NCBI GenBank assembly: GCA_964385945.1
Contig: CAYLQJ010000001.1
Location: forward strand, 8,034-72,033
Reading direction: 5' to 3'
Source of the DNA: an uncultured Candidatus Saccharibacteria bacterium
GTDB taxonomy: Bacteria; Patescibacteriota; Minisyncoccia; Phycocordibacterales; UBA9973
DNA length: 64,000 nt
Shown: one piece after another, positions 1 through 64,000 of the stretch
Position numbering within the stretch: the stretch's first letter is position 1
Layout of the letters: the number at the start of each line of letters is the position of its first letter
Notes under the pieces: model-generated
What the model saw: only the letters and a program-made list of their open reading frames with translations
The model's database searches: none
Told to the model about the DNA's origin: nothing
Program-made: the position numbers and the translations under genes

Positions 1-444
1 TTTCACATTGATATCTATATATATTTCATTAGCTTTTGGAGTTTGAAATATACCATCTACTATAGAAAGTCCTCCATAAACCGGATAAGCATCATCGACT
101 ACTGTCATAGATACTGGAGTATTCAAGTCCCCTTTAGTGAGAATCCCCGAGAAATCATACTGACCAGAAGATTTAATCACCCCTATCTCATCACCTAAAA
201 CTGTATCTAACTGCGTTTCGGTCAATTCATAATTTGATTCGATAGATATATCTCCACCGACTAATTCTTTATTTTTATCTTCCAGGAAAAGCGAACTAGA
301 ATTCGTAAAAAGTAAAACTGTGAAAACAATGAGCGTCGTAAAAGTCAAAGACAAAAATGGCAAAACAAATTTCCTCCATTCGCGAAATAAAATACGAAAA
401 CTGTATTTAAATATTGTTTTAAAATTAAGCACGTTTAATTTCAT
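1..444 (-). CDS. ABC transporter permease (FtsX/MacB-like), N-terminal part; gene runs off the window edge
   Basis: Reverse-strand translation from ATG at 444 gives MKLNVLNFKTIFKYSFRILFREWRKFVLPFLSLTFTTLIVF..., a TM helix then a periplasmic domain. The start overlaps the stop of the upstream ATPase gene by 20 nt. Absent from the ORF track because it is edge-truncated. Confidence 0.5.
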   Translation of the reverse strand, partial: MKLNVLNFKTIFKYSFRILFREWRKFVLPFLSLTFTTLIVFTVLLFTNSSSLFLEDKNKELVGGDISIESNYELTETQLDTVLGDEIGVIKSSGQYDFSGILTKGDLNTPVSMTVVDDAYPVYGGLSIVDGIFQTPKANEIYIDINVK

Positions 445-1120
445 GTAAATTTTTATCTTTTAATTCAAAAATTCTATCCATCTTCTCGGCTATCTTCATG
501 TCGTGAGTTATGATTATCAAAGTTTTAGAGCGTTTTTCAACTTCTCTTAAAAGTAAATCCAAAACCATATCGCCTGTCGTACGGTCGAGACTACCTGTCG
601 GTTCATCAGCAAGTATAATATCAGTATTAGAAGCGAGAGCTCGAGCTATAGCTACTCTTTGTTTCTCTCCACCCGAGAGAGTATTCGGGAAAGAAGACTT
701 TCTTTCACTTAGTCCCACATCTGCTAATAAAGTTTTCACTGTATTTTCTATTTCTTTATTAGAAATGCCTCCTCTGATATCAAGTGGCGCTCTAATATTC
801 TCAAATGCAGTAAAAGGATTGATCAATTCAAAAGATTGAAAAATAATAGCTATCTCACGATTACGATAATCCGAGAGTTGATTTTCTGTAAGAGTATTGA
901 TAAGGGTATCTTTTACATATATTTCACCTTGAGAGACTTTATCAAGACCAGCAAGTAGAGATAAAAGCGTGGATTTACCGGAACCCGAAGAACCAATAAT
1001 AGCTATCTTTTCTCCTTGTTTGATTTCTAAATTAGTATTTTCAAAAATTACCAAAGCCGGATCAACATCAGTAAATTCTTTCTTTAAGTTTTGTATTTTT
1101 ATAATTGTATTTTTATTCAT
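425..1120 (-). CDS. ABC transporter ATP-binding protein (MacB/LolD/FtsE-like)
   Basis: Walker A GSSGSGKST, ABC signature LSGGEKQRVAIARAL, Walker B ILADEPTGSLD. Probable start MNKNTIIKIQNL. Confidence 0.85.
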   Translation of the reverse strand: MNKNTIIKIQNLKKEFTDVDPALVIFENTNLEIKQGEKIAIIGSSGSGKSTLLSLLAGLDKVSQGEIYVKDTLINTLTENQLSDYRNREIAIIFQSFELINPFTAFENIRAPLDIRGGISNKEIENTVKTLLADVGLSERKSSFPNTLSGGEKQRVAIARALASNTDIILADEPTGSLDRTTGDMVLDLLLREVEKRSKTLIIITHDMKIAEKMDRIFELKDKNLHEIKRA

Positions 1121-1169
1121 ATAGTTACTACATTTTACCATTTTTTAACCAAATGAACAAAATTAATAT

Positions 1170-2531
1170 TTAGACACTCTCCGGTATATCGAAAATACTT
1201 TTTTCTAATTTTTCTTTCAAGAATATTTCACTAATTCTTTTACCTCCATACACAGACGGCAAAATACCTACCCCATTACAGCCCAGATTGTATAATAAAG
1301 TTTGATTCTTAGGCTCAGGTCCTATGAGTCGAATGCCATTTTTGGTATAACCCATAAGTCCATGCCAAGTATACACATAATCAATCTCTTTATTTGGTTT
1401 CGTGTCATACACAGTCTTTACAAAATTATCGATCATCTTGATCATATCTTCGGGAAATTCTTTCTTTCGGGAATAGAATGTCCCATCTTCAATATCAACT
1501 TCGGGTCCACCTATAGAAATCAAATTATAATTTTTATCTGTTTCATAATTTCTACGAGTTAAATAAAAATACGGATCGTCGGTAGTCGCGTCAGGATTCG
1601 TAAAATAACTTATAGCGATAGGATTCTTGTCCATTGGTTCTAAATACCCCGACATATATCCGATAGTACCTTTGACCAGGTGATGAAATTTAGTATCGAT
1701 ATCTAAACCTCCTTCATTTAAAATATGAAATCCTTCAAAACCATTGGTGCATAAAATAATATTTTTTGATTCTACCGTATTACTCTCAGCATCAAGGATT
1801 GCATAGTCCCCTTTTAATACAACTTTACTAATTAAAGTTTTTTCATAAAGATGGAATCTATCTCCGTATTTTTCAATTAGATAGAGTAGTACCTCCTCGC
1901 AAAACAAAGCACTATTCACGCAACCTTTTTGATATGACAAAACGGCTAGGAAACTCCTCTCTTCTGTCTCTAGTAATTCCAATATCTCTTTGTGTGGAGT
2001 TAAAGTATATAAATCTTTATACTCATTAGGTATAGTAGAAAGAAAAGGCGCATCTTCATAAATCCAGATCCTTTCTGTATCGAGTCCTCCCATTTTTCTT
2101 AAAGTGTTATTTTTTAGATGCAATAAAACTTGCTCCAAGCTAGAGAGTCCGGCATGACCCAAGAATCGAGAGAAATTAATATCCATGCGAGCGTCGGTAT
2201 ACATCTCATCAAGTAGATTCCAAGCATCTTCTATGTCTTTCTGACCGCGACTAGCAAGCTCAAGCCCAAAGCTATCCACCAGGCTAGCAAACCCTCTCTC
2301 AAAATAACTCACCACCTGACCTGCATTGTGTCCCGTCGCCCCATGAGCTAATTTATTTTTCTCTAAAATCACAACATTCTTATCAGTATATTTCAGCAAG
2401 AAAAAAGCAGTGGAAATACCAGCAATTCCCCCTCCCATTATCGCAATATCAGTTTTTATATCTTGTTCTAATTTAAAATGAACTCTATCTTTGCGTAATT
2501 GAGTCAGCCAAGGTGATTTATTTTCTTTCAT
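1170..2531 (-). CDS. FAD-dependent oxidoreductase (DAO/PuuB-like)
   Basis: N-terminal Rossmann dinucleotide-binding motif IAIMGGGIAGISTAFFL followed by GATGHNAGQ. Confidence 0.6.
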   Translation of the reverse strand: MKENKSPWLTQLRKDRVHFKLEQDIKTDIAIMGGGIAGISTAFFLLKYTDKNVVILEKNKLAHGATGHNAGQVVSYFERGFASLVDSFGLELASRGQKDIEDAWNLLDEMYTDARMDINFSRFLGHAGLSSLEQVLLHLKNNTLRKMGGLDTERIWIYEDAPFLSTIPNEYKDLYTLTPHKEILELLETEERSFLAVLSYQKGCVNSALFCEEVLLYLIEKYGDRFHLYEKTLISKVVLKGDYAILDAESNTVESKNIILCTNGFEGFHILNEGGLDIDTKFHHLVKGTIGYMSGYLEPMDKNPIAISYFTNPDATTDDPYFYLTRRNYETDKNYNLISIGGPEVDIEDGTFYSRKKEFPEDMIKMIDNFVKTVYDTKPNKEIDYVYTWHGLMGYTKNGIRLIGPEPKNQTLLYNLGCNGVGILPSVYGGKRISEIFLKEKLEKSIFDIPESV

Positions 2532-2566
2532 GAATTTATTATAACCAAAAATACTGGATATTAAAA

Positions 2567-3292
2567 TTACTTAACATTATCGAGAAGTCTCTGCTCCACC
2601 GCGGTAACATCAAAGTATCCGCTATCTAAAATAATAGTTTGTAACTTTTTCTCATAACCCGTAGCAATAAGGATTCCTAAAATCACAAAAATGATTCCTA
2701 GAATTCTTTTGAAATTACCTCTACCATCAGAGAGTACTCCCAAGCGATTTGAAAACTTTTGACCAAGTAATGCTATCAATAATAGTACGATAGATAAACC
2801 TAAAACGTAGGCAAGAATATAAGTTGCTCCTAAGAAAAATGATACTGGCAAGACGGTCGCTAGTATCACGAAATATGTCGGTGAACAAGTAGAAAATATT
2901 GGACCTAGAGCAAAACCGATAAGTACATCACCCCAGAAACTCTTCTTCTGATATCCGGTGCCGAGTAATTTATTGGCTCCGATAGATACTTTTGAAATTC
3001 CAGGAATACTTTCCCAAATGCTCGGAAAAACTAAAGTTATACCAAACAATATCAAAATCCCTCCTGAGATATAAGTCCAGACTTCTGGCGCAATCGATAC
3101 ACACATGGCCGAAGCTTTAAGAAGAAAAGTAAAAAGAATTATAGATAAAGCCAAAGATCCTACTACTATATACGGAGTATACTTACTACGACCACTAGCC
3201 GAAGAACCTACCACTACCGGCAATAGAGGTAAAATGCACGGAGCGAGGACTGTGAGCGCTCCAGCAATAAAAGATATAACAAGTAGGGTCAT
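2567..3292 (-). CDS. ccdA: thiol-disulfide transporter CcdA (DsbD transmembrane-domain family)
   Basis: Polytopic membrane protein with conserved Cys in TM1 (LAPCILPLLP) and a second Cys (STCSP). Sits in an operon with thioredoxin-like and MsrA genes. Confidence 0.7.
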   Translation of the reverse strand: MTLLVISFIAGALTVLAPCILPLLPVVVGSSASGRSKYTPYIVVGSLALSIILFTFLLKASAMCVSIAPEVWTYISGGILILFGITLVFPSIWESIPGISKVSIGANKLLGTGYQKKSFWGDVLIGFALGPIFSTCSPTYFVILATVLPVSFFLGATYILAYVLGLSIVLLLIALLGQKFSNRLGVLSDGRGNFKRILGIIFVILGILIATGYEKKLQTIILDSGYFDVTAVEQRLLDNVK

Positions 3293-3847
3293 TTATTTTA
3301 TTTCAGCTAGCAAGCTATTAAGACTTCGAGAACCTTGCCATTTTTTAATCATATTTCCTTGTGAATCAACTTCTACTAGAGTGTGTTGATATGTGACTCC
3401 GTATTTAGCTTTCAAATCTTTGGAATTATCATAGTTCACGTCGAGGATAGTCACTCCATTGGGAATATTTGAAATGTTTGCTTTAATATCTTTATCAAGC
3501 GTACGACAAGTCGGGCACCAAGATGCACGGAAGAAAAGTATTACATGACCATCATTTGCATAGGCCAATTTAGAAGAATCATAAGCTTCATATGAACCAG
3601 TTCGAGGAGCGACTAAGGTAGTTGTATTTTCTATTTTTGTAGCTACTGTTGGATTCGTATTAGTAGCAGTATTTGTATCTTCCACAGCAAGCTCACTTTC
3701 TTCTTGATTCAAATTAGTATTTTGTTGTTGTTCTTGTTTTACTTCTGGAATGAAAACTTCACTTTCTTTAAATTCTAAAGTATATATCTTGTATCCAACC
3801 AAGATAATTATAACAATAGATACCACAATCATCATATTTTTACTCAT
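3293..3847 (-). CDS. membrane-anchored thioredoxin-like thiol:disulfide oxidoreductase (TlpA/ResA/Etrx-like)
   Basis: N-terminal TM helix, Q/N/T-rich linker, thioredoxin active site FFRASWCPTCR. Confidence 0.7.
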   Translation of the reverse strand: MSKNMMIVVSIVIIILVGYKIYTLEFKESEVFIPEVKQEQQQNTNLNQEESELAVEDTNTATNTNPTVATKIENTTTLVAPRTGSYEAYDSSKLAYANDGHVILFFRASWCPTCRTLDKDIKANISNIPNGVTILDVNYDNSKDLKAKYGVTYQHTLVEVDSQGNMIKKWQGSRSLNSLLAEIK

Positions 3848-3917
3848 AATATTTTCAAATTTATTTAATACTTTTAATATACCTATTGTATAAAATAGAG
3901 ACGAATAAGTAAAATCC

Positions 3918-4610
3918 TTAGATTGATGTTTCTTGGTCTTGCAAGAATTTAATAGCTGCGTCTCTACCCCAAGTCTCTTCTACAAAACCTTTTCTACCAG
4001 AAGCTTTTTTATACAGTTCATAATGAATCGAAGATTTTTTATAATAATCTTGATGATATTCTTCGGCTTTAAAAAAGTTAGTAAATTCAATTATCGGAGT
4101 AGCTATAGGTTTATCAAAAAGGCCACTCTCTTCTAAGCGCTTTTTTGAATCTAGAGCTATTTCTTTTTGCTCTTCTGTGTGATAAAAAATAGCTGTAGTG
4201 TATTGTGCTCCTGTATCAGCAAATTGACCTTTTGCATTCGTAGGATCTATATGAGACCAATAAATATCCAAAATTTTCTTAGTTGATATTATACTAGGAT
4301 CGTAAGTCACTTCTACGGCTTCTCTGTGAGCAGTTTCACCTGTTGATACTTTTAAATAAGAAGCGTCTTCTTCGCTTCCTCCAGCATAACCCGAAATAGA
4401 ATCTATAACTCCCGGCTCTTCTTGAAAATACGCTTCCGTACACCAAAAGCATCCTCCCGCTAGAGTTATAACTTCATAAGTTTTATTTGGATCCCTTAAT
4501 TGATTATTAGGTATACTTTTATTTGTGTTTATATTGATTCTTGAAATAAATAAAAATATTAAAAATATTACAGGAAAGATTAGATAAAGGTAATATTTGT
4601 TTAATTTCAT
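3918..4610 (-). CDS. msrA: peptide methionine sulfoxide reductase MsrA, exported or membrane-anchored
   Basis: GCFWCTE active site, GYAGG, C-terminal AEEYHQDYY motif, N-terminal hydrophobic anchor. Confidence 0.85.
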   Translation of the reverse strand: MKLNKYYLYLIFPVIFLIFLFISRININTNKSIPNNQLRDPNKTYEVITLAGGCFWCTEAYFQEEPGVIDSISGYAGGSEEDASYLKVSTGETAHREAVEVTYDPSIISTKKILDIYWSHIDPTNAKGQFADTGAQYTTAIFYHTEEQKEIALDSKKRLEESGLFDKPIATPIIEFTNFFKAEEYHQDYYKKSSIHYELYKKASGRKGFVEETWGRDAAIKFLQDQETSI

Positions 4611-4665
4611 TATTTGATTATAGCATCAATTTTTTTATTGATTAAATATAGATAGTATTTTTAGA

Positions 4666-5121
4666 TTATTTAAAACTACAAGTCAAAACACATTGTAGTG
4701 TGCAAACTTCAGCGTCTTTATCATGCCTACAAGCCGACGCACATCCGTTCCATTCTCCTCCACGAGCCACACACATATTTTCTGAGAAAGAATTAATCTC
4801 ACAAATATTACCAGTCGCATACCATACTCCGGAATTAGATTCACATTCAGTTTTATTTTTAATATTTAATTTTTGATTCGGTTCACCTTTATCTATTATT
4901 ACTTCTTTATCTGGAACAATATTTGTATCAATATCATTTTCATTAATAATAGGACTTGATTCTACTTCTTCATTATTTATATCTTCTACTACTAATGAAG
5001 GATCAACTACTTGATTCTTAAAGTCAAAAACATAAATTTTAAAAATAAAGAATAATATACCAAATACTAGCAAAGCCAAGAGGACTAAGCCTCTCCCCAT
5101 AAAAAAATTTCTTAATGTCAT
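4666..5121 (-). CDS. hypothetical membrane-anchored cysteine-rich protein
   Basis: N-terminal TM helix; C-terminal ~60 aa contain 10 Cys (CESNSG...CVARGGEWNGCASACRHDKDAEVCTLQCVLTC). Confidence 0.4.
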   Translation of the reverse strand: MTLRNFFMGRGLVLLALLVFGILFFIFKIYVFDFKNQVVDPSLVVEDINNEEVESSPIINENDIDTNIVPDKEVIIDKGEPNQKLNIKNKTECESNSGVWYATGNICEINSFSENMCVARGGEWNGCASACRHDKDAEVCTLQCVLTCSFK

Positions 5122-5166
5122 AATCTACATTATAACATGATTTATTAGATAATATAAAACTGCACT

Positions 5167-5415
5167 TTAACGATGAGGGCAACCTGCAAAACAACAAGGT
5201 CTTTTCTTGCCTGTTTTCAATTCTTCTATAGCTCTCTCTAGTCTACGCTCTCTCGTCTCTGTTTTTTTAGCCGAAATAATCCAGCATATCCATTCATTCT
5301 GAGCGAGTTCGGTCACCTGCCCCCAAGCTTGTTTTGATTTAGAATCCTGAGCTAAAGCTAATTTAAAATCTTTCGGCATTGTATGTAATTTTTCTTTTTT
5401 AAGCATAGTTTTCAC
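5167..5415 (-). CDS. YdeI/OmpD-associated family protein (PF13376-like)
   Basis: PKDFKLALAQ...AQNEWICWIISAKKTETRERRLERAIEELKTGKK matches the YdeI C-terminal signature from memory. Confidence 0.6.
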   Translation of the reverse strand: MKTMLKKEKLHTMPKDFKLALAQDSKSKQAWGQVTELAQNEWICWIISAKKTETRERRLERAIEELKTGKKRPCCFAGCPHR

Positions 5416-5417
5416 TA

Positions 5418-5909
5418 CTACTCCTTAGGAGGTGTATCGAATCCAGCCCAAGCGTTGCTCGTACCTATATTAGAAACACCATTTGCTTTGATGTACAAAA
5501 AAAGTTGCATTTTATAAGCTGTAATCCATTTTAAAGCATTTAATAAATGCATTGAGAGTTTATCGCTCATACCGAAAAAAGATGCTTCTTTTTCTAGTTG
5601 TTCAGAAGTTAATAAATTTATTTGTTCGGTAACTACTTTTATTTGTTCATCTATTTTTGAAATAAAATTCTCAGCATTTACCGTATCCTTTGCTTTGGAA
5701 AGTTCCATATAATCATTTTTTATAGGATCCAAAAAGGACATTATTGCTGTTACTGAGATATGTCCTAAATATTGCATCAGCTCTAAAGTAGAACGTTGCT
5801 TCTCTGACGGTCGATACTCGAGCATCTCTGGTGTTATTTTCTCTGCTAAATGTTTAATAATTTCTAACTCCTTAACGAAACTTTTAATATACTGTTCTTT
5901 TGTAATCAT
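5418..5909 (-). CDS. DinB/YfiT-like (DinB_2 superfamily) protein
   Basis: EMLEYRPSEKQRSTLELMQYLGHIS is a DinB_2-type N-terminal motif; 163 aa. Confidence 0.45.
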   Translation of the reverse strand: MITKEQYIKSFVKELEIIKHLAEKITPEMLEYRPSEKQRSTLELMQYLGHISVTAIMSFLDPIKNDYMELSKAKDTVNAENFISKIDEQIKVVTEQINLLTSEQLEKEASFFGMSDKLSMHLLNALKWITAYKMQLFLYIKANGVSNIGTSNAWAGFDTPPKE

Positions 5910-6032
5910 GTGAATATCATAGCATAAAAATACTTAAGGTACTCTCGTTATATTCCCAATCTTGACTTTTAATACAAAGTATTATATAAATTAAAAAGAT
6001 TTTGATTTTTAATTTATAAAACAATAAAAAAA

Positions 6033-6332
6033 ATGGATAGAGTATGTATCGTAAAAGCAGTTAACTATTGGGGCAGTTTTTTTACCGAGCTGAGACCTGA
6101 CAAGGTCGATGATTTTAAAAAAGATATTATAGATTTGCTGGAAGAAGAACTTTCTGTAGGAAATACAGTTATCTTAAGTACAGATTCAGGCCCAAAAGGT
6201 CCTTTGATTAAATTTTTAAATGATAATGGTTTACCTACAAATTATTTTCCTAATCAAACGGTAATGAATGTAAAGACCGATCAGATTACTGTAAGAGAAT
6301 CAGGGAAAGAAGTCCTGAGGTACCCAAATTAA
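6033..6332 (+). CDS. hypothetical protein
   Basis: 99-aa ORF with protein-like composition, followed by a terminator hairpin. Confidence 0.35.
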   Translation: MDRVCIVKAVNYWGSFFTELRPDKVDDFKKDIIDLLEEELSVGNTVILSTDSGPKGPLIKFLNDNGLPTNYFPNQTVMNVKTDQITVRESGKEVLRYPN

Positions 6333-6355
6333 AAAACAAAAATATTTTGTTTTAA

Positions 6356-6390
6356 AAGCCCTTTCGTTAATGGAAGGGCTTTTTATTTTT
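6356..6390. terminator. bidirectional rho-independent terminator between convergent genes
   Basis: GCCCTT-N10-AAGGGC hairpin followed by TTTTTATTTTT, with an A-tract on the other side. Confidence 0.6.
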
Positions 6391-6409
6391 CAAAAAAATT
6401 AAATTAAGA

Positions 6410-7198
6410 TTATTTTAGAATATCCTTTTTATAATGTTTTAAATACGCGACTAAAATAAAACTAATGATAACCAATAAGAACCATGAAGTTATCTTGGAC
6501 GTTGAGACTACGGACCATTCGTGAACCTGACTCGGGTATTTCCAGGCACCGAAATACGTAGCGATATTCTCTGCGATCCAGATAAAGAAAGCAATCAGCA
6601 GAAAGGCGACGTTCATATGCATAGACCAAACTTTATTAGTCACAATGAAGTTCACTTTAGTTTTGAAAAATAAAATAAAAACAGCCAGAATTAAAAACCA
6701 ACGGACATCATATACATAATGATTAGTAAAGAAGTTTAAGTAAATCAAGGCACACAAAACAACACTAAGAAAATAATATTTATAATTCACGAGTTCTAAT
6801 TTCATAATCTTCCATGACTGACTAATGTAACTCCCCACAGCTGCGTACATGAACCCACTATATAAAGGCACCGTAGCAATTTTCAAAAACCCGTCTTCGG
6901 GATAACTCCAAGAAGCGACCTCTGGGCTCGTCTTATAGAGTTCGAGTACTAGCCCGATAATATGAAAAAGGAATATTACTTTAACTTCATCTTTGGTTTC
7001 TAGTTTTGTAAAATATAGAATTATTTGAATGACAACGGCTGAGATAAAAAGAAAATCATAGCGAGCAAAATTTCCTAAAGGAATATAATTTGAAATAAAA
7101 AGTAAAACAAAAAACAAGCCCGCGAATATAGAGGCTCGGGCTTGTTTGATACCAAAAATCCAAAATTCGTAAATATAATTTTTAAACTTTTTCTGCAT
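6410..7198 (-). CDS. integral membrane protein (possibly DUF817-like)
   Basis: 262 aa with about 7 predicted TM helices. Confidence 0.45.
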   Translation of the reverse strand: MQKKFKNYIYEFWIFGIKQARASIFAGLFFVLLFISNYIPLGNFARYDFLFISAVVIQIILYFTKLETKDEVKVIFLFHIIGLVLELYKTSPEVASWSYPEDGFLKIATVPLYSGFMYAAVGSYISQSWKIMKLELVNYKYYFLSVVLCALIYLNFFTNHYVYDVRWFLILAVFILFFKTKVNFIVTNKVWSMHMNVAFLLIAFFIWIAENIATYFGAWKYPSQVHEWSVVSTSKITSWFLLVIISFILVAYLKHYKKDILK

Positions 7199-7204
7199 AA
7201 TTTT

Positions 7205-7564
7205 TTATTTTTCAGACTCTTCTTTAAGTCTTGATTTAATTATTTTAGTAATTAAAGTTACAGGTAAAGGTTTATCGTAAGGGAATCTAATACAACCTTT
7301 TGAATAGCTAATCCCCTTTTTTACTAGCTCATCTTCAAAAGGCTTTATTCCTGAAGGGCTAGGATAGAAACCAAGATGCCCTTTCATAGCAGCGTAATGC
7401 ACAAAGTTCTTGCCATTCAGTTCTACAGTAGGTATACCGTATTTAATAGATTCCACACCGCGAGGAATGAACTTATTCACCAAAGCCCGCATTTCTTTAA
7501 GCTTAGGTAAAAAATCTTTCGGTGTGTCTTTTATGTATTCATTTATATTTTTGTAGGATTTCAT
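7205..7564 (-). CDS. DUF1801 (YdhG-like) domain protein
   Basis: INEYIKDTPKDFLPKLKEMRALV...KYGIPTVELNGKNFVHYAAMKGHLGFYPSPS matches the DUF1801 pattern from memory. Confidence 0.6.
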   Translation of the reverse strand: MKSYKNINEYIKDTPKDFLPKLKEMRALVNKFIPRGVESIKYGIPTVELNGKNFVHYAAMKGHLGFYPSPSGIKPFEDELVKKGISYSKGCIRFPYDKPLPVTLITKIIKSRLKEESEK

Positions 7565-7568
7565 AAGA

Positions 7569-8405
7569 TTAATTTACTTTAAATAAATGTTTAGAAATAA
7601 ATAAGGTTACCCATGTCGCAAGGACGAAAGGTGCTGTCAAAGCTATTACTCCTAATTTATTAAACATAATTAAAAATACTACCGACAAAACAACAGCAAT
7701 GCTTGCAAAAACTAAAGCATTTTTCTTTTCAGTAAATGCCATACTTGCAAGTATCGCATTATAACCAAACAGACCAAGATTAATAGCAAGTACAGGAAGA
7801 GCGAAAACATAACCAATAATCAAACTCAAAATAGAACCATACAAAGCATAGTAAAAATATTTTGGTGAATTAATAAAAATACCTAGAATAAAAAACAATC
7901 CTGTTATTATATTATCTTGAAACATAACTTCTCCGAAGCCCTTAGCTGTTGATTCAAAAATATTTATTTTATCAGCAAAAATACTAGGTGAAGTTAGGAA
8001 ATAATCTGGAAAGAAATATAAAAGAATATAAATAATAATCCATGTTGATATTACAAATGCAGAAGTATAAGCAGGTATTCTCTTTTTTATAAGATTCATC
8101 AGTAAAGATGATATAAATGCACCAACAATTACTCCAACAAGACCTATATAATTAATTTGAAAGAAAAATAAAATTGCTATTCCCACCAAAGTACCATTAA
8201 AACCATAAAGACCGTTTTGAATATCATCCCTGTCATAACCCAATATTTTCGCCGAAAAAGTACTAATAAAATTTCCCAAAATAGCTCCTACTCCCAAAAT
8301 CCAAGAATTAAAGAAAATACCAACCAAAAACAATAATCCCGTCCATGTATTATTTTGGAAAAATACTTGACCAAAACCTTTTAAAATTATTTTCATATTG
8401 TTCAT
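7569..8405 (-). CDS. urea-transporter (UT) family membrane protein
   Basis: Two internal repeats, each starting G(F)GQVFFQNNTWTGLLFLVGIFFNS and GFGEVMFQDNIITGLFFILGIFINS, typical of UT-family inverted-repeat topology. Confidence 0.5.
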   Translation of the reverse strand: MNNMKIILKGFGQVFFQNNTWTGLLFLVGIFFNSWILGVGAILGNFISTFSAKILGYDRDDIQNGLYGFNGTLVGIAILFFFQINYIGLVGVIVGAFISSLLMNLIKKRIPAYTSAFVISTWIIIYILLYFFPDYFLTSPSIFADKINIFESTAKGFGEVMFQDNIITGLFFILGIFINSPKYFYYALYGSILSLIIGYVFALPVLAINLGLFGYNAILASMAFTEKKNALVFASIAVVLSVVFLIMFNKLGVIALTAPFVLATWVTLFISKHLFKVN

Positions 8406-8412
8406 AAAAATA

Positions 8413-9369
8413 TTATACATTATTTATGTTTTCCGGACGTCCAACGTCCGGATACACTATTTGTAAAACAACATTACCTTTCTTTCTACCAGTATCGACG
8501 TATGTGTGAGCCTCCACGATTTCGTTCATGGTAAATGTCTTGTCTATTACTGCTTGATATTTACCATCCTCATATAATTTCTTGAGTAGTTCTAATTGCT
8601 CTTTACTATCAGAAGCAACATCAAATCCTTCGACGGTTATATATACACCATTGTCATTTAAAAGATGAACACATTCCTTTTTAGAAGTTTTACCAACAGC
8701 GTCAAATATAATATCAAAAGTGTCTTTTTGTTTAGTAAAATCTTCCTTATCATATTGGATAACGTGATCTGCCCCTAAATTACGCGCTAATTCAAATCCA
8801 TCAGAACTACAAACTGTAGTAACTTCTGCTCCATAATATTTAGCTATTTGTATAGCAGAAGTCCCTACTGCTCCAGTACCTCCAATAACTAAAATTTTAA
8901 GACCAGTTCTTTTACTTATCCCAGCCTTATTCAAAAAATAGATAGCTGTCTGTCCACCAAAAACCAAAGAAGCAGCTTGATCAAATGAAGCATTTTTGGG
9001 AATTATTATAACTGCACTTTTTTCATTAACAGTAATATACTCTGCATAAGTACCAAATTTAAAACCAGTTGCACCAAATACATGGTCCCCAATTTTAAAA
9101 TCTGAAACCTGACTACCAACACTTTCAACAATACCTGAAAATACAGTTCCTAATATTGGTTGTCTTGGTTTGGAAAAACCTAAAACAAATCTCATTACTA
9201 TTTTCATGAATCCTTCGACTCTAAGTGCCCTGACTCTAACATCACCAGAATTTACAGTAGTGCTCATTATTTTAACTAGAATTTCATTATTTTTTAGAGT
9301 AGGTTTATCTACTTCATGAATTTCTAAAACCTCCGGTGGTCCATACTTTGTACAAATTATTGCTTTCAT
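8413..9369 (-). CDS. NADPH:quinone oxidoreductase / zinc-type alcohol dehydrogenase (MDR family)
   Basis: MKAIICTKYGPPEVLEI start and the NAD(P)-binding motif LVIGGTGAVGTSAIQIAK. The last ~13 codons (YPDVGRPENINNV) are encoded by a repeat hairpin. Confidence 0.75.
   Translation of the reverse strand: MKAIICTKYGPPEVLEIHEVDKPTLKNNEILVKIMSTTVNSGDVRVRALRVEGFMKIVMRFVLGFSKPRQPILGTVFSGIVESVGSQVSDFKIGDHVFGATGFKFGTYAEYITVNEKSAVIIIPKNASFDQAASLVFGGQTAIYFLNKAGISKRTGLKILVIGGTGAVGTSAIQIAKYYGAEVTTVCSSDGFELARNLGADHVIQYDKEDFTKQKDTFDIIFDAVGKTSKKECVHLLNDNGVYITVEGFDVASDSKEQLELLKKLYEDGKYQAVIDKTFTMNEIVEAHTYVDTGRKKGNVVLQIVYPDVGRPENINNV
8432..8452. repeat. REP-like perfect hairpin TCCGGACG-TCCAA-CGTCCGGA at the 3' end of the quinone oxidoreductase gene
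   Basis: Same family as 11258-11276 and 12196-12214. It encodes the extra C-terminal tail PDVGRPEN. Confidence 0.55.
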
Positions 9370-9413
9370 TTGTACAGTATAACAGAAATTTAAACTCAAA
9401 GTTTATTGTTTTA

Positions 9414-9884
9414 AACTAGCTCATCGCGAATCTTCATCCAAATATTACCCAACATGCTAATTCCGTCTTTATTTGGTCCAAGACCCCAAAAGCTATCTAC
9501 GGGTGAATTTTCAGCTATTCTTCTATTCCCTGTTCTTTTCAGAGCGTCTCTGACGTCTTCATGTTGAGAGAATTTAGCTCTCAGTATTTCTCACATTATT
9601 CCTACTTTTATATCCGCCCAGTTTTTCGGTTTCTTGTCCTTATTGGCTTGAGTAATTTTTGCCACCATATATGGACTTACTGCATTTAAAATCTCTGTTC
9701 CGATAGCGGGCTCTACTTCGGAGAATTTTTTCCACTGAAAAGCATGCTCTGAGGTTGGGAAATTATTATTCCAAATATTCACTCTGTGTGGAGACCAATT
9801 ATTTAATGGTTCAAAAGGAACAGTAAAAAAATATACTCCTTCGTCTGTTTCTTGATTTAAACCTTCACTGGAATCTGGATACAT
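9414..9884 (-). pseudogene. NADAR (YbiA-like) domain gene interrupted by an in-frame TGA
   Basis: WSPHRVNIWNNNFPTSEHAFQWKKF aligns to E. coli YbiA WPIKVDGKTWPTSEHYFQAQKF. After the TGA at 9591-9593 the same frame continues EILRAKFSQHEDVRDALKRT...DSFWGLGPNKDG, matching the YbiA C-terminus. Confidence 0.55.
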
Positions 9885-9891
9885 ATTTTTA

Positions 9892-10329
9892 TTATATCAA
9901 ACTACATTTAATAAGCTTAGTAATTTGAATAAGTTCATCATCAGGAGAAATTTGAGTCCGTGCTCCAGGGCGATATAAAAATTCCCTAGGTTCGTATTGA
10001 TAAACTCCAGCATCACCTTGTTTTCTTGGAATTACATGTAAATGAAAATGTTCAACAGATTGACCTCCAATTTTTTCTTCATTCCATGCATAATTAAAAC
10101 CTTCTGCATTTAAAACTTTTTTTAAAGAAGTTTTTAAAATCCCTCTTAATTTTTCAATCGCTTGTATTTCTTCTAAAGAATGATCTTCATAATACTTAAT
10201 ATGTCTTTTTGGAGATATTAAAATGTGGCCTGGAACAATAGGAGTATGTGTAAGAAAAGCAAAAGCTAAATCATTTTCTATAATAATTCTATTACTTAAA
10301 TCTTCTCTTTTACAAAATTGGCAATCCAT
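9892..10329 (-). CDS. HIT-family hydrolase
   Basis: Histidine triad VEHFHLHVIPR; N-terminal CQFC. Confidence 0.8.
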   Translation of the reverse strand: MDCQFCKREDLSNRIIIENDLAFAFLTHTPIVPGHILISPKRHIKYYEDHSLEEIQAIEKLRGILKTSLKKVLNAEGFNYAWNEEKIGGQSVEHFHLHVIPRKQGDAGVYQYEPREFLYRPGARTQISPDDELIQITKLIKCSLI

Positions 10330-10343
10330 ATTATTTCAATAAC

Positions 10344-10739
10344 TTACAAATTCTCATCAAGAAATTTTTTTAAAGCAATCAAATCTTTCTTTTCTTTGTC
10401 ATAATGATAAGAAATAATTCCTACTGACTCGGCGGATTTTACTGCATCTGAATTATGTTCAAAATATATTACGTCATTTTTAGCAAAATTATATTTCTCA
10501 AGTAAAGTTTTAAAATAAATATGTTCTACTTTATCAGGATTATGCTTCATTGTAAAAACAGGATAAGGCACAGAATCAAGACCAAATTTGATCATTTGCT
10601 CATCATCAGCATTAGTTAGGATAAGTTTTGGATTTGGATATGTTTCAAGTAAATCAAATAATTCTTTATATTGAATATTATCACCTTCATCATTTTTTAT
10701 AATTACAGTATTAACTGCATCAACGAGTATTGTTTTCAT
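10344..10739 (-). CDS. HAD-like superfamily protein (non-canonical motif I)
   Basis: MKTILVDAVNTV resembles HAD motif I with the second Asp replaced. Confidence 0.35.
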   Translation of the reverse strand: MKTILVDAVNTVIIKNDEGDNIQYKELFDLLETYPNPKLILTNADDEQMIKFGLDSVPYPVFTMKHNPDKVEHIYFKTLLEKYNFAKNDVIYFEHNSDAVKSAESVGIISYHYDKEKKDLIALKKFLDENL

Positions 10740-10814
10740 GTTTATATTATATCAAATATTTAATAAATCTTGATAAGGTCCAACCTTGTCACCTAGTTTT
10801 ATTATACTAAAATA

Positions 10815-10854
10815 AATTTAATTCTTAGAAAGTCAAAATCTCTATATTTTAAAA
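10815..10854. repeat. intergenic repeat part A copy 1 (AAATTTAATTCTTAGAAAGTCAAAATCTCTATATTTTAAAA)
   Basis: Near-identical to 12148-12190; tail CTATATTTTAAAA recurs at 11238-11250. Confidence 0.6.
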
Positions 10855-11172
10855 TTTAACCATAGTGCCACTTGCTGTGACTGTTATCATATTTGCTATC
10901 TGAGTCTCTATCGATACTCCTATCACTGCATGAGCTCCGAATCCTCTAGCTCTTTCTTCTAATTCTTTCAAGCATTCAGTTCGAGCTTTATTTAAAACTC
11001 CTTCTAGAGTAGTAGAACGTCCACCCCAAAAATCAGTCAAAGAAGCTACCATGTCTCGCACAGCATTCACTCCGACGACGTTCTCAGAAGTAACTATTCC
11101 CATGTATACGATATTATCTTTACCTTGAATAATATCTGTTGTTGTTAATAAAAAATTATTATTTGTTTCCAT
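10849..11172 (-). CDS. YbjQ/UPF0145 family protein
   Basis: YMGIVTSENVVGVNAVRDMVASLTDFWGGRSTTLE...GAHAVIGVSIE matches UPF0145 from memory; likely start METNNN. Confidence 0.6.
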   Translation of the reverse strand: METNNNFLLTTTDIIQGKDNIVYMGIVTSENVVGVNAVRDMVASLTDFWGGRSTTLEGVLNKARTECLKELEERARGFGAHAVIGVSIETQIANMITVTASGTMVKF

Positions 11173-11246
11173 ATGTTCAAAATTATAACATAAAAAGAAT
11201 AACAAATAATAACAAGAATCCTTTTGCTATATATAATGCCTATATT

Positions 11247-11594
11247 TTAAAAGCTTTTCGGGTGTCGGACATCCGGAGACAATTCAAAATTTATAATTTT
11301 AACTTCTGAGTCTTTGTTTACCTTATCTCCATAGAATTTTATAAAATCAACATACATTTCTTCTTCAGAATTATATCTAGCATGCCCTACCCAATCTTGT
11401 TCATCTAAAGTACTGAGGGTTTTAATTTTAAGAGAAATTATTTTCCCATAGCCAAAAGTCTCAAGAGTTTCTTTGTTTATGAATTCGAGTTCGTCTCCAA
11501 CTTGCAGATCCTTATCATCAAAAAGCCTCCAAGTAGAAGTCTTTTTTCCGGTTAATATTTTATCAACCAAATCTGAATTAAATTTAAGGGTTTT
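11247..11594 (-). CDS. ASCH (PUA-like) domain protein
   Basis: MKTLKFNSDLVDKILTGKKTSTWR is an ASCH N-terminal signature. The C-terminal tail SPDVRHPKSF is encoded by a repeat hairpin. Confidence 0.6.
   Translation of the reverse strand, partial: KTLKFNSDLVDKILTGKKTSTWRLFDDKDLQVGDELEFINKETLETFGYGKIISLKIKTLSTLDEQDWVGHARYNSEEEMYVDFIKFYGDKVNKDSEVKIINFELSPDVRHPKSF
11253..11281. repeat. REP-like hairpin repeat part B copy (GCTTTTCGGGTGTCGGACATCCGGAGACA)
   Basis: Imperfect inverted repeat; family members at 12191-12219 and 8432-8452. Confidence 0.55.
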
Positions 11595-11642
11595 CATAAT
11601 TAGAATTTTTAGGATTTTCACTATAACAGTTATAACAAAACA

Positions 11643-12128
11643 TTAAAATGACTCTAAAAATTTTACGTCCTCTATATCCACCTCTCTCATAATTTTTTTC
11701 TTATATGAAATCAAAGCCTCTTTAGGTATCACAGGAACCATGATTCCATATACTTCTTTATTTTCATTAAGAGTTAGGTCTCTATGTGCAGGAATCCAAA
11801 CTTTATTTTCTTTATCAAAGATTTTTATATTATCTCTACCCGCAAGATCAATCTTCTGATTTTCATATTTTAAAGTAACTAAATTCAAATCCCATTCATC
11901 ATCTACATAATGCTCAGGCCCGTAAATTATATAATCTTTTATATCTAAAAAAATAGTTTTAAAACTATCATCAGGAATACCTATATCTATATCAGCTAAT
12001 TCACGAGTGGATCCATAAATCCGAACAGCAAAACCTCCAGAGATTTGAAAAGGTATATTATATTTTCTTAATATACCAACAATCCATTTGAAGGCAGCTT
12101 CTGTATTTTTTTCTAATTTTGTTTCCAT
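11643..12128 (-). CDS. Lnu(A)/LinA-like nucleotidyltransferase family protein
   Basis: 161 aa; FQISGGFAVRIYGSTRELADIDIGIP aligns with the Lnu(A) WLDGGWGVDVLTG...DIDIDF nucleotidyltransferase motif (recalled). Confidence 0.5.
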   Translation of the reverse strand: METKLEKNTEAAFKWIVGILRKYNIPFQISGGFAVRIYGSTRELADIDIGIPDDSFKTIFLDIKDYIIYGPEHYVDDEWDLNLVTLKYENQKIDLAGRDNIKIFDKENKVWIPAHRDLTLNENKEVYGIMVPVIPKEALISYKKKIMREVDIEDVKFLESF

Positions 12129-12147
12129 TTTTTTATTATACTACAAT

Positions 12148-12219
12148 AAATTTAATTCTTAGAAAAAGTTAAAATCTCTATATTTTAAAAGCTTTCCGGG
12201 TGTTGGACACCTGGAGACA
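12148..12219. repeat. composite intergenic repeat (part A + part B hairpin CCGGGTGTTGGACACCTGG)
   Basis: Contiguous A+B copy upstream of the nucleotidyltransferase gene; TATAAT-like box (GTAGTATAAT) between repeat and ATG on the gene strand. Confidence 0.55.
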
Positions 12220-12278
12220 TGATCTTTAACACTTTCATCTTAGCATTTCCACGGTCTTTGAGTACCTATAATTTGTAT

Positions 12279-13079
12279 TTATTTACTGGAAAGTAGGTCA
12301 TCTATTAATTTAATATTTCCACTTCTGTCACTATTAATTACTTTATTATCATATAAATCTTTTGCTAGTGCCACACATATACCTATAGATTGAGATATCA
12401 ATAAATCCTCATCTGGCTTTTCAATAAAGAAATAATTGCCCGACTCATCTTTATTGGTAAAAGATTCAATTCCTTGAATGTCTAAATGTACAAAAGAAGA
12501 TAATTGTCTGTATACAAGATGATACATCAGTTCAAAATGTCCAGGTTCAGCATCAGGAATTTTAGCCTTGTCACATAATTTTGTTTTCTCTAATAAATCA
12601 GGATCTTTATCTTTATCGGTCAGGTTGTTCCCTTTAATAATAGCTGTCCTGTGTTTATTAATTTCTTCTAGTGTCTTATCTTGGTAATCGTTATTATATA
12701 AGCTATTTGAATCATTGGATAAAAAATTAGGGTAATCTTTAACCAATTTTTTAAAAGCATTTACTACTGTTATTCTCCAATCAAACTGTCTCTTTGCGGC
12801 AATGGCAAGCTTCTTATCAGTACTATCACTTGTGTAATATTGAATATTTATGTGTGTCTCAAGTAGACTTCTGAGTAATGATTGTGCTGCATTAAATTTC
12901 TTTTCTTTGCATAAAATAATTATCGCCTCAGTGTAGTTGAATACTGGGGCTACGGTAAAATACAGATAATTTTGAATATGTGTTTGATTAGTTAGCTTAT
13001 GATTTAAATTTGAATCGATCTCTTTTTTTAAAGAGTAGAAATATTCAACAACTTTTTGATTTTTTTCTGAAAGACTCAT
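12279..13079 (-). CDS. hypothetical protein
   Basis: 266-aa ORF with no recognisable motif; last gene of the islet next to tRNA-Gln. Confidence 0.35.
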   Translation of the reverse strand: MSLSEKNQKVVEYFYSLKKEIDSNLNHKLTNQTHIQNYLYFTVAPVFNYTEAIIILCKEKKFNAAQSLLRSLLETHINIQYYTSDSTDKKLAIAAKRQFDWRITVVNAFKKLVKDYPNFLSNDSNSLYNNDYQDKTLEEINKHRTAIIKGNNLTDKDKDPDLLEKTKLCDKAKIPDAEPGHFELMYHLVYRQLSSFVHLDIQGIESFTNKDESGNYFFIEKPDEDLLISQSIGICVALAKDLYDNKVINSDRSGNIKLIDDLLSSK

Positions 13080-13111
13080 AATTATTTAACATTTTTGAGC
13101 TAGCTCATATT

Positions 13112-13130
13112 GGCTGGGGGTACATGGAAT
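13112..13130 (-). repeat. partial duplicate of tRNA-Gln 3' end (att-like remnant)
   Basis: GCTGGGGGTACATGGAATT versus the tRNA 3' region GCTGGGGTACATGGATTC, 155 bp downstream of the tRNA 3' end. Confidence 0.5.
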
Positions 13131-13283
13131 TTCTCCCGCGACTAAACTTTTTGTCGTCACAAAAAATTTGTCTGGGCACCGACTCATAGATTTTAGTTGC
13201 TACAAAAATCATATTCCGTCGTTCGAATCCATGGCGTAAGCAAAGCAGATTGCTTACTTACCCAGAGCTTCGCTCCGCTCGTG

Positions 13284-13354
13284 CTGGGGTACATGGATTC
13301 GAACCACGATTAAAGGCTTCAAAGGCCTCTGTCCTACCATTAGACGATACCCCA
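13284..13354 (-). tRNA. tRNA-Gln (anticodon UUG)
   Basis: Hand-folded cloverleaf: acceptor TGGGGTA/TACCCCA, D-arm GTCT-AATGGTA-GGAC, anticodon stem GAGGC/GCCTT with loop CTTTGAA, T-arm CGTGG-TTCGAAT-CCATG, discriminator G. Confidence 0.7.
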
Positions 13355-13393
13355 ATTTATTTAATTTTCAAAAACACTACTTTTAGCTTTAGG

Positions 13394-13407
13394 GACGATA
13401 CCCCAAT
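13394..13407 (-). repeat. 14-nt duplicate of tRNA-Gln 5' end
   Basis: GACGATACCCCAAT is identical to 13343-13356. Confidence 0.45.
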
Positions 13408-13525
13408 ATTGCAAAAGCAATAATTAAAAGATAACACAAAAATAGACTATTTTCAACTATTATTGATTTTATTCTGAATATATAGTATTGTTACAAAAAT
13501 ATTTGTTCACAAAAAATTCAATATT

Positions 13526-14866
13526 ATGTTTAGTAGAGACACTTTCATCAACAGGAGAAAATCATTGTTAGATTTAATGATTTCAAAAGGTGCCCAAGGA
13601 CACATAGTTCTTGTAGGCAACAGTTATGTACCTTATAATTATAAGGCAAACTATCATCTTTTTTTCAAACAGGACAGCACCTTCCGTTATTTTTTTGGTT
13701 TAAATGAACCCGACCTTATTGGAGTCATTTCACTTGAAACAGGAAAAGCTTTTATTGCAGGTAAAGACCCTGATCTTGAAGATATTGTTTGGTCAGGTAA
13801 ACCAGAAAAAAGTCTTCCAGATAGAGCTGATGCTTTAGCTGGTATTACAGAGATAACTGATACACTGTCTTCAAAAATATTAGAGGGTAAAATACACTCA
13901 ATAGCACCCTACAGATTCCCTTCAATTATTACTGACAAAGATGTTTCTATAGATTTAATCAAATCAATAGTTGCTCTACGCAGTATAAAAAGTGAAGAAG
14001 AAATAGCCCACATGACTGAGATACAAAAGGTATCTTGCGAAATGTTTAATGTAGCCGAAGATCTGGCTAGTAAAAATGCAGCACCATTCAGTATCTATAG
14101 TGCTATGCAAGAAATAGCACTAAGAAATCGTGGAAATTTCTCTTTCCCGCCAATAATAAGCACAGAGGGTCAGATTCTACATAATCCTAATTTTTATTCA
14201 ACAGAAAGACCAGGAAAAGGTAAGCTATATCTAATTGATGCAGGCTTTGATTCAGAGCATGGATACACGACTGACCAAACAAGAGTTTTCTTAATTGTGG
14301 GTAATAATACTATGGATCGTAAAGAATCTGATTGGACTACTTGTCAGCGTAACATTAACTGGATAGTATTGGATGCTTACCAAAAAATACTTAACACAGC
14401 TTCCCCTGATTTCAACTATTTTGAAATGCATATGTTAGCTGTTAGAGAAATTGTTGAAGGGTTAAAAGGGATTAATATTATGCGTGGAGACATAGACTCA
14501 ATAATTCAATCTGGTGCATACACAACGTTTTTCCCTCACGGATTGGGACATATGATGGGCATGGATGTTCATGACATGGAAAATTTGGGAGAAGACTATG
14601 TTGGGTATGATAACAGTACAAAGAGAAGCACCCAATTCGGCTTAAAGTATTTACGGATGGCAAGAAAATTGGAACCTGGAATGGTTGTGACTAATGAACC
14701 TGGAATATATTTTATTCCTGCACTCATAGAACAATCTAAACAAAATTTTAAAAGCTTCATTAATTATAATGAGGTCGAGAAATACATGAGCGTAAAAGGT
14801 ATAAGAATTGAGGACGATATATTAATAACCCAAAATGGTAATCAGAATCTAGGACTATACTCATAA
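13526..14866 (+). CDS. Xaa-Pro aminopeptidase / M24 metallopeptidase
   Basis: LIDAGFDSEHGYTTDQTRVF, HGLGHMMGMDVHD, NEPGIYF, IRIEDD are metal-ligand motifs of the M24B creatinase/prolidase fold. Confidence 0.8.
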   Translation: MFSRDTFINRRKSLLDLMISKGAQGHIVLVGNSYVPYNYKANYHLFFKQDSTFRYFFGLNEPDLIGVISLETGKAFIAGKDPDLEDIVWSGKPEKSLPDRADALAGITEITDTLSSKILEGKIHSIAPYRFPSIITDKDVSIDLIKSIVALRSIKSEEEIAHMTEIQKVSCEMFNVAEDLASKNAAPFSIYSAMQEIALRNRGNFSFPPIISTEGQILHNPNFYSTERPGKGKLYLIDAGFDSEHGYTTDQTRVFLIVGNNTMDRKESDWTTCQRNINWIVLDAYQKILNTASPDFNYFEMHMLAVREIVEGLKGINIMRGDIDSIIQSGAYTTFFPHGLGHMMGMDVHDMENLGEDYVGYDNSTKRSTQFGLKYLRMARKLEPGMVVTNEPGIYFIPALIEQSKQNFKSFINYNEVEKYMSVKGIRIEDDILITQNGNQNLGLYS

Positions 14867-14878
14867 AGCAAATAAAAA

Positions 14879-14915
14879 AAGCATTCACCTTGCATAAGGT
14901 GAATGCTTTTTAATT
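14879..14915. terminator. bidirectional rho-independent terminator
   Basis: 11-bp stem GCATTCACCTT/AAGGTGAATGC, loop GCAT, then TTTTT; lies between convergent genes. Confidence 0.7.
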
Positions 14916-14933
14916 TTTAAATTACAAAAAAAA

Positions 14934-15323
14934 TTAAGAAATTTTAATAATTTCTTCCTGACCGATAAAGTTAGTAACTTTAATTTGCCCTAAGGAAACT
15001 TCCATTTTAGTAGACTGACGGAAAAGTTTTTTGTCTATTCCTGAATCTGAAACCAAGGTTTCAAATTCTCCTATTGGAAATTCCTTTGTTTCAATAATAA
15101 AACTCTCATTTTCTTCAAGCTTTAAAATTATATAAACTGCAAGTTTTTTTGCGAAATTATCCAACTCTTTTGCTGTTGGATAATTTATTTGCAATTGAAT
15201 CTCCAAAATTGTCGGTTCTGGATTCTGCTCAAAACCGTCGTCTTCTTCTGCTGGTTTTAAATATTTAACCCAGTAATTTACAGCTTTCTTAACTGTTTCG
15301 TTTAATAAATCTTGATTTCCCAT
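14934..15323 (-). CDS. hypothetical protein
   Basis: 129-aa ORF, acidic, no motif recognised. Confidence 0.35.
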   Translation of the reverse strand: MGNQDLLNETVKKAVNYWVKYLKPAEEDDGFEQNPEPTILEIQLQINYPTAKELDNFAKKLAVYIILKLEENESFIIETKEFPIGEFETLVSDSGIDKKLFRQSTKMEVSLGQIKVTNFIGQEEIIKIS

Positions 15324-15476
15324 TTTTAATGTTTTTGGAATGTTGTGGAATGTACGTTTTAAAATTCTTATGTATTATATCATATAAAATAAATATAGTC
15401 AACAAAATATGCTTTGCTTTAAAATATTATATATATGCTATAATTAAAGTACATTATTAGTAATAAATTAAAATAT

Positions 15477-15752
15477 ATGTCATTAGAATTCAAAACAGAT
15501 TTTGGTACAAAAGAAGTAATAAAAACAATGGAGTCAAAAAATATTCCAGAAGGTTCTATAGAGAAAATAATGAATTTTTTTAACCAACCAGGATATAAAT
15601 CTATTACCAGAGAAGAAGCAATAGATTTTATTATAGAGTTTAGAAAAGACATTGAAGAAAATCAAAAGAAAACTGAAGCAGCAATTATAGAAATGCAAAC
15701 CGGTCAAGCTTCTGAAAATGAGGTTATGGATCTAGGACAAACAGCTTCGTAA
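15477..15752 (+). CDS. hypothetical small protein
   Basis: 91-aa ORF followed immediately by a terminator. Preferred over the overlapping antisense ORF on composition. Confidence 0.3.
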   Translation: MSLEFKTDFGTKEVIKTMESKNIPEGSIEKIMNFFNQPGYKSITREEAIDFIIEFRKDIEENQKKTEAAIIEMQTGQASENEVMDLGQTAS

Positions 15753-15768
15753 GAAGCTGTTTTTTTTA
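15741..15768 (+). terminator. rho-independent terminator
   Basis: ACAGCTTC-GTAA-GAAGCTGT hairpin then TTTTTTTT. Confidence 0.65.
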
Positions 15769-16830
15769 CTCTTTACTCAAAATATCAATCAAAGCTATCT
15801 CTAACGGCAAGGATGGAATAAATGTATTATTTGTATTAGCATAAGCTTCAAGGAGATTTATCAGTCCTTTTGAACGAAAGACTGCTCCTTTGTCATTCTT
15901 TACTAAATCTTTTAGGAATTGTATATCTTCATCTCTCAAATCCCCTTTCATATTCTCTATCTGACTCGGAGCGTATCTCAAAATCACCGCTAATCTAAAC
16001 TTCTGTAAAATTAATTTTAAAAATAATTCCATGTCTAGATTGTCAGATACAGCTTGTTTTATTATATTGAGTCCGGCTTCGAGATTGTTCTCACCTAGTG
16101 CAGACAGGACTCCATTCACGAGGTTTCTCTTTGGAGCCCCGGTGACGCCTTCTATTTCTTCTATGCTGATCTGAGACGACTTGGCATTAGTTTTCTTTTT
16201 TTCTTTTTTCGCAAAATTTAGAACTTTATCTAGTACTCCTAAGGCATCTCGGAAAGATCCGTCACCGAGTATAGCAATGAGTTCCGCCCCGCCTTCTTCG
16301 AGAGTGTACCCTTCTTTTTCGGAAACGGCGTTTAGATGATTCTTCAAAATCATATCCGTAGGCTTTTTGAATACGAAAGTCTGACAACGAGAGATAATAG
16401 TATCAGGGACTTTATGAAGCTCGGTCGTAGCGAGAATAAATATTACATGCTTTGGAGGTTCTTCGAGAGTCTTAAGCAAGGCGCCCCAAGCATCACGAGA
16501 AAGCATATGCACCTCGTCGATGATATATATCTTGTATTTAGAATCAAAAGGTAAGACTCTGACTCCGTCGCGTAGTTCGCGAATATCTTCGATACCGCGA
16601 TTTGACGCGGCATCTATTTCGTAGAGGTCGCTCGGAGATGTCCCGAGACCGGCGGCGAAAATACGAGCAAGTGAAGTCTTCCCTGTACCACGAGAACCAA
16701 TAAAAAGATAAGCGTGAGAGACGTTCCCGGTATATACCGAGTTCTCTAAAACTTTAACGATATGTTCTTGACCTAAAACTCCTTCAAAACTGTCTGGTCG
16801 ATATTTACGATATAAAGCTAAATGATCCAT
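15766..16830 (-). CDS. dnaX: DNA polymerase III subunit gamma/tau (short form)
   Basis: YRKYRP start, Walker A LFIGSRGTGKTSLARIFA, clamp-loader AAA+ core; 354 aa. Confidence 0.8.
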   Translation of the reverse strand: MDHLALYRKYRPDSFEGVLGQEHIVKVLENSVYTGNVSHAYLFIGSRGTGKTSLARIFAAGLGTSPSDLYEIDAASNRGIEDIRELRDGVRVLPFDSKYKIYIIDEVHMLSRDAWGALLKTLEEPPKHVIFILATTELHKVPDTIISRCQTFVFKKPTDMILKNHLNAVSEKEGYTLEEGGAELIAILGDGSFRDALGVLDKVLNFAKKEKKKTNAKSSQISIEEIEGVTGAPKRNLVNGVLSALGENNLEAGLNIIKQAVSDNLDMELFLKLILQKFRLAVILRYAPSQIENMKGDLRDEDIQFLKDLVKNDKGAVFRSKGLINLLEAYANTNNTFIPSLPLEIALIDILSKE

Positions 16831-17061
16831 ACGTATAAGTATAACAAAATATATATATTACCCAAAGTATTGACTAAAAAATTAGTATTAGTCATAATTA
16901 ATAAAATTGTAAATCATGAAAATAGAAACACCGTCAATCAAACAAAAAATGTTTTTTGTTGTAGCATTCAGTATCATAGTTATTTTTAATTATTTAGAAA
17001 AACTAGAAAAAATAATTGAGAAAAAAATGCATATTGATTAATAATGCAAAACAAAAAAAAT

Positions 17062-17101
17062 GAGTAGGTTCAAAATTATTTTTGAGCCTACTATTTTTTT
17101 A
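17062..17101. terminator. bidirectional terminator hairpin
   Basis: AGTAGGTTCAAAA-TTATT-TTTTGAGCCTACT followed by T-tracts on both strands. Confidence 0.5.
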
Positions 17102-18119
17102 AAAATTCATTTACAATATTTTCTATCTCAGCATAATCTTTAGCTTCCATAAGTTTAACTCTGAGTTCCTTGGCTCCGTCAAAGCCGTGAACATAAGCCT
17201 TGTAATGCTTTTTCATAATAGCTAAATTCTTGTGACCACCTAAGACTTCTTCAAAGAGTTTCGTATGTTCTAGCATGACTTTTAATTTCTCGGGAAGTGA
17301 CGGAGCGGAATTAATCAGAATTTTGTCATGGTCTGGTTGAGACGAAGGCGACCCGAGGACCTGAGAAAATTCTTGATTAATTACGCTCCTATCGAACAAC
17401 CAAGGATTTCCAAAAATAGCGCGCCCGAGCATAACTCCGTCGCAACCAGTTTCAAGGACTTTCTTTTTCGCGTCTACTAGATCAGTCGCGTCGCCATTAC
17501 CTAAGATTAAAGTATTTGGAGCGACTTCGTCTCGTAATTTAACAATACTTTCCATAAGTTCCCAATGCGCCGGCACGAGGGACATCTCTTTCCTTGTACG
17601 CAAATGCACAGTCAGTACAGCAATATCTTGCTTCAAGATTTCTCGTATCCAAGTATCTATTTCATTTTTATTATATCCAATACGAGTTTTAACTGAGATA
17701 GGGATACCCGGCGCGCCGTCTTTAGCAGCTTGGATCACAGCTTTCGCAGATTCGATATTTTTAATCATACCCGAGCCGGCACCTTGCTTCTCGATACTTT
17801 TATCAGGGCAACCCATATTGATATCAATCCCATCAAAACCAAGCTCCATACATAGAGCCGAAGCGGATTTAATATTCTCGGTATTCGAGCCGAAAATCTG
17901 AGCAACTATCGGATGTTCACTAGGATCGAATTTTAAATCTATCAAAAGTTTCTCGCGAGCTTTAGGGTGAGCGAGGCCATCGGCCGATACGAACTCTGTC
18001 CAGAGTACGTCGGGTTTACCGTATTTATTGATGATAGTCCGGAAAGCATAATCCGTGACGTCAGCCATAGGTGCAAGTACGAATATTGGCTTATTTAATT
18101 GGGTCCAGAAATTTTTCAT
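17091..18119 (-). CDS. dus: tRNA-dihydrouridine synthase
   Basis: VLAPMADVTDYAFR, INMGCP, TIM-barrel FMN motifs. Confidence 0.85.
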   Translation of the reverse strand: MKNFWTQLNKPIFVLAPMADVTDYAFRTIINKYGKPDVLWTEFVSADGLAHPKAREKLLIDLKFDPSEHPIVAQIFGSNTENIKSASALCMELGFDGIDINMGCPDKSIEKQGAGSGMIKNIESAKAVIQAAKDGAPGIPISVKTRIGYNKNEIDTWIREILKQDIAVLTVHLRTRKEMSLVPAHWELMESIVKLRDEVAPNTLILGNGDATDLVDAKKKVLETGCDGVMLGRAIFGNPWLFDRSVINQEFSQVLGSPSSQPDHDKILINSAPSLPEKLKVMLEHTKLFEEVLGGHKNLAIMKKHYKAYVHGFDGAKELRVKLMEAKDYAEIENIVNEFLKK

Positions 18120-18154
18120 TTAATCTTTATAACACAAAATGGTATTTTAAAAAA

Positions 18155-19009
18155 CTATTCTTTAAACTTGTAGTACACTTTATTATTAAATCTCAAATCC
18201 AAATATAAGAGTGAAGGATATTTTTCTTTGAATTCTGTCTTTAAAGGGTCCGTCTTGATAGCGGCTTCTAAATTCTGATATATTTTTAGATAATCAACTT
18301 CTGAATTAAAAATTATTTTAGGCGCATCTGGAGCCGGAATATTGGATGACAAATACATATCGACTTCATTCTCGGGTTTTAATAACATGGATACCGGGTT
18401 GATACCGATATGTTTTAAGTTAGAAATAAATAAAATATAATTATTGAAATTCTCTCCTCCATAATAATACCCTTCTGTTGGACCGTAGAATTTAAAATAA
18501 GCGTTACCGGAGAAATACGGAGCTTGATCAAAAACGTATCCTTTATCATCCATGAAGTCACATTTATGATCCTCGAGTCTGACCGTCTTGTCCGGTATAG
18601 TCTCCCCGCACCAAGTATAAACAGGCTTGCGTTCAGATATCTCAATCTTTAAAGTTTTAGAATCAGACAAGTCGAAAGAGATAGTCTCGATACGACGAAA
18701 AGTACTCGATAATTCTTTCTTGATCTTAGAACGAGGCAACAGGACGAAATTCGTCTTTGGGAAAAGCCAGAGATATTTACCACTAATCTCCTTTTGCACT
18801 AATTGTTCGAGAGCTTGGGTCTCTAATACTTTATTGCCAGTGATTTCAATCTTGTTGATATTCACCTCATGCCATTTAGATAAGAAATATAGACCTACTA
18901 GAAAAAGTAAAAATAAAATAGAAAAAATAATAACTTTAATCTTAAAGATTTTACGTCTTCTTTTCTTTAATTCTTCAACGTGAGAAGAAGTAAATTTACG
19001 AGGTTGCAT
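18155..19009 (-). CDS. cell-division protein FtsQ/DivIB-like (POTRA domain)
   Basis: Basic cytoplasmic N-terminus, one TM helix, then a POTRA-like segment KIEITGNKVL...ISERKPVYTW. Confidence 0.45.
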   Translation of the reverse strand: MQPRKFTSSHVEELKKRRRKIFKIKVIIFSILFLLFLVGLYFLSKWHEVNINKIEITGNKVLETQALEQLVQKEISGKYLWLFPKTNFVLLPRSKIKKELSSTFRRIETISFDLSDSKTLKIEISERKPVYTWCGETIPDKTVRLEDHKCDFMDDKGYVFDQAPYFSGNAYFKFYGPTEGYYYGGENFNNYILFISNLKHIGINPVSMLLKPENEVDMYLSSNIPAPDAPKIIFNSEVDYLKIYQNLEAAIKTDPLKTEFKEKYPSLLYLDLRFNNKVYYKFKE

Positions 19010-19011
19010 TT

Positions 19012-20289
19012 TTATTTATCTTTTCTTTTTATAAATTCCATGCCTCCCATATAAGGACGCAATACTTCAGGGATTTTGATACTACCGTCTTCTTGCTGAT
19101 AGTTTTCGATTAATGATGCAGGTAAACGTGAAGTCGCACAAGCAGTATTGTTTAATGAATGCACAAAACGTAGCTTGCCGTCGTCGTCTCTATAACGAAT
19201 ATTTAAACGACGAGTTTGAAAATCATGAAAGTATGAAGAAGAATGAGTTTCACGATATTTATCTTGGGATGGCATCCAAGCTTCGATATCGTATTTCTTG
19301 ACTTGTCCAAGACCTAAGTCTCCTCCGCAGTTCACCACCACATGATAAGGTAAACGCAATTCTTGCATTAAATATTCTACGTGAGCCGTTATCTCTTCGT
19401 GCCATTTTACAGATTCAGCGTGACTAGCCTCAGTGAGAATAACTTGTTCTATTTTGAAAAATTCGTGTACTCGGATAATACCTTTGACGTCTTTGCCATG
19501 CTTGCCGGCTTCCGCTCGGAAACAAGGAGAGAAAGAGATAAACTTTTTAGGTAAATCTGACTTCTCTAGAGTTTCATTCATATGATAGCCCATAGTTGCA
19601 ACTTCGGCTGTACCAGCTAGGTATTCATTCTCACCTACTTTATATAAATCATCTTCTGATTGAGGTAGCATACCTGTACCTATTAGGGATTCTTTACGAA
19701 CCAGAGAAGGTACTATCATTGGAGTATAACCTTTTGATATAAAATAATTTAAAAAATATTGCCACAAAGCAAAGAAAAGCATAGCTCCTTCATTCTTCAT
19801 AAAATATCCGCGAAAACCAGAGACTTTCACTCCGCGTTCAAAATCTACCATATCTAAATCTTCAAGAAGTTTAATGTGATCTTTTGGTTCGAAAGTAAAT
19901 ACTGGCTTTTCTCCCCAAGTTCGAATCTCTACGTTGTCTTCGTCACTCGCTCCTTCAGGGACTGACATATCAGGAACGTTTGGTACATGAACCATAAGTT
20001 TCTGCCATTCTATCATCACCTCTTTTAATTTCTCTTCTCTATTTTTGATATCTTCTTTGACTAGACGCATCTCATCTATGAGTTGGATTTTTAAAGCTGG
20101 GTCTTGATCACGGACTATGTCATTAGAGACTCTATTAACCTCACTTCTGTATTCTTCTATTTCTTTCATGAGTTTTAACCTCTCATCGTCAAGAGTGATA
20201 AGTCTTTCAATATCAATATCTACGTGCTTTTTCTTAGCACCAGAGGCAACTATATCTTTATTTTCACGAATAAATTTTATATCTAGCAT
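19012..20289 (-). CDS. serS: seryl-tRNA synthetase
   Basis: MLDIKFIREN start, class II motifs (FRxE: SPCFRAEAG; motif 3 GLGQ...). The ORF track adds 19 spurious N-terminal residues. Confidence 0.9.
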   Translation of the reverse strand: MLDIKFIRENKDIVASGAKKKHVDIDIERLITLDDERLKLMKEIEEYRSEVNRVSNDIVRDQDPALKIQLIDEMRLVKEDIKNREEKLKEVMIEWQKLMVHVPNVPDMSVPEGASDEDNVEIRTWGEKPVFTFEPKDHIKLLEDLDMVDFERGVKVSGFRGYFMKNEGAMLFFALWQYFLNYFISKGYTPMIVPSLVRKESLIGTGMLPQSEDDLYKVGENEYLAGTAEVATMGYHMNETLEKSDLPKKFISFSPCFRAEAGKHGKDVKGIIRVHEFFKIEQVILTEASHAESVKWHEEITAHVEYLMQELRLPYHVVVNCGGDLGLGQVKKYDIEAWMPSQDKYRETHSSSYFHDFQTRRLNIRYRDDDGKLRFVHSLNNTACATSRLPASLIENYQQEDGSIKIPEVLRPYMGGMEFIKRKDK

Positions 20290-20453
20290 AAATATAGTAT
20301 ATAATATTGTTAAGAGAAAAACAAAATAATTTTTAATTTTTAACAAAATGGATCTCGTTAAGTATTTTAAATAACGGGTATAAATATATTAATATAATTA
20401 AAGAATGATTAACGTGTAATAGTATTGTAAGATAATCAAAAATATTTAACGGG

Positions 20454-21314
20454 ATGGAAATAAAAAAATTAGCAAAAGAATATTGGCCAATAGGACTAGA
20501 CGAAATCCCTCAACCTCCGGAGGAACTCTATATCTTGGGTGAATTCCCAGAGGAAGATCTCATATATCTCTGTGTCGTCGGTTCTCGCAAATTCACTTCT
20601 TATGGACGTGAAGTCTGTGAGAAGTTAATAGCTGGATTGAAAGGCTATCCGATAGCTATTGTTTCCGGCTTTGCTATCGGTATCGATACTATTGCTCACA
20701 AGAAAGCACTCGAGATAGGACTGAAGACTTTAGTCTTCCCGGGTTCCGGACTTGGTAAAGATGCAATCTACCCAAAAACTAATATTAAAATAATGGAAGA
20801 AGTTATAAATAAAGGAGGATGCTTTATTTCAGAATACGAACCTGACTTCAAAGCAACACAATGGTCTTTCCCAATGAGAAATAGACTTATGGCAGGGATA
20901 TCGAAAGCTGTGTTAGTAATAGAAGCTGAAGAGCGTTCAGGGACTATGATAACAGCTCGCCTCGCCACAGAATATAATAGAGACGTCTTGGCGATCCCAG
21001 GTCCGATATTCTCGCCGAATTCTAAAGGTACCAATAAACTTCTTCGTCTCGGAGCGACTCCAATCACGAACTCGCTCGAACTCTTAGAAGCATTAGGTTT
21101 TGAAACAGAACAAGATGAAAATATCCAACAGAAACTTTTTGAAGATTTATCAGAAGAAGAAAAGAAAGTTATAAAAATACTAAGAGAACCAAAATCTAGA
21201 GATGAATTAATAAATGAATTAAATATGCCAATACAAAAAGCAAATTCTTTACTCTCAGTGATGGAAATAAAAAATCTAATAAAAGAAGAAATGGGAGAAA
21301 TGAGATTAAAATAA
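20454..21314 (+). CDS. dprA: DNA processing protein DprA/Smf
   Basis: VVGSRKFTSYG, IVSGFAIGIDTIAHKKALE, C-terminal winged helix. Confidence 0.85.
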   Translation: MEIKKLAKEYWPIGLDEIPQPPEELYILGEFPEEDLIYLCVVGSRKFTSYGREVCEKLIAGLKGYPIAIVSGFAIGIDTIAHKKALEIGLKTLVFPGSGLGKDAIYPKTNIKIMEEVINKGGCFISEYEPDFKATQWSFPMRNRLMAGISKAVLVIEAEERSGTMITARLATEYNRDVLAIPGPIFSPNSKGTNKLLRLGATPITNSLELLEALGFETEQDENIQQKLFEDLSEEEKKVIKILREPKSRDELINELNMPIQKANSLLSVMEIKNLIKEEMGEMRLK

Positions 21315-21372
21315 AAATAGGCATCTTTTTTAAAAGACGCCTATTGTTAATGATTGAGTTAGGTTGCAAAAC

Positions 21373-21891
21373 TTAACTTTTTTTACGAATAATCCCATTT
21401 TTATCTCCTTCAAGGATAACGATTTTCTTCTTTAAAGCTTTTTGATCAAAAAACAATCTTGATCCTTCACCCGAAGTTAATTTATAAAATTTTTTTGGGC
21501 TTACTTTTTTTGAAGTGCTCATACTCGAGTACACAACACTATCTTGATGTTCTGACCAAAGACAAATCTGATAATACCCGTCGTCATTCAAACAATACAC
21601 AAAAAAGTTGTCTTTGTTGGAAATAATACCATCACCATCACCATCACCATCACCCAAAAAAACTTTTATCTCTTTTGGTGATGCTTCATTATAAACAACT
21701 CGACATCTTGTCTTTTTTTTGATTTTTAACACTTCAACAGCATTTTCACACTCAATCCCAATATTAGGATCAGAGAAAATGGGCGTATTTTCCGGTAAAA
21801 TTTTTATTGTATCGTAATTTAAGGGAACTAAATTACGACCACAAGAAATTAAAAGAACTAAAAAAAAGAAAAAGAAAATCTGATTTTTCAT
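21373..21891 (-). CDS. hypothetical lipoprotein with (Gly-Asp)4 repeat
   Basis: Lipobox LLISC; GDGDGDGDG encoded by a (CCATCA)4 microsatellite at 21629-21652. Confidence 0.4.
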   Translation of the reverse strand: MKNQIFFFFFLVLLISCGRNLVPLNYDTIKILPENTPIFSDPNIGIECENAVEVLKIKKKTRCRVVYNEASPKEIKVFLGDGDGDGDGIISNKDNFFVYCLNDDGYYQICLWSEHQDSVVYSSMSTSKKVSPKKFYKLTSGEGSRLFFDQKALKKKIVILEGDKNGIIRKKS

Positions 21892-21969
21892 TTTTAATAT
21901 TTTTGATGTTATTGGAACAATTTATCATAAAAATATTAACATATCTTAGTAATTTTGTCAAAAAAAGTA

Positions 21970-22455
21970 TTAGTCCTCTTCCTCCTTTTCGTTGTTAGAA
22001 TATTTGCCTGTATTAGTGTTTGATTTTTGAGTTGTTGTATTAACAGTATTTATTGTATTGATTGATTCAGAATTTACAGACTGACCAAGATCCCCAATAT
22101 AATAGTCTTTCAATAAATTCCAAGCAAAGTTCGAATGAATAGCGGAGAATACCGCTGAAGCTTCCCCTCCACATTCATCTACTATCTTTTTCACTCCTCC
22201 CGGATGAGCATCAATAAAAGAAGCGACACTATAAACAGAACCTTTTACAATAAGATAACAATCTTGTTTCGTATTGTGCTTGGCGATTTCTGCTAAATCC
22301 AAAGTCACTACAGGTAAAGACGGATTCGGGACTACTTTGATATTTTGGGTATTATTCACCGGACTATTAATAGTACCTACCGGCAAAAAAGCTAGAGATA
22401 CAATACCTCCAACAAAAATAATAAAAGATGCAAGTGTTAGATATTTTAATTTCAT
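21970..22455 (-). CDS. exported cytochrome b5-like heme-binding domain protein
   Basis: N-terminal signal/TM; CYLIVKGSVYSVASFIDAHPGG (HPGG heme-binding motif). Confidence 0.55.
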   Translation of the reverse strand: MKLKYLTLASFIIFVGGIVSLAFLPVGTINSPVNNTQNIKVVPNPSLPVVTLDLAEIAKHNTKQDCYLIVKGSVYSVASFIDAHPGGVKKIVDECGGEASAVFSAIHSNFAWNLLKDYYIGDLGQSVNSESINTINTVNTTTQKSNTNTGKYSNNEKEEED

Positions 22456-22468
22456 ATATTTTTTAATT

Positions 22469-23767
22469 TTATAGACTAAATTCTTCTGAATAAATAGAAC
22501 TTCCTGGAACGCCTTTTAAAGAGAATTGCTTCTTTAAAGCTCGAATCATAAATACTGGCGAGCAAATAAAAATACTTTTATTGTCGATAGAGCCAGATTT
22601 TTCTTTAATAATATCTGCATTGATGAAACCCATAGTATCAGAAAAATGAGGAATAATATTTACCTTGTCGTCTTTTAAAGCTAAAAGTTCTTCTAGATAA
22701 ACTGCTTCTTTAGAATTACGTACACAATAATACAAATCCACGTCATAGCCGTTTTCTTTCTGGATAGATTTCGCCATACTTAAAAATGGAGTGACGCCTA
22801 TGCCTCCGGCGATCCAGATTTGTTTCTTGGAGTTGGCAGTATTGTATGAAAACTTTCCGAAAGGTCCTTCTATATTTGCTATTGTGCCTACTTTTAGATT
22901 TTTGACCCTAGAGGTAAAGTCTCCGAGATTTTTAATTGTGAAAGAAATATTATTTTCTCCTTCTTTAGATGAAAGAGAAAATGGATGACTCTCCCGCCCC
23001 GTCTCGGCGCTATCAAAACTAATAAAAGCGTATTGCCCAGATTTAAAAGGAATCTTCTCTCCTTTTGTAGCTAGTATCACTTCAGTAATATTTTCTCCTA
23101 AATCTTTCACCTCATACACAGCGTATTTATATTTTTTAGTAGTATAAATTCCTAGAACGGTATGATAAATATATGAATAAATAGCTACAGCCGAAATAAA
23201 AAGCATATAGACACGAAGTGGCAAGAAACTAGAAGTATCACTCGGTATTAGAAATACATGAAGTCCGGCTAAGAAAAAAGCGATTCCCATGAATTTATGA
23301 GTCCATTTCCAAATATTATACTTAGGTCGGAAATATAAAGTTAGGAATATTAGAACGATCATTAGATAAACAGCTATGATTCCAAAATTATTAGCCCAAG
23401 TATAAGGACTAGGGGTCAAGAAAGAAATAGCTCGATCGAAAGACAAATCAGTATATTTATAAAGTAGTAGCAAAGGATGAAAAAGCATCATCATAAAAGC
23501 TATCTGCCCTATCTGATTGTGACGTTCGTAAACTTTATTTAATCCATAAAAGATATTTTCTAGAAAATGAAACCGAGCCGAGAGGATTAATGAAGTCGCA
23601 AATAAAGTCATACCTAAAATCCCGGCGACTTTCCCGAGCAGTAGAGTCGTATTGTAAGTAGTACTAAAATCAAAAACAAAACTTGGCGAAATAAACAATA
23701 AGACAAGAGCCACGAGTTGAATAATAAAGACAAAAATTATACCTAAATTGTATTTTATATTTTTCAT
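22469..23767 (-). CDS. NOX/ferric-reductase-like membrane flavocytochrome (FRD TM domain + FAD- and NAD-binding domains)
   Basis: Six-TM His-containing N-domain, HPFSLSS FAD motif, GGIGVTPFLSMAK NAD(P)H-binding motif. Confidence 0.65.
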   Translation of the reverse strand: MKNIKYNLGIIFVFIIQLVALVLLFISPSFVFDFSTTYNTTLLLGKVAGILGMTLFATSLILSARFHFLENIFYGLNKVYERHNQIGQIAFMMMLFHPLLLLYKYTDLSFDRAISFLTPSPYTWANNFGIIAVYLMIVLIFLTLYFRPKYNIWKWTHKFMGIAFFLAGLHVFLIPSDTSSFLPLRVYMLFISAVAIYSYIYHTVLGIYTTKKYKYAVYEVKDLGENITEVILATKGEKIPFKSGQYAFISFDSAETGRESHPFSLSSKEGENNISFTIKNLGDFTSRVKNLKVGTIANIEGPFGKFSYNTANSKKQIWIAGGIGVTPFLSMAKSIQKENGYDVDLYYCVRNSKEAVYLEELLALKDDKVNIIPHFSDTMGFINADIIKEKSGSIDNKSIFICSPVFMIRALKKQFSLKGVPGSSIYSEEFSL

Positions 23768-23830
23768 AATTTCTGAAATTATATCACAAAATTTGCCAAA
23801 AAAATATAATTCGTGTAATACTTAGGAATA

Positions 23831-26038
23831 ATGAAACTATTAATTGTAGAGTCACCAAGTAAAGCAAAGACCATCGAGAAGTATCTCGAAGGTGCTTTTA
23901 CTGTGCGTGCATCAGTCGGACATATACGAGATTTACCAAAATCGAACAAGCAAGCTATAGATATAGAAGGTGGATTTATTCCTCATTATGAGATCTCAAA
24001 AGGTAAAGAAAAAGTCGTTCACGAACTCCAAGACTTGGCTAAGAAAGCAACTCAGATATTACTCGCGACGGACCCCGACCGTGAAGGAGAAGCTATTGCT
24101 TGGCATATTGAAGAAATATTAAAACAGGACAAGAAAATCAAAGCTCCTATCAAGAGAGTGACTTTTCACGAAATCACAAAGAGAGCTGTTGAAGAAGCTC
24201 TCAAAGAACCTCGAGAAATAGATACAAATTTAAGAAAAGCTCAAGAAGCTCGTAGAGTGCTCGATAGACTCGTAGGATATGACCTCTCTGGAATAATCTG
24301 GAAAAAAGTACGTTATGGACTCTCGGCTGGACGGGTGCAATCTCCAGCACTCCGTATCATCATGGAACGCGAACGCGAGATTCGGGCTTTTATTCCGGAA
24401 AAATATTTTAGAATTTGGGGAGATTTCAAAACTATCAAGAAAGAAGATATTAGACTTGAATGCGTCGAAGAACCAAGAGATGAAAAATTAGTAGATAGAA
24501 TTCTAGAAATTGGTAACAAGGGTTCTTGGATAGTGGACGAAGTTAAAGAGAGTGAACAAAAAAGAGTCGCTCGTGCACCTTTCACAACTTCAAGCTTGCA
24601 ACAAACAGCTTCTTCCCGTCTCGGATATTCACCTTCCCGTACGATGCAACTCGCTCAGAAATTATACGAAGCAGGTCATATTACTTATATGCGTACCGAT
24701 AGTACAAATCTCTCGAAAGACTCTCAAGCTCAATTTTTAAAATTTATTCAAAAAGAATACGGCTCTGAATACGCCGAAGCTCATACTTATAAAACCAAAT
24801 CTAAAAACGCTCAAGAGGCTCACGAAGCTATACGTCCGACTCATGTCGAGGTGATGCATGCCGGTACCGAAGAGCAACAAAAACTCTACCGACTTATCTG
24901 GGAGAGAGCTGTATCAAGTCAGATGACTGATGCAAAATTACTGAAAACTAAAATCAAAGCCGTCATCGAAGGTCAACCTGATCTACCTGGTTTTGCTGCG
25001 AATGGATCTAGACTACTTTTCCCTGGATGGCTCAAAGTAGACTCTGGAGCGCGAGGTGAAGACGTAGAATTACCAATATGTAAAGTGGGTGAAAAATTGG
25101 AATTAATACAACTTGAAAAATTAGAGAAATTTACTGAACCACCTGGTAGATATAGTGAAGCTGGACTCGTAAAAGAACTAGAAGAACGCGGTATCGGGCG
25201 TCCGTCTACATACGCGTCCATCATGCGTACACTCGAGGATCGTGAATATGTAAAAAAAGAAGGCAAGACTTTATTCCCTACTGATACCGGTGAAGTTGTA
25301 TCTGATTTCCTAGAGACAAATTTTGCAGAATATATCTCAGATACTTTCACCGCCGAAATGGAAGACGAGCTTGATGAGATTTCTCGCGGAGAAAGAGAGT
25401 ATGTAAAAACTCTCAAGGATTTTTATGGACCATTCTTAAAAGATGTGAAGATTAAAGATAAACTCGAAAAAGCTACAAACTTAGGAGATGCACCGGAAGG
25501 TACAGTCTGTCCGAAATGTGGTAAAAAAATGATTATCAAACTTGCTCGCGCTGGTAAATTCTATTCTTGTAGTGACTATCCAGAATGTACAGGAGCTCTA
25601 ACTCTCGACGGTAAAGAGCTCGAAGGACCAAAAGAAATAGGCGAAATGTGCCCTGTCTGTGGTGAGAAAAAAGGTAAATCAGGTGGAGGCAAACTCGTCA
25701 TACGTGAGAGACGTGACGGTACAGGGACTTTTATTTCTTGTTCTCGTTATCCTAAATGTAAATTCGTAAAGCAAGATGAAGAAGAAGTGAAAAGAAAAAC
25801 TACCGACGTCCTCTGCCCTGTTTGTAAAAAGGCCAACATGATGGAACGTCGTGGTAGATTTGGAATTTTTTATTCTTGTGCGAATTATCCTGATTGTAAA
25901 AACGCTATCAAAGCGAAACCAACTGGCAATATCTGCCCTATGTGTCAAAGTCTAATGATGGAAGGCACAAAAACAATCCCAGAGAGATGCAGTAATAAGT
26001 TGTGTGTAAACCATAACCCGCATAAATTAATGAAGTAG
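23831..26038 (+). CDS. topA: DNA topoisomerase I with C-terminal zinc ribbons
   Basis: TOPRIM MKLLIVESPSKAKTIEKYLEG, active-site Tyr region, three or four CxxC...CxxC ribbons. Confidence 0.9.
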   Translation: MKLLIVESPSKAKTIEKYLEGAFTVRASVGHIRDLPKSNKQAIDIEGGFIPHYEISKGKEKVVHELQDLAKKATQILLATDPDREGEAIAWHIEEILKQDKKIKAPIKRVTFHEITKRAVEEALKEPREIDTNLRKAQEARRVLDRLVGYDLSGIIWKKVRYGLSAGRVQSPALRIIMEREREIRAFIPEKYFRIWGDFKTIKKEDIRLECVEEPRDEKLVDRILEIGNKGSWIVDEVKESEQKRVARAPFTTSSLQQTASSRLGYSPSRTMQLAQKLYEAGHITYMRTDSTNLSKDSQAQFLKFIQKEYGSEYAEAHTYKTKSKNAQEAHEAIRPTHVEVMHAGTEEQQKLYRLIWERAVSSQMTDAKLLKTKIKAVIEGQPDLPGFAANGSRLLFPGWLKVDSGARGEDVELPICKVGEKLELIQLEKLEKFTEPPGRYSEAGLVKELEERGIGRPSTYASIMRTLEDREYVKKEGKTLFPTDTGEVVSDFLETNFAEYISDTFTAEMEDELDEISRGEREYVKTLKDFYGPFLKDVKIKDKLEKATNLGDAPEGTVCPKCGKKMIIKLARAGKFYSCSDYPECTGALTLDGKELEGPKEIGEMCPVCGEKKGKSGGGKLVIRERRDGTGTFISCSRYPKCKFVKQDEEEVKRKTTDVLCPVCKKANMMERRGRFGIFYSCANYPDCKNAIKAKPTGNICPMCQSLMMEGTKTIPERCSNKLCVNHNPHKLMK

Positions 26039-26045
26039 TTTTGAA

Positions 26046-26080
26046 GCATTTAGCCTTCGCTAAATGCGAAATAGGTTTTT
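26046..26080 (+). terminator. possible terminator hairpin after topA
   Basis: GCATTTAGC-CTTC-GCTAAATGC followed by a delayed T-run. Confidence 0.35.
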
Positions 26081-26228
26081 GTGAAGCGGAGCTATATTTT
26101 TTCAGCAGAAAAAATAGCGAGCTTGGGTCGCGAAAAATTCGAGCGACGGCGAGAATTTATTTGTGACCAAAGACTATTCCAAAAACCATTTATTTGCTTT
26201 TATTTCTTAAAATAGTGATAATAAATAA

Positions 26229-27701
26229 ATGACAGATTACAAAGAAATCATAAAACTAATCGAAGGTGGTGTAAGTAAAAACGACGAAACTTTAATTGAA
26301 AAAGCTTACCATTTCGCTATGCGCGCTCACGAAGGTCAGAAAAGAATGAGTGGCGAACCATATTTTATTCATGTCTTTGAAACTGCAAAGATCCTCGCCC
26401 GTCTCGGTATGGACGCTAAGACAATCTCGGCTGGACTTATGCACGACGTCCTAGAAGATACAGAAATAACAGAAGAAGAAATGCAAAAAGAATTCGGAGA
26501 AGAAATAGTATTCTTAGTAAAAGGTGTTACCAAACTCGGAACTCTAAAATACAGAGGTCATGATAGGCACGTTGAAAGTCTCAGGAAATTCTTTGTAGCT
26601 ATGGCGAATGACTTGCGTGTGGTTATTATTAAATTCGCAGATAGATTGCACAATCTAAGAACTTTAGAACACGTACGCGAAGACAAGCGCGAACGTATTG
26701 CACTCGAATCTATTCAGATATATGCCCCACTTGCGAATCGTCTCGGTATGGGTAAATTAAAAAGCGAAATCGAGGAAGAAGCTTTCCCTTATGCATATCA
26801 AAAAGAATATAAAAAAGTAAATGACCTCCTAGAAGAAAGAAAAGAAGAATATCACGAAAATTTAGAACAAATAAAAAATGAACTAGAAAAAGATTTAAAA
26901 GACAACAATATAAATTTTAGTGAAATAAGTTATCGTGTAAAAACCAAGTACAGTCTCTGGAAGAAATTGGAACGCTACGATATGGACTTAGACAAGATTC
27001 ATGATATTGTCGCTATACGTGTAGTAGTAGAAAGTTTAGAAGATTGTTATCGTATATTAGGTATTATTCACTCTATCTGGAAACCGATGCTTGGCCGTAT
27101 TAAAGATTATATTTCTTTACCTAAACCCAACGGCTACAGATCTCTCCATACTACAGTCTTCACAGGTAAAACTGGTATCGCTGAGATACAGATAAGAACT
27201 AAAGAAATGCATGCCGAGGCAGCCTACGGTATCGCAGCTCACTTTGCTTACAAAGAAAATGGTAGTGAAAAAGCAGAAAATGATAAAGGTAAATTCGAAT
27301 GGGTAGAACAATTAAAAGAATTAAACTACAATCCTGACAAGCCTCAAACTTTTTTTGAAAATCTTAAAACCGACTTTTTTAATGACCGCATATTTATACT
27401 CACTCCTAAAGGAGACGTCGTTGATTTACCAGAAAATTCCAGCCCGATAGATTTCGCTTATGCTATCCACTCAGATATCGGAGATCATATCTCAGCAGTT
27501 CGTATCAACGGTAAAATGGTCCAGATATTCTCTACTCTAAAAAATGGAGATATCGTCGAGATAATAACTAAAAAAGATGCGAACCCTTCTCGAAAATGGT
27601 TAGAGCATGCTAAAACTAACATCGCTCGCAAACATATCAGATCTTATTTAGAGAATCACGATACCGGAATACTTTCAAGAATTAGAAATTTTGGACAATA
27701 A
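26229..27701 (+). CDS. RelA/SpoT-family (p)ppGpp synthetase/hydrolase, short form (HD + synthetase + TGS, no ACT)
   Basis: HD motif FIHVFET...HD, synthetase RxKxxxSxxxK-like region YRVKTKYSLWKK, TGS segment IFILTPKGDVVDLP. Confidence 0.85.
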   Translation: MTDYKEIIKLIEGGVSKNDETLIEKAYHFAMRAHEGQKRMSGEPYFIHVFETAKILARLGMDAKTISAGLMHDVLEDTEITEEEMQKEFGEEIVFLVKGVTKLGTLKYRGHDRHVESLRKFFVAMANDLRVVIIKFADRLHNLRTLEHVREDKRERIALESIQIYAPLANRLGMGKLKSEIEEEAFPYAYQKEYKKVNDLLEERKEEYHENLEQIKNELEKDLKDNNINFSEISYRVKTKYSLWKKLERYDMDLDKIHDIVAIRVVVESLEDCYRILGIIHSIWKPMLGRIKDYISLPKPNGYRSLHTTVFTGKTGIAEIQIRTKEMHAEAAYGIAAHFAYKENGSEKAENDKGKFEWVEQLKELNYNPDKPQTFFENLKTDFFNDRIFILTPKGDVVDLPENSSPIDFAYAIHSDIGDHISAVRINGKMVQIFSTLKNGDIVEIITKKDANPSRKWLEHAKTNIARKHIRSYLENHDTGILSRIRNFGQ

Positions 27702-27703
27702 AA

Positions 27704-27742
27704 AAAGAGGATGCGTAATGCATCCTCTTTTTTATTTTTACT
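27704..27742. terminator. bidirectional rho-independent terminator
   Basis: AGAGGATGC-GTAAT-GCATCCTCT then TTTTTTATTTTT, between convergent relA-like and parB genes. Confidence 0.7.
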
Positions 27743-28928
27743 AAACGCTGAAGTTAGAAATATTATATAAATCAGTGTTGTCTTCTTCAACTATCTCTTC
27801 TTTACTTCTATCATCAAGCAGTTCCTCTTCTTCTTGTGCAACTAGTTCTTGTTGCTGTTGTTCTTGAGACACTGGAGATATTGGAGGTACTGAAGGGATA
27901 TTATTTTCTATAGTATCGGGAATTGTATTTTCAGCTACAAGTACAGGCTCAGATGTAGGAGCGTTAATCTCTAAAGGTTGCTCGGCGACTACGTTAGTAA
28001 CAACTGGAGTAACTATCGGATTAGTAGCAACATTAGCATTTAAATTATTCAATTCTTTAGTCTTTTCGATATGATTATCAAGGAGAGCGTTGCTACTACC
28101 CGCCCCTGTTTTATTAATCAAATCTAGTATAGATCTCAAATCTTCAGTAGAGAAGAAATCTATTTTTATCTGACCACCGAGGTCTTTCCTGTCTATATGA
28201 ACCCGAGTACCGAGTTTGTCTTGGAATTCTTCTTCAAGTTCGGTAATCTCTGGGTCCGGCATAAATTCTTTCTTGCGAACTCGGTCATAAGCAATCTTAC
28301 GAGCCAATCTCTCGGCTTCACGAACTGTGATTTTCTTGTAGACAATCTCTTTAAATAATACGAGTTGCTCTTCAGGATGATCGGCGAGCATTAGTATCGG
28401 ACGAGTATGACCTTCGCTTATTTTTCCTTCGGATAAAGCGTTCAATACTTCTTCAGGTAAAGATAGTATTCTCAAAGAGTTAGATACATATTCACGACTA
28501 CGGCCCATCTTCTTTGCAACTTCTGCATGAGTGAATTTAAATTCACTCACCAATCGGAAAAAGGCTCGCGCTCGGTCGACAGCATTCAAATCTTCACGTT
28601 GCAAGTTCTCAAGAATAGCGAGCTCGAGTTTCATCAATGAACTATCTCCCACACGGATGATGACTGGGACTTGTAAAACTTGAGCAATCTTAGAAGCGCG
28701 TAGACGTCTCTCTCCAGCAATAAGTTCGTATTCAGTTACGAGTCCACCATCTGCTTTTTCTTTCTCTACACGAGATACAGTCAAAGGTTGGAGCACACCG
28801 TATTGCTTTATAGAGTCTGCTAATTCTAAAAGTCTCGCTTCGTCGAATTCACGACGAGGTTGATAAGGGTTAGGTTTGATTTTATCTGTTTCGATCCAGA
28901 AAATTGAATTGGAATATAAATTAGACAT
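27741..28928 (-). CDS. parB: ParB/Spo0J-like partition protein with long low-complexity C-terminal tail
   Basis: ParB N-domain QPRREFDE...LIAGERRLRASK and an HTH; ~110 aa of P/T/V/E-rich C-terminal extension. Confidence 0.8.
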   Translation of the reverse strand: MSNLYSNSIFWIETDKIKPNPYQPRREFDEARLLELADSIKQYGVLQPLTVSRVEKEKADGGLVTEYELIAGERRLRASKIAQVLQVPVIIRVGDSSLMKLELAILENLQREDLNAVDRARAFFRLVSEFKFTHAEVAKKMGRSREYVSNSLRILSLPEEVLNALSEGKISEGHTRPILMLADHPEEQLVLFKEIVYKKITVREAERLARKIAYDRVRKKEFMPDPEITELEEEFQDKLGTRVHIDRKDLGGQIKIDFFSTEDLRSILDLINKTGAGSSNALLDNHIEKTKELNNLNANVATNPIVTPVVTNVVAEQPLEINAPTSEPVLVAENTIPDTIENNIPSVPPISPVSQEQQQQELVAQEEEELLDDRSKEEIVEEDNTDLYNISNFSV

Positions 28929-29033
28929 AGATTGATTTTAACATAAATATTATATTTTTTATAATATAGCAATCTGTGAATAAAAAGTGTAAAAGTTGAA
29001 TAAATAAGTAAAAAATAGTATTATAAACTAATT

Positions 29034-29115
29034 GCCGGAGTGGCGGAATTGGTAGACGCGCACGACTCAAAATCGTGTATCGCAAGGTGTGAGAGTTCGA
29101 TTCTCTCCTCCGGCA
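29034..29115 (+). tRNA. tRNA-Leu (anticodon CAA), long variable arm
   Basis: Acceptor GCCGGAG/CTCCGGC, anticodon stem CACGA/TCGTG with loop CTCAAAA, 13-nt variable arm, T-arm GAGAG-TTCGATT-CTCTC. Confidence 0.75.
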
Positions 29116-29176
29116 CAAAATAATTATCCACAGTTATATATTTACAATATATCATATATGATATATTCTTTATTAT

Positions 29177-30688
29177 ATGAAAAATAATATACAACAAAGT
29201 ATTGGAATATTTATTAAAAATTTACGCGAACAAAAAGGCTTAACTCAAGGGGATTTTGCAAAAGCTTTAAGCACTTCACAAAGTGCCGTAGCCCGTATGG
29301 AAAAAGGAGAACAGAATTTCACAACAGAACTTTTAAATAAAATCGGTGACGTTTTAAATCATAATATTTTATCAATAAATAATTCTATAGATTTTCAAAT
29401 AACAGGTGGCAAAAAATTGCATGGTGAAATAACAACAGGATTTTCTAAAAATGGCTCAGTAGGGTTACTCTGCGCTTCCCTTTTAAATAAAGGTACCACA
29501 ACTCTCCATGGCATCGCTCGTATTGAAGAAGTTTATAGAGTTATAGAAATCCTAGAGAGCATAGGAGTTAAAATAACTTGGATTGCTCAAAATTCTATAA
29601 AAATCGTCCCTCCAGAAAAAATTAATTTACAAAAATTAAACATAGAATCTGCAATAAAAACTCGTTCCATAATAATGCTTATAGGACCGTTGATACATAT
29701 TTTACCTTCATTCTCTATACCACATGCTCAAGGTTGCAGTTTGGGTAAAAGAACAATTTCAGCTCATACTTATGCCCTAGAAGAAATAGGGATTAAAATT
29801 AAAACCACAAACAATAGCTATGACGTCTCTGCTAAGAAATTAAAAGCTAATGCTTTAGTTATGTATGAGGCTGGAGATACGGCTTGTGAGAATATTTTAA
29901 TGGCTTCATCAAAAATCCCAGGTATAACTACAATCAAAAATATGAGTGGTAATTATATGGTGCAAGAAATGTGCTTTTTCCTCGAGAAACTAGGAGTAAA
30001 AATAGAAGGTATAGGAACTTCATCAATAACAATTTATGGAATAAAAGAAATAAATTGTAATATAGAATATTCAAATAGCGAAGACCCTATAGAGTCTATG
30101 ATGCTTTTTTCAGCTGCAATTACAACTAATTCAACTTTAAAAATAAAAAGATGTCCTGTAGATTTTCTAACACTTGAATTATATAGATTAAAAACTATGG
30201 GTCTTAAATATAAAAAATCAAACGAATATCTTTCCTATAATAATAAAACTAAATTAATAGATATTGAAATCTACCCTTCGAATTTAATCGCAAACAAAGA
30301 CAAGATTCACGCCAATCCATACCCAGGAATAAATATAGACAACTTGCCTTTCTTTGTGCCAATAGCCGTAGTTTCCAAAGGTACTACTATGATTCATGAT
30401 TGGTTTTATGAAAATAGAGCTATTTATGCGACAGAATTAAATCGCTTAGGTGCTAATGTAACCCTAGCTGATCCTCACCGTTTATACATCACAGGTGGCT
30501 CAAAATTAAAGTCAGCCCAAATAGTCTGCCCTCCGGCCCTACGTCCTTCTATGGTCATTCTGATAGCAATGATGGCCTCTGAGGGGACTTCAATATTACG
30601 TAACGTGTATATGATTAACCGAGGTTACGAAGATATAGCAGAGAGATTAAACTCAATAGGAGCGGATATAAAAATCATAAAGAATTAA
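29177..30688 (+). CDS. murA: UDP-N-acetylglucosamine 1-carboxyvinyltransferase (MurA) with N-terminal XRE-type HTH domain
   Basis: Residues 1-70 are an HTH (LTQGDFAKALSTSQSAVARMEKGEQNFT). The rest aligns to E. coli MurA from its N-terminus (ITGGKKLHGEITTGFSKNG ~ VQGPTKLQGEVTISGAKNA; GCSLGKR ~ GCTIGAR; YENRAIYATELNRLGA ~ FENRFMHVPELSRMGA). Confidence 0.75.
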   Translation: MKNNIQQSIGIFIKNLREQKGLTQGDFAKALSTSQSAVARMEKGEQNFTTELLNKIGDVLNHNILSINNSIDFQITGGKKLHGEITTGFSKNGSVGLLCASLLNKGTTTLHGIARIEEVYRVIEILESIGVKITWIAQNSIKIVPPEKINLQKLNIESAIKTRSIIMLIGPLIHILPSFSIPHAQGCSLGKRTISAHTYALEEIGIKIKTTNNSYDVSAKKLKANALVMYEAGDTACENILMASSKIPGITTIKNMSGNYMVQEMCFFLEKLGVKIEGIGTSSITIYGIKEINCNIEYSNSEDPIESMMLFSAAITTNSTLKIKRCPVDFLTLELYRLKTMGLKYKKSNEYLSYNNKTKLIDIEIYPSNLIANKDKIHANPYPGINIDNLPFFVPIAVVSKGTTMIHDWFYENRAIYATELNRLGANVTLADPHRLYITGGSKLKSAQIVCPPALRPSMVILIAMMASEGTSILRNVYMINRGYEDIAERLNSIGADIKIIKN

Positions 30689-30699
30689 ATTCTAAAATA

Positions 30700-31566
30700 A
30701 TGAAAGAAAAAGTTATTGTAATATTAGGACCTACTGCTATTGGGAAAAGTTCTTTAGCTGTTAAAATAGCCAAACTTTATAATGGTGAGGTTATTTCAGC
30801 TGACTCACGACAAGTTTATAAATATCTAGATATTGGTACAGGTAAAATCACCCAAAAAGAGATGGACAATATTCCCCACCACGGCCTAGATTTAGTAAGT
30901 CCTAAGAAAACTTATAGCGTAGTCCTATATCAAAAATATGCTTTAAAGAAAATCAAAGATATACTCAAACGAGGCAAGACTCCTATCATTTGTGGAGGGA
31001 CGGGATTCTATATTGATGCTGTTACTCAAAACTTCATCTTACCTACCGTACCAGCGAATCCAATATTAAGAAAAGAATTGAATAAAAATACTCCTGAAGA
31101 GAATTATAAAATTTTATTATCTCTAGATCCCGAACGTGCTCTGAATATTGATAATAAAAACAATGTAAGACTTATCAGAGCTATAGAAATTACTAAAGTT
31201 TTGGGCAAAGTTCCTAACTTGGCGGTAGAACCACTAACTGAATGTAAATACGAATTTATTAAAATAGGACTAACTCTACCTCAAGAAGATTTATATAAGA
31301 ATATAGAAACTAGAGTAAAAATAATGTTTAAAGACGGCTTACTTAATGAAATAGAAAAATTAGCACAAATGAAAATAAGTACAGATAAACTTCGTGAATT
31401 TGGTTTTGAATATTATAATCCTACTTTAGAATCAGTTATCTCTGGATCACGAAAATACGCCAAGCGTCAGATGACTTGGTTTAAGAGAGATAAAGATATC
31501 AATTGGTTCTCTCCAAAAGATTTTCTAAAAATTATAAAGTGTATTAATCAAAAACTAAAGTCTTAA
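30700..31566 (+). CDS. miaA: tRNA dimethylallyltransferase
   Basis: P-loop GPTAIGKSSLAV, ISADSRQVYKYLDIGTGK. Confidence 0.85.
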   Translation: MKEKVIVILGPTAIGKSSLAVKIAKLYNGEVISADSRQVYKYLDIGTGKITQKEMDNIPHHGLDLVSPKKTYSVVLYQKYALKKIKDILKRGKTPIICGGTGFYIDAVTQNFILPTVPANPILRKELNKNTPEENYKILLSLDPERALNIDNKNNVRLIRAIEITKVLGKVPNLAVEPLTECKYEFIKIGLTLPQEDLYKNIETRVKIMFKDGLLNEIEKLAQMKISTDKLREFGFEYYNPTLESVISGSRKYAKRQMTWFKRDKDINWFSPKDFLKIIKCINQKLKS

Positions 31567-31573
31567 TATATTT

Positions 31574-32173
31574 TTATTTATTATTAGCTTTTTTGTTTTT
31601 TATTAATTCTACAAATATAGGAACTATAGACAATAAAACCACGATGATTACTACGAAATGCATATAGTTTTTAATTCCAGGGAAAACATGACCAAAGAAA
31701 TATCCCACCAAGGTAACAACAGTAGACCACAACAGAGAACCAAAGAAGCTATATTTCAAAAATAATAAATAATTCATTCGAGCTATACCCGCCCCAATAG
31801 GAGTAAAAGTACGCACGATAGGCACAAAACGAGAAAAGACAACAGCAATCTTACCGTATTTTTCAAAGAAAACTCGGGCTTGCTCGATATTTTTTTCTTT
31901 CAAAATCATTCTAAAAAAAGAAAATTTACGAAGATTAGGTAAATATACACCTATTTCATAACCCACTACCGCTCCAAAAAATGTACTAATGAAAATCAAA
32001 GCAATAACTAAATAAATATTTAAAAATCCCGCTGCTGCAAAAAGTCCAACAGTGAATAGCAATGAATCTCCCGGCAAAGCAAAAAATATCCCTGACTCGA
32101 GGAATACTACCGTAAAAATACCTACGTATCCATAAGTTTCTAATAAATAATTGATATTAAATAATTCAAGCAT
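31574..32173 (-). CDS. DedA/TVP38-family membrane protein
   Basis: VFLESGIFFALPGDSLL DedA signature. Confidence 0.75.
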   Translation of the reverse strand: MLELFNINYLLETYGYVGIFTVVFLESGIFFALPGDSLLFTVGLFAAAGFLNIYLVIALIFISTFFGAVVGYEIGVYLPNLRKFSFFRMILKEKNIEQARVFFEKYGKIAVVFSRFVPIVRTFTPIGAGIARMNYLLFLKYSFFGSLLWSTVVTLVGYFFGHVFPGIKNYMHFVVIIVVLLSIVPIFVELIKNKKANNK

Positions 32174-32178
32174 AGAGT

Positions 32179-32847
32179 TTAGGTTTTAAAAGGATTAAAG
32201 TTAGTGTTTTCATCATAATAATCCTCACCTTCTTTCTTTTTCAAAAATGCAATAACTCTATAAGTCAAAGGAGTAAATAATACTTCTACTAGAGTTTTAA
32301 AAATATAATTAGAAATTATTAAAGTTAAAAGTAATGACGACGGCAGTATCCCAACAAAAGCTATTAAAATAAATAAAGTACTATCTACTAATTCTCCAAC
32401 AACAGTCGAACCGATAGTCCTCACCCAGAGCTTTTTACCTTTTGACCAGATTTTCATTTTCGCCAGGATAAAAGCATTTGAAAAAGAGCCTAGAGTGTAT
32501 GCAACTAAACTCGCGAGTACGATACGCGGAGTTAATCCTAGGATTTTATCGTAAGCTTCTTGATTGCCCCAGTCAGGTGCGGCCGGTAGAGCACCAACGA
32601 TTATAAATACGAGAGACATGAGTAGAGCCATAAAGAATCCAAGCCAGATAACCTGTTTGGATTTCTTGTATCCATAAACTTCAGTCAAAATATCTCCAAA
32701 AATATAAGACAAGGGGAAAAGTAGAGTTCCAGCATCAAAAGTAAATTTTCCAAAATCCACGATCTTTGTCGAAGCGACGTTAGATATCAAAAGCACAGAC
32801 ACAAAAAACACAGAAATAGTACCTAAATATTTATAATTTTTATCCAT
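32179..32847 (-). CDS. queuosine-precursor transporter YhhQ family
   Basis: VASTKIVDFG...DAGTLLFPLSYIFGDILTEVYGY matches COG1738/YhhQ from memory. Confidence 0.65.
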   Translation of the reverse strand: MDKNYKYLGTISVFFVSVLLISNVASTKIVDFGKFTFDAGTLLFPLSYIFGDILTEVYGYKKSKQVIWLGFFMALLMSLVFIIVGALPAAPDWGNQEAYDKILGLTPRIVLASLVAYTLGSFSNAFILAKMKIWSKGKKLWVRTIGSTVVGELVDSTLFILIAFVGILPSSLLLTLIISNYIFKTLVEVLFTPLTYRVIAFLKKKEGEDYYDENTNFNPFKT

Positions 32848-32918
32848 ATAGAGATAGTTTACTATAAATATAAGATATTTAATATTTGACAGAATCTATT
32901 TTTTATTTCACAATTTAA

Positions 32919-34310
32919 TTACTCCCCCATCAAAGTTCTACTCCTAGAACCAAAGAATCCAGTACCAGGAAGCTTATTTGCTTTCTGAAATCTAATCAGA
33001 GCAGAACGAGTAGCTGGACCGAATTTAGTAGTTTCTTTACCTTTTGAGCCTGGACCTGATTTTGCTATTGTATAACCGTTATTATTTAAATATTGTTGTA
33101 GTAATTTAACTTCAGAATGAATGTTCCCTAGTTTTAGATCTTTAGTGAATGTTAGTTTTGTAGGAGTTTCAAATTTAGTACAAGGTGTGCCTGTAGTAGG
33201 ATGATATGATTGACCTACTTTACATAGAGTTTCAGCTTGAATAGTTTTAGTACGTAGACTATCTGAGAGTTGTTGTAAGAAAGCTACGGATACTGCACCA
33301 CCTGCTGTACTTGATACTGAGACTGTAGGTGTAGGAGTACCAAAGAGACTGAATACAGAGAAGTTAGTTGTGGTACAAGTTACAGTGTTTAGAGTTGTGT
33401 TTACAATACAACCAGTCAATAGTGTCCATGTAGCTCCATCCCATCGATAGATAACTAGTGTTGATTCGTTTATACCAACGACATCACTGTCTTGGTATGT
33501 CATAGTGATTGTAATCGGTTGCAAGAAAGTAGTAACACTAGTATCTACACCAGTTAAGGCTTTAAGGTCGAATGCGTAGTCACCTGCTTTAGTGACTCCA
33601 CTTGGTGTACCTGAAGTTAGGAATACAGCTGTTTGGTCTAGAGATTTGATTTGGTAAGTTGCATCAGCTCCTGTTGCTCCTGTTGGTATTGTTAAGAGTA
33701 TTCCAGTAAGACCTGAAGTAAGGGTGGAGGTACCTCCAGTTGCAGTGACTATACTTGAAGCTGTCTCGTCTTCTACCGTAGCAGATCCAGTACAGCCGGT
33801 GGTGGTGAATGTATTGTCTATGCCTACTCCTAAATTTAAAGCTGCATCTTGAGACATAACTCTATAATGATAAGTAGTACAAGCCACAAGACTTGGTAAT
33901 GTTACAGTATGATTTGTAACTCTTGGAGAAGTATCTATTTCTGTGGTAGTTGTTCCATAACTATTTGTTAAGCCATAATTTACCATACTTGAAGAAAGTT
34001 CATTAGTGGTGAAGGTGATGGTGCTGGTGGTGGATGTGGGAGTAGAAAGAATACTTGAAAAAGTTGGGGCTACAGAATCAGGAATGGTAGCAGAGCCTGA
34101 TACAGGATTACCAGTACCACTACTGTTTACTGCACTTACTCTAAAGTTATAGACAGTCTCACTAGAAAGTCCTGTTACAGTAGCTGTGGTTCCAGCTGAA
34201 ACACCGTCTGTAAAAGTTGTCCAAGTACTTGATGCACTTGTTTTATATTCAACTAAATAATCAGTAATAGATGCACCACCATTAGATACAGGTGCTGTCC
34301 AAGAAACGCA
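32919..34310 (-). pseudogene. secreted FN3-repeat / C-terminal peptidoglycan-binding (PG_binding_1) surface protein, 5'-truncated
   Basis: The frame stays open upstream of the annotated Met. It encodes FN3 signatures (TAPVSNGGASITDYLVEYKT...VTGLSSETVYNFRVSAVNSSGTG) and a C-terminal LQQYLNNNGY...GPATRSALIRFQKANKL PG-binding domain. The N-terminus is lost at the junction with the recombinase remnant at ~34300. Confidence 0.5.
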
Positions 34311-34798
34311 TACTTGAATTGTATGCGAATGGAAATATTGAGAGAGCAGATTACTCTAAGAAAAATCAAGAATATGATGCGGAGATAGAGAAGCTTGGAA
34401 ATGAGAAGATTGAACTGGTAAAGCAAATTCCCCTACTGCACAAACCTTCGGTAATCGAATTAAGCATCGCCCAGTACTGCGATGAGGTTAGATCGAGAGC
34501 ACATCAGTGTAAAGATTTTGAAACATACAGACAATTTTTCCTAGACTTCGTAGACCACATTGTGTACTACAAAAATCTAGTTGAACTGCATGGATATGTG
34601 AAAATACAATCAACTAATGAAGATGATCCTGAAACCAGAATCGAATACAAGATCATAACTGAAATCGAATGGGCTGAGAGATTTTCTAACTACAGAAAAA
34701 AGATGAATGGCACCCGCATTAGCTTAATGGACTTCAATAGTATGGTTGGACAGAGCAAGAGGATAATGAAGGATAAAAAGTTATTTTCTAATGAGTAG
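34292..34798 (+). pseudogene. 3' fragment (last ~165 aa) of a large serine recombinase
   Basis: RILELYANGNIERADYSKKNQEYDAEIEKLGNEKIELVKQ...CDEVRSRAHQCKDFETYRQFFLDFVDHIVYY parallels the C-termini of the intact recombinases at 44162-47424. No catalytic domain; in-frame stop at 34283. Confidence 0.7.
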
Positions 34799-35300
34799 AT
34801 ATGTCATTAAAATAAATTTGTTGATCTTTTGGAACATCTGATATGGTTTTATATGCCTTAGTTTCACCAGAAACTGTATCAACAACTAAGTATGTTGGAA
34901 TGTCAGAAACTACCTCATATGAGCTCTCCATCAGTTGTCCATTCTGAAATAATTCCTGATAGTAGGTGTTTTTAATTCCGTCTGACGAACTATTTTTTAT
35001 ATTTTTTTTGTTAATAACGAAGATTTTATTATCAGAATATATATACTGATTTCGGTTATAAACCCTAGCAATTTCATAGTTGTGAATATGATCTTTTATT
35101 GACAGATAGTCCATATCCCAACCATCATTGATCGCGATTACTCCCTGACAATCTACAAAATTTCCCCAATAAGGATAATAACCTTGGCATTTTTCTGCAA
35201 TCTCTTTTTTTGGCACTACAAAGATAAAGTAATACAACAAGGGGATGCTTATTACTAATACAACAACTAAACTAATTATTATTTTTGTCTTTTTAATCAT
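34788..35300 (-). CDS. putative immunity protein of orphan RHS toxin module
   Basis: 170 aa with N-terminal TM helix, 1 nt downstream of the orphan RHS C-terminal domain, which is the canonical immunity position. Confidence 0.4.
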   Translation of the reverse strand: MIKKTKIIISLVVVLVISIPLLYYFIFVVPKKEIAEKCQGYYPYWGNFVDCQGVIAINDGWDMDYLSIKDHIHNYEIARVYNRNQYIYSDNKIFVINKKNIKNSSSDGIKNTYYQELFQNGQLMESSYEVVSDIPTYLVVDTVSGETKAYKTISDVPKDQQIYFNDISTH

Positions 35301-35301
35301 T

Positions 35302-36123
35302 TTATTTCTTTACTTTATCACTAATTTTAATATTTACTCCATAATTACTCAATATTCCGTTTCCTTGATCTTTATATGCCTGAGTTGCTGGTAATCTTGT
35401 AACAGTCCCTTTATATGTCTGTGAATTTGTAGGATTAAAATCATATCTATCTGTTACCGTACTGTTTACTACCCATGCCCCATCTTGCTGTGTTACCTGT
35501 GATTCAATATTTGCTCCGTGAAGTGAATAATACAAATCACTTCTACCCTCAAATTCAAAATCTCCACTATTTGTCATTTGTCCATTTTGGGCACGCTGAA
35601 TAGTTTTGTCTATATAAGATTTATATTGACTAGTTTCCATTATCTTTTCAATTGGATTGCCGTATTGTTTTTGATTGTTTGAATCTATTGTTAAATTATT
35701 TGGTTCGAGAGAAGCAGAGTGTCTCAATAAAGATGCCGAGAATGGTTTATTAAATAGATTACCTGCTAAAGAAAATACATTCCAGCCAATAACGTTTCTA
35801 ATACTTTCTATTGGATTATTTATCAGCGCATCAAAAGAAAGATTGCCGTCTGGATCAGAATACCTAAGTGGATTATTCCTTCCATATGCGTAACTATTTA
35901 ATTGTTGTGGATCTGTTAATAACTCTTCTAAGCTGATTCCGACTTTTTGTCTAATTTTATAGTTATCACCCATTGCTACAAATATGGGATCCTGACTTAT
36001 GAACTGCCCACGGGACCCCTCGTAGTAACGAGCATTCAGGTAGCTTAATCCTGTATCGACATCATATTCTTGTCCAATATAAATGCGATGACCGACACCC
36101 TCAACGCTTTTTCCAGATCTCAC
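35302..36123 (-). CDS. orphan RHS C-terminal module (end of RHS core + variable toxin domain)
   Basis: YIGQEYDVDTGLSYLNARYYEGSRGQFISQDPIF...NSYAYGRNNPLRYSDPDGN is near-identical in pattern to the core end of the 2661-aa RHS protein, followed by a different 178-aa C-terminal domain. Confidence 0.7.
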   Translation of the reverse strand: MRSGKSVEGVGHRIYIGQEYDVDTGLSYLNARYYEGSRGQFISQDPIFVAMGDNYKIRQKVGISLEELLTDPQQLNSYAYGRNNPLRYSDPDGNLSFDALINNPIESIRNVIGWNVFSLAGNLFNKPFSASLLRHSASLEPNNLTIDSNNQKQYGNPIEKIMETSQYKSYIDKTIQRAQNGQMTNSGDFEFEGRSDLYYSLHGANIESQVTQQDGAWVVNSTVTDRYDFNPTNSQTYKGTVTRLPATQAYKDQGNGILSNYGVNIKISDKVKK

Positions 36124-36256
36124 TATATATTAAAAGTCTAGTTTCCTAGTTTGCCAGGTTTGCTCCAAACAATCTATTAGCACTATTTCAGACTTTTTAT
36201 CTCAAAGATCGACATCTCTTAGACCTAACTTATTATAGCAATTTTATAATAAAAAA

Positions 36257-36306
36257 GTGACAAAAGTGACACATCTAGCACTTTAAAGTTACAGTCACGT
36301 GTCACT
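36257..36306. promoter_or_regulatory. cluster of GTGAC(A) direct and inverted repeats upstream of orphan RHS-CT gene
   Basis: GTGACAAAAGTGACAC ... GTCACGTGTCAC, plus TCTAGA/CTAGA repeats nearby; operator-like. Confidence 0.3.
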
Positions 36307-36335
36307 TAAATAGTGAGTCTAGATACTTCAATGTA

Positions 36336-37253
36336 TTACTCAAAACCCACCTTCGGATCTTTGATTATTTTAATAAACTCAAGTCTCTCTTTAAGAGTTT
36401 TTGAGTCTATTTGTGCTTGGTATTCTTCAACTTCACCAACTATTGACGAAGAAAATCCTGTCCTTTTTCTAAGTAAAAAGTGTAGATAATCACCGTCTTG
36501 AGCTGGATCAAGTGGCAGTGATTCTATTGCTTTCATCATTTTAACCCGATCAAGTTCAGGGTTATTTAATAAGAAGATAAGGACTTCCATCATTGTAATT
36601 TCTTCACGCTCAAAAGTAATTTCTTCATCACCCCATACAACTTTTGCAGCCTTAGAAGAACTGTCTGAGAGTTCATAAGTATACAAGTTCTTTGCGGTGG
36701 CTGCTTTATCTATCACGGAATAGAGATCTTTAGCAATTTTTTTTACTGTTTTACCCATAAACTTTTTAACCTGTAAAGAATTTTCGGTACCGATTATGTC
36801 ATTTCTCACATCTATTCCTAAGTGTTTATGAAGAAATGTAAGAAATAACTTTTTATCCTTAGATAAATTATCTATCTGGGGTAAATTAAAACGCCCGTAG
36901 CGATGATCTTCGTAAAATCTAGAAAGAAGCGTGAGTAATCCTGTATGAACAGAACCTAAATCTAGAACAACACTTTTCTTTAGTCTGCTATAGAGAGTAA
37001 TATGATCATGGGTAATTAGAGTTTTTTCAAATTCATCGACATTAGTGTCATCATTAAACTCTACTAGAACAATAGCGACCTTAAACATCCTCTCTAACCC
37101 TATTGAAAGATTATAAAGAACTGGAAATATTTCAGTTTCTAGATTCAGAGTTTCCATCTCGTGAAGATTTCTTAATCCATCATAGATAAAGTTACAAGCA
37201 ATCTCTTGTTCTTCTCCCATCTTAAAGTTTTGCCAAAATTCTCTTGGATTCAT
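36336..37253 (-). CDS. HEPN-motif protein tightly linked to Gabija (possible accessory defence gene)
   Basis: 305 aa; exact Rx4HxY motif RFYEDHRY at ~aa 110; 13-nt gap to gajB stop, same strand. Confidence 0.4.
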   Translation of the reverse strand: MNPREFWQNFKMGEEQEIACNFIYDGLRNLHEMETLNLETEIFPVLYNLSIGLERMFKVAIVLVEFNDDTNVDEFEKTLITHDHITLYSRLKKSVVLDLGSVHTGLLTLLSRFYEDHRYGRFNLPQIDNLSKDKKLFLTFLHKHLGIDVRNDIIGTENSLQVKKFMGKTVKKIAKDLYSVIDKAATAKNLYTYELSDSSSKAAKVVWGDEEITFEREEITMMEVLIFLLNNPELDRVKMMKAIESLPLDPAQDGDYLHFLLRKRTGFSSSIVGEVEEYQAQIDSKTLKERLEFIKIIKDPKVGFE

Positions 37254-37266
37254 ATTCTATAAAAAA

Positions 37267-38295
37267 TTAATTTACTACAAACGCAACACTATGTCTTGCG
37301 CGAGTAATTGCAACATACAACTTACTAATATCTCCGGCTTTAGTATGATCTTTTGTATTCACAAACTGAACCATATTCTTTGTCGGGAAAACCAGAACCC
37401 TATCGTATGTTCTGCCTTTTGACAGCCCTATATTTAGCGCCGTGTGCACTCCAGTTTTTGTTCTTTTATCATACCTAAGCAGAAATGGTTGGTGCTGTTT
37501 AATATATTCATCTAATTCACTTCTTTTAACCAAAAAAATGCCGTCGTGACCAGTTGTCACAGTGTTTTTTGAAGTAGTCTTTGGTAACGCAGGGTAAAGT
37601 AAATCTGCAAGATCACAGATAATCTGATTACACCTGTGGCAGTCAGTCTTTTCTTCGATAATGATATTTCCTTTTTGCTCTTGTTCCTGTAACCAATCGT
37701 AGATTTTTGAGCCTTTATATTTTGAGTTCTTAGATGAATTATTGGTTGCAAAAGTAGATTGTCTAGGGTCACCAACAGCAACTACCTCAATTGCCGAATT
37801 AAAAAGCTCTTCAAAAAAGTTAAGATCGTAACCTGCAAAGTCCTGCAATTCATCAATAAAAATATGGCTGTATATTTTTTCTAACCTTTTAATCACTAAA
37901 CCTCCGCTTTTTAAATTACACTCATATACAAATTCAGATAATTTCGTGCTGTAGATGTAGTTATTTTTTGTAAAATAATCATCTTTCCTGTGAAATCTAC
38001 TGAGAGTGCTTTGAAATAATATTGATTCAACACGAGGAGATGATGACATACAATTTTGATACGGTCTGACACCATCTCTGAGTAAAAAAGTAAACCAAGG
38101 CACTACATATATGTTTTGTGGAATAAATCCATTTTGCTCAATAATGGATTGTTTAATTTGATCAATATTTTCGTTCGTGTATGTTGTAATCAGAACGTTA
38201 GAATCTTTTACTTTTAAAGCTTCACTAACAATAAGAGTAGTTTTTCCAGATCCTGCGCACGCAACCACAGCTTTATTTGATGGCATCTTCGACAT
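37267..38295 (-). CDS. gajB: Gabija GajB-like UvrD/PcrA-type helicase (short form)
   Basis: Walker A VVACAGSGKTTLIV, motif II FIDELQDFAGYD, motif III VAVGDPRQSTF, motif VI LYVAITRARHSVAFVV. The start overlaps the gajA end. Confidence 0.7.
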   Translation of the reverse strand: MSKMPSNKAVVACAGSGKTTLIVSEALKVKDSNVLITTYTNENIDQIKQSIIEQNGFIPQNIYVVPWFTFLLRDGVRPYQNCMSSSPRVESILFQSTLSRFHRKDDYFTKNNYIYSTKLSEFVYECNLKSGGLVIKRLEKIYSHIFIDELQDFAGYDLNFFEELFNSAIEVVAVGDPRQSTFATNNSSKNSKYKGSKIYDWLQEQEQKGNIIIEEKTDCHRCNQIICDLADLLYPALPKTTSKNTVTTGHDGIFLVKRSELDEYIKQHQPFLLRYDKRTKTGVHTALNIGLSKGRTYDRVLVFPTKNMVQFVNTKDHTKAGDISKLYVAITRARHSVAFVVN

Positions 38296-39901
38296 AATCA
38301 GGAAATGTAATAGTGTGTGATGTTTCGAATATCCGAAGAGCACATTCAGTTTTATTACTTTCCATATAATTTAATAAATCGATATCATTTGCGTGTTTCG
38401 TAGAAAAAATATTATTTAAAATAGCCAAGCTGTTTGCTTTGAGCATCTGAGGTTCTAGTGTCTTAGCTGTATCGTCCTCAGAGCGACATATTTTTATGTT
38501 AGTACTCAGTTTGTATGGAGCATATTTTTTATCTACCTTGTTCGCAAAATCACCATCATTATCTGTCACAACACATACATCTTTATTTAGTTTCTCTGCA
38601 ATTTGCAAAAACCTTTCAAAAGACAGACCTCTAACATTAATAACATCAACACCTGCCTCTATCGGCAAAACTCCATGTTTTTGCTTATAGGCTTTTTGAA
38701 CTACAAGCTCGTCTGATGGACCCTCAACAAGAATGGTCTTTTTTGCCAAGACTAGACGCAAAGTGTCGTAACCTGATAGCTTCATGAAATAGTTTTGAGT
38801 ATCTTTAGATAAAGAGGCTAGAGATGTGGATTTATTGCCACTCAGCAATATCAAGTTTTCCAAACCTAATTTATTAAGGACATATGCACTATGCGTCGTA
38901 ATGATGATTTGTTTGCCTGCACACTTCTCGTGGATTTTTGTAATTAAAATATTCATAGAAGAAAAAGAAAGGTGGTTTTCTGGTTCTTCAATGAGAATTA
39001 TATTTGATGCCCCAGCTTTTCGCTCAAGAGCAAGCATTATTTTAAGTGCGTTTTGTTCTCCCTTTCCTACCATTTGGAATGGTAGCTGATCTAGGTGAGG
39101 TATAAGGTTTGTCTCCCAGTTTGTTTTTTGAGACATATCTATGGATATAGATAAATCCTTTTGGGTAATGGCGGCTTTCTTACTCGTCAGCTTTCCGTTA
39201 ATTGTTCCAATGGAGGGTTCTTTGGAAAAGATTTCTTTCAACTTACGAAAAGCAACACTTAGCCCTACTCGCTCCTTTGGATCTAGGTCTGTTTTGATAA
39301 TATCCTGAAGATAATAGTCAGTACCATTTTGAAGCCTAATATTTGTTGCGTCTATGTATGACAACCGTAGGGGTAAACTTCGGAGCGTTATTGCATTATT
39401 TGCAAAAGAGTACCAATGTATTTTGTAATACTCAGAAGGTATTAGATCTAAATCACTAGCCGAAGTTTTGATTAAATTCTCGTACTCCTCTTTATAATCT
39501 TCGTCAAAAACTATTTCTATTTTAACACCAATGGAATCCTCATTTTTTGAGTTCATTTTACCCCTTAAATATTCTAGGTCGGGACTGTCACCTAAATAGA
39601 GTTCTATAATTATTTCAGGCAATGATGCAGTTTTTCCACCCTTAATAGCAGTGATGTAGTCGTCTACACACTTTTTATTAAAAAGATAAGGAGATAATTC
39701 ATTCTCGATAGCTCTACCGTTCAGCTTCTTAGTAGATGCTAAATTGATAGCTTCAAGGATTGTTGATTTACCAACCTCATTATCTCCCACAAGAATATTC
39801 AAATTATCATTCAACTCTAGGTCGAAGTTATCAAAGATTTTGTAGTTTTTAATATAAATTTTTTTAATCATAGAAACTAAGCAAGATAGAGCTACCTGCA
39901 C
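38273..39901 (-). CDS. gajA: Gabija GajA-like OLD-family ATP-dependent endonuclease (ABC ATPase + TOPRIM)
   Basis: Walker A GDNEVGKSTILEAI, ABC-like HLSFSS and Walker B IILIEEPENHL, C-terminal TOPRIM ILVEGPSDE...VCVVTDNDGD. Confidence 0.75.
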   Translation of the reverse strand: MQVALSCLVSMIKKIYIKNYKIFDNFDLELNDNLNILVGDNEVGKSTILEAINLASTKKLNGRAIENELSPYLFNKKCVDDYITAIKGGKTASLPEIIIELYLGDSPDLEYLRGKMNSKNEDSIGVKIEIVFDEDYKEEYENLIKTSASDLDLIPSEYYKIHWYSFANNAITLRSLPLRLSYIDATNIRLQNGTDYYLQDIIKTDLDPKERVGLSVAFRKLKEIFSKEPSIGTINGKLTSKKAAITQKDLSISIDMSQKTNWETNLIPHLDQLPFQMVGKGEQNALKIMLALERKAGASNIILIEEPENHLSFSSMNILITKIHEKCAGKQIIITTHSAYVLNKLGLENLILLSGNKSTSLASLSKDTQNYFMKLSGYDTLRLVLAKKTILVEGPSDELVVQKAYKQKHGVLPIEAGVDVINVRGLSFERFLQIAEKLNKDVCVVTDNDGDFANKVDKKYAPYKLSTNIKICRSEDDTAKTLEPQMLKANSLAILNNIFSTKHANDIDLLNYMESNKTECALRIFETSHTITFPDYVEDAIK

Positions 39902-40257
39902 TATTATTTTAGCATTTTTTGCTTGATTTTTCTATCTTTCATTGTCTTTTGTTTTGTTGTTTATTTACCTCTGGAGCATGGGATCCCTGCCAAGGATTCT
40001 TGCACACAATTAACTTCTACTAATCTATTCTTTTATTTACTAAAAATATTTCGATTGGTAATAATATCCATTTATATAAGGATATTTTCAATAATATGCT
40101 ACTGAACACTCGCAACTAAAGAGTGTAATTTGATTAGTCGACATCCATTTAAATTCTATCTACCTAGTATTCTGATTATGTAACACATGGTTGTCATTTT
40201 TTCTAGAAAAGTGACTTTCAAGAAGTTGCATTATTAGTAATCTTTAATAAATATTTT

Positions 40258-41538
40258 ATGAAAAAAGAAGAATTAAGATGGGCTGTAGACATTCGCAAGC
40301 TCACAATATTAAAAAATTGGAAAGAAAATCCTAGAACGATAACTAAGGTGGCTTTAGAAAAGCTAAAAGAAAGAATCGTACAGCGTGGTTTCCATAGCGT
40401 CATTGTTATTGATACAGATAACACGATACTCTCTGGAAATCAGCGAGGGTTGGCTCTAAGACAACTTGGAATTAAGGAAGTAAATGTATTAGTTCCAAGC
40501 CGTAAATTAACTACTGAAGAAAGAAGAAAAATAGCTCTTGAGAGTAATTTAAACGATGGAGAATGGAATATGGAAGCTTTGAAGTCGTTTAATATAGATT
40601 TGCTAACTGATGTCGGATTTGACCAAATGAAGCTAGTTGAGTTTTGGGACAAAGATACCGAAATAAAAGAAGAATCATTTGATCTAAAGAAAGAAATAAA
40701 GCTTGCTCAAAAAACAAACATAAAACGAGGTAATATGTACCAACTCGGTAGACATCGTTTAATTTGCGAGGACGCTTTGAACCCCAATACAGTTCTAAAA
40801 TTAATGGGTAAAGTAAAGGCAGACCTTATAAATCAGGACCCCCCATTCAACATAAATTTATCATATGACAAGGGTGTTGGTGGGAAGAAAAGTAATAAGA
40901 ACTATGGTGGTCAAACCCAAGATAATATGAGCGATGAGGGCTATGCTGACTTCATTAGAAAGATGATGAAGAATGCACTTTCTGTTTCAAAAAAAGATTG
41001 TCACTATGCCTACTGGAGCGATGAACGGTTCGTCTGGATTTTTCAGACCTTATACAAAGAACTCGGTATTGCTTCAAAGAGACTACTTATATGGGCAAAA
41101 AACAACGCTTCACCAACGCCACAGGTGGCTTTCAATAAAGCTACCGAGTATGTGGTCTATGGAACAATTGGATCTCCTTATCTTTCACCTAATGTTCAAA
41201 ATGCTAATGAAATTATAAATCACGATACAACTACTGGAAACAACTTACTTGAAGAACTAAGTAATATAATTCTCCAAAAAAGACTACCAAGTAACCAGTA
41301 CTCACACCCCACGCAGAAGGATCCGCATGTTCACTATAAGATACTTAAGCGTTGTACAAAGATTGGTGACGCTGTGCTTGATTTAACGGCTGGGTCTGGG
41401 AGCATAATGTCTGCTTGTGAACAATTAGGTCGAACTGCCTATATGTGTGATTACGAACCTGTATTTTGTCAGGTAATTTTGAATAGGTATAAAAAAATGA
41501 CTGGGCTTAATCCAATACAAATCTATGAAGAAAAATAA
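40258..41538 (+). CDS. ParB-like nuclease domain / DNA methyltransferase fusion (N6-A or N4-C, beta class)
   Basis: N-terminal ParB domain ILSGNQRGLALRQLG; motif IV DPPF (INQDPPFNIN) precedes motif I DLTAGSGS. This is the arrangement usual upstream of phage terminase genes. Confidence 0.8.
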   Translation: MKKEELRWAVDIRKLTILKNWKENPRTITKVALEKLKERIVQRGFHSVIVIDTDNTILSGNQRGLALRQLGIKEVNVLVPSRKLTTEERRKIALESNLNDGEWNMEALKSFNIDLLTDVGFDQMKLVEFWDKDTEIKEESFDLKKEIKLAQKTNIKRGNMYQLGRHRLICEDALNPNTVLKLMGKVKADLINQDPPFNINLSYDKGVGGKKSNKNYGGQTQDNMSDEGYADFIRKMMKNALSVSKKDCHYAYWSDERFVWIFQTLYKELGIASKRLLIWAKNNASPTPQVAFNKATEYVVYGTIGSPYLSPNVQNANEIINHDTTTGNNLLEELSNIILQKRLPSNQYSHPTQKDPHVHYKILKRCTKIGDAVLDLTAGSGSIMSACEQLGRTAYMCDYEPVFCQVILNRYKKMTGLNPIQIYEEK

Positions 41539-41920
41539 ACTGCAAGATAAGTTTTTTGAAGAACTAAGAAATGTTCCTATTGTTCAAGTAGGATGTGAGA
41601 AAACAGGAATTTCTAGAAATAGTGTATATCGTTGGAAAAAAGAAGATAAAACTTTCGCAAAGAAAATGGATCAAGCTCTTGCTGATGGAGTTACCTTTGT
41701 TAGCGATATGAGTGAGAGTCAACTATTGACTTTGATTAAAGAGAAGGATTATAGAGCTATTAGCTTTTGGCTAAAACATAGAAATGATAACTACAAAAAT
41801 AAGGTTGAATTATCTGGAACAATACATACAAAGGAAGAACCTTTAACAAAAGACCAAAAGAAAGTAATTCGAGAAGCTTTAAGGTTATCATCACTAAAAA
41901 GCTATGCCAAAAAGAAATAA
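41525..41920 (+). CDS. terminase small subunit-like HTH protein
   Basis: HTH VQVGCEKTGISRNSVYRWKKEDKTFAKKM; overlaps the methyltransferase end and TerL start. Confidence 0.5.
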   Translation: MKKNKLQDKFFEELRNVPIVQVGCEKTGISRNSVYRWKKEDKTFAKKMDQALADGVTFVSDMSESQLLTLIKEKDYRAISFWLKHRNDNYKNKVELSGTIHTKEEPLTKDQKKVIREALRLSSLKSYAKKK

Positions 41921-43355
41921 TGAAAATGAAATACTATTTGAGCGTGTTTTAAAGGATCAGAGATTACGCCAGGAGCTTGTTAAAAAGAGTCTTGAATTCT
42001 TCTTCCCAATATACATGCATGAATATATAGGATATGAAACCGCACCATTTCATAAAGAGTTATTTCGTATTCTCCAAAATGAAAAACACAAACTTGCCGT
42101 TATTACTGCATTTCGAGGATCTGCTAAATCAACAATAGTAACAACGGCATATGTTCTGTGGTCTATTCTTGGTATACAGCAGAAGAAGTTTATTATTATC
42201 TGTTCACAAACAGAAGTAAAAGCTAGACAGCACTTAATGAACATAAAAAATCAACTTCTTCATAATGAGCTTTTAAAAAAAGACTTAGGACCATTTGAAG
42301 AAGAGAAAAATAACTTAGGTAATGCTACAGCAATCATTATTAAGCGAATGAATGTCAAAATAATGATTTGCTCAATTGAACAAAGTATTCGTGGAATGCG
42401 TCATGATCAACACCGTCCTGATCTTATCATCCTGGATGACATTGAGGATTTAGATTCTGTTAAAACCAAAGAAGGTCGTAATAAGAGTTTTGATTGGCTT
42501 ACAGGTGATATTATTCCTGCAGGTACTAGAAAAACTCGTATTATTGCTATTGGAAACTTGCTTCATGAAGACTGCGTATTAAAACGCTTAGAGAGAAAAA
42601 TAGAAAATGGTGAGATGAACAGAATGAATGGTATTTATCGTGAGTACCCAATTGTTGATACTAAGGGCAACCCACTTTGGATTGGTAAATATCCAACTCA
42701 TGAATCTATTGAAGAAGAACGAGAGAAAACTATGAATGATATCGCTTGGCACAGAGAGTATTTGCTTAAAATAATTTCAAGTGATGAGCAGATTGTAAAG
42801 AAAGAGTGGATTAAATTTTACAATACACTTCCTGCTGATGGATTTAGGGGTATCTGTATCGGAGTAGATTTGGCTATTGGAGAAAAAGAAACGAATGACT
42901 GTACCTCTATGGTTACTGGGTATGTTTATGGTGTCGGAAAGAAGATGAGAATATATATCCGTCCAAAACCATTCAATTCAAGAGTCTCATTTCCTGAACA
43001 AGCTGAATATTTGGCTAGTCTTATAGCGAGAGAAAAGGTCACGCACAACAGAGTAAAAGTATATGTCGAAGATGTTGGATACCAAAGGGCGTTAGTGCAG
43101 TATTTTGACAGCAACAAGTACGACATAGAAGCCGTACCAGTTGGAAGAATGAGCAAATCTTTAAGATTGCAACTAACAACACCACTTCTAAAAGAAAGTA
43201 GAGTTCTATTTCAAGAAGAAGGATGTGAAGAGCTTGTCGAGCAATTGCTTGGATTCGGGAAAGAGAAACACGATGATCTAGTAGATGCATTTTCCTTGCT
43301 CGTGATGAAAGTTATTGAGAATAACCCTAATGGATCAGGGATTCTTGTGGGGTAA
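41904..43355 (+). CDS. phage terminase large subunit
   Basis: Deviant Walker A VITAFRGSAKST, Walker B LIILDDIED, RNaseH-like nuclease acidic residues (GVDLAIGEKETNDCTS, HDDLVDAFSLLV). Confidence 0.75.
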   Translation: MPKRNNENEILFERVLKDQRLRQELVKKSLEFFFPIYMHEYIGYETAPFHKELFRILQNEKHKLAVITAFRGSAKSTIVTTAYVLWSILGIQQKKFIIICSQTEVKARQHLMNIKNQLLHNELLKKDLGPFEEEKNNLGNATAIIIKRMNVKIMICSIEQSIRGMRHDQHRPDLIILDDIEDLDSVKTKEGRNKSFDWLTGDIIPAGTRKTRIIAIGNLLHEDCVLKRLERKIENGEMNRMNGIYREYPIVDTKGNPLWIGKYPTHESIEEEREKTMNDIAWHREYLLKIISSDEQIVKKEWIKFYNTLPADGFRGICIGVDLAIGEKETNDCTSMVTGYVYGVGKKMRIYIRPKPFNSRVSFPEQAEYLASLIAREKVTHNRVKVYVEDVGYQRALVQYFDSNKYDIEAVPVGRMSKSLRLQLTTPLLKESRVLFQEEGCEELVEQLLGFGKEKHDDLVDAFSLLVMKVIENNPNGSGILVG

Positions 43356-43814
43356 ATTATTAATTAAATCTCTTAATTCATCTAGTTTCTTTTTTATCTC
43401 ATACGGATGAGCTACATGTTGTAAGATTATTTCTTTACCACCTGATCCCGCTGTGTTTATATACAACTGTCCACTTTTAGTAAAACTTTTATCCAAGAAA
43501 GATTCTTTCACTGTAACATCTGTTATTTTACTGTAATCTACACTCACTAAATCTGTCGAGAAAAAGCCTCTATGTATTAGGACTCTTTTATTTGTAAATC
43601 CATAAATATTTGCCTTTGGTAAGTAAACTTTTAGATACAGGTAAGCAATTGCAAATACAAAGGGGGCTAGAAAAACGGTGCACAAACTAATAATTCCCCA
43701 AATAATAAGATATGTCTTTATGTACTGACTTCCTATTGAAAACTCATATTTAAGTTCTTCGTTTGAACTAAGAACTTTGCTCCAAACTTGCTCGTTGCGA
43801 TTTTGGTTATTCAT
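43335..43814 (-). CDS. bacterial PH-domain (bPH_2/YdbT-like) membrane protein
   Basis: One TM hairpin followed by FTNKRVLIHRGFFSTDLVSVDYSKITDVTV, a PF03703-like pattern. Confidence 0.55.
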   Translation of the reverse strand: MNNQNRNEQVWSKVLSSNEELKYEFSIGSQYIKTYLIIWGIISLCTVFLAPFVFAIAYLYLKVYLPKANIYGFTNKRVLIHRGFFSTDLVSVDYSKITDVTVKESFLDKSFTKSGQLYINTAGSGGKEIILQHVAHPYEIKKKLDELRDLINNLPHKNP

Positions 43815-44161
43815 AATTTTTTTCTTGCGTATTATTTATAATTCTAGGGTAAGACGCAAAAAGCCTACCACTAGGTAGAGTCTTGCGACTCATATATCCG
43901 TTTCCAGATATAACGCAACGAGCGACCCTAGTGATAGGTTCTTTATGCTCGTTGCGATTTGCAACCATATCCTTAAGAAATCTTAAGGGGTTAGGTCGAC
44001 TGTATTTAGTTGTAAATGAATAATAACATTTTCGACCCTATTATTCAATCAACATTGTATCGCTGATACATAGTTTTGCTAAGGGTAATATCGCGAGTAT
44101 GCGACATATTTTTAGTTCTGCATAGCTATACACCACCCACCAGTCTGTCATTAATATATGT
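43815..44161. promoter_or_regulatory. 345-bp non-coding region upstream of tandem recombinases, rich in palindromes (candidate att/regulatory region)
   Basis: Inverted repeats GCAACGAGC (43915-43923) and GCTCGTTGC (43947-43955); palindrome CCTTAAGAAATCTTAAGG (43971-43988); nested hairpin AGACGCAA..CCTACC-ACT-AGGTAG..TTGCGACT at ~43850-43895. Confidence 0.35.
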
Positions 44162-45754
44162 ATGGAAAAAGCAGTATTGTATGCAAGAGTAAGTTCAGAT
44201 ATACAACAAAAAGAGCGGTCAATTGATAGTCAAATCGCGGAACTTAAGAAACAAATTACCAGTACTGGTAACAAGCTTGTAATGGAGTATATTGATGACG
44301 GTTATAGTGGTGCCTTACTCGACCGACCTGCTATGAATCAACTTCGTGAGGATCTAAAAACGGATAAATTTCAAGTTATTTACATACTGAATACTGACCG
44401 TATCGCACGCGACGTTACTTATCAAAATATAATCGTTGGGGAAATTTTAAGATACAAGAAACAACTCATCATTAATGGAAAAGATTATATTCATAATCCA
44501 GAGAACAAATTTACACTTACAGTGTTAGGAGCCGTATCTGAACTTGAAAGAGCCAAACTAATTGAGCGTACGACTCGTGGTAGACAACATAGACTCAAGC
44601 AAGGCCATCTAATGAGTAACGGATGGCAAACATATGCATATCGATATATTAAAAAATCAGCTACTGCTTTTCCTTCTTACGAGATCATTAGAGAAGAAGC
44701 TGATGTGGTCAAGTATATCTTCGAGACGTATGCAAATGGAAAAATTGGTATACAGTCAATAGCTATTCAACTTGAAGCAATGGGAGTCCCTAAAATCAAA
44801 GGGAGAAATTGTCTTAATCAATCTCAACTGAAAGCCATCCTAAAGAACGAGATGTATACAGGAATCAGATATTTCAACACAATGAAAACTGTGAAGATTG
44901 GCGACCCAATGAAGAAGCAGGTCAAAAGAAAAGAATATACAAATAGAGCCGAGTGGATAGGAATTAAAGTGCCAACAATTATCTCGAAGGAATTATATGA
45001 CAAAGTGCAGATAAAACTTGCATATAATTATTCCAACTGGAGGAACTCAAAACGAGTCCAACTTCTCTCAAATCTGGTCTGTTGTGGGAAATGTGATTCA
45101 AAATGTTTTTCATATAAACGACCTAGAGAAAAATTTGCATACAAGTGCAACAATAGAAAAATTGGGGTTCATAACCCAGAAATTAATGTCAAACAGCTTG
45201 AATCTACTGTATGGGAAATGATTGAGGAGATTATACTTGATCCCAAAAAACTCTATTCTTCGATAGAAATATTAAAGAGAAGAAGTCGAACAAATCATGG
45301 ACGAATCGAAATTAAAATAAAGGATATTGAAAAACAGATATCTGATTTATCAAACCAGAAAAAAAGAATCATAGACTTGTATGCATCTGGAAGTCTCGAA
45401 AAGGATGAATCGGCAACCAGAATAAATAATTACGACAAGAGTATTAAAAAAATAAAATCCGAGAAAATCGAGCTATTAAAATACCTTCCCCTCTTTGAAA
45501 AGTCTGACCTCATTCAAGAAAACGTCAGAACTTACTGCGAAAAGGTGCGTGCAAGATTTAATAAGTGTGCTGATTTTGAAACACAAAGACAGTTTCTTAT
45601 GGATTACATAAGCAAAGTGACTTTCTACAGAAAAGGTAAAAAATATAGCAGGATAAGAATATATGGATCAGTACCGATCAGCTACATAAATAATGAAGAT
45701 GTCATTCCTGTCGGGTTTAAATTTGAGAAAGTCTTAACCGAATCAAAACTATGA
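44162..45754 (+). CDS. large serine recombinase (resolvase catalytic domain + recombinase domain + zinc ribbon)
   Basis: AVLYARVSSDIQQKERSIDSQ catalytic Ser, DRIARD, recombinase domain, CCGKCDSKC...YKCNNRK ribbon, coiled-coil tail. Confidence 0.9.
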   Translation: MEKAVLYARVSSDIQQKERSIDSQIAELKKQITSTGNKLVMEYIDDGYSGALLDRPAMNQLREDLKTDKFQVIYILNTDRIARDVTYQNIIVGEILRYKKQLIINGKDYIHNPENKFTLTVLGAVSELERAKLIERTTRGRQHRLKQGHLMSNGWQTYAYRYIKKSATAFPSYEIIREEADVVKYIFETYANGKIGIQSIAIQLEAMGVPKIKGRNCLNQSQLKAILKNEMYTGIRYFNTMKTVKIGDPMKKQVKRKEYTNRAEWIGIKVPTIISKELYDKVQIKLAYNYSNWRNSKRVQLLSNLVCCGKCDSKCFSYKRPREKFAYKCNNRKIGVHNPEINVKQLESTVWEMIEEIILDPKKLYSSIEILKRRSRTNHGRIEIKIKDIEKQISDLSNQKKRIIDLYASGSLEKDESATRINNYDKSIKKIKSEKIELLKYLPLFEKSDLIQENVRTYCEKVRARFNKCADFETQRQFLMDYISKVTFYRKGKKYSRIRIYGSVPISYINNEDVIPVGFKFEKVLTESKL

Positions 45755-47424
45755 AAAAAGCAGTTCTCTATGCTCGCGTAAGTACAGATATTCAACAAAA
45801 AGAAGGTACTATTGAAAGCCAGGTAGTTGCACTTAAACAGCAAATCGTAGATAACGGAGATGTATTAGTGAAAGAGTACATAGATGCAGGACATAGTGGT
45901 GCTAAGATAGACAGACCAGCACTTGATCAATTGCGAAAAGACCTGAAGACAGATCTCTTCGACTCTATCTATTTCTTAAACACTGACCGTATAGCTCGTG
46001 ATGTTACATATCAAAACATCATCATTACAGAGGTACTTAAATACAAGAAGCAGATAATTATTAATGGAAAAGACTATATTCATAACTCAGAAAATAAATT
46101 TGAGCTGACCGTTCTGGGAGCTGTCGCAGAACTTGAAAGAGCAAAGATGATTGAACGCAGTATGCGTGGAAAGCAACACAAACTACGGAATGGATTTCTG
46201 CTCAGTCACGGATACAACATATATGGATATAACTATATTCCGCGATTCGGTGACTCACCTGCTCGACTGGATATTAACGAAAAAGAAGCATGGGTAATTC
46301 GATATGTCTTTGAGACGTATGCATCAGGAGAAATGAGTTGGGCTGGAATCATACGAGATCTTGAAAAAATGGGAGCAACAACAAAGAAAGGCAATAAACA
46401 CTGGCCTCAACATCAAGTTCGGCAAATTCTAAAAAATTCAACATATTCAGGAGTCCGATATTTCAATAAATGCAGACACGTAAAGACAGAATCGAGTCCA
46501 TTGCGTAAAATAAAATATGGCAAGAAAGTATATCGTGATAAATCTGAATGGATCGCAGTGAAAGTTCCTGCAATTGTGTCTAAAGTCCTCTTTGACAAAG
46601 TGCAGAAGAAAATGGAAGAAAGCAGTAGTAAGTACAAAAGTCCTAAACAAGTGCAACTACTTTCTAACCTTGTTCGTTGTGGAGAATGCGGACGTTTTTG
46701 TATTGCCTACCGCCGTTATATGCGACACTACTACAAATATAAAGGCGTGACGAAGAAAGTGACAGGCAACGTATATTACAAAGCGGCTTATAAATGCAAT
46801 CGACGTTGGATGGATCGGGTTCATTTAAAAACTTTGGATATTAAGCGTTGCACTAATCCTGAGGTATCGGTTCGAGTACTTGATCCAGTAATCTGGAATA
46901 TGGTTGAAGAGAAAATATTGAATCCGAAAGAACTAAAGAAACATCTAGTTGATTGGGAATCAGACGTTAAATCAGTTCAAACTAAAATGGAGAAAAAGCT
47001 AAGAAAATTAGATCAAGAGGAACAATATCTAAAAAGTAATAGAGAAGAAACACTAGAACAATACGCGATAGGAAAATTAGATCATAAGATATATCTAGAG
47101 AAATGTCTTACTTACGACATTGAAACAAATCGCTTAAAACTAGACAGAGATCAAGTTACCAAAAAGATTCCAATCTTACACAAGAAAGAAGTTATAGAAG
47201 CAAATATAAGATTCTTTTGTGGTTCTGCCCAGATTCGATTTGATAAATGTAAGACTTTTGATAACAAGCGAAGATTTGTTTTAGATTTGGTTGAAGAAAT
47301 TCTTTATAACCATGGAAAAGTTATTTTGAAAGGCTCAGTACCATTACAACTAAAAACAACCGAAAATTCTGATTCTCAAGAACAAGAAAAAATCAGTTTT
47401 TCTATAGAGAAAAATATCAAATAG
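45751..47424 (+). CDS. large serine recombinase, paralogue of upstream gene (tandem pair, 4-nt overlap ATGA)
   Basis: AVLYARVSTDIQQKEGTIESQ, DRIARD, CGECGRFC...YKCNRR ribbon; ~50% similar to the upstream gene. Confidence 0.9.
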   Translation: MKKAVLYARVSTDIQQKEGTIESQVVALKQQIVDNGDVLVKEYIDAGHSGAKIDRPALDQLRKDLKTDLFDSIYFLNTDRIARDVTYQNIIITEVLKYKKQIIINGKDYIHNSENKFELTVLGAVAELERAKMIERSMRGKQHKLRNGFLLSHGYNIYGYNYIPRFGDSPARLDINEKEAWVIRYVFETYASGEMSWAGIIRDLEKMGATTKKGNKHWPQHQVRQILKNSTYSGVRYFNKCRHVKTESSPLRKIKYGKKVYRDKSEWIAVKVPAIVSKVLFDKVQKKMEESSSKYKSPKQVQLLSNLVRCGECGRFCIAYRRYMRHYYKYKGVTKKVTGNVYYKAAYKCNRRWMDRVHLKTLDIKRCTNPEVSVRVLDPVIWNMVEEKILNPKELKKHLVDWESDVKSVQTKMEKKLRKLDQEEQYLKSNREETLEQYAIGKLDHKIYLEKCLTYDIETNRLKLDRDQVTKKIPILHKKEVIEANIRFFCGSAQIRFDKCKTFDNKRRFVLDLVEEILYNHGKVILKGSVPLQLKTTENSDSQEQEKISFSIEKNIK

Positions 47425-47447
47425 TAATTATTACTAAGCTAGAAAAA

Positions 47448-47978
47448 TTAAAACTGGATTCCAGAAATTAAATAGTTTAGTAAATCTCTTGTATCTGAAT
47501 CGTTGATTTGTACTTCTTTGTTTTTGTACCAAGAACAAAGTTCTTTATTGGAATTAATGAAAAAATCTTTAATTTCTATTGTTTTAACTTTAGCACTTGA
47601 GTCTTCCGATATTTGTAATAAATATTCTGTGTTTACTTTTTTAACGTAAAAGATATTATTATTCTTGAAATAGTAACTAACTTCTGATTTTCCTGTTTCA
47701 CCAAAAAAGATTTGTTTGATAAAAACAATTTTTCCATCTAGTGTGTAATTTGTTTGTTCCCCTCCCTCAGTAGACTGTCCAAATATATCTTTCGTAGTAA
47801 ATGCATAATTTTTTGTATTTTTTTCAATATTCTCAGCTATGCTATAACTATCTGTTACAGGACTATTGTCACACGAAGTAGATAAATTTTTTGGTGTTAA
47901 ATTATAATGTCTGTACATTGGATAGCCAGAAATAATAACGATTAGCAATATAGTTAATGATATTGTAAGTTTTTTCAT
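47448..47978 (-). CDS. putative secreted/lipoprotein immunity-like protein downstream of RHS toxin
   Basis: 176 aa with signal peptide; second gene after the RHS C-terminal domain. Confidence 0.4.
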   Translation of the reverse strand: MKKLTISLTILLIVIISGYPMYRHYNLTPKNLSTSCDNSPVTDSYSIAENIEKNTKNYAFTTKDIFGQSTEGGEQTNYTLDGKIVFIKQIFFGETGKSEVSYYFKNNNIFYVKKVNTEYLLQISEDSSAKVKTIEIKDFFINSNKELCSWYKNKEVQINDSDTRDLLNYLISGIQF

Positions 47979-48090
47979 ATTTATTACTTTAATGTCTTAA
48001 GTAAACTTTTATTGACTGCCCAAAACTAATTTCAAGGCGTGGATAGTCAATATATCCTGCCAACAATTTAGTAAGATTTTTCTTAAATAA

Positions 48091-48462
48091 TTATTTCTTT
48101 ATTTGAAAACTTGTTAACTCTGGCTCCCATGGTCCATTACATGATTTATGTGTTAATTTTAGATCCTTGTTAAATATAAAAGCAACTCCGGTATTACTGA
48201 CCCATTTTTCGCTTACATATGGTACAGATAAATGAATTTCTTCATTATTAATACGAACTGTAGGATAGTATTTATTTAATTTTTCTGAAACCACTACAAA
48301 ATCATCAGAAATATTTATAGTATTACAGACTTCAATTAAATCAAGACTTTTTCCTTTGTTCAATTTAAAATTTATATTTTCTTGATGCAAATTAAGAATT
48401 ACAGCCAAAAGAATATTTTCGATAATAAGTATCACTACAAATAACATTATATAATTTTTCAT
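48091..48462 (-). CDS. putative immunity protein of RHS toxin
   Basis: 123 aa, N-terminal TM helix, start 1 nt after the RHS stop. Confidence 0.4.
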   Translation of the reverse strand: MKNYIMLFVVILIIENILLAVILNLHQENINFKLNKGKSLDLIEVCNTINISDDFVVVSEKLNKYYPTVRINNEEIHLSVPYVSEKWVSNTGVAFIFNKDLKLTHKSCNGPWEPELTSFQIKK

Positions 48463-48463
48463 A

Positions 48464-51400
48464 TTAATTTCCTTTTATTTTATTAATAATTGTTCTAACT
48501 CCATTGGAAACCGCTTGAGTTGCCCTATTTATTGCACCACCAACTTGTCGCCCAGTTTCTCGAGAGCCATAATTACTTACAGCCGATAAATTTGCAGCTC
48601 CCATTGTACCATTTGCTTTAACATAATTACTTGGAATTGCTTGTCCGTAACCTGGATCAATGCCTGGAGCATTACCATTCCATGGCAAGTTTTCAACTCC
48701 TGCCCCACGAAGAAGTGTTGTCGCAAAATTATTTGAATTATATCCGTTATTTACAAATGGATCATATGCTGCATCTTCATTATACGCATTATATTGGTTA
48801 GTAATATTTTTAATAAATTCTGTATCAGAAACACCTGATGGCATTTGAACCTGAACAGTCGATTTCATTTTACCTTTCTGCTGATCTGGCATAGAATACC
48901 CGTTTTGAACCACAGAAACGTCACTAGGCGCATTTCTACCTTTAATTAGGTTGCCATTATCACCAGCATAACCTCCGAGCGTCCAAGCATCTCCAGATTT
49001 CATACCGAAATCTCCCGGATTATTGGGTGCTATCAAAAGAAAAACATGAGTTCCTGCACTATTATTTTCTATTTCTTTTGAAACCGCATATACACTTCTT
49101 CCCGTTGGGTCACTTAGTGTAATAGGATTATTCCTTGCATATGCATATGAGTTTTGATTTTGTGGGTCGAGCAACCAATCTAGTGAAGTAACCCAAAACT
49201 CAGGATCCTGGCTTATAAACTGACCTCTAGCCCCGTTGTAGTAACGGGCGTTAAGATAAGATAATTGTGTGTCTTCGTCATACTCCTGTCCTATATACTG
49301 CTTAGCATTTGTAAATGATCCTGAAGAAATTCTTTGGTCTCCATAAGGGAAGTAATCTAACAATTCAACTTGTGCCCCTGTGTCATCTGTTACTACATTT
49401 GTACCTCCAAGGTGATCAGTGTGAACATAATACGGGCTTACGACAGTGCTTATTGTTTCAATTGTTGAAACAAGAGCATCCCCAGCATAAATACTTTTTG
49501 TTTCTTTTCCTGACGGGTCCACATTGTATAGCTTGTTCGCATAATAAGTATTATCACTATCATTCTTTGCTCTAACTCTTTGTCCCTCATGGTCATACCA
49601 GTATTCCAGCACATCAACACCATTATCTGATTCTATCAATTGTTGTTTATAATTCCAAGTGTTTGCAAGAGTTTCATCATCTAAGAGGTTTCCATCTTTG
49701 TCGTAAGTGTAGGTAATCTCTCCTGATGGTGCATGCACCACAACGGTGCGTATTTTACCTGGAGCTGAGTTACCAATAGAATCTTCGACATTATAAATAA
49801 GCTGATATGTACCTGCGATTGCAGTATTAACTGTTCCAGTTACATCAACATCACCAGTAATAGTTCCGTCTTCAGTGTCAGCTGCTGAATATCCTGGCTC
49901 GGTCCATGTATCATTAACATCTAAATCAATTAGATCAGAACCAGTAAGTGTGATGACAGGATTGTCATTTGGAGGAGGTACAGAAGAAGCTACTACAGTA
50001 AATGTACCACTACTAGTAAATTTATGAATTGTATATGCTCCAGATGTACTTACTGTACCACCAGTAGATGTATTAGAAACACCATCACTACCATCAGTTT
50101 TATAAGTAACTATAACTATACCTGAACCACCATTTTGACTACCACTATAACCATTACCACCTCCACCACCACCTGTATTAGAGGTTCCAGACTCACCAGA
50201 ATAACTTCCATCACCTCCACCACAAGTGCCATCTCCTGGACTACCACCATTTCTAACTCCACCTCCACCACCTGCATAACATACACTTGTTCCACTTATA
50301 TCAGTAGTAAAACCTGGACCACCATTAGATGCAGGGGCACTCGATCCTCCTGTTTGCCCTGCTCCTGTTGCACCTCCTCCACCTCCAGAATTTAACCAAG
50401 AGCCTCCTCCAGCATAACCTTGTCCACTTGTTCCACTACCTCCTGAACCATCTGCTGAACCACCTCCACCAGAACCTCCAGAATTTCCATGTTTACTTCC
50501 TGCTGACAAAGAACCGCCTCTACCTCCCCCAACAGCTGTCAAACTACTGAAAACAGAATTTCCCCCATTAGACCAACTATTACCACCACTTCCAACAGTT
50601 ATTGAATAAGCCTGAGCTGTTACAGAATGAGAAGTATGATAAAGCACACCACCTGCTCCACCTCCACCACTATAGTACATAGATGCTTGTCCACCCGAAC
50701 CTCCTCCAGCAACTACTAATGCTTTTACAGATAGAGAAGGTGGAACATATGGGTCATGAACTACAATAGTACGTATTTTACCAGGTGCAGGGGCATCTGC
50801 TGAGTCTTCAACGTTATAAATCAATTGATACACTCCAGAGACAGCAGTATTGACCGATCCTGTTACTGTTACATCACTAGTGATTGTCCCATCTTCAAAG
50901 TCAGATGCAGAATATCCTGGTTCTGTCCATGTGTCATTCACATTTAAATCAATTAAACTACTTCCAGACAGAGTAATTGTTGGATTGTTGTTGGATACTA
51001 CATCATTAATAAATGTAATAGCATGTGGATTAGCATAATTTGATCCTGTTGAGCCAGCATATGTATATGACCCCAAAGGACTTGATGTTATATTTCCAAT
51101 AGCATCATAAAAATAAGATTGAATATAAGTAGATTGACCACCAGCAACACTTGTAGCAGTTGCTGAGGTCATACGATTTAAATCGTCGTAAACATACGCA
51201 ACTGTTTTTGAAGCATCAGTATTAGAATTATCTATAATTTGAGTAATGTTTCCATTTTCATCGTAGGTATAAGCAATATCTTGGAAAATAGTGGTGGATG
51301 GAATAGAATATGTGACTTCAAGTTTTGGATCGGAAGAAGTGCCTGAATATTCTCCAGCTCTAATAATAAGGTAATTGTTTTGACCAGAAGTTCCAGTAAA

Positions 51401-54400
51401 TGGACTGTCTATAACATCGTGACCTTCACGTAACCCCAATTTAGTAAAACCAGTTTTGTTTACCCACCCTTTACCAGTAGTATTTAAATTAAATGTAAGA
51501 TATGCGCTGGTGGAAACACTAGTAATATCTTTCCTTTCTCCAGTGTCGACACCTTCTGTAGGATTATTTATACTTCCAGCAAGATCAAAATCTGAATTTG
51601 CAAGTGCTGTATTACTTGGTTGCGACGTTTGAACCACTGTTACCCAATCATCTCCGTCGTTATCATTATTAAGTTTAGAATTAATATATGTTTTTAGTTT
51701 TGCATCAGAAATTACTGCATCATCAGGCAAAGAGGAAGTATCAAAAGGTAGAAAAGCTCTACGAATTCGATAACTTGTAGCACTTGCTTTTCCATTACCA
51801 GTATAAAATGTAGTACCGGTATAGCTTGAAACAACTCCCGACGTGGCGTCGTGTCCAGTATCCCAATTTGTATTGTCATTATATACATATCCATCACCCG
51901 CAGCAGGATAAAAAGTAACAGTTGTTGGTGTCCCGCCACTATAATATGAAGTATATTTTCGAGTTAATCTGTATATTTTAGTTTCATCATATGTATTTGT
52001 AGTGTTAGTTCCGTTAGAATTCATCTGATAAGTTATTTTTCCATGCGGTCCATAATCAAAATCAGAAACTACATCAGTATATGAGCCACCATTTTCTTTT
52101 CTCTCAACTTTCTCTAATTGCCCAGCAGTATTATAGGTGTATTTAATTTGAGCACTATCAGGATAAGTGATAACTAATTTGTTCCCAAGACGATCGTATG
52201 TGTGGGAGGTGGTGTACGCATTGCTGTTAATTGTCTTTACCTCACTTACAGTGTTGCCATTTGAATCATAGGTATAATCAGTATCCGCTCCAGCGAGCAT
52301 ATCCACCGCACAAACCTTCCCTATTCCGTTCATGCAAGAATCATATGTGTAAGTAATTTCGGTTCCGCTTCCGACTGTTTCATTTTCGGTAAGCACACGA
52401 TTTATATCATCATAAGTATAGTTCACTGTTTTTGCTTCAGGACTTACTGACTGAATCATATTACTTGCATCATCATATGTGTATGACCAAGAACCAAACG
52501 TAGCATCTCCCGAAGCATGCAAATCTTCAGCGGTTAATCTTCTTCCTAAACCATCATATGTAAAGTTACGGAAGTTGCTTAGAGCATCCGTTATCTTAGT
52601 AAGTTTTTTGTTTAGATTCCATTCGTAGTTCGTGATGTATGTGGACCCGCTATTTACTTCCTCTACTTTGATTAGGTTGTCGTGCGCATCTTTATAATAG
52701 TTCTTCACTTTGCTTCGTGGGTCAGTAGTAGTAGTCTTCCAGTCGTCATAGGTATAGTTTGTAGTACCTACTGCATCTACGACAGTAGAATATCGTTGCA
52801 TTGGATCATAGGTATATGTTTTGTATAGTGCTGTCGTACTAGTAGCTGTAGTTCTAGAAGTCCCGGAAGAATCATAAGGTAAGGATTCTTTTTGAAGTAA
52901 GCCAACATTGTTATACAGATAATCCCGAGCAACATAACTTGATTCACTTTCAGTTCTATCTTGAATCTTTCTATTAAGTCCATCAAGATATGTGTAGCTG
53001 TCCACACTATTTGAACCATCTAGGTTATCTGTCTTCTGTACTGCAACTGCACCAGAGGTATCTGTATATGTATATGCTGTTTTTGTAACTGCAGAATACG
53101 GAGAACCGAAATCAGGAACTTTTTCAGTAAGTACTCTGTCTAGTCCGTCATAGGTTCGTTGGTACACAAAACCATTCGGTTCAGTTACCTGTTTAATATT
53201 TCCTGAAGCATAATCATAGGTGTAATCGGTATCATTTGAAAGCGGATCGGTAACGGTTGCTGGATACAAATAATTTGCATCGTAGGTGTATGAAGTAACT
53301 TTTCCTCGCTCATCGGTGGAAGAAGTAGGAATACCATACGTAGTGTTGTAACCTTTCTGAGTATTTACATAGGTACTACTCACTTTCCATTTTTCAACTT
53401 TAGTTGGATTACCATCAGTTACAGTGCCTAAAGACTGAGCATCATAATATGTTTTGGTTTCTCGAACCTTGGCAGCACTTTGATCTACGACGGTGTCCTG
53501 ATATGGAAGACCTACAATCCAGTCAGTAGTGTTTGCGGTGTAAGTAATTGTCTCTACCGTCTTATCTGTCCCTGTGTCTGTGTAAGATCCGTCATCGCTT
53601 CCCGTGACTTCACCCCACATTGTTTTAGTAGTGATATTTCCATAGGTATCATCATATGTATATTCAGTAGTGGTATCTTTATGATCACTATCGCCGTCGT
53701 ACGACAGAACTGTTGAACGAACTAACTTCACAAAATCTCTTCCTGTTCCTTGATTATATTTATCCCACTTGTTTACGGTTTTTTGATAAATATTGTTGGA
53801 AGTATCTGCTATTTCCGTTCTGTAGATTTTTCCTGCTTTAGAAATATGATCGCTGTATTCTCCCTGTGAAGAATTTGTAGAGTTTCCTTGGTGGAAATAA
53901 TTAGTGGTTTTTGTAGTACCATCATCTTCTATGATTTTTCCGAAACCAGTGATTTTACGATCAAGATGAGTGTTAAAGTAATAGTCGCCTTCCTGGTAGC
54001 TGTACGTTTTGGTAATAGTTGGGTTACTGAAACCGCTTGTTGTCGCTATTTGATAGACCGTATCTAGAACAGCAGGCAGATGAGGATTTAAGGTTGCTCC
54101 ACCACTTGCATACTTAGGTGAACTTTTGTACGTGACTGTGGAAACTCCACCAAATCTGTTCATGATTGTAGAAAGTAAATCTGCTTTTATTCTTTGGTTT
54201 TTAGAAAGAGTTGCTGAGCTCTGAGCACTATCATAAAAATCAAGCATCCCATCACCATCAAAATCAGTTAGACGTGTTACGGGATTAGTAGTTAAGGGTA
54301 TTCCAGCCAAAGGAAATTGCGAATTTGTTGTAAATTGCCACCCTGGGCTCTTATTCAAATATGCACCATTTGTGCTTGTTGACCCAGACAAAATATCTAT

Positions 54401-56449
54401 TAGTCCATCACCGTTTATATCTCCAAAAAGTGTGCCGGTACTTGTAGACAATGAGCCATTATCAGAAACCCCAAAAACAATAGGAGGAGTATAACTTGTG
54501 TCTTCTGACCATGTTTTGTCTCCATTATTTTTGTATGCTATTTTTGTTTCAACATTTGAAGAATTTTTGTGTCCCTTCAAAATATCAACCAGTCCATCTC
54601 CGTTGTAATCCACTAATATAACACCTAGTCTCATATCAACAGGAAGAACCCATCCTGAGTCACTACTCCAACCATTACCAGTGTTTAAAGAAACTGTCGT
54701 CGTAATAGGAGCAGCTCCATTGTTATCCCCTAAAGCATTAATAAAATCAGGAAGTCCATCTCCGTTTATATCTACTAGACGAGTCCCTGTATCATTTGTG
54801 TTCCCAAGGAAAGAACCAGCGGGAGCCCAATTGGAGTCAAGATACCAAGAGGTTCCTTGGTTAATGTACGTGCGAGACACCTGACCACCTCCTGTGTTAC
54901 CACTTTGAACAATGTCAGCCCTTCCGTCACCGTTAACGTCAGCTGCACGGATTCCTTCTTCCATCATATGCCCACCTGGAGCACAAGGACAAGAAAAGGG
55001 AGTAGGAGCATTAAGTGCAGATGTGTAGGTCCAACTTCCGTCACCATCATTTAGATACGTACCTTTTGTCCAGACACCAGCGCTTTCTGTTGATTCCATC
55101 AGGTCAGGAAGAGCATCTCCATTCAAATCAGCAACAATAGCACCGAAGTTAGCAGCAGTATTGATGCTAGCGGAAACAGCAGTACTCCAAGCAAAGTCAG
55201 TCACAAACTCTGACCCCGTACCAGTTGCTTGATAAGTAAAAGCCACCGCTGGTAAGGTCGTCACATTCGACGATTCATCCTGCCCAGATTCTGTAATAGT
55301 ATTCAAAAGAGAACGCTGAGTATTGTCTCCCGTAGTGTACGCAAGCACATATTTATGTCTCCATGTACCACTTACCTTTGATTGAATATCAGTAATTTTA
55401 TAATTTGTGGTAACTCCAAACCCATATTTATTTTGAGTAATTGCATCACTTCTACTGGAACGAGTGAAAACAACACTAAAAATACCGTCTGTTGTGTTGT
55501 TTCCTGTATATGTAATTGTGTCAGGATAAACTTGTCCAGCATCTTTGTAGTACGAATATTCAATATAATTATCATTTGTGTCACGAATTTCTTCAAGCAT
55601 CCATCGTCCAACATTTGAAGAATTACCAGTATCATCTTCTCTTGAATTTGAAGTAAGTCCAAATTTATATACTGTTCCCTGCTTATCGGTCACGGTCCAA
55701 ACATTTGAAGACAGAGAATACTTTAAGAAATCTCCATTTTCAGTTTTTGGAGCATAGTCACCACCTGAAGTATTTACGAGTTCACCCGAAAGAGACGAAT
55801 TAAAATAGTTATCTGTGTACAACTTCTCAATTCCACTTTTATTTACTCTCTCAATGTATGGAATATTAACAGACCAGCCATAACCAAAAATAGATGCCTG
55901 ATCAGCATCTTGACTTGAGTATTTAAGAGAAACTTTTGGATTCAATCCATTTCTTCCTGGAGGAACAGTAAGTGGGTACTCGTATGTTAACCCCCCTGTT
56001 GATTGATCTGTTTGAGGTAAACTTAAATTAGTAGCATCACGAGTGTCTCCAAAGAAACCTCCGGAACTTTGAGACATCATCATCTGCGGTTCTTCTTCCT
56101 CGTTTACAGGAATCACCTCTTCTGCTGGTTCATCTGTAATCTCTGGAGTAATGACATCTTCCTTTACTGGGCCAGTATCTAATATATCTTTTATAGTTTC
56201 TTCATTTGATTCTATGGGATTATTTACTGGTTCACCTAACACTTGTTCGATATCAGTTGAAGTATCTAAAATAACAGGATCATTGATTTCTGCACTTAAA
56301 GAAGGTTGCTCAATTTGAGTTGTTTCTGTTTGGATTACATCCACCGCCTCTTGGGCAAAAACCTGAGCTACAGGAGAAACAAAAAGAGAGATTATTAAAA
56401 GAGAACTAAAAACTTTTTGTAGAAACCGAACAGGAGCAGATGATTTCAT
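48464..56449 (-). CDS. secreted polymorphic toxin: SpvB/TcB-like N-domain + FG-GAP/VCBS beta-propeller + RHS/YD repeats + 2x DUF5011 Ig-like domains flanking a Gly-rich tract + RHS core + variable C-terminal toxin domain
   Basis: Signal peptide; SpvB-like region (GGLTYEYPL...); DINGDGLPD/DVNGDGRAD/DYNGDGLVD FG-GAP repeats; many YD repeats (YTYD.., RYxYD); duplicated ITL(S/T)GS.LIDL.VNDTWTEPGYSA.D.EDGTIT...; core end ...YYNGARGQFISQDPEF...ARNNPITLSDPTGRS (DPxG) at ~49101-49111, then a 211-aa C-terminal domain. Confidence 0.85.
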   Translation of the reverse strand: MKSSAPVRFLQKVFSSLLIISLFVSPVAQVFAQEAVDVIQTETTQIEQPSLSAEINDPVILDTSTDIEQVLGEPVNNPIESNEETIKDILDTGPVKEDVITPEITDEPAEEVIPVNEEEEPQMMMSQSSGGFFGDTRDATNLSLPQTDQSTGGLTYEYPLTVPPGRNGLNPKVSLKYSSQDADQASIFGYGWSVNIPYIERVNKSGIEKLYTDNYFNSSLSGELVNTSGGDYAPKTENGDFLKYSLSSNVWTVTDKQGTVYKFGLTSNSREDDTGNSSNVGRWMLEEIRDTNDNYIEYSYYKDAGQVYPDTITYTGNNTTDGIFSVVFTRSSRSDAITQNKYGFGVTTNYKITDIQSKVSGTWRHKYVLAYTTGDNTQRSLLNTITESGQDESSNVTTLPAVAFTYQATGTGSEFVTDFAWSTAVSASINTAANFGAIVADLNGDALPDLMESTESAGVWTKGTYLNDGDGSWTYTSALNAPTPFSCPCAPGGHMMEEGIRAADVNGDGRADIVQSGNTGGGQVSRTYINQGTSWYLDSNWAPAGSFLGNTNDTGTRLVDINGDGLPDFINALGDNNGAAPITTTVSLNTGNGWSSDSGWVLPVDMRLGVILVDYNGDGLVDILKGHKNSSNVETKIAYKNNGDKTWSEDTSYTPPIVFGVSDNGSLSTSTGTLFGDINGDGLIDILSGSTSTNGAYLNKSPGWQFTTNSQFPLAGIPLTTNPVTRLTDFDGDGMLDFYDSAQSSATLSKNQRIKADLLSTIMNRFGGVSTVTYKSSPKYASGGATLNPHLPAVLDTVYQIATTSGFSNPTITKTYSYQEGDYYFNTHLDRKITGFGKIIEDDGTTKTTNYFHQGNSTNSSQGEYSDHISKAGKIYRTEIADTSNNIYQKTVNKWDKYNQGTGRDFVKLVRSTVLSYDGDSDHKDTTTEYTYDDTYGNITTKTMWGEVTGSDDGSYTDTGTDKTVETITYTANTTDWIVGLPYQDTVVDQSAAKVRETKTYYDAQSLGTVTDGNPTKVEKWKVSSTYVNTQKGYNTTYGIPTSSTDERGKVTSYTYDANYLYPATVTDPLSNDTDYTYDYASGNIKQVTEPNGFVYQRTYDGLDRVLTEKVPDFGSPYSAVTKTAYTYTDTSGAVAVQKTDNLDGSNSVDSYTYLDGLNRKIQDRTESESSYVARDYLYNNVGLLQKESLPYDSSGTSRTTATSTTALYKTYTYDPMQRYSTVVDAVGTTNYTYDDWKTTTTDPRSKVKNYYKDAHDNLIKVEEVNSGSTYITNYEWNLNKKLTKITDALSNFRNFTYDGLGRRLTAEDLHASGDATFGSWSYTYDDASNMIQSVSPEAKTVNYTYDDINRVLTENETVGSGTEITYTYDSCMNGIGKVCAVDMLAGADTDYTYDSNGNTVSEVKTINSNAYTTSHTYDRLGNKLVITYPDSAQIKYTYNTAGQLEKVERKENGGSYTDVVSDFDYGPHGKITYQMNSNGTNTTNTYDETKIYRLTRKYTSYYSGGTPTTVTFYPAAGDGYVYNDNTNWDTGHDATSGVVSSYTGTTFYTGNGKASATSYRIRRAFLPFDTSSLPDDAVISDAKLKTYINSKLNNDNDGDDWVTVVQTSQPSNTALANSDFDLAGSINNPTEGVDTGERKDITSVSTSAYLTFNLNTTGKGWVNKTGFTKLGLREGHDVIDSPFTGTSGQNNYLIIRAGEYSGTSSDPKLEVTYSIPSTTIFQDIAYTYDENGNITQIIDNSNTDASKTVAYVYDDLNRMTSATATSVAGGQSTYIQSYFYDAIGNITSSPLGSYTYAGSTGSNYANPHAITFINDVVSNNNPTITLSGSSLIDLNVNDTWTEPGYSASDFEDGTITSDVTVTGSVNTAVSGVYQLIYNVEDSADAPAPGKIRTIVVHDPYVPPSLSVKALVVAGGGSGGQASMYYSGGGGAGGVLYHTSHSVTAQAYSITVGSGGNSWSNGGNSVFSSLTAVGGGRGGSLSAGSKHGNSGGSGGGGSADGSGGSGTSGQGYAGGGSWLNSGGGGGATGAGQTGGSSAPASNGGPGFTTDISGTSVCYAGGGGGVRNGGSPGDGTCGGGDGSYSGESGTSNTGGGGGGNGYSGSQNGGSGIVIVTYKTDGSDGVSNTSTGGTVSTSGAYTIHKFTSSGTFTVVASSVPPPNDNPVITLTGSDLIDLDVNDTWTEPGYSAADTEDGTITGDVDVTGTVNTAIAGTYQLIYNVEDSIGNSAPGKIRTVVVHAPSGEITYTYDKDGNLLDDETLANTWNYKQQLIESDNGVDVLEYWYDHEGQRVRAKNDSDNTYYANKLYNVDPSGKETKSIYAGDALVSTIETISTVVSPYYVHTDHLGGTNVVTDDTGAQVELLDYFPYGDQRISSGSFTNAKQYIGQEYDEDTQLSYLNARYYNGARGQFISQDPEFWVTSLDWLLDPQNQNSYAYARNNPITLSDPTGRSVYAVSKEIENNSAGTHVFLLIAPNNPGDFGMKSGDAWTLGGYAGDNGNLIKGRNAPSDVSVVQNGYSMPDQQKGKMKSTVQVQMPSGVSDTEFIKNITNQYNAYNEDAAYDPFVNNGYNSNNFATTLLRGAGVENLPWNGNAPGIDPGYGQAIPSNYVKANGTMGAANLSAVSNYGSRETGRQVGGAINRATQAVSNGVRTIINKIKGN
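49738..50998 (-). repeat. internal tandem duplication of a DUF5011-like Ig domain (49738-49985 and 50752-50998) flanking a Gly/Ser-rich low-complexity tract
   Basis: The two ~82-aa segments are ~75% identical at protein level. The intervening DNA is full of CCACCTCCACC-type direct repeats. Confidence 0.7.
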
Positions 56450-56685
56450 ATATTTAATTTGTTAATTATTTATAATAACTATTAAACAAATTATATCTGA
56501 TAAAAAGGAAAAGACAATGTACGTACTAAAACAACGTTTTTAAAGAGAATTAACAACTTTTACGATGTACTAGTACACTAAAGGTTCGTAAACTTTAATA
56601 CTACGGATAATTCTGTAAAAATGGCTGAATCGGGCTAGGGTTTTGATATTTCCATTTCTAAACACACTAATGTAAAATCATATAT

Positions 56686-57444
56686 ATGCCCCCCGAAAGA
56701 TTTCTGTACCCAACAAAAGACCTTAGATATAAAATCTGTGAGTTCTTGATTGATAAAAGAATAAAGACACCTGGTCTTGGTAATATATTAAAAATTAAAG
56801 GCGAAGAGATAAGAGATTTGCTTGAATTTGCAATTACTTCTAATGGGAATACTCGTGAAGATGTTTTTATAGAGGAATTAATCCACATAGAGGACGAGGT
56901 GTTTAATGATACCAAATTACTGATAATAGAAAATAAAGAAGTGTTAAATAATTTTGATCAATGGATAAGAGGAGGGTCTGTTCTGAAGGTTAGATGTGAT
57001 AGTAAAATGTTAGAAAATTATATATCAGAATTAAAAAATAGAACACGAGTCGCTCTTAGAAATTTAGGTTTAGCTGAAATAAAACCATTACCTAGTGGTG
57101 GGATAGAAGTTATTTTAGGTGACAAAGAAATGAAAGTTCACATGACCAAAAAACATGATTTTAATTTATATATTACAATTATTCAACTTACGAGTGGGGC
57201 AGTAATTACAATGAATGGGAATGAACGCATTCTAGAAAAGAACTACAAAAAAGGTGATCACATTTCTTATAATCAATTACTTGAAATTTTAAGAAGTATT
57301 GAGGGCAATGAGAATACAGACGAATCCAAAATTAATGACAAATCAATAAAAGATGCAATAAGATACATAAACAGTAGAGCGGAAACAGAACTTGGTATAT
57401 CCTTATTGGAGAAAGATAAAACAGGTTTAAAGTGGGTTAGATAG
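56686..57444 (+). CDS. hypothetical protein, divergent from RHS gene
   Basis: 252-aa ORF, no motif recognised, followed by a terminator. Confidence 0.35.
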   Translation: MPPERFLYPTKDLRYKICEFLIDKRIKTPGLGNILKIKGEEIRDLLEFAITSNGNTREDVFIEELIHIEDEVFNDTKLLIIENKEVLNNFDQWIRGGSVLKVRCDSKMLENYISELKNRTRVALRNLGLAEIKPLPSGGIEVILGDKEMKVHMTKKHDFNLYITIIQLTSGAVITMNGNERILEKNYKKGDHISYNQLLEILRSIEGNENTDESKINDKSIKDAIRYINSRAETELGISLLEKDKTGLKWVR

Positions 57445-57469
57445 ATTCTATATTGAAATATCAAATTAA

Positions 57470-57499
57470 AAAACACCGACGCAATGTTGGTGTTTTTTA
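57470..57499 (+). terminator. rho-independent terminator
   Basis: AACACCGAC-GCAAT-GTTGGTGTT then TTTTTT. Confidence 0.6.
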
Positions 57500-57623
57500 A
57501 TTTTACTCACCTTAACTCACTTTACTCACTAGCCTAAATGCATACTAAAAAAATTACTTTATTTTAGATAGTCGTAATTAAAAGTAAAAGGAATAAAGAA
57601 AAAAAGTTATTTAAAAATTAAAT

Positions 57624-57854
57624 ATGAAAACAATTCACTTACTTCTCTGCGAAGCACCGATCTGTGCAGATGACCAAAATCCTAACTTTAAAAATGAGAT
57701 ATCCTGGTTGCCTGGTGAGAAAGTGTGTACAAGAATGCCTTACGAAAAGTTTCAAAAGAAACAACTTGAAATAAATAAGTTGGTTAAGGAAAAAAAGTTT
57801 AAAAATATGGACCGTGGCTATACGGCAAACGAGCTAGAGAATAACTCTATATAG
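57624..57854 (+). CDS. hypothetical small protein
   Basis: 76-aa ORF; weak support. Confidence 0.25.
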   Translation: MKTIHLLLCEAPICADDQNPNFKNEISWLPGEKVCTRMPYEKFQKKQLEINKLVKEKKFKNMDRGYTANELENNSI

Positions 57855-58268
57855 CCTCTGTACGAAAACCCTCCTAAAATTAGCCTTAATTTACAAGGGT
57901 TCAAAATAGGCTCCTCGCATCTAAATTTAAAAAAGGATGTGAGAGGCAGCTTAAGACAAAAATTAACAATCAATTAAACAAAAAAATGAAAAAACAAAAC
58001 AAAAGAGATAACAAATTAATAGAACTAGAAGAGGAATTTTGGGATGCAGAAATTCCAGAGAAAGACGAAGACGGTATTGATATTAACAAACCCTAAAACA
58101 AATTAAAAAGTAGTCGCTTTTAAAAATTACTAATTAACCAAATCATGATTGACTTAGAAGAATTCAAAAAGATATTAGGAGATAAAAATGGATTATCTGA
58201 AGAAGATATCATTAAACTCAAAGAAAATCAGGAAAATATGGCTGAAATATTTTTTAATTCTTGGCTAA

Positions 58269-59988
58269 GTGAAAATGATATATAATGTAAGTATTAAGAT
58301 GAAAAATAACGAAAAAACTAAAAACTGTATAATCTACTGTCGCGTAAGTTCCTCCAAACAAGCACAACAAGGCGAAAGTCTAGAACTACAAGAAAAAATA
58401 TGTACTGAGATTGCTCAGAAGACTGGATTAAAGGTTATCCATGTTTTTAAAGAGTCATTTTCTGGAAGAAAAGAAGAAAGACCACTGATAGACGAGGCCT
58501 TTGCTTACATAAAAGCAAACCCAAAAAAAATAGACGTATTCATAATACGTGCGATAGACAGATTCACCAGAGGTGGCACGCTTGGATATGAAAGCTTAGT
58601 TAAATTCTTAAGAACGCATGGAGTTACCCTAATAGACAGTTGCGGAATCATACAGCCTGCTCAAAACACATTAGGTCATTTGGACATTGAGTACGACTGG
58701 AGTATTACTCGTCCAAGTGAAATAACTGAACTTGTCATGGCCCAACAAGGCAAACATGAAGTCACTCAAATACTAACCAGAACAATAGGAGCAGAAATAG
58801 CCTTGGTTAGAGATGGCTACCATATTGGACCTCCAAGAGAAGGTTATATTAATGCAAAACTTTCACTTGAATGAAAGAAAAAAGCCCATCCAAGTTCCAG
58901 ACCCAACCTCTGCTCCATTTTTTGTCAAAATGTTTGAATTAAGAGGCGCTGGAGCCCACACAGACCAGGAAATAGTAGATCAGATAAATGCCATGGGTTA
59001 CAAATCTAAAACGAGACATAAGTGGTCGACAGGCAAAGAAAGAGTCGTTGGCACAACAGGTGGAATAAAGTTAACTATCCAACATTTACAGAGCATCATA
59101 TCCAACCCTATCTATTGTGGAGTTAATAACGGGGTATGGAACATAAAACCCATTAAAACAAAATATCCTGGTCTAGTAACCATTGAAGCCTTTAATAGAG
59201 CAAATAAAGGTAAAAAATTTATAGAAGAAAAACTAGATGGCAGTATTACCATCCACAAAGACTACAATCCTCATAGTTTAAAGAGAACAAAAGACAACCT
59301 ACAGTTCCCTTTCAAATCTGTAGTTCTTTGCCCCGAATGCAATAAACCATTTTTAGGTAGTTTCTCCAAAGGTAAGTCTGGAGCAAAATTCCCTTTTTAT
59401 CACTGTTCTAGAAAACATAAGTATTTGGGGGTAAATAAAAACAAACTAGAAGTAGGACTCGCTTACTTTCTAAATAACCTAAAATATGAAACAAGATTTA
59501 TCGAAAGTTTCGAGTTCATGCTCACGGACAAGTACAAAGAGAAGAAAAAAGAACTAGGTGACTTTTCCAGCAAAGTTACAATAAATATCGAAGAATTAGA
59601 AATAGAAAAAATAAATAAAATTGACGCTTTTACAAGCACTCAAAATGCAATAATACGAAAAGAGATAGAGAAGCAAATCGAAAAACTAGAGAAACAAATA
59701 GCAGATGCTAGAACTGAAATAAGTAAAATAAACGTAACCGAACATGATATAAAGTCATTCATTAAATACACAAAATATTTAATGGAACACCCTGAAAAAA
59801 TGCTTATAAAGCAAAAGAATCTTACTATTTTAAAAGCTCTTTTTGGGTTAGTTTTTGATGAACTACCAACCTATACAGAAATAGTTAATGGAACACCTAA
59901 ATTATCTTTAGCCTACAAGCTATCTAACGAGTTTAAGGATGATAAATCCTTCGCTGCGGACTTGATGTTTGGATTTCAGAACTTTTGA
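58269..59988 (+). pseudogene. large serine recombinase disrupted by a +1 frame change near 58860-58880
   Basis: Frame 1 gives the catalytic domain (IIYCRVSSSKQ...GYHIGPPREGYINAKLSLE*). Frame +1 continues with the recombinase domain and zinc ribbon (CPECNKPF...YHCSRKHK) and coiled-coil, ending ...ADLMFGFQNF* inside core repeat A. Confidence 0.7.
59955..59984. repeat. core repeat copy A (TGCGGACTTGATGTTTGGATTTCAGAACTT) inside the 3' end of the recombinase gene; right flank type R1 to ~60020
   Basis: Core + 35-bp right flank nearly identical to 62971-63037. Confidence 0.8.
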
Positions 59989-60097
59989 AAAGTCGTGATT
60001 TAGTCAGAATTAGTATTAATAATATTTAAATAAAAATAATAAAAGGCTGAACGTTTTCACGAACAGCCTAAATAAATTCTATACTATTTTATAGTTA

Positions 60098-60559
60098 TTA
60101 CTCTTTACCGTTACGAGGTTCGAGTAGTATGTTTGGTACATTCACCTCACCAGTATATACTTTTGTATTACTTTTAGGGCTTTTTGAGAAAAGTTCTAAT
60201 GTCAATACAGGATGTCCACTTCCACTTACACCTCCCATAATTCTAAAACCAGTCCAATTAATTTTTTTATCTACATTAGTAATTTCAATTAAAAAATTAA
60301 ATAACTTTTCAGTCTTTGTTTGACGAATAATACCTTCAATATCAAAATATCCTGGCCCTTGACCTAAGTGTTCTTTAAAACAAAAATACGCATGATCAGA
60401 ATATGTTTGAAGATTATCTACGCCAATAAGTAGATCATCTTCAGCGTAAGTATCTGGAAAATTATATTGAACTAAAAACATATAACGTGCTTTACTAAAT
60501 GCTCCAAGTTGTAAAGGTCTATAAGGTTCAGCAGGATAAACCTTGAGTAAGTTTGCCAT
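60098..60559 (-). CDS. hypothetical protein (array gene 1)
   Basis: 153-aa ORF between core copies A and B. Confidence 0.4.
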   Translation of the reverse strand: MANLLKVYPAEPYRPLQLGAFSKARYMFLVQYNFPDTYAEDDLLIGVDNLQTYSDHAYFCFKEHLGQGPGYFDIEGIIRQTKTEKLFNFLIEITNVDKKINWTGFRIMGGVSGSGHPVLTLELFSKSPKSNTKVYTGEVNVPNILLEPRNGKE

Positions 60560-60703
60560 TTTTTATATTTTAAAAAATTAAAAAATTTGTCTAAGGACAA
60601 TATCAAATAATCTATACCATATTTTTACAAAAAAAGCAAATTCTTTAACAGAGTAATTCTCATAGAGAAAACAACCAAGTTCACAACATTCACAATGTTC
60701 ACG

Positions 60704-60762
60704 AGCGGGCTTGAGGTGTGGACCCAGTCACTCGAGAGTAACGGGTTAAAATTTCAGAACTT
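60704..60762. repeat. core repeat copy B, split by a 29-bp insertion (CCCAGTCACTCGAGAGTAACGGGTTAAAA)
   Basis: AGCGGGCTTGAGGTGTGGA ... TTTCAGAACTT. Preceded by three tandem heptamers TTCACAA / TTCACAA / TTCACGA at 60680-60703. Confidence 0.7.
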
Positions 60763-60787
60763 ATAAATAACCATGAATTAGTAAAAT

Positions 60788-61216
60788 TTACCCTTCATTT
60801 TGAAATTCTGAAAAAGTAATTCCTTTTAAGTAATCATTAATAGCAGACCTGACAGAAGGCACCATATTTTCTGGTAATTCCTTAAGTGGAACCCATCTCA
60901 ACTCATCACACTTCTCTGGTTCTTTATTCTCTGGTTCTATGCCCTTATATTCGGATACAAAAAAGAAGTCAATATATTGAGACATTCTGTGCATCGTATG
61001 AACCAGCTTAATATCTTCTGGTTTTAGTAATAAACCAATCTCCTCTTCTACTTCTCTTGATAACCCTTGTGAGATTGTTTCATTTGGGTCCAAATGTCCA
61101 GCAGGCAAACTATAGTTACCATCTTGCCAACCAGTATTACACCTTCGGGATAAAAGTATCTTATCTTCTTTTATTAAAAATAAATAAACAGCAACTTTGA
61201 GTTTTAATCTTTCCAT
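60788..61216 (-). CDS. NUDIX hydrolase (array gene 2)
   Basis: Nudix box GHLDPNETISQGLSREVEEEIGL. Extended -10 TGGTATAAT only 7 nt upstream of the ATG, so near-leaderless. Confidence 0.75.
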   Translation of the reverse strand: MERLKLKVAVYLFLIKEDKILLSRRCNTGWQDGNYSLPAGHLDPNETISQGLSREVEEEIGLLLKPEDIKLVHTMHRMSQYIDFFFVSEYKGIEPENKEPEKCDELRWVPLKELPENMVPSVRSAINDYLKGITFSEFQNEG

Positions 61217-61294
61217 AATTTGTATTATACCAAAAGTTCGGAATTACACTACGGTATACAAACTTAGACCCATAAATATATAGGTTTTATGATG

Positions 61295-61323
61295 TGCGGG
61301 CTTGAGGTTTGGATTTCAGAACT
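61295..61323. repeat. core repeat copy C; right flank type R2 (TTAATTAAATTAAGTATT)
   Basis: TGCGGGCTTGAGGTTTGGATTTCAGAACT. Confidence 0.8.
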
Positions 61324-61386
61324 AATAAAGAGCTATACTTTAATTAAATTAAGTATTCAAAACCTTACAATAAACGAATAAACCCG

Positions 61387-61764
61387 TCACGATCGTGGCG
61401 GGTTTTTATGTAAATTTGGTAAAATAATAAATTTAACAAGGAAAATCATAGCTACTATCCCGATTGCATACATTATTAAACTATCAGGAATAATTATACC
61501 GAAAAAAAATTCTACATAATGAGAAATAAATCCAGTATCATATTGACTTAAGTTTGCCTGACTCTTGAGATAATTTTCAAGAATCATTAACGGACACCTT
61601 CCTTCTGTTGCAAGATAGTACCACTGAATAATAAACATAGGGATTGCAGGTATAATATACCATTTAGCTTCTTTGACTTTTTTTGTAGGAATAAGCAAAA
61701 CAGATAAAAAATATACAGTGACAGCACCATGCAATAGTGCTACAAGGTTTGCTAACGTATTCAT
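61387..61764 (-). CDS. small membrane protein, possibly DUF2784-like (array gene 3)
   Basis: 125 aa, 3 TM helices, GRCPLMILE motif. Confidence 0.45.
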   Translation of the reverse strand: MNTLANLVALLHGAVTVYFLSVLLIPTKKVKEAKWYIIPAIPMFIIQWYYLATEGRCPLMILENYLKSQANLSQYDTGFISHYVEFFFGIIIPDSLIMYAIGIVAMIFLVKFIILPNLHKNPPRS

Positions 61765-61796
61765 TATTTTTATTATTTAATTGTTTAAAAAAAAAT

Positions 61797-61997
61797 TATT
61801 AAGTTCTTTTAATCCCCACAAAGAAACTAAGAGAACCTAACAAAATTTAATAATTAAATACAATATCAAAGAACCCTACTATTTCAAATAGAATAACATA
61901 TTTTAGTATTTTGTCAACTGCGGGCTTGAGGTTTGGATTTCAGAACTTATAAAAAACCACACATTAATTAAATTAAGTATTAAAAATATTAAAACTA
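61797..61997. repeat. core repeat copy D with full left module L1 (61797-61918), core (61919-61948) and R2 flank
   Basis: Left module is ~85% identical to 63784-63905. On the gene strand the core abuts TTGACA-N16-TGTTATTCT. Confidence 0.8.
61885..61918 (-). promoter_or_regulatory. candidate sigma70-type promoter inside repeat module L1 (-35 TTGACA, extended -10 TGTTATTCT)
   Basis: Reverse complement of 61885-61918 reads TTGACAAAATACTAAAATATGTTATTCT; a TATTTCAAATA palindrome lies just downstream. Confidence 0.4.
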
Positions 61998-62070
61998 GCT
62001 AAAATAAAAAGTCTCTACTCCATAAAGAAGTAAAGACTATTTAAAAAATTAGTGAATTCAGAGAACAGAA

Positions 62071-62646
62071 TTATGATTTTTGTATTCCTACAAGATAAAA
62101 ATCTCCATACCAACAAGTAAAATCTTTACCTAAGAAGGACATATTAAATAAATTATCTGACAGGTACAATCCTGGTATTACTTGTGTATTTGGTTTGTGC
62201 GGCATATTGTACGGAGGTATTTCATCTGCGTCAATCCCCCCAAAAGGTGTTCCAAATTTATCTGTAATCTTATTTGCCATCCGAACAAAGAAGGTTGGTG
62301 ACAGCAACCATCCATCAATATCAATTTCCTCTCGTTTGTTCCTTTCAAATAAAGAGTAAAGCACAGGTAATCCTCCATAATCTAGACCGTTTTCTGATAA
62401 GAATTTTCTACAATCCGAGACCTCTATTTCCTTAGGGTTGTTTACTTTAAAAATTGAAGCTATTTTTCTTTCTGAAACTAGCTGCATTTCATTTTGGTCA
62501 CAGTTTAACACATTAAAGTAATACCACAAAAACGAAAAACTTCTTTTTTTGGAAACATCACGCTCCCATTGATCGTCTACAATTGCTTTCGGGTTAATTT
62601 CCGTTAAAGGAAAAATTTCAATTTTTTTTATCAATTCAAATTCCAT
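62071..62646 (-). CDS. hypothetical protein (array gene 4)
   Basis: About 190-aa ORF; likely start MEFELIKK. Confidence 0.4.
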   Translation of the reverse strand: MEFELIKKIEIFPLTEINPKAIVDDQWERDVSKKRSFSFLWYYFNVLNCDQNEMQLVSERKIASIFKVNNPKEIEVSDCRKFLSENGLDYGGLPVLYSLFERNKREEIDIDGWLLSPTFFVRMANKITDKFGTPFGGIDADEIPPYNMPHKPNTQVIPGLYLSDNLFNMSFLGKDFTCWYGDFYLVGIQKS

Positions 62647-62671
62647 TTTATATGTATTATTTTTTTGCAAT

Positions 62672-63037
62672 ATTGCTCTCTAAAAACCATAAAATGACTT
62701 CCAGGAAGCAATATACAAAATAACACAATCAAAATATCAAAGAACTCTAATATTTCAAGTAGAATAACATATTTTAGGATTTTGTCAACTGCGGGCGATG
62801 AGAGAATCAGTCAGGAATAATTTTGTTTTCGTCAAAACAAAATTTTCACGACCCTGGCTCACTTCTTTTTTGTGCTCAAAAAATATAGTTCCGCCTTTCG
62901 ATTCCTCACACAGGCAAAGTAGTTTGCCTGCTATCGCCCAACAAAAAAACAGCTTATCCTGTTCTTTTTTTGCGGACTTGATGTTTGGATTTCAGAACTT
63001 TTAAGGAGTCGTGCTTTGGTTGAGGTTAGTGTGAAAG
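62672..63037. repeat. core repeat copy E: L1-like left module + half core TGCGGGC (62790-62796), 174-bp insertion (62797-62970), then TGCGGAC-core remainder and R1 flank (62971-63037)
   Basis: The insertion is bracketed by TGCGGGC / TGCGGAC. The right part is a near copy of A (59955-60020). Confidence 0.75.
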
Positions 63038-63176
63038 ACTTAAGTCCCCTATCAAGTTCACAATATGCGTAATTTCACGGAAATGTTTTAAATTATTAAG
63101 ATTTTTCAAAAGGTGACATCTCAGAAATAATAAAAAAGAAAACCCACTACTGCAGATTTTCTTGCAATAGCGGGTA

Positions 63177-63752
63177 TTATTTTTGTTTCAAACAAAAAAT
63201 GAAAATATCTCCTCTGTGCCAAAATTGGTGTTTGTCATTTATATACCAACTCAGTTTTGTAATATCCGTGGTATTCCCGACTGCTCTATTACCTCTACTG
63301 AGAAATAAACTCAGACCAAAATGATTATTATCTATCTTAACTGATTCTCTGGTAACAAATAAATTACGTTGTATAAGTGCACCTTCATTTAATCTTTGAT
63401 AACCAAGTGTTGCATGTGCGGCGATTTCATACGGACATTCACTGACGATATACTTTATACCATCCAGCTCTACAACCGAACCAAGTGCTTTATTAACGAT
63501 AGTTTGATAATTTATGTATTTATTATCATCTTTTATGTTAAGCAAGCCTATGGAAGTTGTAATGAGTATGAGTTCATTTTGTACTGGATGCGTAATAAAA
63601 CTTCTGTTCTTAATCATAGGAATAGTATCCTCAGTTACAAGATCTTTATTAATAAGTTGATTAAGTATTTCTTCCTTACTTATTCCTCCATAAACACATT
63701 TTCCCAGAACTCTAAATTCTGAGTCGTTGTTAAATGACTTTATTGTTTTCAT
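63177..63752 (-). CDS. hypothetical protein (array gene 5)
   Basis: 191-aa ORF preceded on its strand by the conserved L1 module. Confidence 0.4.
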   Translation of the reverse strand: MKTIKSFNNDSEFRVLGKCVYGGISKEEILNQLINKDLVTEDTIPMIKNRSFITHPVQNELILITTSIGLLNIKDDNKYINYQTIVNKALGSVVELDGIKYIVSECPYEIAAHATLGYQRLNEGALIQRNLFVTRESVKIDNNHFGLSLFLSRGNRAVGNTTDITKLSWYINDKHQFWHRGDIFIFCLKQK

Positions 63753-63783
63753 TTTTTATATTTTAAATTGTTATAAATTATTT

Positions 63784-63935
63784 ATTAAGTTCTCTTAAAT
63801 CCCATAAAGAAACTAAGAGAACCTAACAAAATCTAACAATCAAATCCCATATAAAGAACCCTACTATTTCAAATAGAATAACATATTTTAGGATTTTGTC
63901 AATTGCGGGCTTGATGTTTGGATTTCAGAACTTTT
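63784..63935. repeat. core repeat copy F with full L1 module (core 63906-63935, TGCGGGCTTGATGTTTGGATTTCAGAACTT)
   Basis: Near-identical to D; the array probably continues beyond the window. Confidence 0.8.
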
Positions 63936-64000
63936 AAAAAATGACTCTTTGATTAAATCAAATATTATCAATTTTAAAAAATAAAAAAGGTAACTTATAA

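Follow-up and report, generated by a model that had tools for sequence, protein, structure and literature searches.

A probably stepwise and non-functional scar joining two truncated genes beside an orphan RHS tip in a Patescibacteria genome

The region at 32919-36335 of the window, by which we mean the whole stretch of 64,000 nucleotides of Patescibacteria DNA that was analysed, is a scar in which the 3' remnant of a large serine recombinase gene abuts a wall-protein gene without its 5' end, next to an orphan RHS tip and its immunity gene. Probably, this scar is non-functional and was built in steps, in the order tip module, element, deletion and second element. A sequence-only reading had proposed a scar and successive events, and both proposals hold, as the joint was mapped to a 9-nt overlap with both genes cut and more than one insertion or deletion is needed. 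The new observation is a recurring convergence of recombinase 3' ends on the gene that comes next to an RHS tip on its 3' side, found twice in the window and at three other loci. The features of the region are the following.

32919..34304, minus strand: 5'-truncated FN3 / FN3-like / PG_binding_1 wall-protein gene, a pseudogene remnant (open frame, Pfam, homologues)
34296..34304, no strand: putative deletion joint, 9-nt overlap TGTCCAAGA (alignment with loci L010 and L101; FN3 homology)
34296..34798, plus strand: large serine recombinase 3' remnant, codons ~425-590, the last ~166 (identity to P0235)
34788..35300, minus strand: immunity gene, 170 aa, N-terminal membrane anchor (homologues follow the same toxin elsewhere)
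35302..36123, minus strand: orphan RHS C-terminal fragment, 273 aa (core-end match to main RHS, PDB profiles)
35305-35841, minus strand: orphan toxin domain, ~179 aa (same toxin on full-length RHS proteins)
~35842-36123, minus strand: orphan core end YIGQEYD...NPLRYSDPDGN (alignment to RHS cores)
36257..36305, no strand: GTGAC-N4-GTGAC ... GTCAC-N2-GTCAC inverted array, operator-like candidate (motif count)

Upstream of the minus-strand ORF at 32919..33986, the frame stays open past the annotated Met to 34352 and encodes FN3, as had been claimed. In the 477-aa translation, Pfam places fn3 at residues 15-84 (profile positions 17-77 of 84), a second FN3-like domain, Pur_ac_phosph_N, at residues 104-170 and PG_binding_1 at residues 412-470. 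Because the fn3 match starts at profile position 17, the first strand or strands of this domain are missing. The alignment of the closest homologue (P0002, 563 aa, 61% identity) begins only at residue 101 of that protein, and the remaining homologues are 560-835 aa long with signal peptides. Thus the open frame, Pfam and the homologue alignments agree with the proposed 5' truncation, which falls inside the first FN3 domain, and the gene lacks at least 100 N-terminal codons, the export signal among them. A tblastn search with 12 homologues found no piece of the missing 5' end anywhere else in the window.

The plus-strand ORF call at 34292..34798 (168 aa) is the C-terminal fragment of a recombinase, as also proposed, with 95% amino acid and 91.7% nucleotide identity to residues 425-590 of an intact 590-aa recombinase, P0235. 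This intact protein has both Resolvase and Recombinase domains and sits on a separate contig, L010, in a phage-like element that comprises methylase, terminase, bPH, LOOT RNA and recombinase. The remnant also aligns to residues 400-513 of the window recombinase at 44162..45754 (38%, E 8e-21) and to residues 430-553 of that at 45751..47424 (34% identity). It is without the catalytic part, the recombinase part and most of the zinc ribbon, gave no Pfam match, and does not show the combination of Resolvase, Recombinase and zinc ribbon that marks a functional gene; no N-terminal fragment was found to complement it. It had been described as having no start codon, and this is correct only in part: an in-frame GTG at 34292 is used by gene callers, but it belongs to the FN3-derived sequence immediately to the left of the joint, with no Shine-Dalgarno-like sequence seen before it. 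Viral contigs scanned with TerL, the intact recombinase and a recombinase alignment gave no relatives; a metagenome scan with the intact recombinase gave only relatives of 24-35% identity, and many contigs carry TerL or bPH at 90% identity or more. A terminal-overlap test gave no sign of circularity for L010. Between the remnant and the intact L010 gene, dS is 0.476, dN 0.021 and omega 0.044, and it should be noted that a very low dN/dS would also fit a fragment still under selection.

The joint was placed by nucleotide alignment with the intact L010 gene (TGTCGAAGA) and with L101 (TGTCCAAAA), and on its FN3 side by homology to ...SWTAPV in P0002. In TGTCCAAGA, the minus strand reads Ser-Trp-Thr of FN3 and the plus strand (M)SKK of the recombinase; these nine nucleotides would represent a microhomology, the FN3 side of which is deduced from protein homology. 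Because an intact copy of the recombinase (95% aa, 92% nt) survives in a phage-like element, we infer that one recent microhomology deletion of at least 8.5 kb produced the joint. The partner in this deletion was apparently that phage-like element, whose intact recombinase survives on L010, and both the omega of 0.044 and the still open frames of the two remnants suggest that the event was recent.

A fixed att site inside the recombinase gene was considered, since L100 seemed to break at the same codon, and was rejected on finding that L101, L107 and L108 break elsewhere. Across loci the remnants break at residues 396, 406, 425, ~427 and at least 478, the left flanks of comparable remnants are unrelated, and no motif is common to the flanks after the recombinase stop codon, so that neither the same crossover position nor the related half-sites expected of independent att integrations are seen. 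Comparison of the intergenic joints of L101, L108 and the window revealed no motif in common, and att-like direct or inverted repeats around the island were not above chance. A serine-integrase att junction, it may be added, also looks like a short common core, and every recombinase remnant seen keeps the C-terminal 100-195 aa only, which is mildly non-random for free deletions. The suggested synteny comparison with the closest genomes (Nomurabacteria and relatives, MiaA ~62% identical) recovered the common gene order p395-MurA-MiaA-DedA-Vut1, which is lost exactly after Vut1, and so yielded no ancestral state.

To the right of the remnant, the 273-aa ORF is a genuine orphan RHS tip that forms an RHS-CT/immunity module, in agreement with the sequence-only reading, as its core end, the cognate immunity gene and full-length carriers elsewhere were all found. 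The tip consists of 46 codons of core end plus the toxin; upstream of YIGQEYD the frame closes after 14 codons, and the start is GTG only, with no ribosome-binding site seen within normal spacing. The core end, which reaches to the DPxG-type cleavage motif, matches those of solved Rhs/Tc proteins in the PDB (profile search, E down to 5e-11), and the toxin recurs at residues 2360-2537 of the 2537-aa full-length RHS P0244 (62% identity) and on P0261, P0272 and P0275. Immunity homologues of 169-171 aa (53-58% identical) directly follow the homologous toxin in L009 and L100, as does a same-sized gene (170-173 aa) in L108 and L109, and a 170-aa membrane-anchored partner is conserved beside the toxin in five loci; L009 has a contiguous main-RHS/immunity/orphan/immunity array. 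In the window, the last three codons and the stop of the immunity gene fall inside recombinase-derived sequence. This gene is the one part that is likely still working and would protect against neighbours firing the toxin, and the orphan tip is proposed to be a silent spare without a delivery body or a convincing start.

Searches of Pfam, PHROGs and PDB profiles gave no family match for the toxin and immunity proteins, the PDB matching the RHS core end only, and the toxin has no sequence-level match in Pfam or the PDB to the colicin M family, the members of which degrade lipid II. Foldseek ranks syringacin M first for the toxin model (E 5.5e-4, probability 0.99), with TM-scores of 0.2-0.26 and a mean pLDDT of 61. 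The toxin contains D-R-Y-D-F-N, which we take to resemble D-K-Y-D-F-N of colicin M within what is presumably a family motif DxYDx5HR, and has Ser-Gln in place of His-Arg. The immunity protein has a membrane anchor, as expected for an envelope-acting toxin, and Cmi, the colicin M immunity protein, is presumably membrane-anchored as well, the anchor here being N-terminal. The toxin may be regarded as a candidate for an envelope-acting domain of the colicin M type. Upstream of the orphan, a gap of 212 nt contains the GTGAC array, which holds two of the three window matches to GTGACN{2,8}GTGAC versus 0.15 expected and is absent from other orphan loci; its single-stranded DNA fold is not notable (z = -1.7), and promoters and terminators across 33800-36500 do not exceed shuffled expectation.

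Beyond this gap lie an island and a full-length rhs gene.

36336..39901, minus strand: 305-aa gene and Gabija pair (PADLOC)
37267-38343, minus strand: GajB (PADLOC, E 1e-118)
38273-39901, minus strand: GajA (PADLOC, E 3e-212)
40258..43355, plus strand: phage-like module of the second element copy, with ParB-N6/N4 methyltransferase, small terminase and large terminase (PHROGs)
43335..44033, minus strand: bPH membrane protein gene and LOOT RNA (43877-43997), 90.6% identical to L010
44162..47424, plus strand: two tandem intact large serine recombinases, 530 and 557 aa (phrog_95, Resolvase, Recombinase)
47448..48462, minus strand: pair of small genes (176 aa, 123 aa) with membrane anchors, downstream of the main RHS (position, N-terminal hydrophobic segments)
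48464..56449, minus strand: full-length RHS toxin, 2661 aa, with its own unrelated C-terminal tip (SpvB, FG-GAP, RHS_repeat, TEN_YD-shell)

The defence genes form a Gabija system in that GajA, an ATPase with an OLD-type TOPRIM nuclease, and GajB, a UvrD-like helicase, are adjacent, with Pfam matches to AAA_15, OLD-like_TOPRIM and UvrD-helicase. The phage-like module matches phrog_498 (E 3e-75), phrog_4044 (E 3e-9) and phrog_38 (E 6e-79) in the gene order of L010. The tandem recombinases match the phrog_95 integrase (E 9e-80 and 1e-73), both have precomputed Pfam Resolvase and Recombinase, and BLASTP finds them 43% identical to each other. The recombinase remnant and the island, 12 kb apart, each represent a copy of a single element family, which the sequence-only reading had not noticed. 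The 176-aa and 123-aa genes, without family matches in Pfam and PHROGs, are presumed immunity genes, and the stop of the former lies 23 nt from the recombinase stop.

It had been claimed that the resident rhs is the parent of the orphan and that the island separates the two; neither claim is sustained. The core ends, 13.2 kb apart, are 62% identical over 79 aa, and nucleotide alignment gave the expected similarity only weakly, namely 73.7% over 95 nt (35987-36081 vs 49203-49297) and 91% over 23 nt (35870-35892 vs 49125-49147), with a longest exact run of 12 nt. At 74% identity and exact runs of at most 12 nt, there is neither a recent displacement nor a usable homologous-recombination tract; therefore the resident rhs is at most a possible parent, and the two sequences give no order of events at the RHS locus. 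The orphan is on the same strand as the main rhs and 11.3 kb downstream of it in the window, but the left half (to 43410) and the right half (from 44008) are joined in one assembly only, through a repeated 680-nt bPH/LOOT segment (43354-44033) at which all other assemblies break, and the claimed separation depends on this join. The main RHS is 38.7% identical to the L009 RHS over 1458 aa.

In seven of seven cases, the 3' end of the recombinase gene meets a small gene of the opposite strand tail to tail, at -15 to +48 nt from its stop. This gene directly follows an RHS tip in five of them, namely window elements 1 and 2, L100 (a full-length RHS with the same toxin), L107 (an Ntox44 orphan) and L108 (a decayed remnant); it is weakly DUF1871-like in L010 and an uncharacterised 91-aa gene in L101. 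This convergence would lead one to think of element-linked tip turnover, in which elements carry a core-end/toxin/immunity cassette or home to RHS loci, and with each arrival a new tip is put in place while its predecessor stays behind as an orphan beyond the element body. The window would then record two rounds, element 2 with the present tip and element 1 with the now-orphan tip, each tip/immunity module being bounded 3' by a convergent recombinase and successive tips being separated by the element body. Such turnover, which is compatible with the scar, is possible, at clearly less than an even chance. At L101 and L108, a distance of 0-90 nt separates the remnant from the point where the core end of the neighbouring orphan starts, the window has the same order with an intact element body, and, because the stop codons of recombinase and immunity gene overlap, no att site fits between the two. 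However, no recombinase remnant accompanies the arrays or tips of L009 and L109, and recombinase relatedness does not track toxin/immunity relatedness, as the closest recombinases (L010, L101, L107) adjoin different genes. Furthermore, the flanks have no common motif, core-end identity is too low for a recent homologous crossover, the element was never observed in circular or free form, and the sample is small and partly ascertained via the recombinase fragment itself. Tentatively, then, Patescibacteria phage-like elements ending in a large serine recombinase might be vehicles or homing partners of RHS tip turnover, with orphans as by-products of arrival and the remnant as the footprint of the orphan's carrier.

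The low omega could alternatively mean that the 168-aa ORF is a functional small protein, a free coiled-coil/C-terminal recombinase piece that might interfere with incoming related elements. Although C-terminal pieces alone survive, and at four loci the ORF is intact over 122-190 codons and has a start codon of some kind, this start is a different one at each locus, that in the window lies in FN3-derived sequence left of the joint with no ribosome-binding site seen, L108 shows plain decay, and a recent deletion explains the low omega equally well; such retention is improbable. About equally improbable is an integration that split both genes, with attP in the recombinase near codon 425 and the element inserted into the FN3 gene. 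The recombinase C-part and FN3 3' part would be attL and the missing halves attR, and the MAG assembler would wrongly have replaced the attR contig by joining through the bPH/LOOT repeat. SSV1-type integrase genes of archaeal viruses are split by integration, with a tyrosine recombinase and one fixed site, and here too the recombinase fragment begins exactly at the junction with a host gene; to our knowledge, this mode has been described only for SSV-type tyrosine integrases of archaea. The 9-nt common core, the open frames of both remnants with omega 0.044, the ~91% identity of bPH/LOOT and the recombinase C-part to L010 as against ~40% for the genes between, and a segment (43410-44008) that no other assembly bridges are in its favour. 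Unlike the SSV1 case, break points vary between loci, related remnants differing by 19 and 29 codons (L101, L107) with unrelated left flanks (RHS orphan, unannotated genes), neither the recombinase N-terminal half nor an FN3 5' fragment was found, and the element 2 recombinases are intact while integrated. Finally, an assembly chimera at about 34300, for which the abruptness of the joint and nothing further speaks, has next to no probability and, as far as the joint is concerned, stands refuted: ENA, JGI and two Logan assemblies, made from different samples, contain the entire arrangement with 99.9-100% identity, and because the same joint stands in these four, there is no assembly error at it, of which an intact FN3 start and upstream sequence had been named as the sign.

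In the preferred reading, that of a stepwise scar, the starting point would be a conserved pair, here orphaned, of a toxin tip (candidate colicin-M-like, envelope-acting) and a membrane-anchored immunity gene. A phage-like integrative element, the recombinase gene of which is still seen in part, would then have come to lie directly against the 3' end of the immunity gene, in the order ParB-methylase, terminases, bPH, LOOT RNA and, at its extreme right end, the large serine recombinase. One recent illegitimate deletion with its crossover in TGTCCAAGA would have removed at least 8.5 kb of the element, anything between, and the 5' end of the FN3/PG-binding gene, leaving two dead half-genes, tail to head. 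Provided that the contig is correct, another element of this family, which has two recombinases, sits between the orphan and the full-length rhs along with Gabija and the 305-aa gene.

In a Patescibacteria host, T6SS delivery, known for many proteobacterial Rhs, is unlikely. C-terminal displacement of rhs was reportedly described by Jackson in 2009. Orphan rhs-CT/rhsI modules lie downstream of full-length rhs in Salmonella, E. coli and Dickeya (Poole 2011, PMC3150448; Koskiniemi 2014, PMC3967940). The present module resembles them in having a core end of variable length with a distinct toxin and then the cognate immunity gene, if the one contig is right also in its same orientation downstream of a full-length rhs, in the fusion of the same tip to a full-length gene in another genome, and in the mobile-element debris nearby. 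It differs in that 11 kb, including a phage-like element and Gabija, lie between it and the main gene, and, unlike in Salmonella, the recombination/duplication route to re-expression has no substrate, because core-end DNA identity is only 74%. Orphan cdiA-CT/cdiI arrays are interrupted by IS and transposon genes (Poole 2011, PMC3150448), and here likewise toxin-tip/immunity cassettes are interspersed with mobile-element gene fragments, although they are of RHS rather than CdiA and the mobile gene encodes, instead of an IS transposase, the large serine recombinase of an element with terminases. Polyimmunity or acquired interbacterial defence loci lie beside XerC/D-type recombinases (Zhang 2012, PMC3482391) and similarly tie a recombinase gene physically to immunity genes against polymorphic toxins. 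Whereas those loci have immunity genes only and tyrosine recombinases, toxin fragments are present here, and the gene that meets the immunity gene tail to tail encodes a serine integrase of a phage-like element.

Overall, the scar is of a known kind and represents ordinary genome wear in a reduced Patescibacteria genome. Taken alone, it is a well-resolved example of decay, with a dead wall-protein gene, a dead integrase, a spare tip and an immunity gene that is probably still protective. The wider point concerns how new RHS tips reach genomes, which is poorly understood. The tight tail-to-tail pairing of the recombinase with a tip-adjacent (presumed immunity) gene is found at five loci with at least three unrelated toxin types, and if it reflects mechanism, it would provide a concrete, testable delivery route for RHS tips. 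If true, phage-like elements would be connected with both defence islands (Gabija) and interbacterial toxins in a lineage whose genomes are very small.

The window has a G+C content of approximately 33%, and the best relatives of its MiaA, MurA-like, DedA and Vut_1 proteins (about 52-82% amino acid identity) occur in MAGs of Candidatus Nomurabacteria, Paceibacterota and other Patescibacteria. The p395-MurA-MiaA-DedA-Vut1 order is kept in these relatives and is lost directly to the right of Vut1 (32179-32847), coinciding with the start of the scar region; variable genome extends from 32919 to the right, at least as far as 60 kb. The MurA-like enolpyruvyl transferase (29177-30688, plus strand) bears an XRE-type helix-turn-helix at its N-terminus; alignments with its relatives begin at residue 1-2 in some cases and not before about residue 65-73 in others. 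The main features of the variable part are as follows.

32919-34304, minus strand: 5'-truncated FN3/PG-binding gene
34296-34798, plus strand: recombinase 3' remnant (168-aa ORF, called from 34292)
34788-35300, minus strand: putative immunity gene (170 aa)
35302-36123, minus strand: orphan RHS fragment (273 aa)
40258-47424: island of phage-like genes with recombinases rec1 and rec2 (element 2)
48464-56449, minus strand: resident full-length rhs

The sequence-only reading had described an FN3-encoding frame that continues beyond the annotated Met of the PG-binding gene and ends abruptly against a recombinase C-terminal fragment, and both the frame and the fragment are borne out. The minus-strand ORF 32919-33986 is open upstream to 34352; its 477-aa extended translation contains an FN3 domain whose match picks up the profile only at position 17 of 84, another FN3-like domain and, at the C-terminus, PG_binding_1. 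Homologues are 560-835 aa long with N-terminal signal sequences. With the closest of them, P0002 (61% identity), the alignment does not begin before residue 101 of that protein, and a search for the missing 5' piece elsewhere in the window found none. On the plus strand, 34292-34798 matches the last 115-125 or so residues of the two intact large serine recombinases of the window (38% and 34% identity, E = 8e-21 and 4e-19). A cluster look-up placed the 168-aa ORF in one 90% cluster with P0235, an intact 590-aa recombinase on contig L010 (Logan SRR30464860), and at the DNA level 34296-34789 of the window shares 91.7% identity with 8688-9181 of L010 (codons 425-590). This homology ends exactly at the recombinase stop codon; the genes beyond it in window and L010 are unrelated, and both terminate within recombinase-derived sequence.

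At the joint, recombinase-derived sequence is discernible from 34296 (window TGTCCAAGAAACG; L010 TGTCGAAGAAACG; comparison locus L101 TGTCCAAAAAACG) and FN3-derived sequence up to 34304, where the minus strand encodes the Ser-Trp-Thr-Ala-Pro of ...SWTAPVSNGG in P0002 (Trp codon 34299-34301), so that the two stretches overlap in TGTCCAAGA (34296-34304). The GTG at 34292, taken by gene callers as the start of the remnant ORF, belongs to the FN3-derived sequence immediately to the left of the joint. An assembly chimera is excluded, and the abrupt joint is real, because ENA, JGI and two Logan assemblies carry the same sequence, joint included, at 99.9-100% identity.

The intact recombinase closes L010 at its right end. 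Ahead of it come, in this order, a ParB-methyltransferase and another methyltransferase, a pair of small genes, a gene of 490 aa at the place of the large terminase, the bPH membrane protein, a LOOT RNA and two unknown genes. Element 2 has the same architecture (ParB-methylase, TerS, TerL, bPH, LOOT RNA, then two recombinases), and its bPH/LOOT segment (43354-44033, 680 nt) is 90.6% identical to that of L010, the other genes of the two elements being about 40% identical; one family of phage-like integrative elements is therefore represented twice, by the remnant and by the island 12 kb from it. The LOOT RNA (Rfam RF03000; 43877-43997, minus strand) scores 84.6 bits, above the gathering score of 46.4, and lies between the bPH gene and the recombinases, as it does in L010 (4813-4933, minus strand). 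TerL is distant from the terminases of known phages (27% identity or less). Clusters at 90% identity or above hold 31 members for TerL (41904-43355) and 17 for bPH (43335-43814), on contigs of up to 87 kb, which indicates that the family is common; P0345, P0346 and P0356-P0369 are among these members. The longest contig reported is 18,655 bp both for P0335 and P0338, the L010-type 342/411-aa proteins, and for P0021, another FN3/PG-binding homologue. A frameshift divides a third large serine recombinase, of a different subfamily (58269-59988, plus strand), into a Resolvase part of 201 aa and a Recombinase/zinc-ribbon part of 391 aa.

The joint is probably the result of a single microhomology-mediated deletion at 34296-34304, the FN3 side being read from protein homology. 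Judged from L010, such a deletion would have removed the first approximately 424 codons of the recombinase and the rest of its element (element 1), at least 8.5 kb, together with the intervening sequence, whatever it held, and the 5' end of the FN3 gene with its export signal. The remnant differs from the intact L010 gene with dS 0.476 and dN 0.021 (omega 0.044), and both remnants are still without stop codons; on these sequence measures the deletion is judged to be recent. That the 168-aa ORF is instead a retained, functional C-terminal protein seems very improbable to us. Split-gene, SSV-like integration of the element into the FN3 gene would account for the 9-mer common to both sides, for frames that are still open, for the low omega and for the repeat that no other assembly bridges, but is very improbable given that related remnants break at residues 396, 406, about 427 and at least 478, not 425, next to unrelated flanks, and that no N-terminal recombinase half was found when one was looked for.

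To the right of the remnant, the putative immunity gene and rhs fragment reported earlier are indeed the next two minus-strand genes, encoding a membrane-anchored 170-aa protein and a 273-aa protein whose first 94 residues are RHS core end and whose remainder is an unrelated domain. This toxin part (residues 95-273) has 85 relatives, including 23 with E < 1e-10. It makes up the C-terminal tip in P0244 (2537 aa, 62% identity), P0261 and P0272, all full-length RHS proteins, as well as in P0275 (1455 aa). At the P0244 locus (L100), the toxin is followed by a 171-aa protein 58% identical to the 170-aa protein of the window, and the pair recurs in L108 and L109. Locus L009 is a textbook contiguous orphan array: a full-length RHS with a different tip, its immunity gene, a 363-aa orphan (63% identical to that of the window), a 169-aa protein (53-54% identical to the 170-aa protein) and, further on, a second orphan. 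Because the core kept by homologous orphans varies from 14 codons (window) to about 290, the 5' boundary of the orphan is not a fixed site.

The toxin model has a mean pLDDT of 61 (core 84-90), and its best Foldseek match is syringacin M, a colicin M-type bacteriocin (E = 5.5e-4, probability 0.99, TM only 0.23-0.26). A nearly invariant D-x-Y-D-F resembles the colicin M motif, of which the His-Arg is absent. As a lead only, an envelope target would suit the N-terminal membrane anchor of the immunity protein. Upstream of the orphan, an inverted GTGAC-N4-GTGAC ... GTCAC-N2-GTCAC array (36257-36305) looks like an operator; it supplies two of the three matches in the window, against 0.15 expected, and was not found at other orphan loci. 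The interval between the orphan module and the phage-like element (36336-39901, minus strand) is occupied by an unknown gene of 305 aa together with a complete Gabija system (GajA, E = 3e-212; GajB, E = 1e-118).

The orphan had also been taken as a cassette displaced from the resident rhs and cut off from it by the island. The two core ends do resemble each other, at 73.7% identity over 95 nt and 91% over another 23 nt with a longest exact run of 12 nt, but the resemblance is old and does not establish this rhs as the parent. In Salmonella, orphans are re-activated by homologous recombination (PMC3967940); similarity at the level seen here gives no substrate for recombination of that type. The order orphan, island, rhs is seen in the window, but all four other assemblies are interrupted within 43354-44033, with L001 ending at 43410 and L011 beginning at 44008. 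The bPH/LOOT segment must therefore have a second, near-identical copy in those samples, and the link from the left half (scar, orphan, Gabija, terminases) to the right half (recombinases, full-length rhs) comes from one MAG contig. The resident rhs itself has a 240-nt internal direct repeat (49726-50988, minus strand; 72% identical) encoding two surface-Ig-like domains, which flank a glycine-rich insert just ahead of the RHS core end.

When the toxin and the recombinase were traced through other genomes, a regularity emerged that had not been expected: whether complete or reduced to a C-terminal remnant, the recombinase of this family is convergent with a small gene of the opposite strand, the stops lying between a 15-nt overlap and 48 nt apart. 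In five cases (elements 1 and 2, L100, L107 and L108) that gene is directly 3' of an RHS tip.

Layout around the recombinase at further loci
Element 2: rec2 stop 23 nt from the stop of a 176-aa gene
L100: full-length RHS, immunity gene, remnant 14198-14620
L107: remnant 3851-4456, 154-aa gene, Ntox44 orphan
L108: orphan, immunity gene, decayed remnant 2707-2925
L101: remnant 4780-5334; convergent gene uncharacterised, 91 aa
L010: convergent gene with a weak DUF1871 match

The remnants in L100, L107, L101 and L108 retain only the last 100-195 residues. In L101 and L108, a gap of 0-90 nt separates the truncated 5' end from the point where the core end of the adjoining RHS orphan starts, giving the order convergent small gene, recombinase remnant, orphan; the window has the same order with an intact element body between. 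The elements may carry tip cassettes beside the recombinase gene, with exchange between conserved flanks (RHS core and recombinase 3' end), or they may home to RHS loci. A mechanistic link between the recombinase elements and RHS tips is possible but rather doubtful, as L009 and L109 are without a remnant and the recombinase and toxin phylogenies are not congruent; no motif common to the flanks was found among the compared loci.

Overall, the observation of the sequence-only reading is confirmed, and its interpretation is partly supported and sharpened. Orphan rhs-CT/immunity modules are established, as are the variable length of core that they keep, the fusion of their tips to full-length genes elsewhere and the debris of mobile elements found with them (PMC3150448; Jackson 2009 as cited there), and XerC/D-type recombinases have been reported next to immunity arrays (PMC3482391). 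The present locus is of the same kind and comes from an under-studied phylum; its deletion joint is unusually well resolved and its donor element has been identified. In this locus of known kind, the pairing of the recombinase with the tip-adjacent gene is the sole part that could prove to be something new.

What the first reader, a model, noticed from the sequence alone, without database searches (positions are those of the whole stretch)
36124..47447. About 11-kb phage-like integrative island carrying defence, packaging and tandem serine-recombinase genes but no virion structural genes
The block contains the HEPN gene, GajB and GajA on the minus strand. On the plus strand it has a ParB-domain/DNA methyltransferase fusion, a TerS-like HTH protein and TerL. 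It also has a PH-domain membrane protein, a 345-bp palindrome-rich non-coding region, and two paralogous large serine recombinases overlapping by ATGA, a CcrA/CcrB-like tandem. No capsid, portal or tail genes are present. This resembles a satellite, PICI-like or defective prophage that packages with a helper, or a serine-recombinase integrative element that has captured terminase genes. It sits exactly between an rhs toxin gene with its immunity genes and an orphan rhs-CT module.
Basis: partly seen in the sequence, partly recalled or inferred. Interest (0 to 1): 0.6.

Follow-up and report, generated by a model that had tools for sequence, protein, structure and literature searches.

The report
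Mobile island that swaps Rhs toxin tips
The flagged block is a real mobile island of an uncultured ultra-small (CPR-like) bacterium, but it is about 13 kb, not 11 kb. It ends inside the neighbouring rhs toxin gene, so its paired serine recombinases most likely install a new toxin tip with its immunity genes and push the old tip downstream.

Summary
The listed genes are all present. Two items change. The "HEPN" call could not be verified. The "palindrome-rich" spacer is a LOOT RNA (Rfam RF03000, 84.6 bits).

The island is not a decayed prophage. Its methyltransferase–TerS–TerL–LOOT backbone recurs at 89–98% identity in more than ten other contigs. Those contigs have different flanks, different defence cargo (Gabija, CBASS, Hachimoji, R-M) and a different recombinase. 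None has virion genes.

The window's recombinase pair belongs to a large clade named after CPR/Patescibacteria lineages. That clade lies next to rhs core-end fragments in 15 of 18 contigs long enough to judge.

One metagenome contig (L067) is 98.8% identical to the window from 49295 to 47891: rhs tip, immunity gene and part of the next gene. Upstream of 49295 the two sequences are unrelated. The orphan tip's rhs homology starts at the matching position (36081 ↔ 49297), directly after a motif conserved at ten such junctions.

The element is therefore about 36082–49297 and carries the active rhs tip. Integration into rhs displaced the older tip, which still abuts a recombinase remnant. Recombinase catalysis, a circular form and packaging by a helper phage are inferred, not shown.

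The parts
36082..36251 (-). Left terminal segment of the element. It ends in the conserved junction motif GGAAAAAGCGTTGAGGGTGTCGGTCATCGC (36115-36086), a candidate att half-site, directly before the orphan's rhs homology.
   Evidence: Similarity to the related elements L052/L054 stops at 36252. The motif recurs at orphan-rhs 5' boundaries in L013, L014, L022, L026, L028 and L038. It is also present in L024, which was predicted by PWM and then confirmed, and in L065/66.
36336..37253 (-). It is a conserved left-end backbone gene.
   Evidence: It is 74-75% identical to the 308-aa protein at the same position in L052 (with a long-type Gabija) and in L054/55 (with Hachimoji). No family hit was found.
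37267..38286 (-). GajB, short type (Gabija helicase)
   Evidence: PADLOC PDLC00148, 1.4e-118, profile positions 2-354 of 369. The 339-aa gene call comes from contig L006.
38273..39901 (-). GajA (Gabija OLD-family ATPase/TOPRIM nuclease)
   Evidence: PADLOC PDLC00102, 3.2e-212, profile positions 2-530 of 532. Pfam AAA_15 plus OLD-like_TOPRIM.
40258..41538 (+). ParB-N nuclease-like domain fused to an N6/N4 DNA methyltransferase (backbone)
   Evidence: Pfam N6_N4_Mtase; phrog_498 at 2.8e-75 and ParB-like phrogs. 92-97% aa identity in L051-L060.
41525..41920 (+). TerS-like HTH protein (backbone)
   Evidence: PHROG TerS families 4044, 4102, 309 and 2538; weak Pfam HTH_Tnp_1_2 and AlpA hits. It is conserved next to the methyltransferase even in relatives that lack TerL.
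41904..43355 (+). Terminase large subunit (backbone)
   Evidence: phrog_38 at 5.5e-79; NCBIfam termin_lrg_T7 at 5e-17. Its 90%-identity cluster has 31 members. Identity to TerL of cultured phages is at most 27%.
43335..43814 (-). Small single-TM bPH_2 membrane protein, sitting in the variable slot downstream of LOOT
   Evidence: Pfam bPH_2 at 5.7e-11. In relatives this slot holds unrelated small ORFs, mostly with one TM helix.
43854..44048 (-). LOOT RNA (Rfam match 43997-43877), with a conserved upstream -10-like box and an extra conserved 3' hairpin
   Evidence: RF03000, 84.6 bits, E 4e-15. Found in 14 related loci.
44162..45754 (+). Large serine recombinase LSR1
   Evidence: Resolvase + Recombinase + Zn_ribbon_recom. 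A separate orthologue group from LSR2 across CPR MAGs, at 44-55% identity.
45751..47424 (+). Large serine recombinase LSR2
   Evidence: Same three domains. 463 relatives at E<=1e-60, named Falkowbacteria, Doudnabacteria, Parcubacteria and Patescibacteria.
47448..47978 (-). 176-aa protein, probably a second immunity or accessory gene of the tip cassette
   Evidence: Part of the 98.8%-identical block shared with L067, down to 47891 where that contig ends. A weak NuiA (nuclease-inhibitor) hit at E 0.013.
48091..48462 (-). Putative immunity gene of the active tip (123-aa ORF; called as 118 aa in the contigs)
   Evidence: Its position directly after the rhs stop. Shared with L067.
48464..49297 (-). 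Element-borne 3' end of rhs: the last YD repeat (IGQEYD...), the NSYAYARNNP...DPTG core end, and a toxin tip of about 210 aa of unknown type
   Evidence: Protein P0053 is about 100% identical from IGQEYD to the end and about 45% identical upstream. At the DNA level, L067 755-2159 matches window 49295-47891 at 98.8%, with nothing upstream.
49298..56449 (-). Resident rhs body (SpvB, FG-GAP, RHS repeats, Gly-rich and Ig-like insert), the integration target
   Evidence: Pfam. 37-44% identical to the rhs genes that converge on the recombinases in L012-L014.
35302..36123 (-). Displaced orphan rhs tip (273 aa); its rhs homology starts at 36081
   Evidence: blastn aligns 36081-35987 with 49297-49203 at 74%. 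Protein alignment. All 107 homologues are short orphan-type proteins.
34788..35300 (-). 170-aa gene following the orphan tip (presumed immunity)
   Evidence: Its position. No family hit.
34292..34798 (+). C-terminal remnant of an older large serine recombinase that abuts the orphan module
   Evidence: 35-38% identical to residues ~400-553 of LSR1 and LSR2 and to their orthologues.

Best explanation
The feature is an integrative mobile element of about 13.2 kb (window ~36082-49297) in a genome that is probably Patescibacteria/CPR. It has three modules.

1. A conserved backbone: the 305-aa protein, the ParB-methyltransferase, the TerS-like protein, TerL, a small membrane protein and the LOOT RNA. 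This backbone is 89-98% identical to elements found elsewhere.
2. Exchangeable defence cargo, here a short-type Gabija.
3. An integration module. It consists of the paired large serine recombinases LSR1 and LSR2, an rhs toxin tip with its immunity gene or genes, and a 170-bp terminal segment ending in a conserved motif.

Proposed mechanism:
- A circular form joins 49297 to 36082. This creates an attP made of the motif followed by the 5' end of the element's own rhs fragment.
- The recombinases cross this site with the matching position of a chromosomal rhs gene, at the last YD repeat (..Y|IGQEYD..).
- The crossover fuses the resident rhs body in frame to the incoming tip. The previous tip and its immunity gene move downstream as an orphan, now preceded by the motif.
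- Repeated rounds build an orphan array in which older units decay. Here the older unit survives as a recombinase remnant, a 170-aa gene and the 273-aa orphan.

Shown: the gene content; the recurrence and mobility of the backbone; the association of the recombinase clade with rhs; the sharp, coincident breakpoints; and the junction motif.

Inferred: that the recombinases catalyse the crossover; that the circle exists; and that TerS/TerL (with LOOT or the methyltransferase) package the element into capsids of an unknown helper phage.
For: Backbone mobility
- TerL's 90% cluster has 31 members.
- L051-L063 carry methyltransferase-TerS-TerL at 89-94% nt identity to window 39904-43365. Their flanks differ, and so does their cargo: CBASS, long Gabija, Hachimoji or a 752-aa protein.
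- Their left ends are sharp, at L054 position 2924 and L058 positions 5580-82.
- IMG/VR relatives (43-54% TerL identity) show the same architecture with R-M or nuclease cargo and no structural genes.

Association of the recombinase clade with rhs
- Tandem LSR1/LSR2 orthologues, or a single one, lie 1-1.4 kb from the 3' end of a converging rhs gene, or next to orphan rhs fragments. This holds in Kaiserbacteria, Doudnabacteria and Saccharibacteria MAGs and in metagenome contigs, 15 of 18 contigs that are long enough.
- None of 7 loci with the other recombinase type has an rhs fragment.

Breakpoints
- L067 matches the window at 98.8% from 49295 to 47891 and at 0% upstream. The protein is about 100% identical after IGQEYD and about 45% identical before it.
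- Homology between the orphan and the main gene starts at 36081 ↔ 49297, 2 nt from the L067 breakpoint.

Junction motif
- A conserved motif of about 20-30 nt directly precedes the rhs homology at ten independent orphan junctions.
- The best non-training PWM hit in 1.24 Mb (L024) turned out to precede another ARYY...NSYSYALNNP fragment.

One contiguous swap in the circle
- Relative to L052/L054, the window-specific DNA is 44067-49297 plus 36082-36251.
- These two stretches form one block only if 49297 is joined to 36082.

Other support
- Nothing is conserved after the recombinase stop codons. There are only terminator hairpins.
- Orphan tips stay attached to recombinase genes or remnants in the window, in L011 and in L065/66.
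- Main gene and orphan are only 74% identical across the shared core end, with no long identical run. That is poor substrate for RecA.
- Both recombinases keep their catalytic residues.
Against: - No excised circle and no empty site were observed. A search of IMG/VR for the predicted attP found nothing.
- L067 ends inside the 176-aa gene. It proves where the tip cassette begins but not that the cassette is linked to the recombinases in that genome.
- The rhs position joined to the motif differs among lineages (YIGQ, LNARY, YTYAG), although the motif itself is conserved. A single att specificity does not easily explain this.
- No convincing inverted-repeat arms and no second motif copy were found.
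- In L026 the recombinase pair lies at the orphan side and the backbone lies to its right, so the internal order is not fixed.
- No recombination directionality factor or replication gene was identified.
- The packaging role is pure inference. Several relatives have the TerS-like gene but no TerL.
- The host taxon is inferred only from the names attached to homologues.
Confidence: 0.62

Rival explanations
1. The island is the 11.3-kb unit the first reader drew (36124-47447). It would be inserted by its recombinases into the spacer between the immunity genes of the active rhs and a pre-existing orphan tip. The rhs tips would have changed independently, by classical displacement.
For: - The recombinases sit at one end, as in many integrative elements.
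- In the sister family with the 439-aa recombinase, that gene also lies near the right side.
- L067 does not show linkage between the tip and the recombinases.
Against: - No repeats or conserved sequence lie at 47425-47447 or after any orthologous recombinase stop.
- Immunity genes are hypervariable, so half of such an attB would have nothing constant to recognise.
- The conserved motif abuts the rhs homology itself.
- In the sister family, shared DNA continues past the recombinase gene (L054 14320 ↔ L052 14333), so a recombinase gene need not be terminal.
- This reading needs two unrelated processes to explain a pattern repeated in at least 12 loci.
Confidence: 0.15
2. Tip replacement here is RecA-mediated C-terminal displacement through a circular intermediate that carries a core fragment (the Jackson et al. 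2009 model). The recombinases would only excise or mobilise the element, or would be passengers.
For: - The outcome, an orphan array with core fragments of varying length, is the one this model was built to explain (PMC2935791).
- Short and long orphan classes exist.
Against: - Homologous crossovers should fall at varied points inside the shared fragment. Instead the L067/window breakpoint lies at the very 5' edge of the fragment. It coincides within 2 nt with the start of orphan homology and the end of the motif.
- Core ends are only 74% identical.
- Three copies in the L029/30 array share one sharp boundary.
- A recombinase clade dedicated to rhs contexts across CPR classes is hard to explain as a passenger.
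Confidence: 0.15
3. It is a defective prophage that has lost its structural genes.
For: - The methyltransferase-TerS-TerL order is typical of the start of a phage late operon.
- IMG/VR classifies some relatives as viral contigs.
Against: - The same gene set without portal, capsid or tail genes recurs in at least 14 contigs at 43-98% TerL identity. TerL is followed directly by a small variable gene, LOOT and a recombinase.
- The genes are intact.
- No structural genes occur anywhere in the window flanks that were examined.
Confidence: 0.04

Closest known systems
Rhs C-terminal displacement and orphan tip arrays (Jackson et al. 2009, PMC2935791)
   Same: A new tip with its immunity gene replaces the expressed tip. 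The old tip, still carrying a piece of core, is shunted downstream. A circular intermediate is implied.
   Different: [quoted passage not shown] Here a dedicated pair of large serine recombinases travels with the tip. The breakpoint is sharp and marked by a motif. The carrier is a 13-kb element that also bears defence and terminase genes.
SCCmec and other SCC elements with CcrA/CcrB (own knowledge)
   Same: Both have two anciently paired large serine recombinases. Both integrate into the 3' end of a conserved gene while keeping it functional. Both show tandem or composite arrays and accessory cargo.
   Different: The target is rhs, not rlmH. The element replaces the functional end of the protein rather than restoring it. 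It carries terminase genes and LOOT RNA. Its hosts are CPR lineages, not staphylococci.
Phage satellites (SaPI/PICI, PICMI; own knowledge)
   Same: It is a small integrative element with its own TerS-like gene (here also TerL), no virion genes and anti-phage cargo. Some relatives carry only the TerS-like gene, as SaPIs do.
   Different: No replication module, repressor/AlpA circuit or capsid-remodelling genes were recognised. It has serine rather than tyrosine integrases. No helper phage is known, and induction and packaging are untested.
LOOT RNA motif (Rfam RF03000; from Weinberg et al. 2017, PMC5737381)
   Same: It is a full-length, high-scoring match to the covariance model.
   Different: Rfam files it as an sRNA. 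No functional description of it was found in the papers searched. Here it is a fixed part of a mobile-element backbone. It lies between TerL and the recombinase, with a conserved -10-like box, an extra conserved 3' hairpin and a variable small membrane-protein gene downstream.
Integrons (own knowledge; cited as a precedent in PMC2935791)
   Same: A site-specific recombinase captures promoterless cassettes at a fixed site so that the newest is expressed and older ones remain as an array.
   Different: The recombinase is a serine rather than a tyrosine type. It travels with the cassette instead of staying at the platform. Insertion is an in-frame gene fusion. There are no attC-like repeats.

Membership tests
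Gabija defence system | Adjacent GajA (ABC-ATPase plus OLD-type TOPRIM) and GajB (UvrD-like helicase) genes | tested here: met
   PADLOC GajA at 3e-212 and GajB at 1e-118, both near full profile length and overlapping in one operon. Pfam AAA_15/OLD-like_TOPRIM and UvrD-helicase.
Large serine recombinases | N-terminal resolvase catalytic domain with the nucleophilic serine, plus recombinase and zinc-ribbon domains | tested here: met
   All three Pfam domains are present in both proteins. The YxRVS serine and other catalytic residues are invariant across nine orthologues.
SCC-type (CcrAB) element | Integration at the 3' end of rlmH (orfX) with short direct repeats | tested here: not met
   The flanks are rhs sequences. 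No rlmH gene is present and no exact direct repeats were found.
SCC-type (CcrAB) element | Two co-transcribed, anciently diverged serine recombinase paralogues | tested here: met
   LSR1 and LSR2 are 43% identical, overlap by ATGA, and form separate orthologue groups in L011, L012, L014, L020 and L064-66.
Prophage (intact or defective) | Portal, capsid and tail genes, or their remnants, within the att-bounded unit | tested here: not met
   None in the window. None in at least 14 related loci.
Phage satellite (PICI/SaPI-like) | Integrase plus packaging-redirection gene(s), no virion genes, size about 5-15 kb | tested here: met
   Recombinases, the TerS-like protein and TerL are present, structural genes are absent, and the size is 13.2 kb.
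Phage satellite (PICI/SaPI-like) | Own replication module and a helper-responsive repressor | tested here: not met
   No primase, helicase-rep or repressor family was found among the element's proteins in Pfam, PHROGs or NCBIfam. Divergent proteins cannot be excluded.
Phage satellite (PICI/SaPI-like) | Induction by, and packaging into particles of, a helper phage | not testable with these tools
   This needs experiments or virome reads. TerL has no close relative among cultured phages (at most 27% identity).
LOOT RNA (RF03000) | Score above the Rfam gathering threshold over the full model | tested here: met
   84.6 bits against 46.4, model positions 1-121 of 121.
Rhs polymorphic toxin with orphan tips | RHS/YD-repeat shell, a conserved core end (..NSYxYxxNNP..DPxG) followed by a variable tip and a small downstream gene, and 5'-truncated tip copies downstream | tested here: met
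   Pfam SpvB/FG-GAP/RHS_repeat. Core-end alignment of eight main and orphan copies. Orphan at 35302-36123.
   An RFYEDH motif is present. There is no family or PDB match even at E<=10, and the structure model is too poor to search (pLDDT 39).

The most novel reading that the evidence does not exclude
A large CPR-wide clade of paired large serine recombinases is a dedicated machine for exchanging Rhs toxin tips. Each recombinase pair travels with a promoterless tip and immunity cassette. It inserts the cassette in frame into resident rhs genes at a motif-defined site. This supplies the integrase-driven circular-intermediate mechanism that the 2009 displacement model lacked. In many cases the cassette rides on a terminase- and LOOT-RNA-bearing, defence-loaded, satellite-like element. 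One transfer event would then change a cell's weapon, its immunity and its anti-phage repertoire together.
Probability: 0.5. Interest if true: 0.85.

Novelty: new variant of a known kind. Interest (0 to 1): 0.75.

Why it matters
How Rhs and other polymorphic toxins acquire new tips has been explained by homologous recombination with hypothetical circles. No recombinase was known to be linked to them (PMC2935791).

This locus and about 20 relatives give a concrete, testable alternative. They provide a recombinase pair, a candidate att motif and a base-pair-level breakpoint.

It also gives the orphan LOOT RNA a genomic home. It defines a widespread family of defence-carrying, terminase-bearing integrative elements in ultra-small CPR bacteria, whose mobile elements are little described. 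Finally, it points to site-specific serine integrases with in-frame, gene-fusing targets, which could interest tool builders.

Tried and rejected
Direct and inverted repeat searches over 33-50 kb found only the diverged rhs core-end pair.
- **tRNA target.** Only tRNA-Gln (13.3 kb) and tRNA-Leu (29.0 kb) are present, and both are far away.
- **Contig breaks as a sign of inversion or excision.** Same-strain metagenome contigs break around 43.4-44.0 kb. However, a JGI contig spans that region (L010), and Logan contigs break in many places, so the breaks are uninformative.
- **Empty site.** Exact-protein look-ups of the flanking genes returned only the same strain carrying the island.
- **Second or inverted copy of the junction motif.** None was found in the window or the loci.
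- **Conserved site after the recombinase stop codons.** None was found.
- **Predicted attP junction in IMG/VR.** No match.
- **TerL in IMG/VR as a single query.** No hit. A search with an alignment found only same-family elements.
- **HEPN assignment.** Family, PDB and structure-prediction routes all failed.
- **The motif as a ribosome-binding site plus start codon, or as a coding leader.** Rejected, because the reading frames contain stops and lack in-frame start codons in most loci.
- **LOOT literature.** The main text of Weinberg 2017 does not discuss it and no supplement was held.

Full report
**1. What is in the sequence**

ORF listing and family searches confirm the gene map. On the minus strand:
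- a 305-aa protein at 36336-37253
- GajB at 37267-38286
- GajA at 38273-39901

On the plus strand:
- a ParB-N/N6_N4 methyltransferase at 40258-41538
- a TerS-like HTH protein at 41525-41920
- TerL at 41904-43355

Then follow a bPH_2 membrane protein on the minus strand (43335-43814), a 347-bp spacer, and two large serine recombinases. LSR1 is at 44162-45754 and LSR2 at 45751-47424. They overlap by ATGA and are 43% identical.

To the right, all on the minus strand, lie a 176-aa gene, a 123-aa gene and a 2661-aa Rhs protein with SpvB, FG-GAP, RHS repeats and a Gly-rich/Ig insert. To the left lie a 273-aa orphan rhs tip and a 170-aa gene.

- The 305-aa "HEPN" protein matches nothing in Pfam, NCBIfam, PADLOC, PHROGs or the PDB. 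Its single-sequence model is unusable, and only an RFYEDH (Rx4H) motif is visible.
- The "palindrome-rich" spacer holds a full-length LOOT RNA (RF03000) at 43877-43997 on the minus strand, at 84.6 bits against a threshold of 46.4.
- ORF 34292-34798(+) is the C-terminal ~150 residues of another large serine recombinase.

No repeats flank 36124/47447. GC content does not set the block apart.

**2. Host and relatives of the recombinases**

A scan of species-representative genomes with LSR1 found its closest relatives (44-55% identity) only in CPR MAGs: Kaiserbacteria, Doudnabacteria and Saccharibacteria. A protein search with LSR2 gave 463 relatives at E<=1e-60, with source names from Falkowbacteria, Doudnabacteria, Parcubacteria and Patescibacteria. 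Homologues of the rhs tips carry similar names.

The window is therefore probably from a CPR bacterium. That is an inference. LSR1 and LSR2 form separate orthologue groups, so the pair is ancient. Both keep the catalytic serine.

**3. The recombinase clade lives at rhs genes**

I mapped the window's proteins onto the MAG loci and onto 31 metagenome loci. The usual pattern is:
- the recombinase or recombinases on one strand
- one or two small genes converging on them
- then the 3' end of a full-length rhs gene 1-1.4 kb away (L012, L013, L014, L020, L022, L023, L032, L033, L038, L040)
- a 5'-truncated rhs fragment on the other side of the island (window, L012, L014, L022, L026, L032, L033, L038), or directly abutting the recombinase gene (L026, L027, L028)

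Same-strand arrays occur in L029-31 and L035. An rhs core-end fragment is present in 15 of the 18 contigs that are long enough to judge. None of seven loci with a different recombinase type has one.

Orphan tips remain attached to recombinase genes or remnants in the window, in L011 and in L065/66.

**4. The backbone is a separate, highly mobile module**

TerL's 90%-identity cluster has 31 members. Contigs carrying them (L051-L063) share methyltransferase-TerS-TerL at 89-94% nucleotide identity with window 39904-43365. They differ in three ways:
- They have an unrelated 439-443-aa serine recombinase, 23% identical to LSR1/2.
- They have a different gene in the slot after TerL.
- Their left-hand cargo differs: CBASS, a long-type Gabija, Hachimoji, or a 752-aa protein.

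Their flanks differ beyond sharp common left ends. A terminal stretch of ~100-120 bp is shared among them.

The 305-aa protein is 74-75% identical to the gene that sits at the left end next to either Gabija or Hachimoji. It is therefore a backbone gene, not a Gabija component.

More distant TerL relatives in IMG/VR (43-54% identity) show the same architecture with type I R-M, methyltransferase or nuclease cargo. TerL of cultured phages is at most 27% identical. None of these loci has portal, capsid or tail genes. The absence of virion genes is thus a stable property, which rules out a decayed prophage.

**5. LOOT RNA**

LOOT is found in 14 related loci, with either recombinase type, always with the methyltransferase-TerS(-TerL) backbone.
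- A conserved TATAAT-like box lies ~25-30 nt upstream.
- One more conserved hairpin follows the Rfam model.
- In most loci an unrelated small ORF follows on the same strand within ~90 nt, usually with one TM helix. In the window this is the bPH protein.

This suggests a transcribed leader or small RNA that heads a variable "moron" slot. Its function is unknown. I found no functional description of it.

**6. Where the element ends**

Left end:
- Similarity to L052/L054 stops at 36252, after the terminator of the 305-aa gene.
- The next 170 bp are specific to the window. They end in GGAAAAAGCGTTGAGGGTGTCGGTCATCGC (36115-36086).
- Directly after this motif the orphan's homology to rhs begins, with 36081 aligning to 49297.
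- Variants of the motif occupy the same place at orphan 5' boundaries in L013, L014, L022, L026, L028, L038 and L065/66.
- A weight matrix built from seven of these sites gave, as its best other hit in 1.24 Mb, a site in L024. That site proved to precede another ARYY...NSYSYALNNP fragment.

Right end:
- Protein P0053, from an unrelated contig (L067), is about 100% identical to the window's Rhs from IGQEYD to the C-terminus. It is only ~45% identical before that point.
- At the DNA level, L067 755-2159 matches window 49295-47891 at 98.8%, up to the end of that contig. There is no similarity upstream.
- The same tip, immunity gene and start of the 176-aa gene have therefore recently been joined to two different rhs bodies. 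The breakpoint lies 2 nt from the position marked by the motif in the orphan.
- Nothing is conserved after the recombinase stop codons.

A further check: relative to L052/L054, the window-specific DNA is 44067-49297 plus 36082-36251. These stretches form one contiguous block only in a circle that joins 49297 to 36082.

I therefore place the element at ~36082-49297 (13.2 kb).

**7. Mechanism**

The simplest account is site-specific integration of a circular element into rhs at the last YD repeat.
- Integration fuses the resident body to the incoming tip.
- It displaces the old tip, which acquires the motif at its 5' edge.
- The older unit to the left (recombinase remnant, 170-aa gene, 273-aa orphan) records an earlier round.

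This is the outcome described by Jackson et al. 2009. [quoted passage not shown]

Homologous recombination fits poorly here.
- The core ends are 74% identical, with no long identical run.
- The breakpoints sit at the extreme 5' edge of the shared fragment rather than inside it.
- Three copies in the L029/30 array share one sharp boundary.

Literature searches found no report linking serine recombinases to Rhs tip exchange.

**8. What remains uncertain**

- No circle or empty site was seen.
- L067 ends before it can show linkage to the recombinases.
- The motif is joined to different rhs positions in different lineages (YIGQ, LNARY, YTYAG).
- I found no clear inverted-repeat arms.
- Gene order inside the element varies, as in L026.
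- Catalysis by LSR1/LSR2 is an inference. So are the need for both proteins, any directionality factor, and the role of TerS/TerL, the methyltransferase and LOOT in helper-dependent packaging.

**9. Verdict**

It is a satellite-like serine-recombinase element, not a defective prophage. The important feature was missed: the island ends inside rhs and carries the active toxin tip.

It is a new variant of known kinds (Rhs displacement and serine-recombinase integrative elements). It offers a testable, recombinase-based mechanism and a first genomic context for LOOT RNA.

Noticed in passing
window 58269-59988 (+): A third, distant large serine recombinase lies upstream of the rhs gene. It is split into two overlapping ORFs: a resolvase domain of 201 aa, and recombinase plus Zn-ribbon domains of 391 aa. 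That suggests a frameshift or pseudogene. It is only ~25-30% identical to the other recombinase types. In L033 a second LOOT copy sits in a comparable position upstream of rhs.
   Followed up: partly
window 12222-12267: This 46-bp intergenic stretch is 87% identical to part of the conserved left-terminal segment of the sister elements with the 439-aa recombinase (L052 2855-2900). It lies ~1 kb from tRNA-Gln (13283-13354). In L052 and L051 a tRNA gene lies to the right of the element. It may be an att-like site or an old scar.
   Followed up: partly
window 43854-43879 (-), and the same position in 12 other loci: A further conserved hairpin lies immediately 3' of the Rfam LOOT model. Its stem is CUGGYGG...CCRCCAG and its loop is conserved (GGGCUUUNUG). 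A conserved TATAAT-like box followed by TTTACAAnTTAAT lies upstream. The family model may therefore be incomplete at both ends.
   Followed up: partly
L067 249-1586 (protein P0053); L014 19-1653: These are 'mini-Rhs' proteins. They join an Rhs-like N-terminal leader (signal-peptide-like, GGFLGDTRD region) directly to the last ~110-330 residues of the core and a tip, so they lack most of the shell. They may be expressed orphan forms or products of internal deletion.
   Followed up: no
protein searches: All listed homologues of the rhs core end and tips are short: all 107 hits in one search and the 120 best of 361 in the other, at 150-724 aa. No full-length Rhs appears, not even the window's own. 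Either orphan-type fragments greatly outnumber full genes in CPR metagenomes, or the word-based candidate step disfavours very long proteins.
   Followed up: no
L054/L055/L056/L063, right of the 439-aa recombinase gene: Several independent assemblies end within ~250 bp after this recombinase gene. In L052 and L054 the shared DNA runs on into a cupredoxin-like gene. In L052 a copper-resistance cluster follows, as far as tRNA-Gln. The right boundary of the sister family is unresolved.
   Followed up: no
window 29177-30688 (+): An EPSP-synthase domain protein carries an N-terminal Cro/C1-type HTH domain, an unusual fusion.
   Followed up: no

Follow-up and report, generated by a model that had tools for sequence, protein, structure and literature searches.

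The locus lies in a 64,000-nucleotide stretch of DNA, here called the window, and comprises three consecutive minus-strand genes; an ORF check of the window found all three, and every motif quoted in the preliminary description, where they had been placed. The first gene, gajA (38273..39871), encodes an OLD-family (class 2) protein with an ABC-type ATPase and a TOPRIM nuclease, for which the ATG at 39871 (532 aa) is likely the start in preference to the GTG at 39901 that opens the longest reading frame (38273-39901, 542 aa). The second, gajB (37267..38295, 342 aa), encodes a compact SF1 UvrD-like helicase and overlaps the 3' end of gajA; within its longest reading frame (37267-38343), the start is most likely the ATG at 38295 (342 aa) or that at 38286 (339 aa), giving an overlap with the gajA stop of 23 or 14 nt, respectively. 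The third, ORF3 (36336..37253), encodes a 305-aa protein that is predicted to be all-alpha and belongs to an uncharacterised family. As had been described, it lies on the same strand and starts 13 nt past the gajB stop; this spacer (37254..37266, minus strand), read directly from the sequence, is TTTTTTATAGAAT.

No hairpin or terminator-like site was found in the 13-nt spacer, which implies co-transcription of gajB and ORF3, and similar spacing is seen elsewhere (13 nt in L180, 2453-2465; 12 nt in L181, 4989-5000). Folding of 36230-36340 as RNA gave a terminator-like minus-strand hairpin (36245..36307; a stem of 11 bp with a U-rich tract behind it) about 30 nt past the ORF3 stop, at which the three-gene transcript probably ends; as the z-score for the whole folded stretch is not significant (-0.74), the hairpin is only suggestive. 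The operon promoter probably falls within the intergenic region (39872..40257) between gajA and a divergent N6/N4 DNA methyltransferase gene, where a sigma-70-like sequence occurs on the minus strand at 39934-39906 (9/12 matches plus an extended TG); shuffled sequence is expected to give just as many such matches as the region contains, which makes the promoter evidence weak. ORF3 is flanked by GajB and an RHS-core fragment. The locus as a whole occupies a mobile part of a Patescibacteria-type genome that is rich in defence genes, with an orphan DNA methyltransferase, a terminase-like gene, and tandem serine recombinases at its borders; one recombinase fragment, convergent, lies at 34292-34798, and 44162-47424 holds two intact recombinases.

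Profile matches and motifs support a canonical two-gene Gabija of the common compact-GajB subtype as the core of the locus, upholding the original assignment of an OLD-family GajA with a UvrD-like GajB. GajA aligns nearly end to end with PADLOC profile PDLC00102 (E=3.2e-212, residues 11-542 on profile positions 2-530 of 532) and matches the Pfam families AAA_15 (E=7.6e-21), AAA_21 (1.9e-16), and OLD-like_TOPRIM (PF20469, E=2.2e-15, profile positions 2-67 of 67). Its N-terminal ATPase carries Walker A (GDNEVGKST, residue 29) and Walker B (IILIEEPENHL, residue 291) motifs, and the TOPRIM catalytic residues, which were checked specifically, are intact, with the glutamate in LVEGPSDE (381) and the DxD in VTDNDGD (435). 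GajB, co-oriented with and adjoining gajA as Gabija requires, matches PADLOC PDLC00148 (E=1.4e-118, residues 22-358 on positions 2-354 of 369) and Pfam UvrD-helicase (PF00580, E=1.7e-13), and its SF1 motifs I, II, III, and VI were located (AGSGKTT, DELQD, GDPRQ, VAITRARHSV). The tie to characterised or solved GajA and GajB is made through the PADLOC profiles only, given that similarity to solved relatives is too low for phmmer: searches of the PDB returned weak matches of GajA to AriA, retron Ec83 PtuA, and Thermus OLD (E about 1e-7 to 1e-6) and none of GajB at 1e-5.

The established picture of Gabija is that it responds to phage-associated nucleotide depletion or to DNA ends, and that the GajA TOPRIM nicks DNA under the control of ATP. 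The system (GajA/GajB), for which the name class 2 OLD nuclease plus UvrD/PcrA-like helicase is also in use, was reportedly described by Doron and colleagues in 2018, with B. cereus VD045 as the prototype, which the present locus resembles in its two overlapping same-strand genes, the GajA ATPase with a C-terminal OLD-type TOPRIM, and the GajB SF1 motifs; it differs in having a compact GajB (about 340 aa, a populous subtype) and an extra gene after the pair. The suggestion that GajB is unusually short relative to the Bacillus prototype did not hold up, since its length is normal for the compact profiles PDLC00148/00140 (365-369 positions), and a truncated or aberrant GajB was rejected because the protein matches the PADLOC profile of its subtype over its full length. 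Homologues of this GajB form at least 1,255 clusters, the best 120 of which are all about 320-380 aa. To our knowledge, the compact-GajB subtype has not been characterised experimentally; the pair itself offers nothing new beyond one more member of that large subtype.

The useful outcome is ORF3, from a sizeable unannotated family with clear defence-island behaviour, a HEPN-like predicted fold, and a sharply defined, non-canonical set of invariant residues. The earlier designation of ORF3 as a HEPN protein survives in its predicted fold and fails in its motif. The N-terminal part is predicted to form a four-helix, up-and-down HEPN-like bundle, and residues of about 189-260 may form a winged-helix-like region. 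RFYEDHRY (Rx4HxY) does span residues 112-119; composition-preserving shuffles of ORF3 contain a generic Rx4-6H in 65% of cases and Rx4HxY in 1%. Across 176 family members, R112 occurs in 14 (8%), H117 in 86 (49%), and both in seven (4%), and no position anywhere in the alignment carries Rx4-6H in more than 13% of the 176. Judged from these residue frequencies, the Rx4HxY is a coincidence of the window sequence and not the conserved site of the family. What is invariant is a different polar cluster (E54, R55, K58, H82, R118, Y119, and R121), summarised by the family signature ER..K, H82, FYxxxRYxR, and YTYE; a cluster of this kind is more suggestive of an active or ligand-binding site than of a simple DNA binder. 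Because the canonical catalytic motif is absent, the biochemical activity of ORF3 is speculative. Searches likewise yielded no HEPN match: ORF3 gave nothing above noise against Pfam, NCBIfam, PHROGs, or PADLOC, no match by phmmer against the PDB, and no significant match by Foldseek against the PDB or BFVD, and the ORF3-family profile (alignment A1) compared by hhalign with a canonical 175-aa HEPN, an HEPN_AbiU2 protein, and a DUF4145 protein scored a probability below 1% each. Against the PDB, that profile retrieved only a TFIIE-beta winged helix, marginally (E=0.001), and ten longer variants of the protein from across the family (373-551 aa) showed no informative domain fusions when scanned with Pfam.

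The family comprises 609 clusters at 50% identity, with proteins of about 305 aa that are unannotated in any library searched, and its distribution is at odds with the proposed three-gene Gabija variant. GajA accompanies the compact GajB in 76 of 80 metagenome loci; ORF3, which is not specific to Gabija, is found in none of the 60 such loci that extend at least 1 kb downstream of gajB, its single occurrence among all 80 being the closest relative. The reverse survey agrees, in that a Gabija pair lies directly upstream of ORF3 in only three of 80 species-representative genomes encoding it, and most homologues stand beside other systems or alone. All-versus-all clustering across these 80 loci found no conserved partner gene; instead, the upstream neighbours include PDC-S06, HamB, HsdR, HsdS, a CBASS cyclase, DolB, GmrSD, SLFN, transposases, and housekeeping genes, and neighbourhoods with neither a defence system nor a housekeeping gene also occur. 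ORF3 is solo in L085; on B. thuringiensis plasmids the homologue is apparently monocistronic (flanking gaps of 384 and 264 nt), and on 6.5-kb Lactiplantibacillus plasmids it is one of nine annotated genes, the signature motifs being kept on both. Viral collections hold few members (five loci in IMG/VR, none in the phage database), and a phage origin was rejected on these counts. A role as RHS immunity protein was also dismissed, as the family overwhelmingly occurs without RHS genes.

In the nearest relatives covered by the survey (54-100% identity, for the most part Patescibacteria), a helicase-nuclease operon precedes ORF3 in most of the examined loci, often separated from it by no more than 13 nt or overlapping it. 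The operon may be Gabija-short (the window, L007, L090, L180, L181), Gabija-long (L005, L006, L084, L091), or Hachiman (L001-3, L092, L094), and ORF3 strikingly often takes the 3' end of these interchangeable cassettes; within a small Patescibacteria clade, the linkage is real and recurrent. The Gabija-ORF3 arrangement is kept in at least five independent contigs (GajB 47-92% and ORF3 55-80% identical). Two ORF3 orthologues that are 78% identical to each other (the first 60 aa are identical), and each about 80% identical to that of the window, follow Gabija pairs that are themselves non-orthologous (GajB about 20% and, over a local stretch, GajA 29% identical). These loci illustrate cassette swapping at a defence hotspot of mobile elements of the Patescibacteria (candidate phyla radiation, CPR). 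The frequent placement of ORF3 behind helicase-nuclease operons in its closest relatives would also fit a functional partnership and to that extent speaks against an autonomous ORF3.

Taken together, the evidence makes it somewhat probable that the locus combines an ordinary compact-subtype Gabija with an autonomous, portable defence-island gene that is no Gabija subunit. ORF3 would here be co-transcribed with gajAB yet not be a Gabija component, and its family would constitute a self-contained module that travels solo on small plasmids and chromosomes or else behind the 3' end of, or beside, many unrelated defence systems. Its product may act as an Abi-type second-line effector or sensor, possibly by cleaving RNA without a metal or by binding nucleic acids or nucleotides, independently of GajAB or in loose synergy at most. 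The alternative closest to the original proposal, namely a true three-component Gabija with ORF3 as its dedicated HEPN RNase effector or add-on, acting through R112x4H117xY119, draws on the 13-nt spacing, the common strand, the hairpin placed only past ORF3, the recurrence in independent contigs, and the HEPN-like predicted fold. It is nevertheless improbable in light of the absence of ORF3 from all 60 loci of the same Gabija subtype, the poor conservation of R112 and H117, the pairing of similar ORF3 orthologues with non-orthologous Gabija or with Hachiman, and the existence of solo members. About as improbable is that ORF3 serves no defence role and is a housekeeping or regulatory gene of serine-recombinase mobile elements that flanks a cargo hotspot for Gabija, Hachiman, and others. 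A large, convergent serine recombinase does directly abut ORF3 in L008, L010, L088, and L094, the window holds the recombinases given above, one and the same methyltransferase plus 131-aa module flanks cargo that differs between the window, L084, and L181, and the ORF3 profile has a weak winged-helix-like match; against this, family members occur without recombinases in many phyla, within type I R-M operons as well as on small plasmids, are all but missing from viral collections, and possess invariant polar residues that resemble an active or ligand-binding site.

Less improbable than either, although still unlikely, is the idea that ORF3 is a promiscuous accessory or "guard" that is repeatedly recruited by helicase-nuclease systems (type I R-M, Hachiman, and Gabija in several subtypes) and works with them; it might, for instance, be a latent effector that is freed once an inhibitor from a phage has put the primary complex out of action, for which PrrC with EcoprrI provides an analogy. 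Such a role would be consistent with ORF3 closing operons of three kinds (Gabija-short, Gabija-long, Hachiman) at their 3' ends after spacers of 0-13 nt, with the arrangements HsdS-ORF3 (L062), HsdR-ORF3-GajAB (L029), and HamAB-ORF3 (L017) in distant phyla, and with published cases in which Hachiman and other systems have acquired modules recurrently (PMC13069673, citing Tuck et al., 2026). However, many family members are solo or beside non-helicase or non-defence genes, Gabija or Hachiman is adjacent in only about 10 of the 80 species-representative loci, and the Patescibacteria pattern may stem from a shared cargo hotspot and not from function. A bolder version, which we likewise hold to be doubtful, is that the family represents a new, widespread defence module whose fold derives from HEPN, whose active site (E54, R55, K58, H82, R118, Y119) was re-invented, and which has repeatedly been enlisted as a plug-in back-up or "guard" by immune systems of similar mechanism (type I R-M, Hachiman, and Gabija in three subtypes); if true, ORF3 would fire once phage inhibitors neutralise the primary helicase-nuclease system. 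ORF3 is in any case a testable candidate, either for a new stand-alone Abi gene or for a shared accessory of helicase-nuclease immunity.

ORF3 can also be compared with stand-alone HEPN-type Abi proteins whose genes are linked to operons for R-M and defence, for which Anantharaman and colleagues are said to have advanced a "second-line RNase" concept in 2013. Like such proteins (AbiD/F, AbiU2, DUF4145, ApeA), ORF3 is small and all-alpha by prediction, has a HEPN-like bundle, and is scattered over phyla, in or near R-M and defence operons and on small plasmids; unlike them, it lacks a conserved Rx4-6H and a Pfam HEPN match and has an additional C-terminal region of about 120 aa and another set of invariant residues. 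HEPN toxins of HepT/MNT pairs, such as SO_3166 (5yep) and 7ae2, carry Rx4HxY, the tyrosine of which is AMPylated by MNT. The ORF3 of the window happens to hold the same motif, but its R and H are unconserved in the family, its length exceeds that of such toxins more than twofold, and no NTase domain that could represent an MNT nucleotidyltransferase was found among the ORF3 neighbours in the window.

PD-lambda-3, a two-gene Abi system with a PD-(D/E)xK component, offers a further point of contact: a small PD-Lambda-3_A-like nuclease lies immediately upstream of the ORF3 homologue, solely in L001-3 and L094. No such gene occurs in the window, and ORF3 matches no PADLOC model, PD-Lambda-3_B included. 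More generally, the small proteins encoded upstream of ORF3 fall by jackhmmer into unrelated groups, namely PD-(D/E)xK-like, canonical HEPN, and membrane proteins. Accessory genes of Gabija and Hachiman include the MazF-like "GajC" of type II Gabija, which takes the place of GajA, and HamMAB, another accessory acquisition (PMC13069673). ORF3 resembles these cases as a modular gene appended to differing core systems, Gabija and Hachiman among them; its identity with the "GajC" of the literature was rejected, however, given that GajC is a MazF-like replacement of GajA, whereas ORF3 is unrelated to it, is added to the pair, and is frequently also found solo.

Three successive ORFs, all on the minus strand, can be read directly from the window: gajA (38273-39901; 542 aa from a GTG, or 532 aa from the ATG at 39871 chosen by PADLOC and the gene callers), gajB (37267-38343; an ATG at 38295 or 38286 is the probable start, for a product of 342 or 339 aa and an overlap with the gajA stop of 23 or 14 nt, respectively), and ORF3 (36336-37253; 305 aa), which starts 13 nt past the gajB stop. 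The spacing and strand of this third gene agree with the preliminary description, and the motif strings given there were all found at the expected places in the three ORFs. As ORF3 is succeeded, ~30 nt downstream, by an 11-bp-stem hairpin and then a U-rich tract, and no terminator-like site was found in the gajB-ORF3 interval, gajA, gajB, and ORF3 are most likely carried on a single transcript in the window.

The pair had been described as Gabija, with an OLD-family GajA and a UvrD-like GajB, and this identity is borne out by full PADLOC matches, Pfam domains, and motifs: GajA matches model PDLC00102 over its whole length (E=3.2e-212) and contains AAA_15 and OLD-like_TOPRIM domains, and GajB matches PDLC00148 (E=1.4e-118; profile length 369) as well as Pfam UvrD-helicase. 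Given that phmmer searches against the PDB yielded only weak matches for GajA (AriA, PtuA, and Thermus OLD) and no match for GajB, both proteins are very distant from structurally solved relatives, and membership in Gabija rests on the PADLOC profiles and domain architecture. The supposedly unusual shortness of GajB is no anomaly; a database search (E<1e-20) retrieved at least 1,255 clusters, of which the best 120 listed are all about 320-380 aa, and a GajA partner is present in 76 of 80 metagenomic loci encoding a compact GajB. The pair is a further member of an already known system; we know of no experimental test of the compact-GajB subtype. Judging from the literature on Gabija, GajAB would act through TOPRIM nicking gated by ATP and nucleotides, and GajB would sense DNA ends, as in Gabija generally.

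The interest of the locus lies in the uncharacterised ORF3 family, not in Gabija. ORF3 matched nothing in Pfam, PADLOC, PHROGs, NCBIfam, or PDB sequences, and no description of the family was found in the libraries or papers searched; the published "GajC", a MazF-like protein that replaces GajA, is unrelated (PMC13069673). Its homologues form a coherent family of 117 clusters at 90% identity (word-indexed search) or 609 clusters at 50% identity (exhaustive profile search), with full-length members mostly about 300-320 aa. A confident AlphaFold2 model from 50 diverse members (pLDDT 87.8, pTM 0.85) is all alpha-helical; Foldseek searches of the PDB and BFVD gave nothing significant, and comparisons of the family profile with three HEPN proteins were negative. 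On balance, an HEPN-like N-terminal bundle is accepted with moderate confidence. There are hints that the middle region, following this bundle, is winged-helix-like and may bind nucleic acid or protein, as residues about 189-260 weakly match the TFIIE-beta winged helix in the PDB (family profile, E=0.001).

The preliminary description had called ORF3 an HEPN gene on the strength of an Rx4HxY signature. The predicted fold is indeed HEPN-like, but HEPN profiles are negative, and the signature, although real in the window's ORF3 (R112-x4-H117-x-Y119), is not the conserved feature of the family: of 176 distinct members, 14 have R112, 86 have H117, and 7 have the Rx4H pair, and Rx4-6H at any aligned position is present in at most 13%. 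A generic Rx4-6H turns up in 65% of shuffles of the window's ORF3. The catalytic motif that defines HEPN RNases was thus sought in the family and not recovered. Twelve residues are invariant (E15, F43, Y47, G52, E54, R55, K58, H82, F113, Y114, R118, and Y119), six more are >95% conserved (R121, T192, E194, K201, E223, and R290), and a plasmid-encoded Lactiplantibacillus protein with 24% identity still has the ER..K, H, FYxxxRYxR, and YTYE motifs. This pattern suggests that the invariant polar cluster is a different active or ligand-binding site, whose Glu, Arg, Lys, His, and Tyr residues would bind or cleave nucleic acid.

The three-gene Gabija variant that had been envisaged is not supported. 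Among 80 compact-GajB loci (loci compared with the window bear L numbers), an ORF3 homologue occurs in one, the closest relative (L095; 87% GajB identity), and it is absent from 60 of 60 with at least 1 kb past gajB. Conversely, 80 ORF3 loci surveyed in species-representative genomes (Patescibacteria, Pseudomonadota, Bacteroidota, Bacillota, Planctomycetota, and others) are mostly without Gabija and have no neighbour family in common; a Gabija pair lies directly upstream of ORF3 only in L005, L006, and L007 and directly downstream in L026 and L029. From the Gabija side, then, ORF3 is not a component, and from the ORF3 side it mostly is not; the family as a whole is independent of Gabija, yet operon-linked to it in the window's clade, and a dedicated third Gabija subunit is very unlikely. 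Hachiman HamAB precedes ORF3 in L001-3 and L017, and other immediate neighbours include PDC-S06 (L018, L058), HsdR (L029), HsdS (L062), an NsnB/AbiLi-like ATPase (L067), a CBASS cyclase, DolB, GmrSD, SLFN, transposases, and ordinary housekeeping genes. Homologues also occur solo (L085), apparently monocistronically on pBT9727-type Bacillus plasmids, and, together with eight other annotated genes, on 6.5-kb Lactiplantibacillus plasmids. The distribution is the signature of an autonomous gene residing in defence islands, and ORF3 would be an autonomous Abi-type second-line module; a mobile-element gene devoid of any defence role is very unlikely. Overall, an established system carries a portable add-on that is specific to the lineage.

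Among close relatives placed at 54-100% identity, mostly from Patescibacteria metagenomes, a helicase-nuclease operon ends time and again with ORF3. It follows the compact-GajB subtype in the window, L090, L180, L181, L007, and, by contig-length matching, contigs P0002, P0003, and P0031; the long-GajB subtype in L091 and, via a canonical HEPN protein (172-175 aa, RNWLAH), in L005, L006, and L084; and Hachiman in L001-3, L092, and L094, usually with a PD-Lambda-3_A-like PD-(D/E)xK protein between. This recurrence may reflect a functional preference for helicase-nuclease systems; that ORF3 is a promiscuous guard or accessory of them is rather unlikely, given the solo and monocistronic homologues. 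Two ORF3 orthologues, 78% identical (first 60 residues identical), sit behind non-orthologous Gabija pairs (GajB about 20% identical; GajA 29% over 160 aa). In the window, L084, and L181, one and the same methyltransferase and 131-aa module borders unlike cargo; in L084 and L181 it adjoins, with or without its terminase-like gene, different Gabija subtypes. In L008, L010, L088, and L094, ORF3 lies right against a convergent serine recombinase. The most economical interpretation is that a family of serine-recombinase mobile elements has a cargo hotspot, where defence cassettes are exchanged and ORF3 remains. The nearest genome-assigned homologues (82-83% identity) belong to Saccharibacteria and Minisyncoccia MAGs, and contigs identical to the window's come from environmental metagenomes.

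Divergent from gajA, 40258-47424 is a mobile-element-like module comprising an N6/N4 DNA methyltransferase (40258-41538), the 131-aa small HTH protein, a terminase-large-like gene (41904-43355; weak Terminase_6C match), a minus-strand bacterial PH-domain gene, and a tandem pair of large serine recombinases that are paralogues (44162-45754 and 45751-47424). Beyond it lies a 2,661-aa RHS/SpvB/FG-GAP/Ig-like giant protein (48464-56449, minus). An orphan RHS-associated-core and C-terminal toxin fragment (273 aa; 35302-36123, minus) lies downstream of ORF3, ~12 kb from the giant protein, and is followed by a likely immunity gene (170 aa; 34788-35300, minus); the Gabija/ORF3 element stands between the two RHS genes as if an array of RHS toxin cassettes had received it as an insertion. 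A 168-aa ORF (34292-34798, plus; PHROG 95, E=2e-6), convergent with the ORF3 side, is similar to a phage integrase or large serine recombinase in the C-terminal part only and is probably a remnant that marks an old element boundary; in L088 and L094 the corresponding place, immediately behind ORF3, is taken by an intact recombinase. An 18-nt perfect inverted repeat (AAGGATAAAAAGTTATTT / AAATAACTTTTTATCCTT; 34769-34786 and 36843-36860), with one arm within ORF3 and the other near the junction of the recombinase fragment and immunity gene, is probably due to chance in AT-rich DNA.

The canonical HEPN gene between long-type GajB and ORF3 (L005:7477-8001, L006:3805-4329, and L084:5478-5996) overlaps the start of the ORF3 homologue, and its product has no match in Pfam or PADLOC; some long-GajB loci therefore hold both a canonical HEPN and an ORF3 homologue. 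Between HamB and ORF3, the small PD-(D/E)xK-like genes (L001:7503-7994, L002:7566-7991, L003:6754-7179, and L094:4567-5004) have spacers of 0-6 nt and match PADLOC PD-Lambda-3_A at E 1e-13 to 7e-16, which suggests a possible PD-lambda-3-like pair with ORF3 in place of the B component. More distant members of the ORF3 family, with about 24% identity but the signature motifs intact, are L182 (NZ_CP068769.1, 12-1082) and homologues H11-H20, cargo on 6.5-19 kb plasmids of Lactiplantibacillus, Levilactobacillus, and Pediococcus that also carry rep, an integrase, and a Phd/YafQ toxin-antitoxin pair; they bring to mind the classical Abi genes found on plasmids of lactic acid bacteria. Lastly, genes for a 419-aa protein of no known function and a 254-aa DUF5677 protein recur directly downstream of ORF3 homologues (L090:3625-5645, L005:8937-10193 and downstream, and L009:8930-9691), regardless of the upstream Gabija subtype, and may constitute another portable module.
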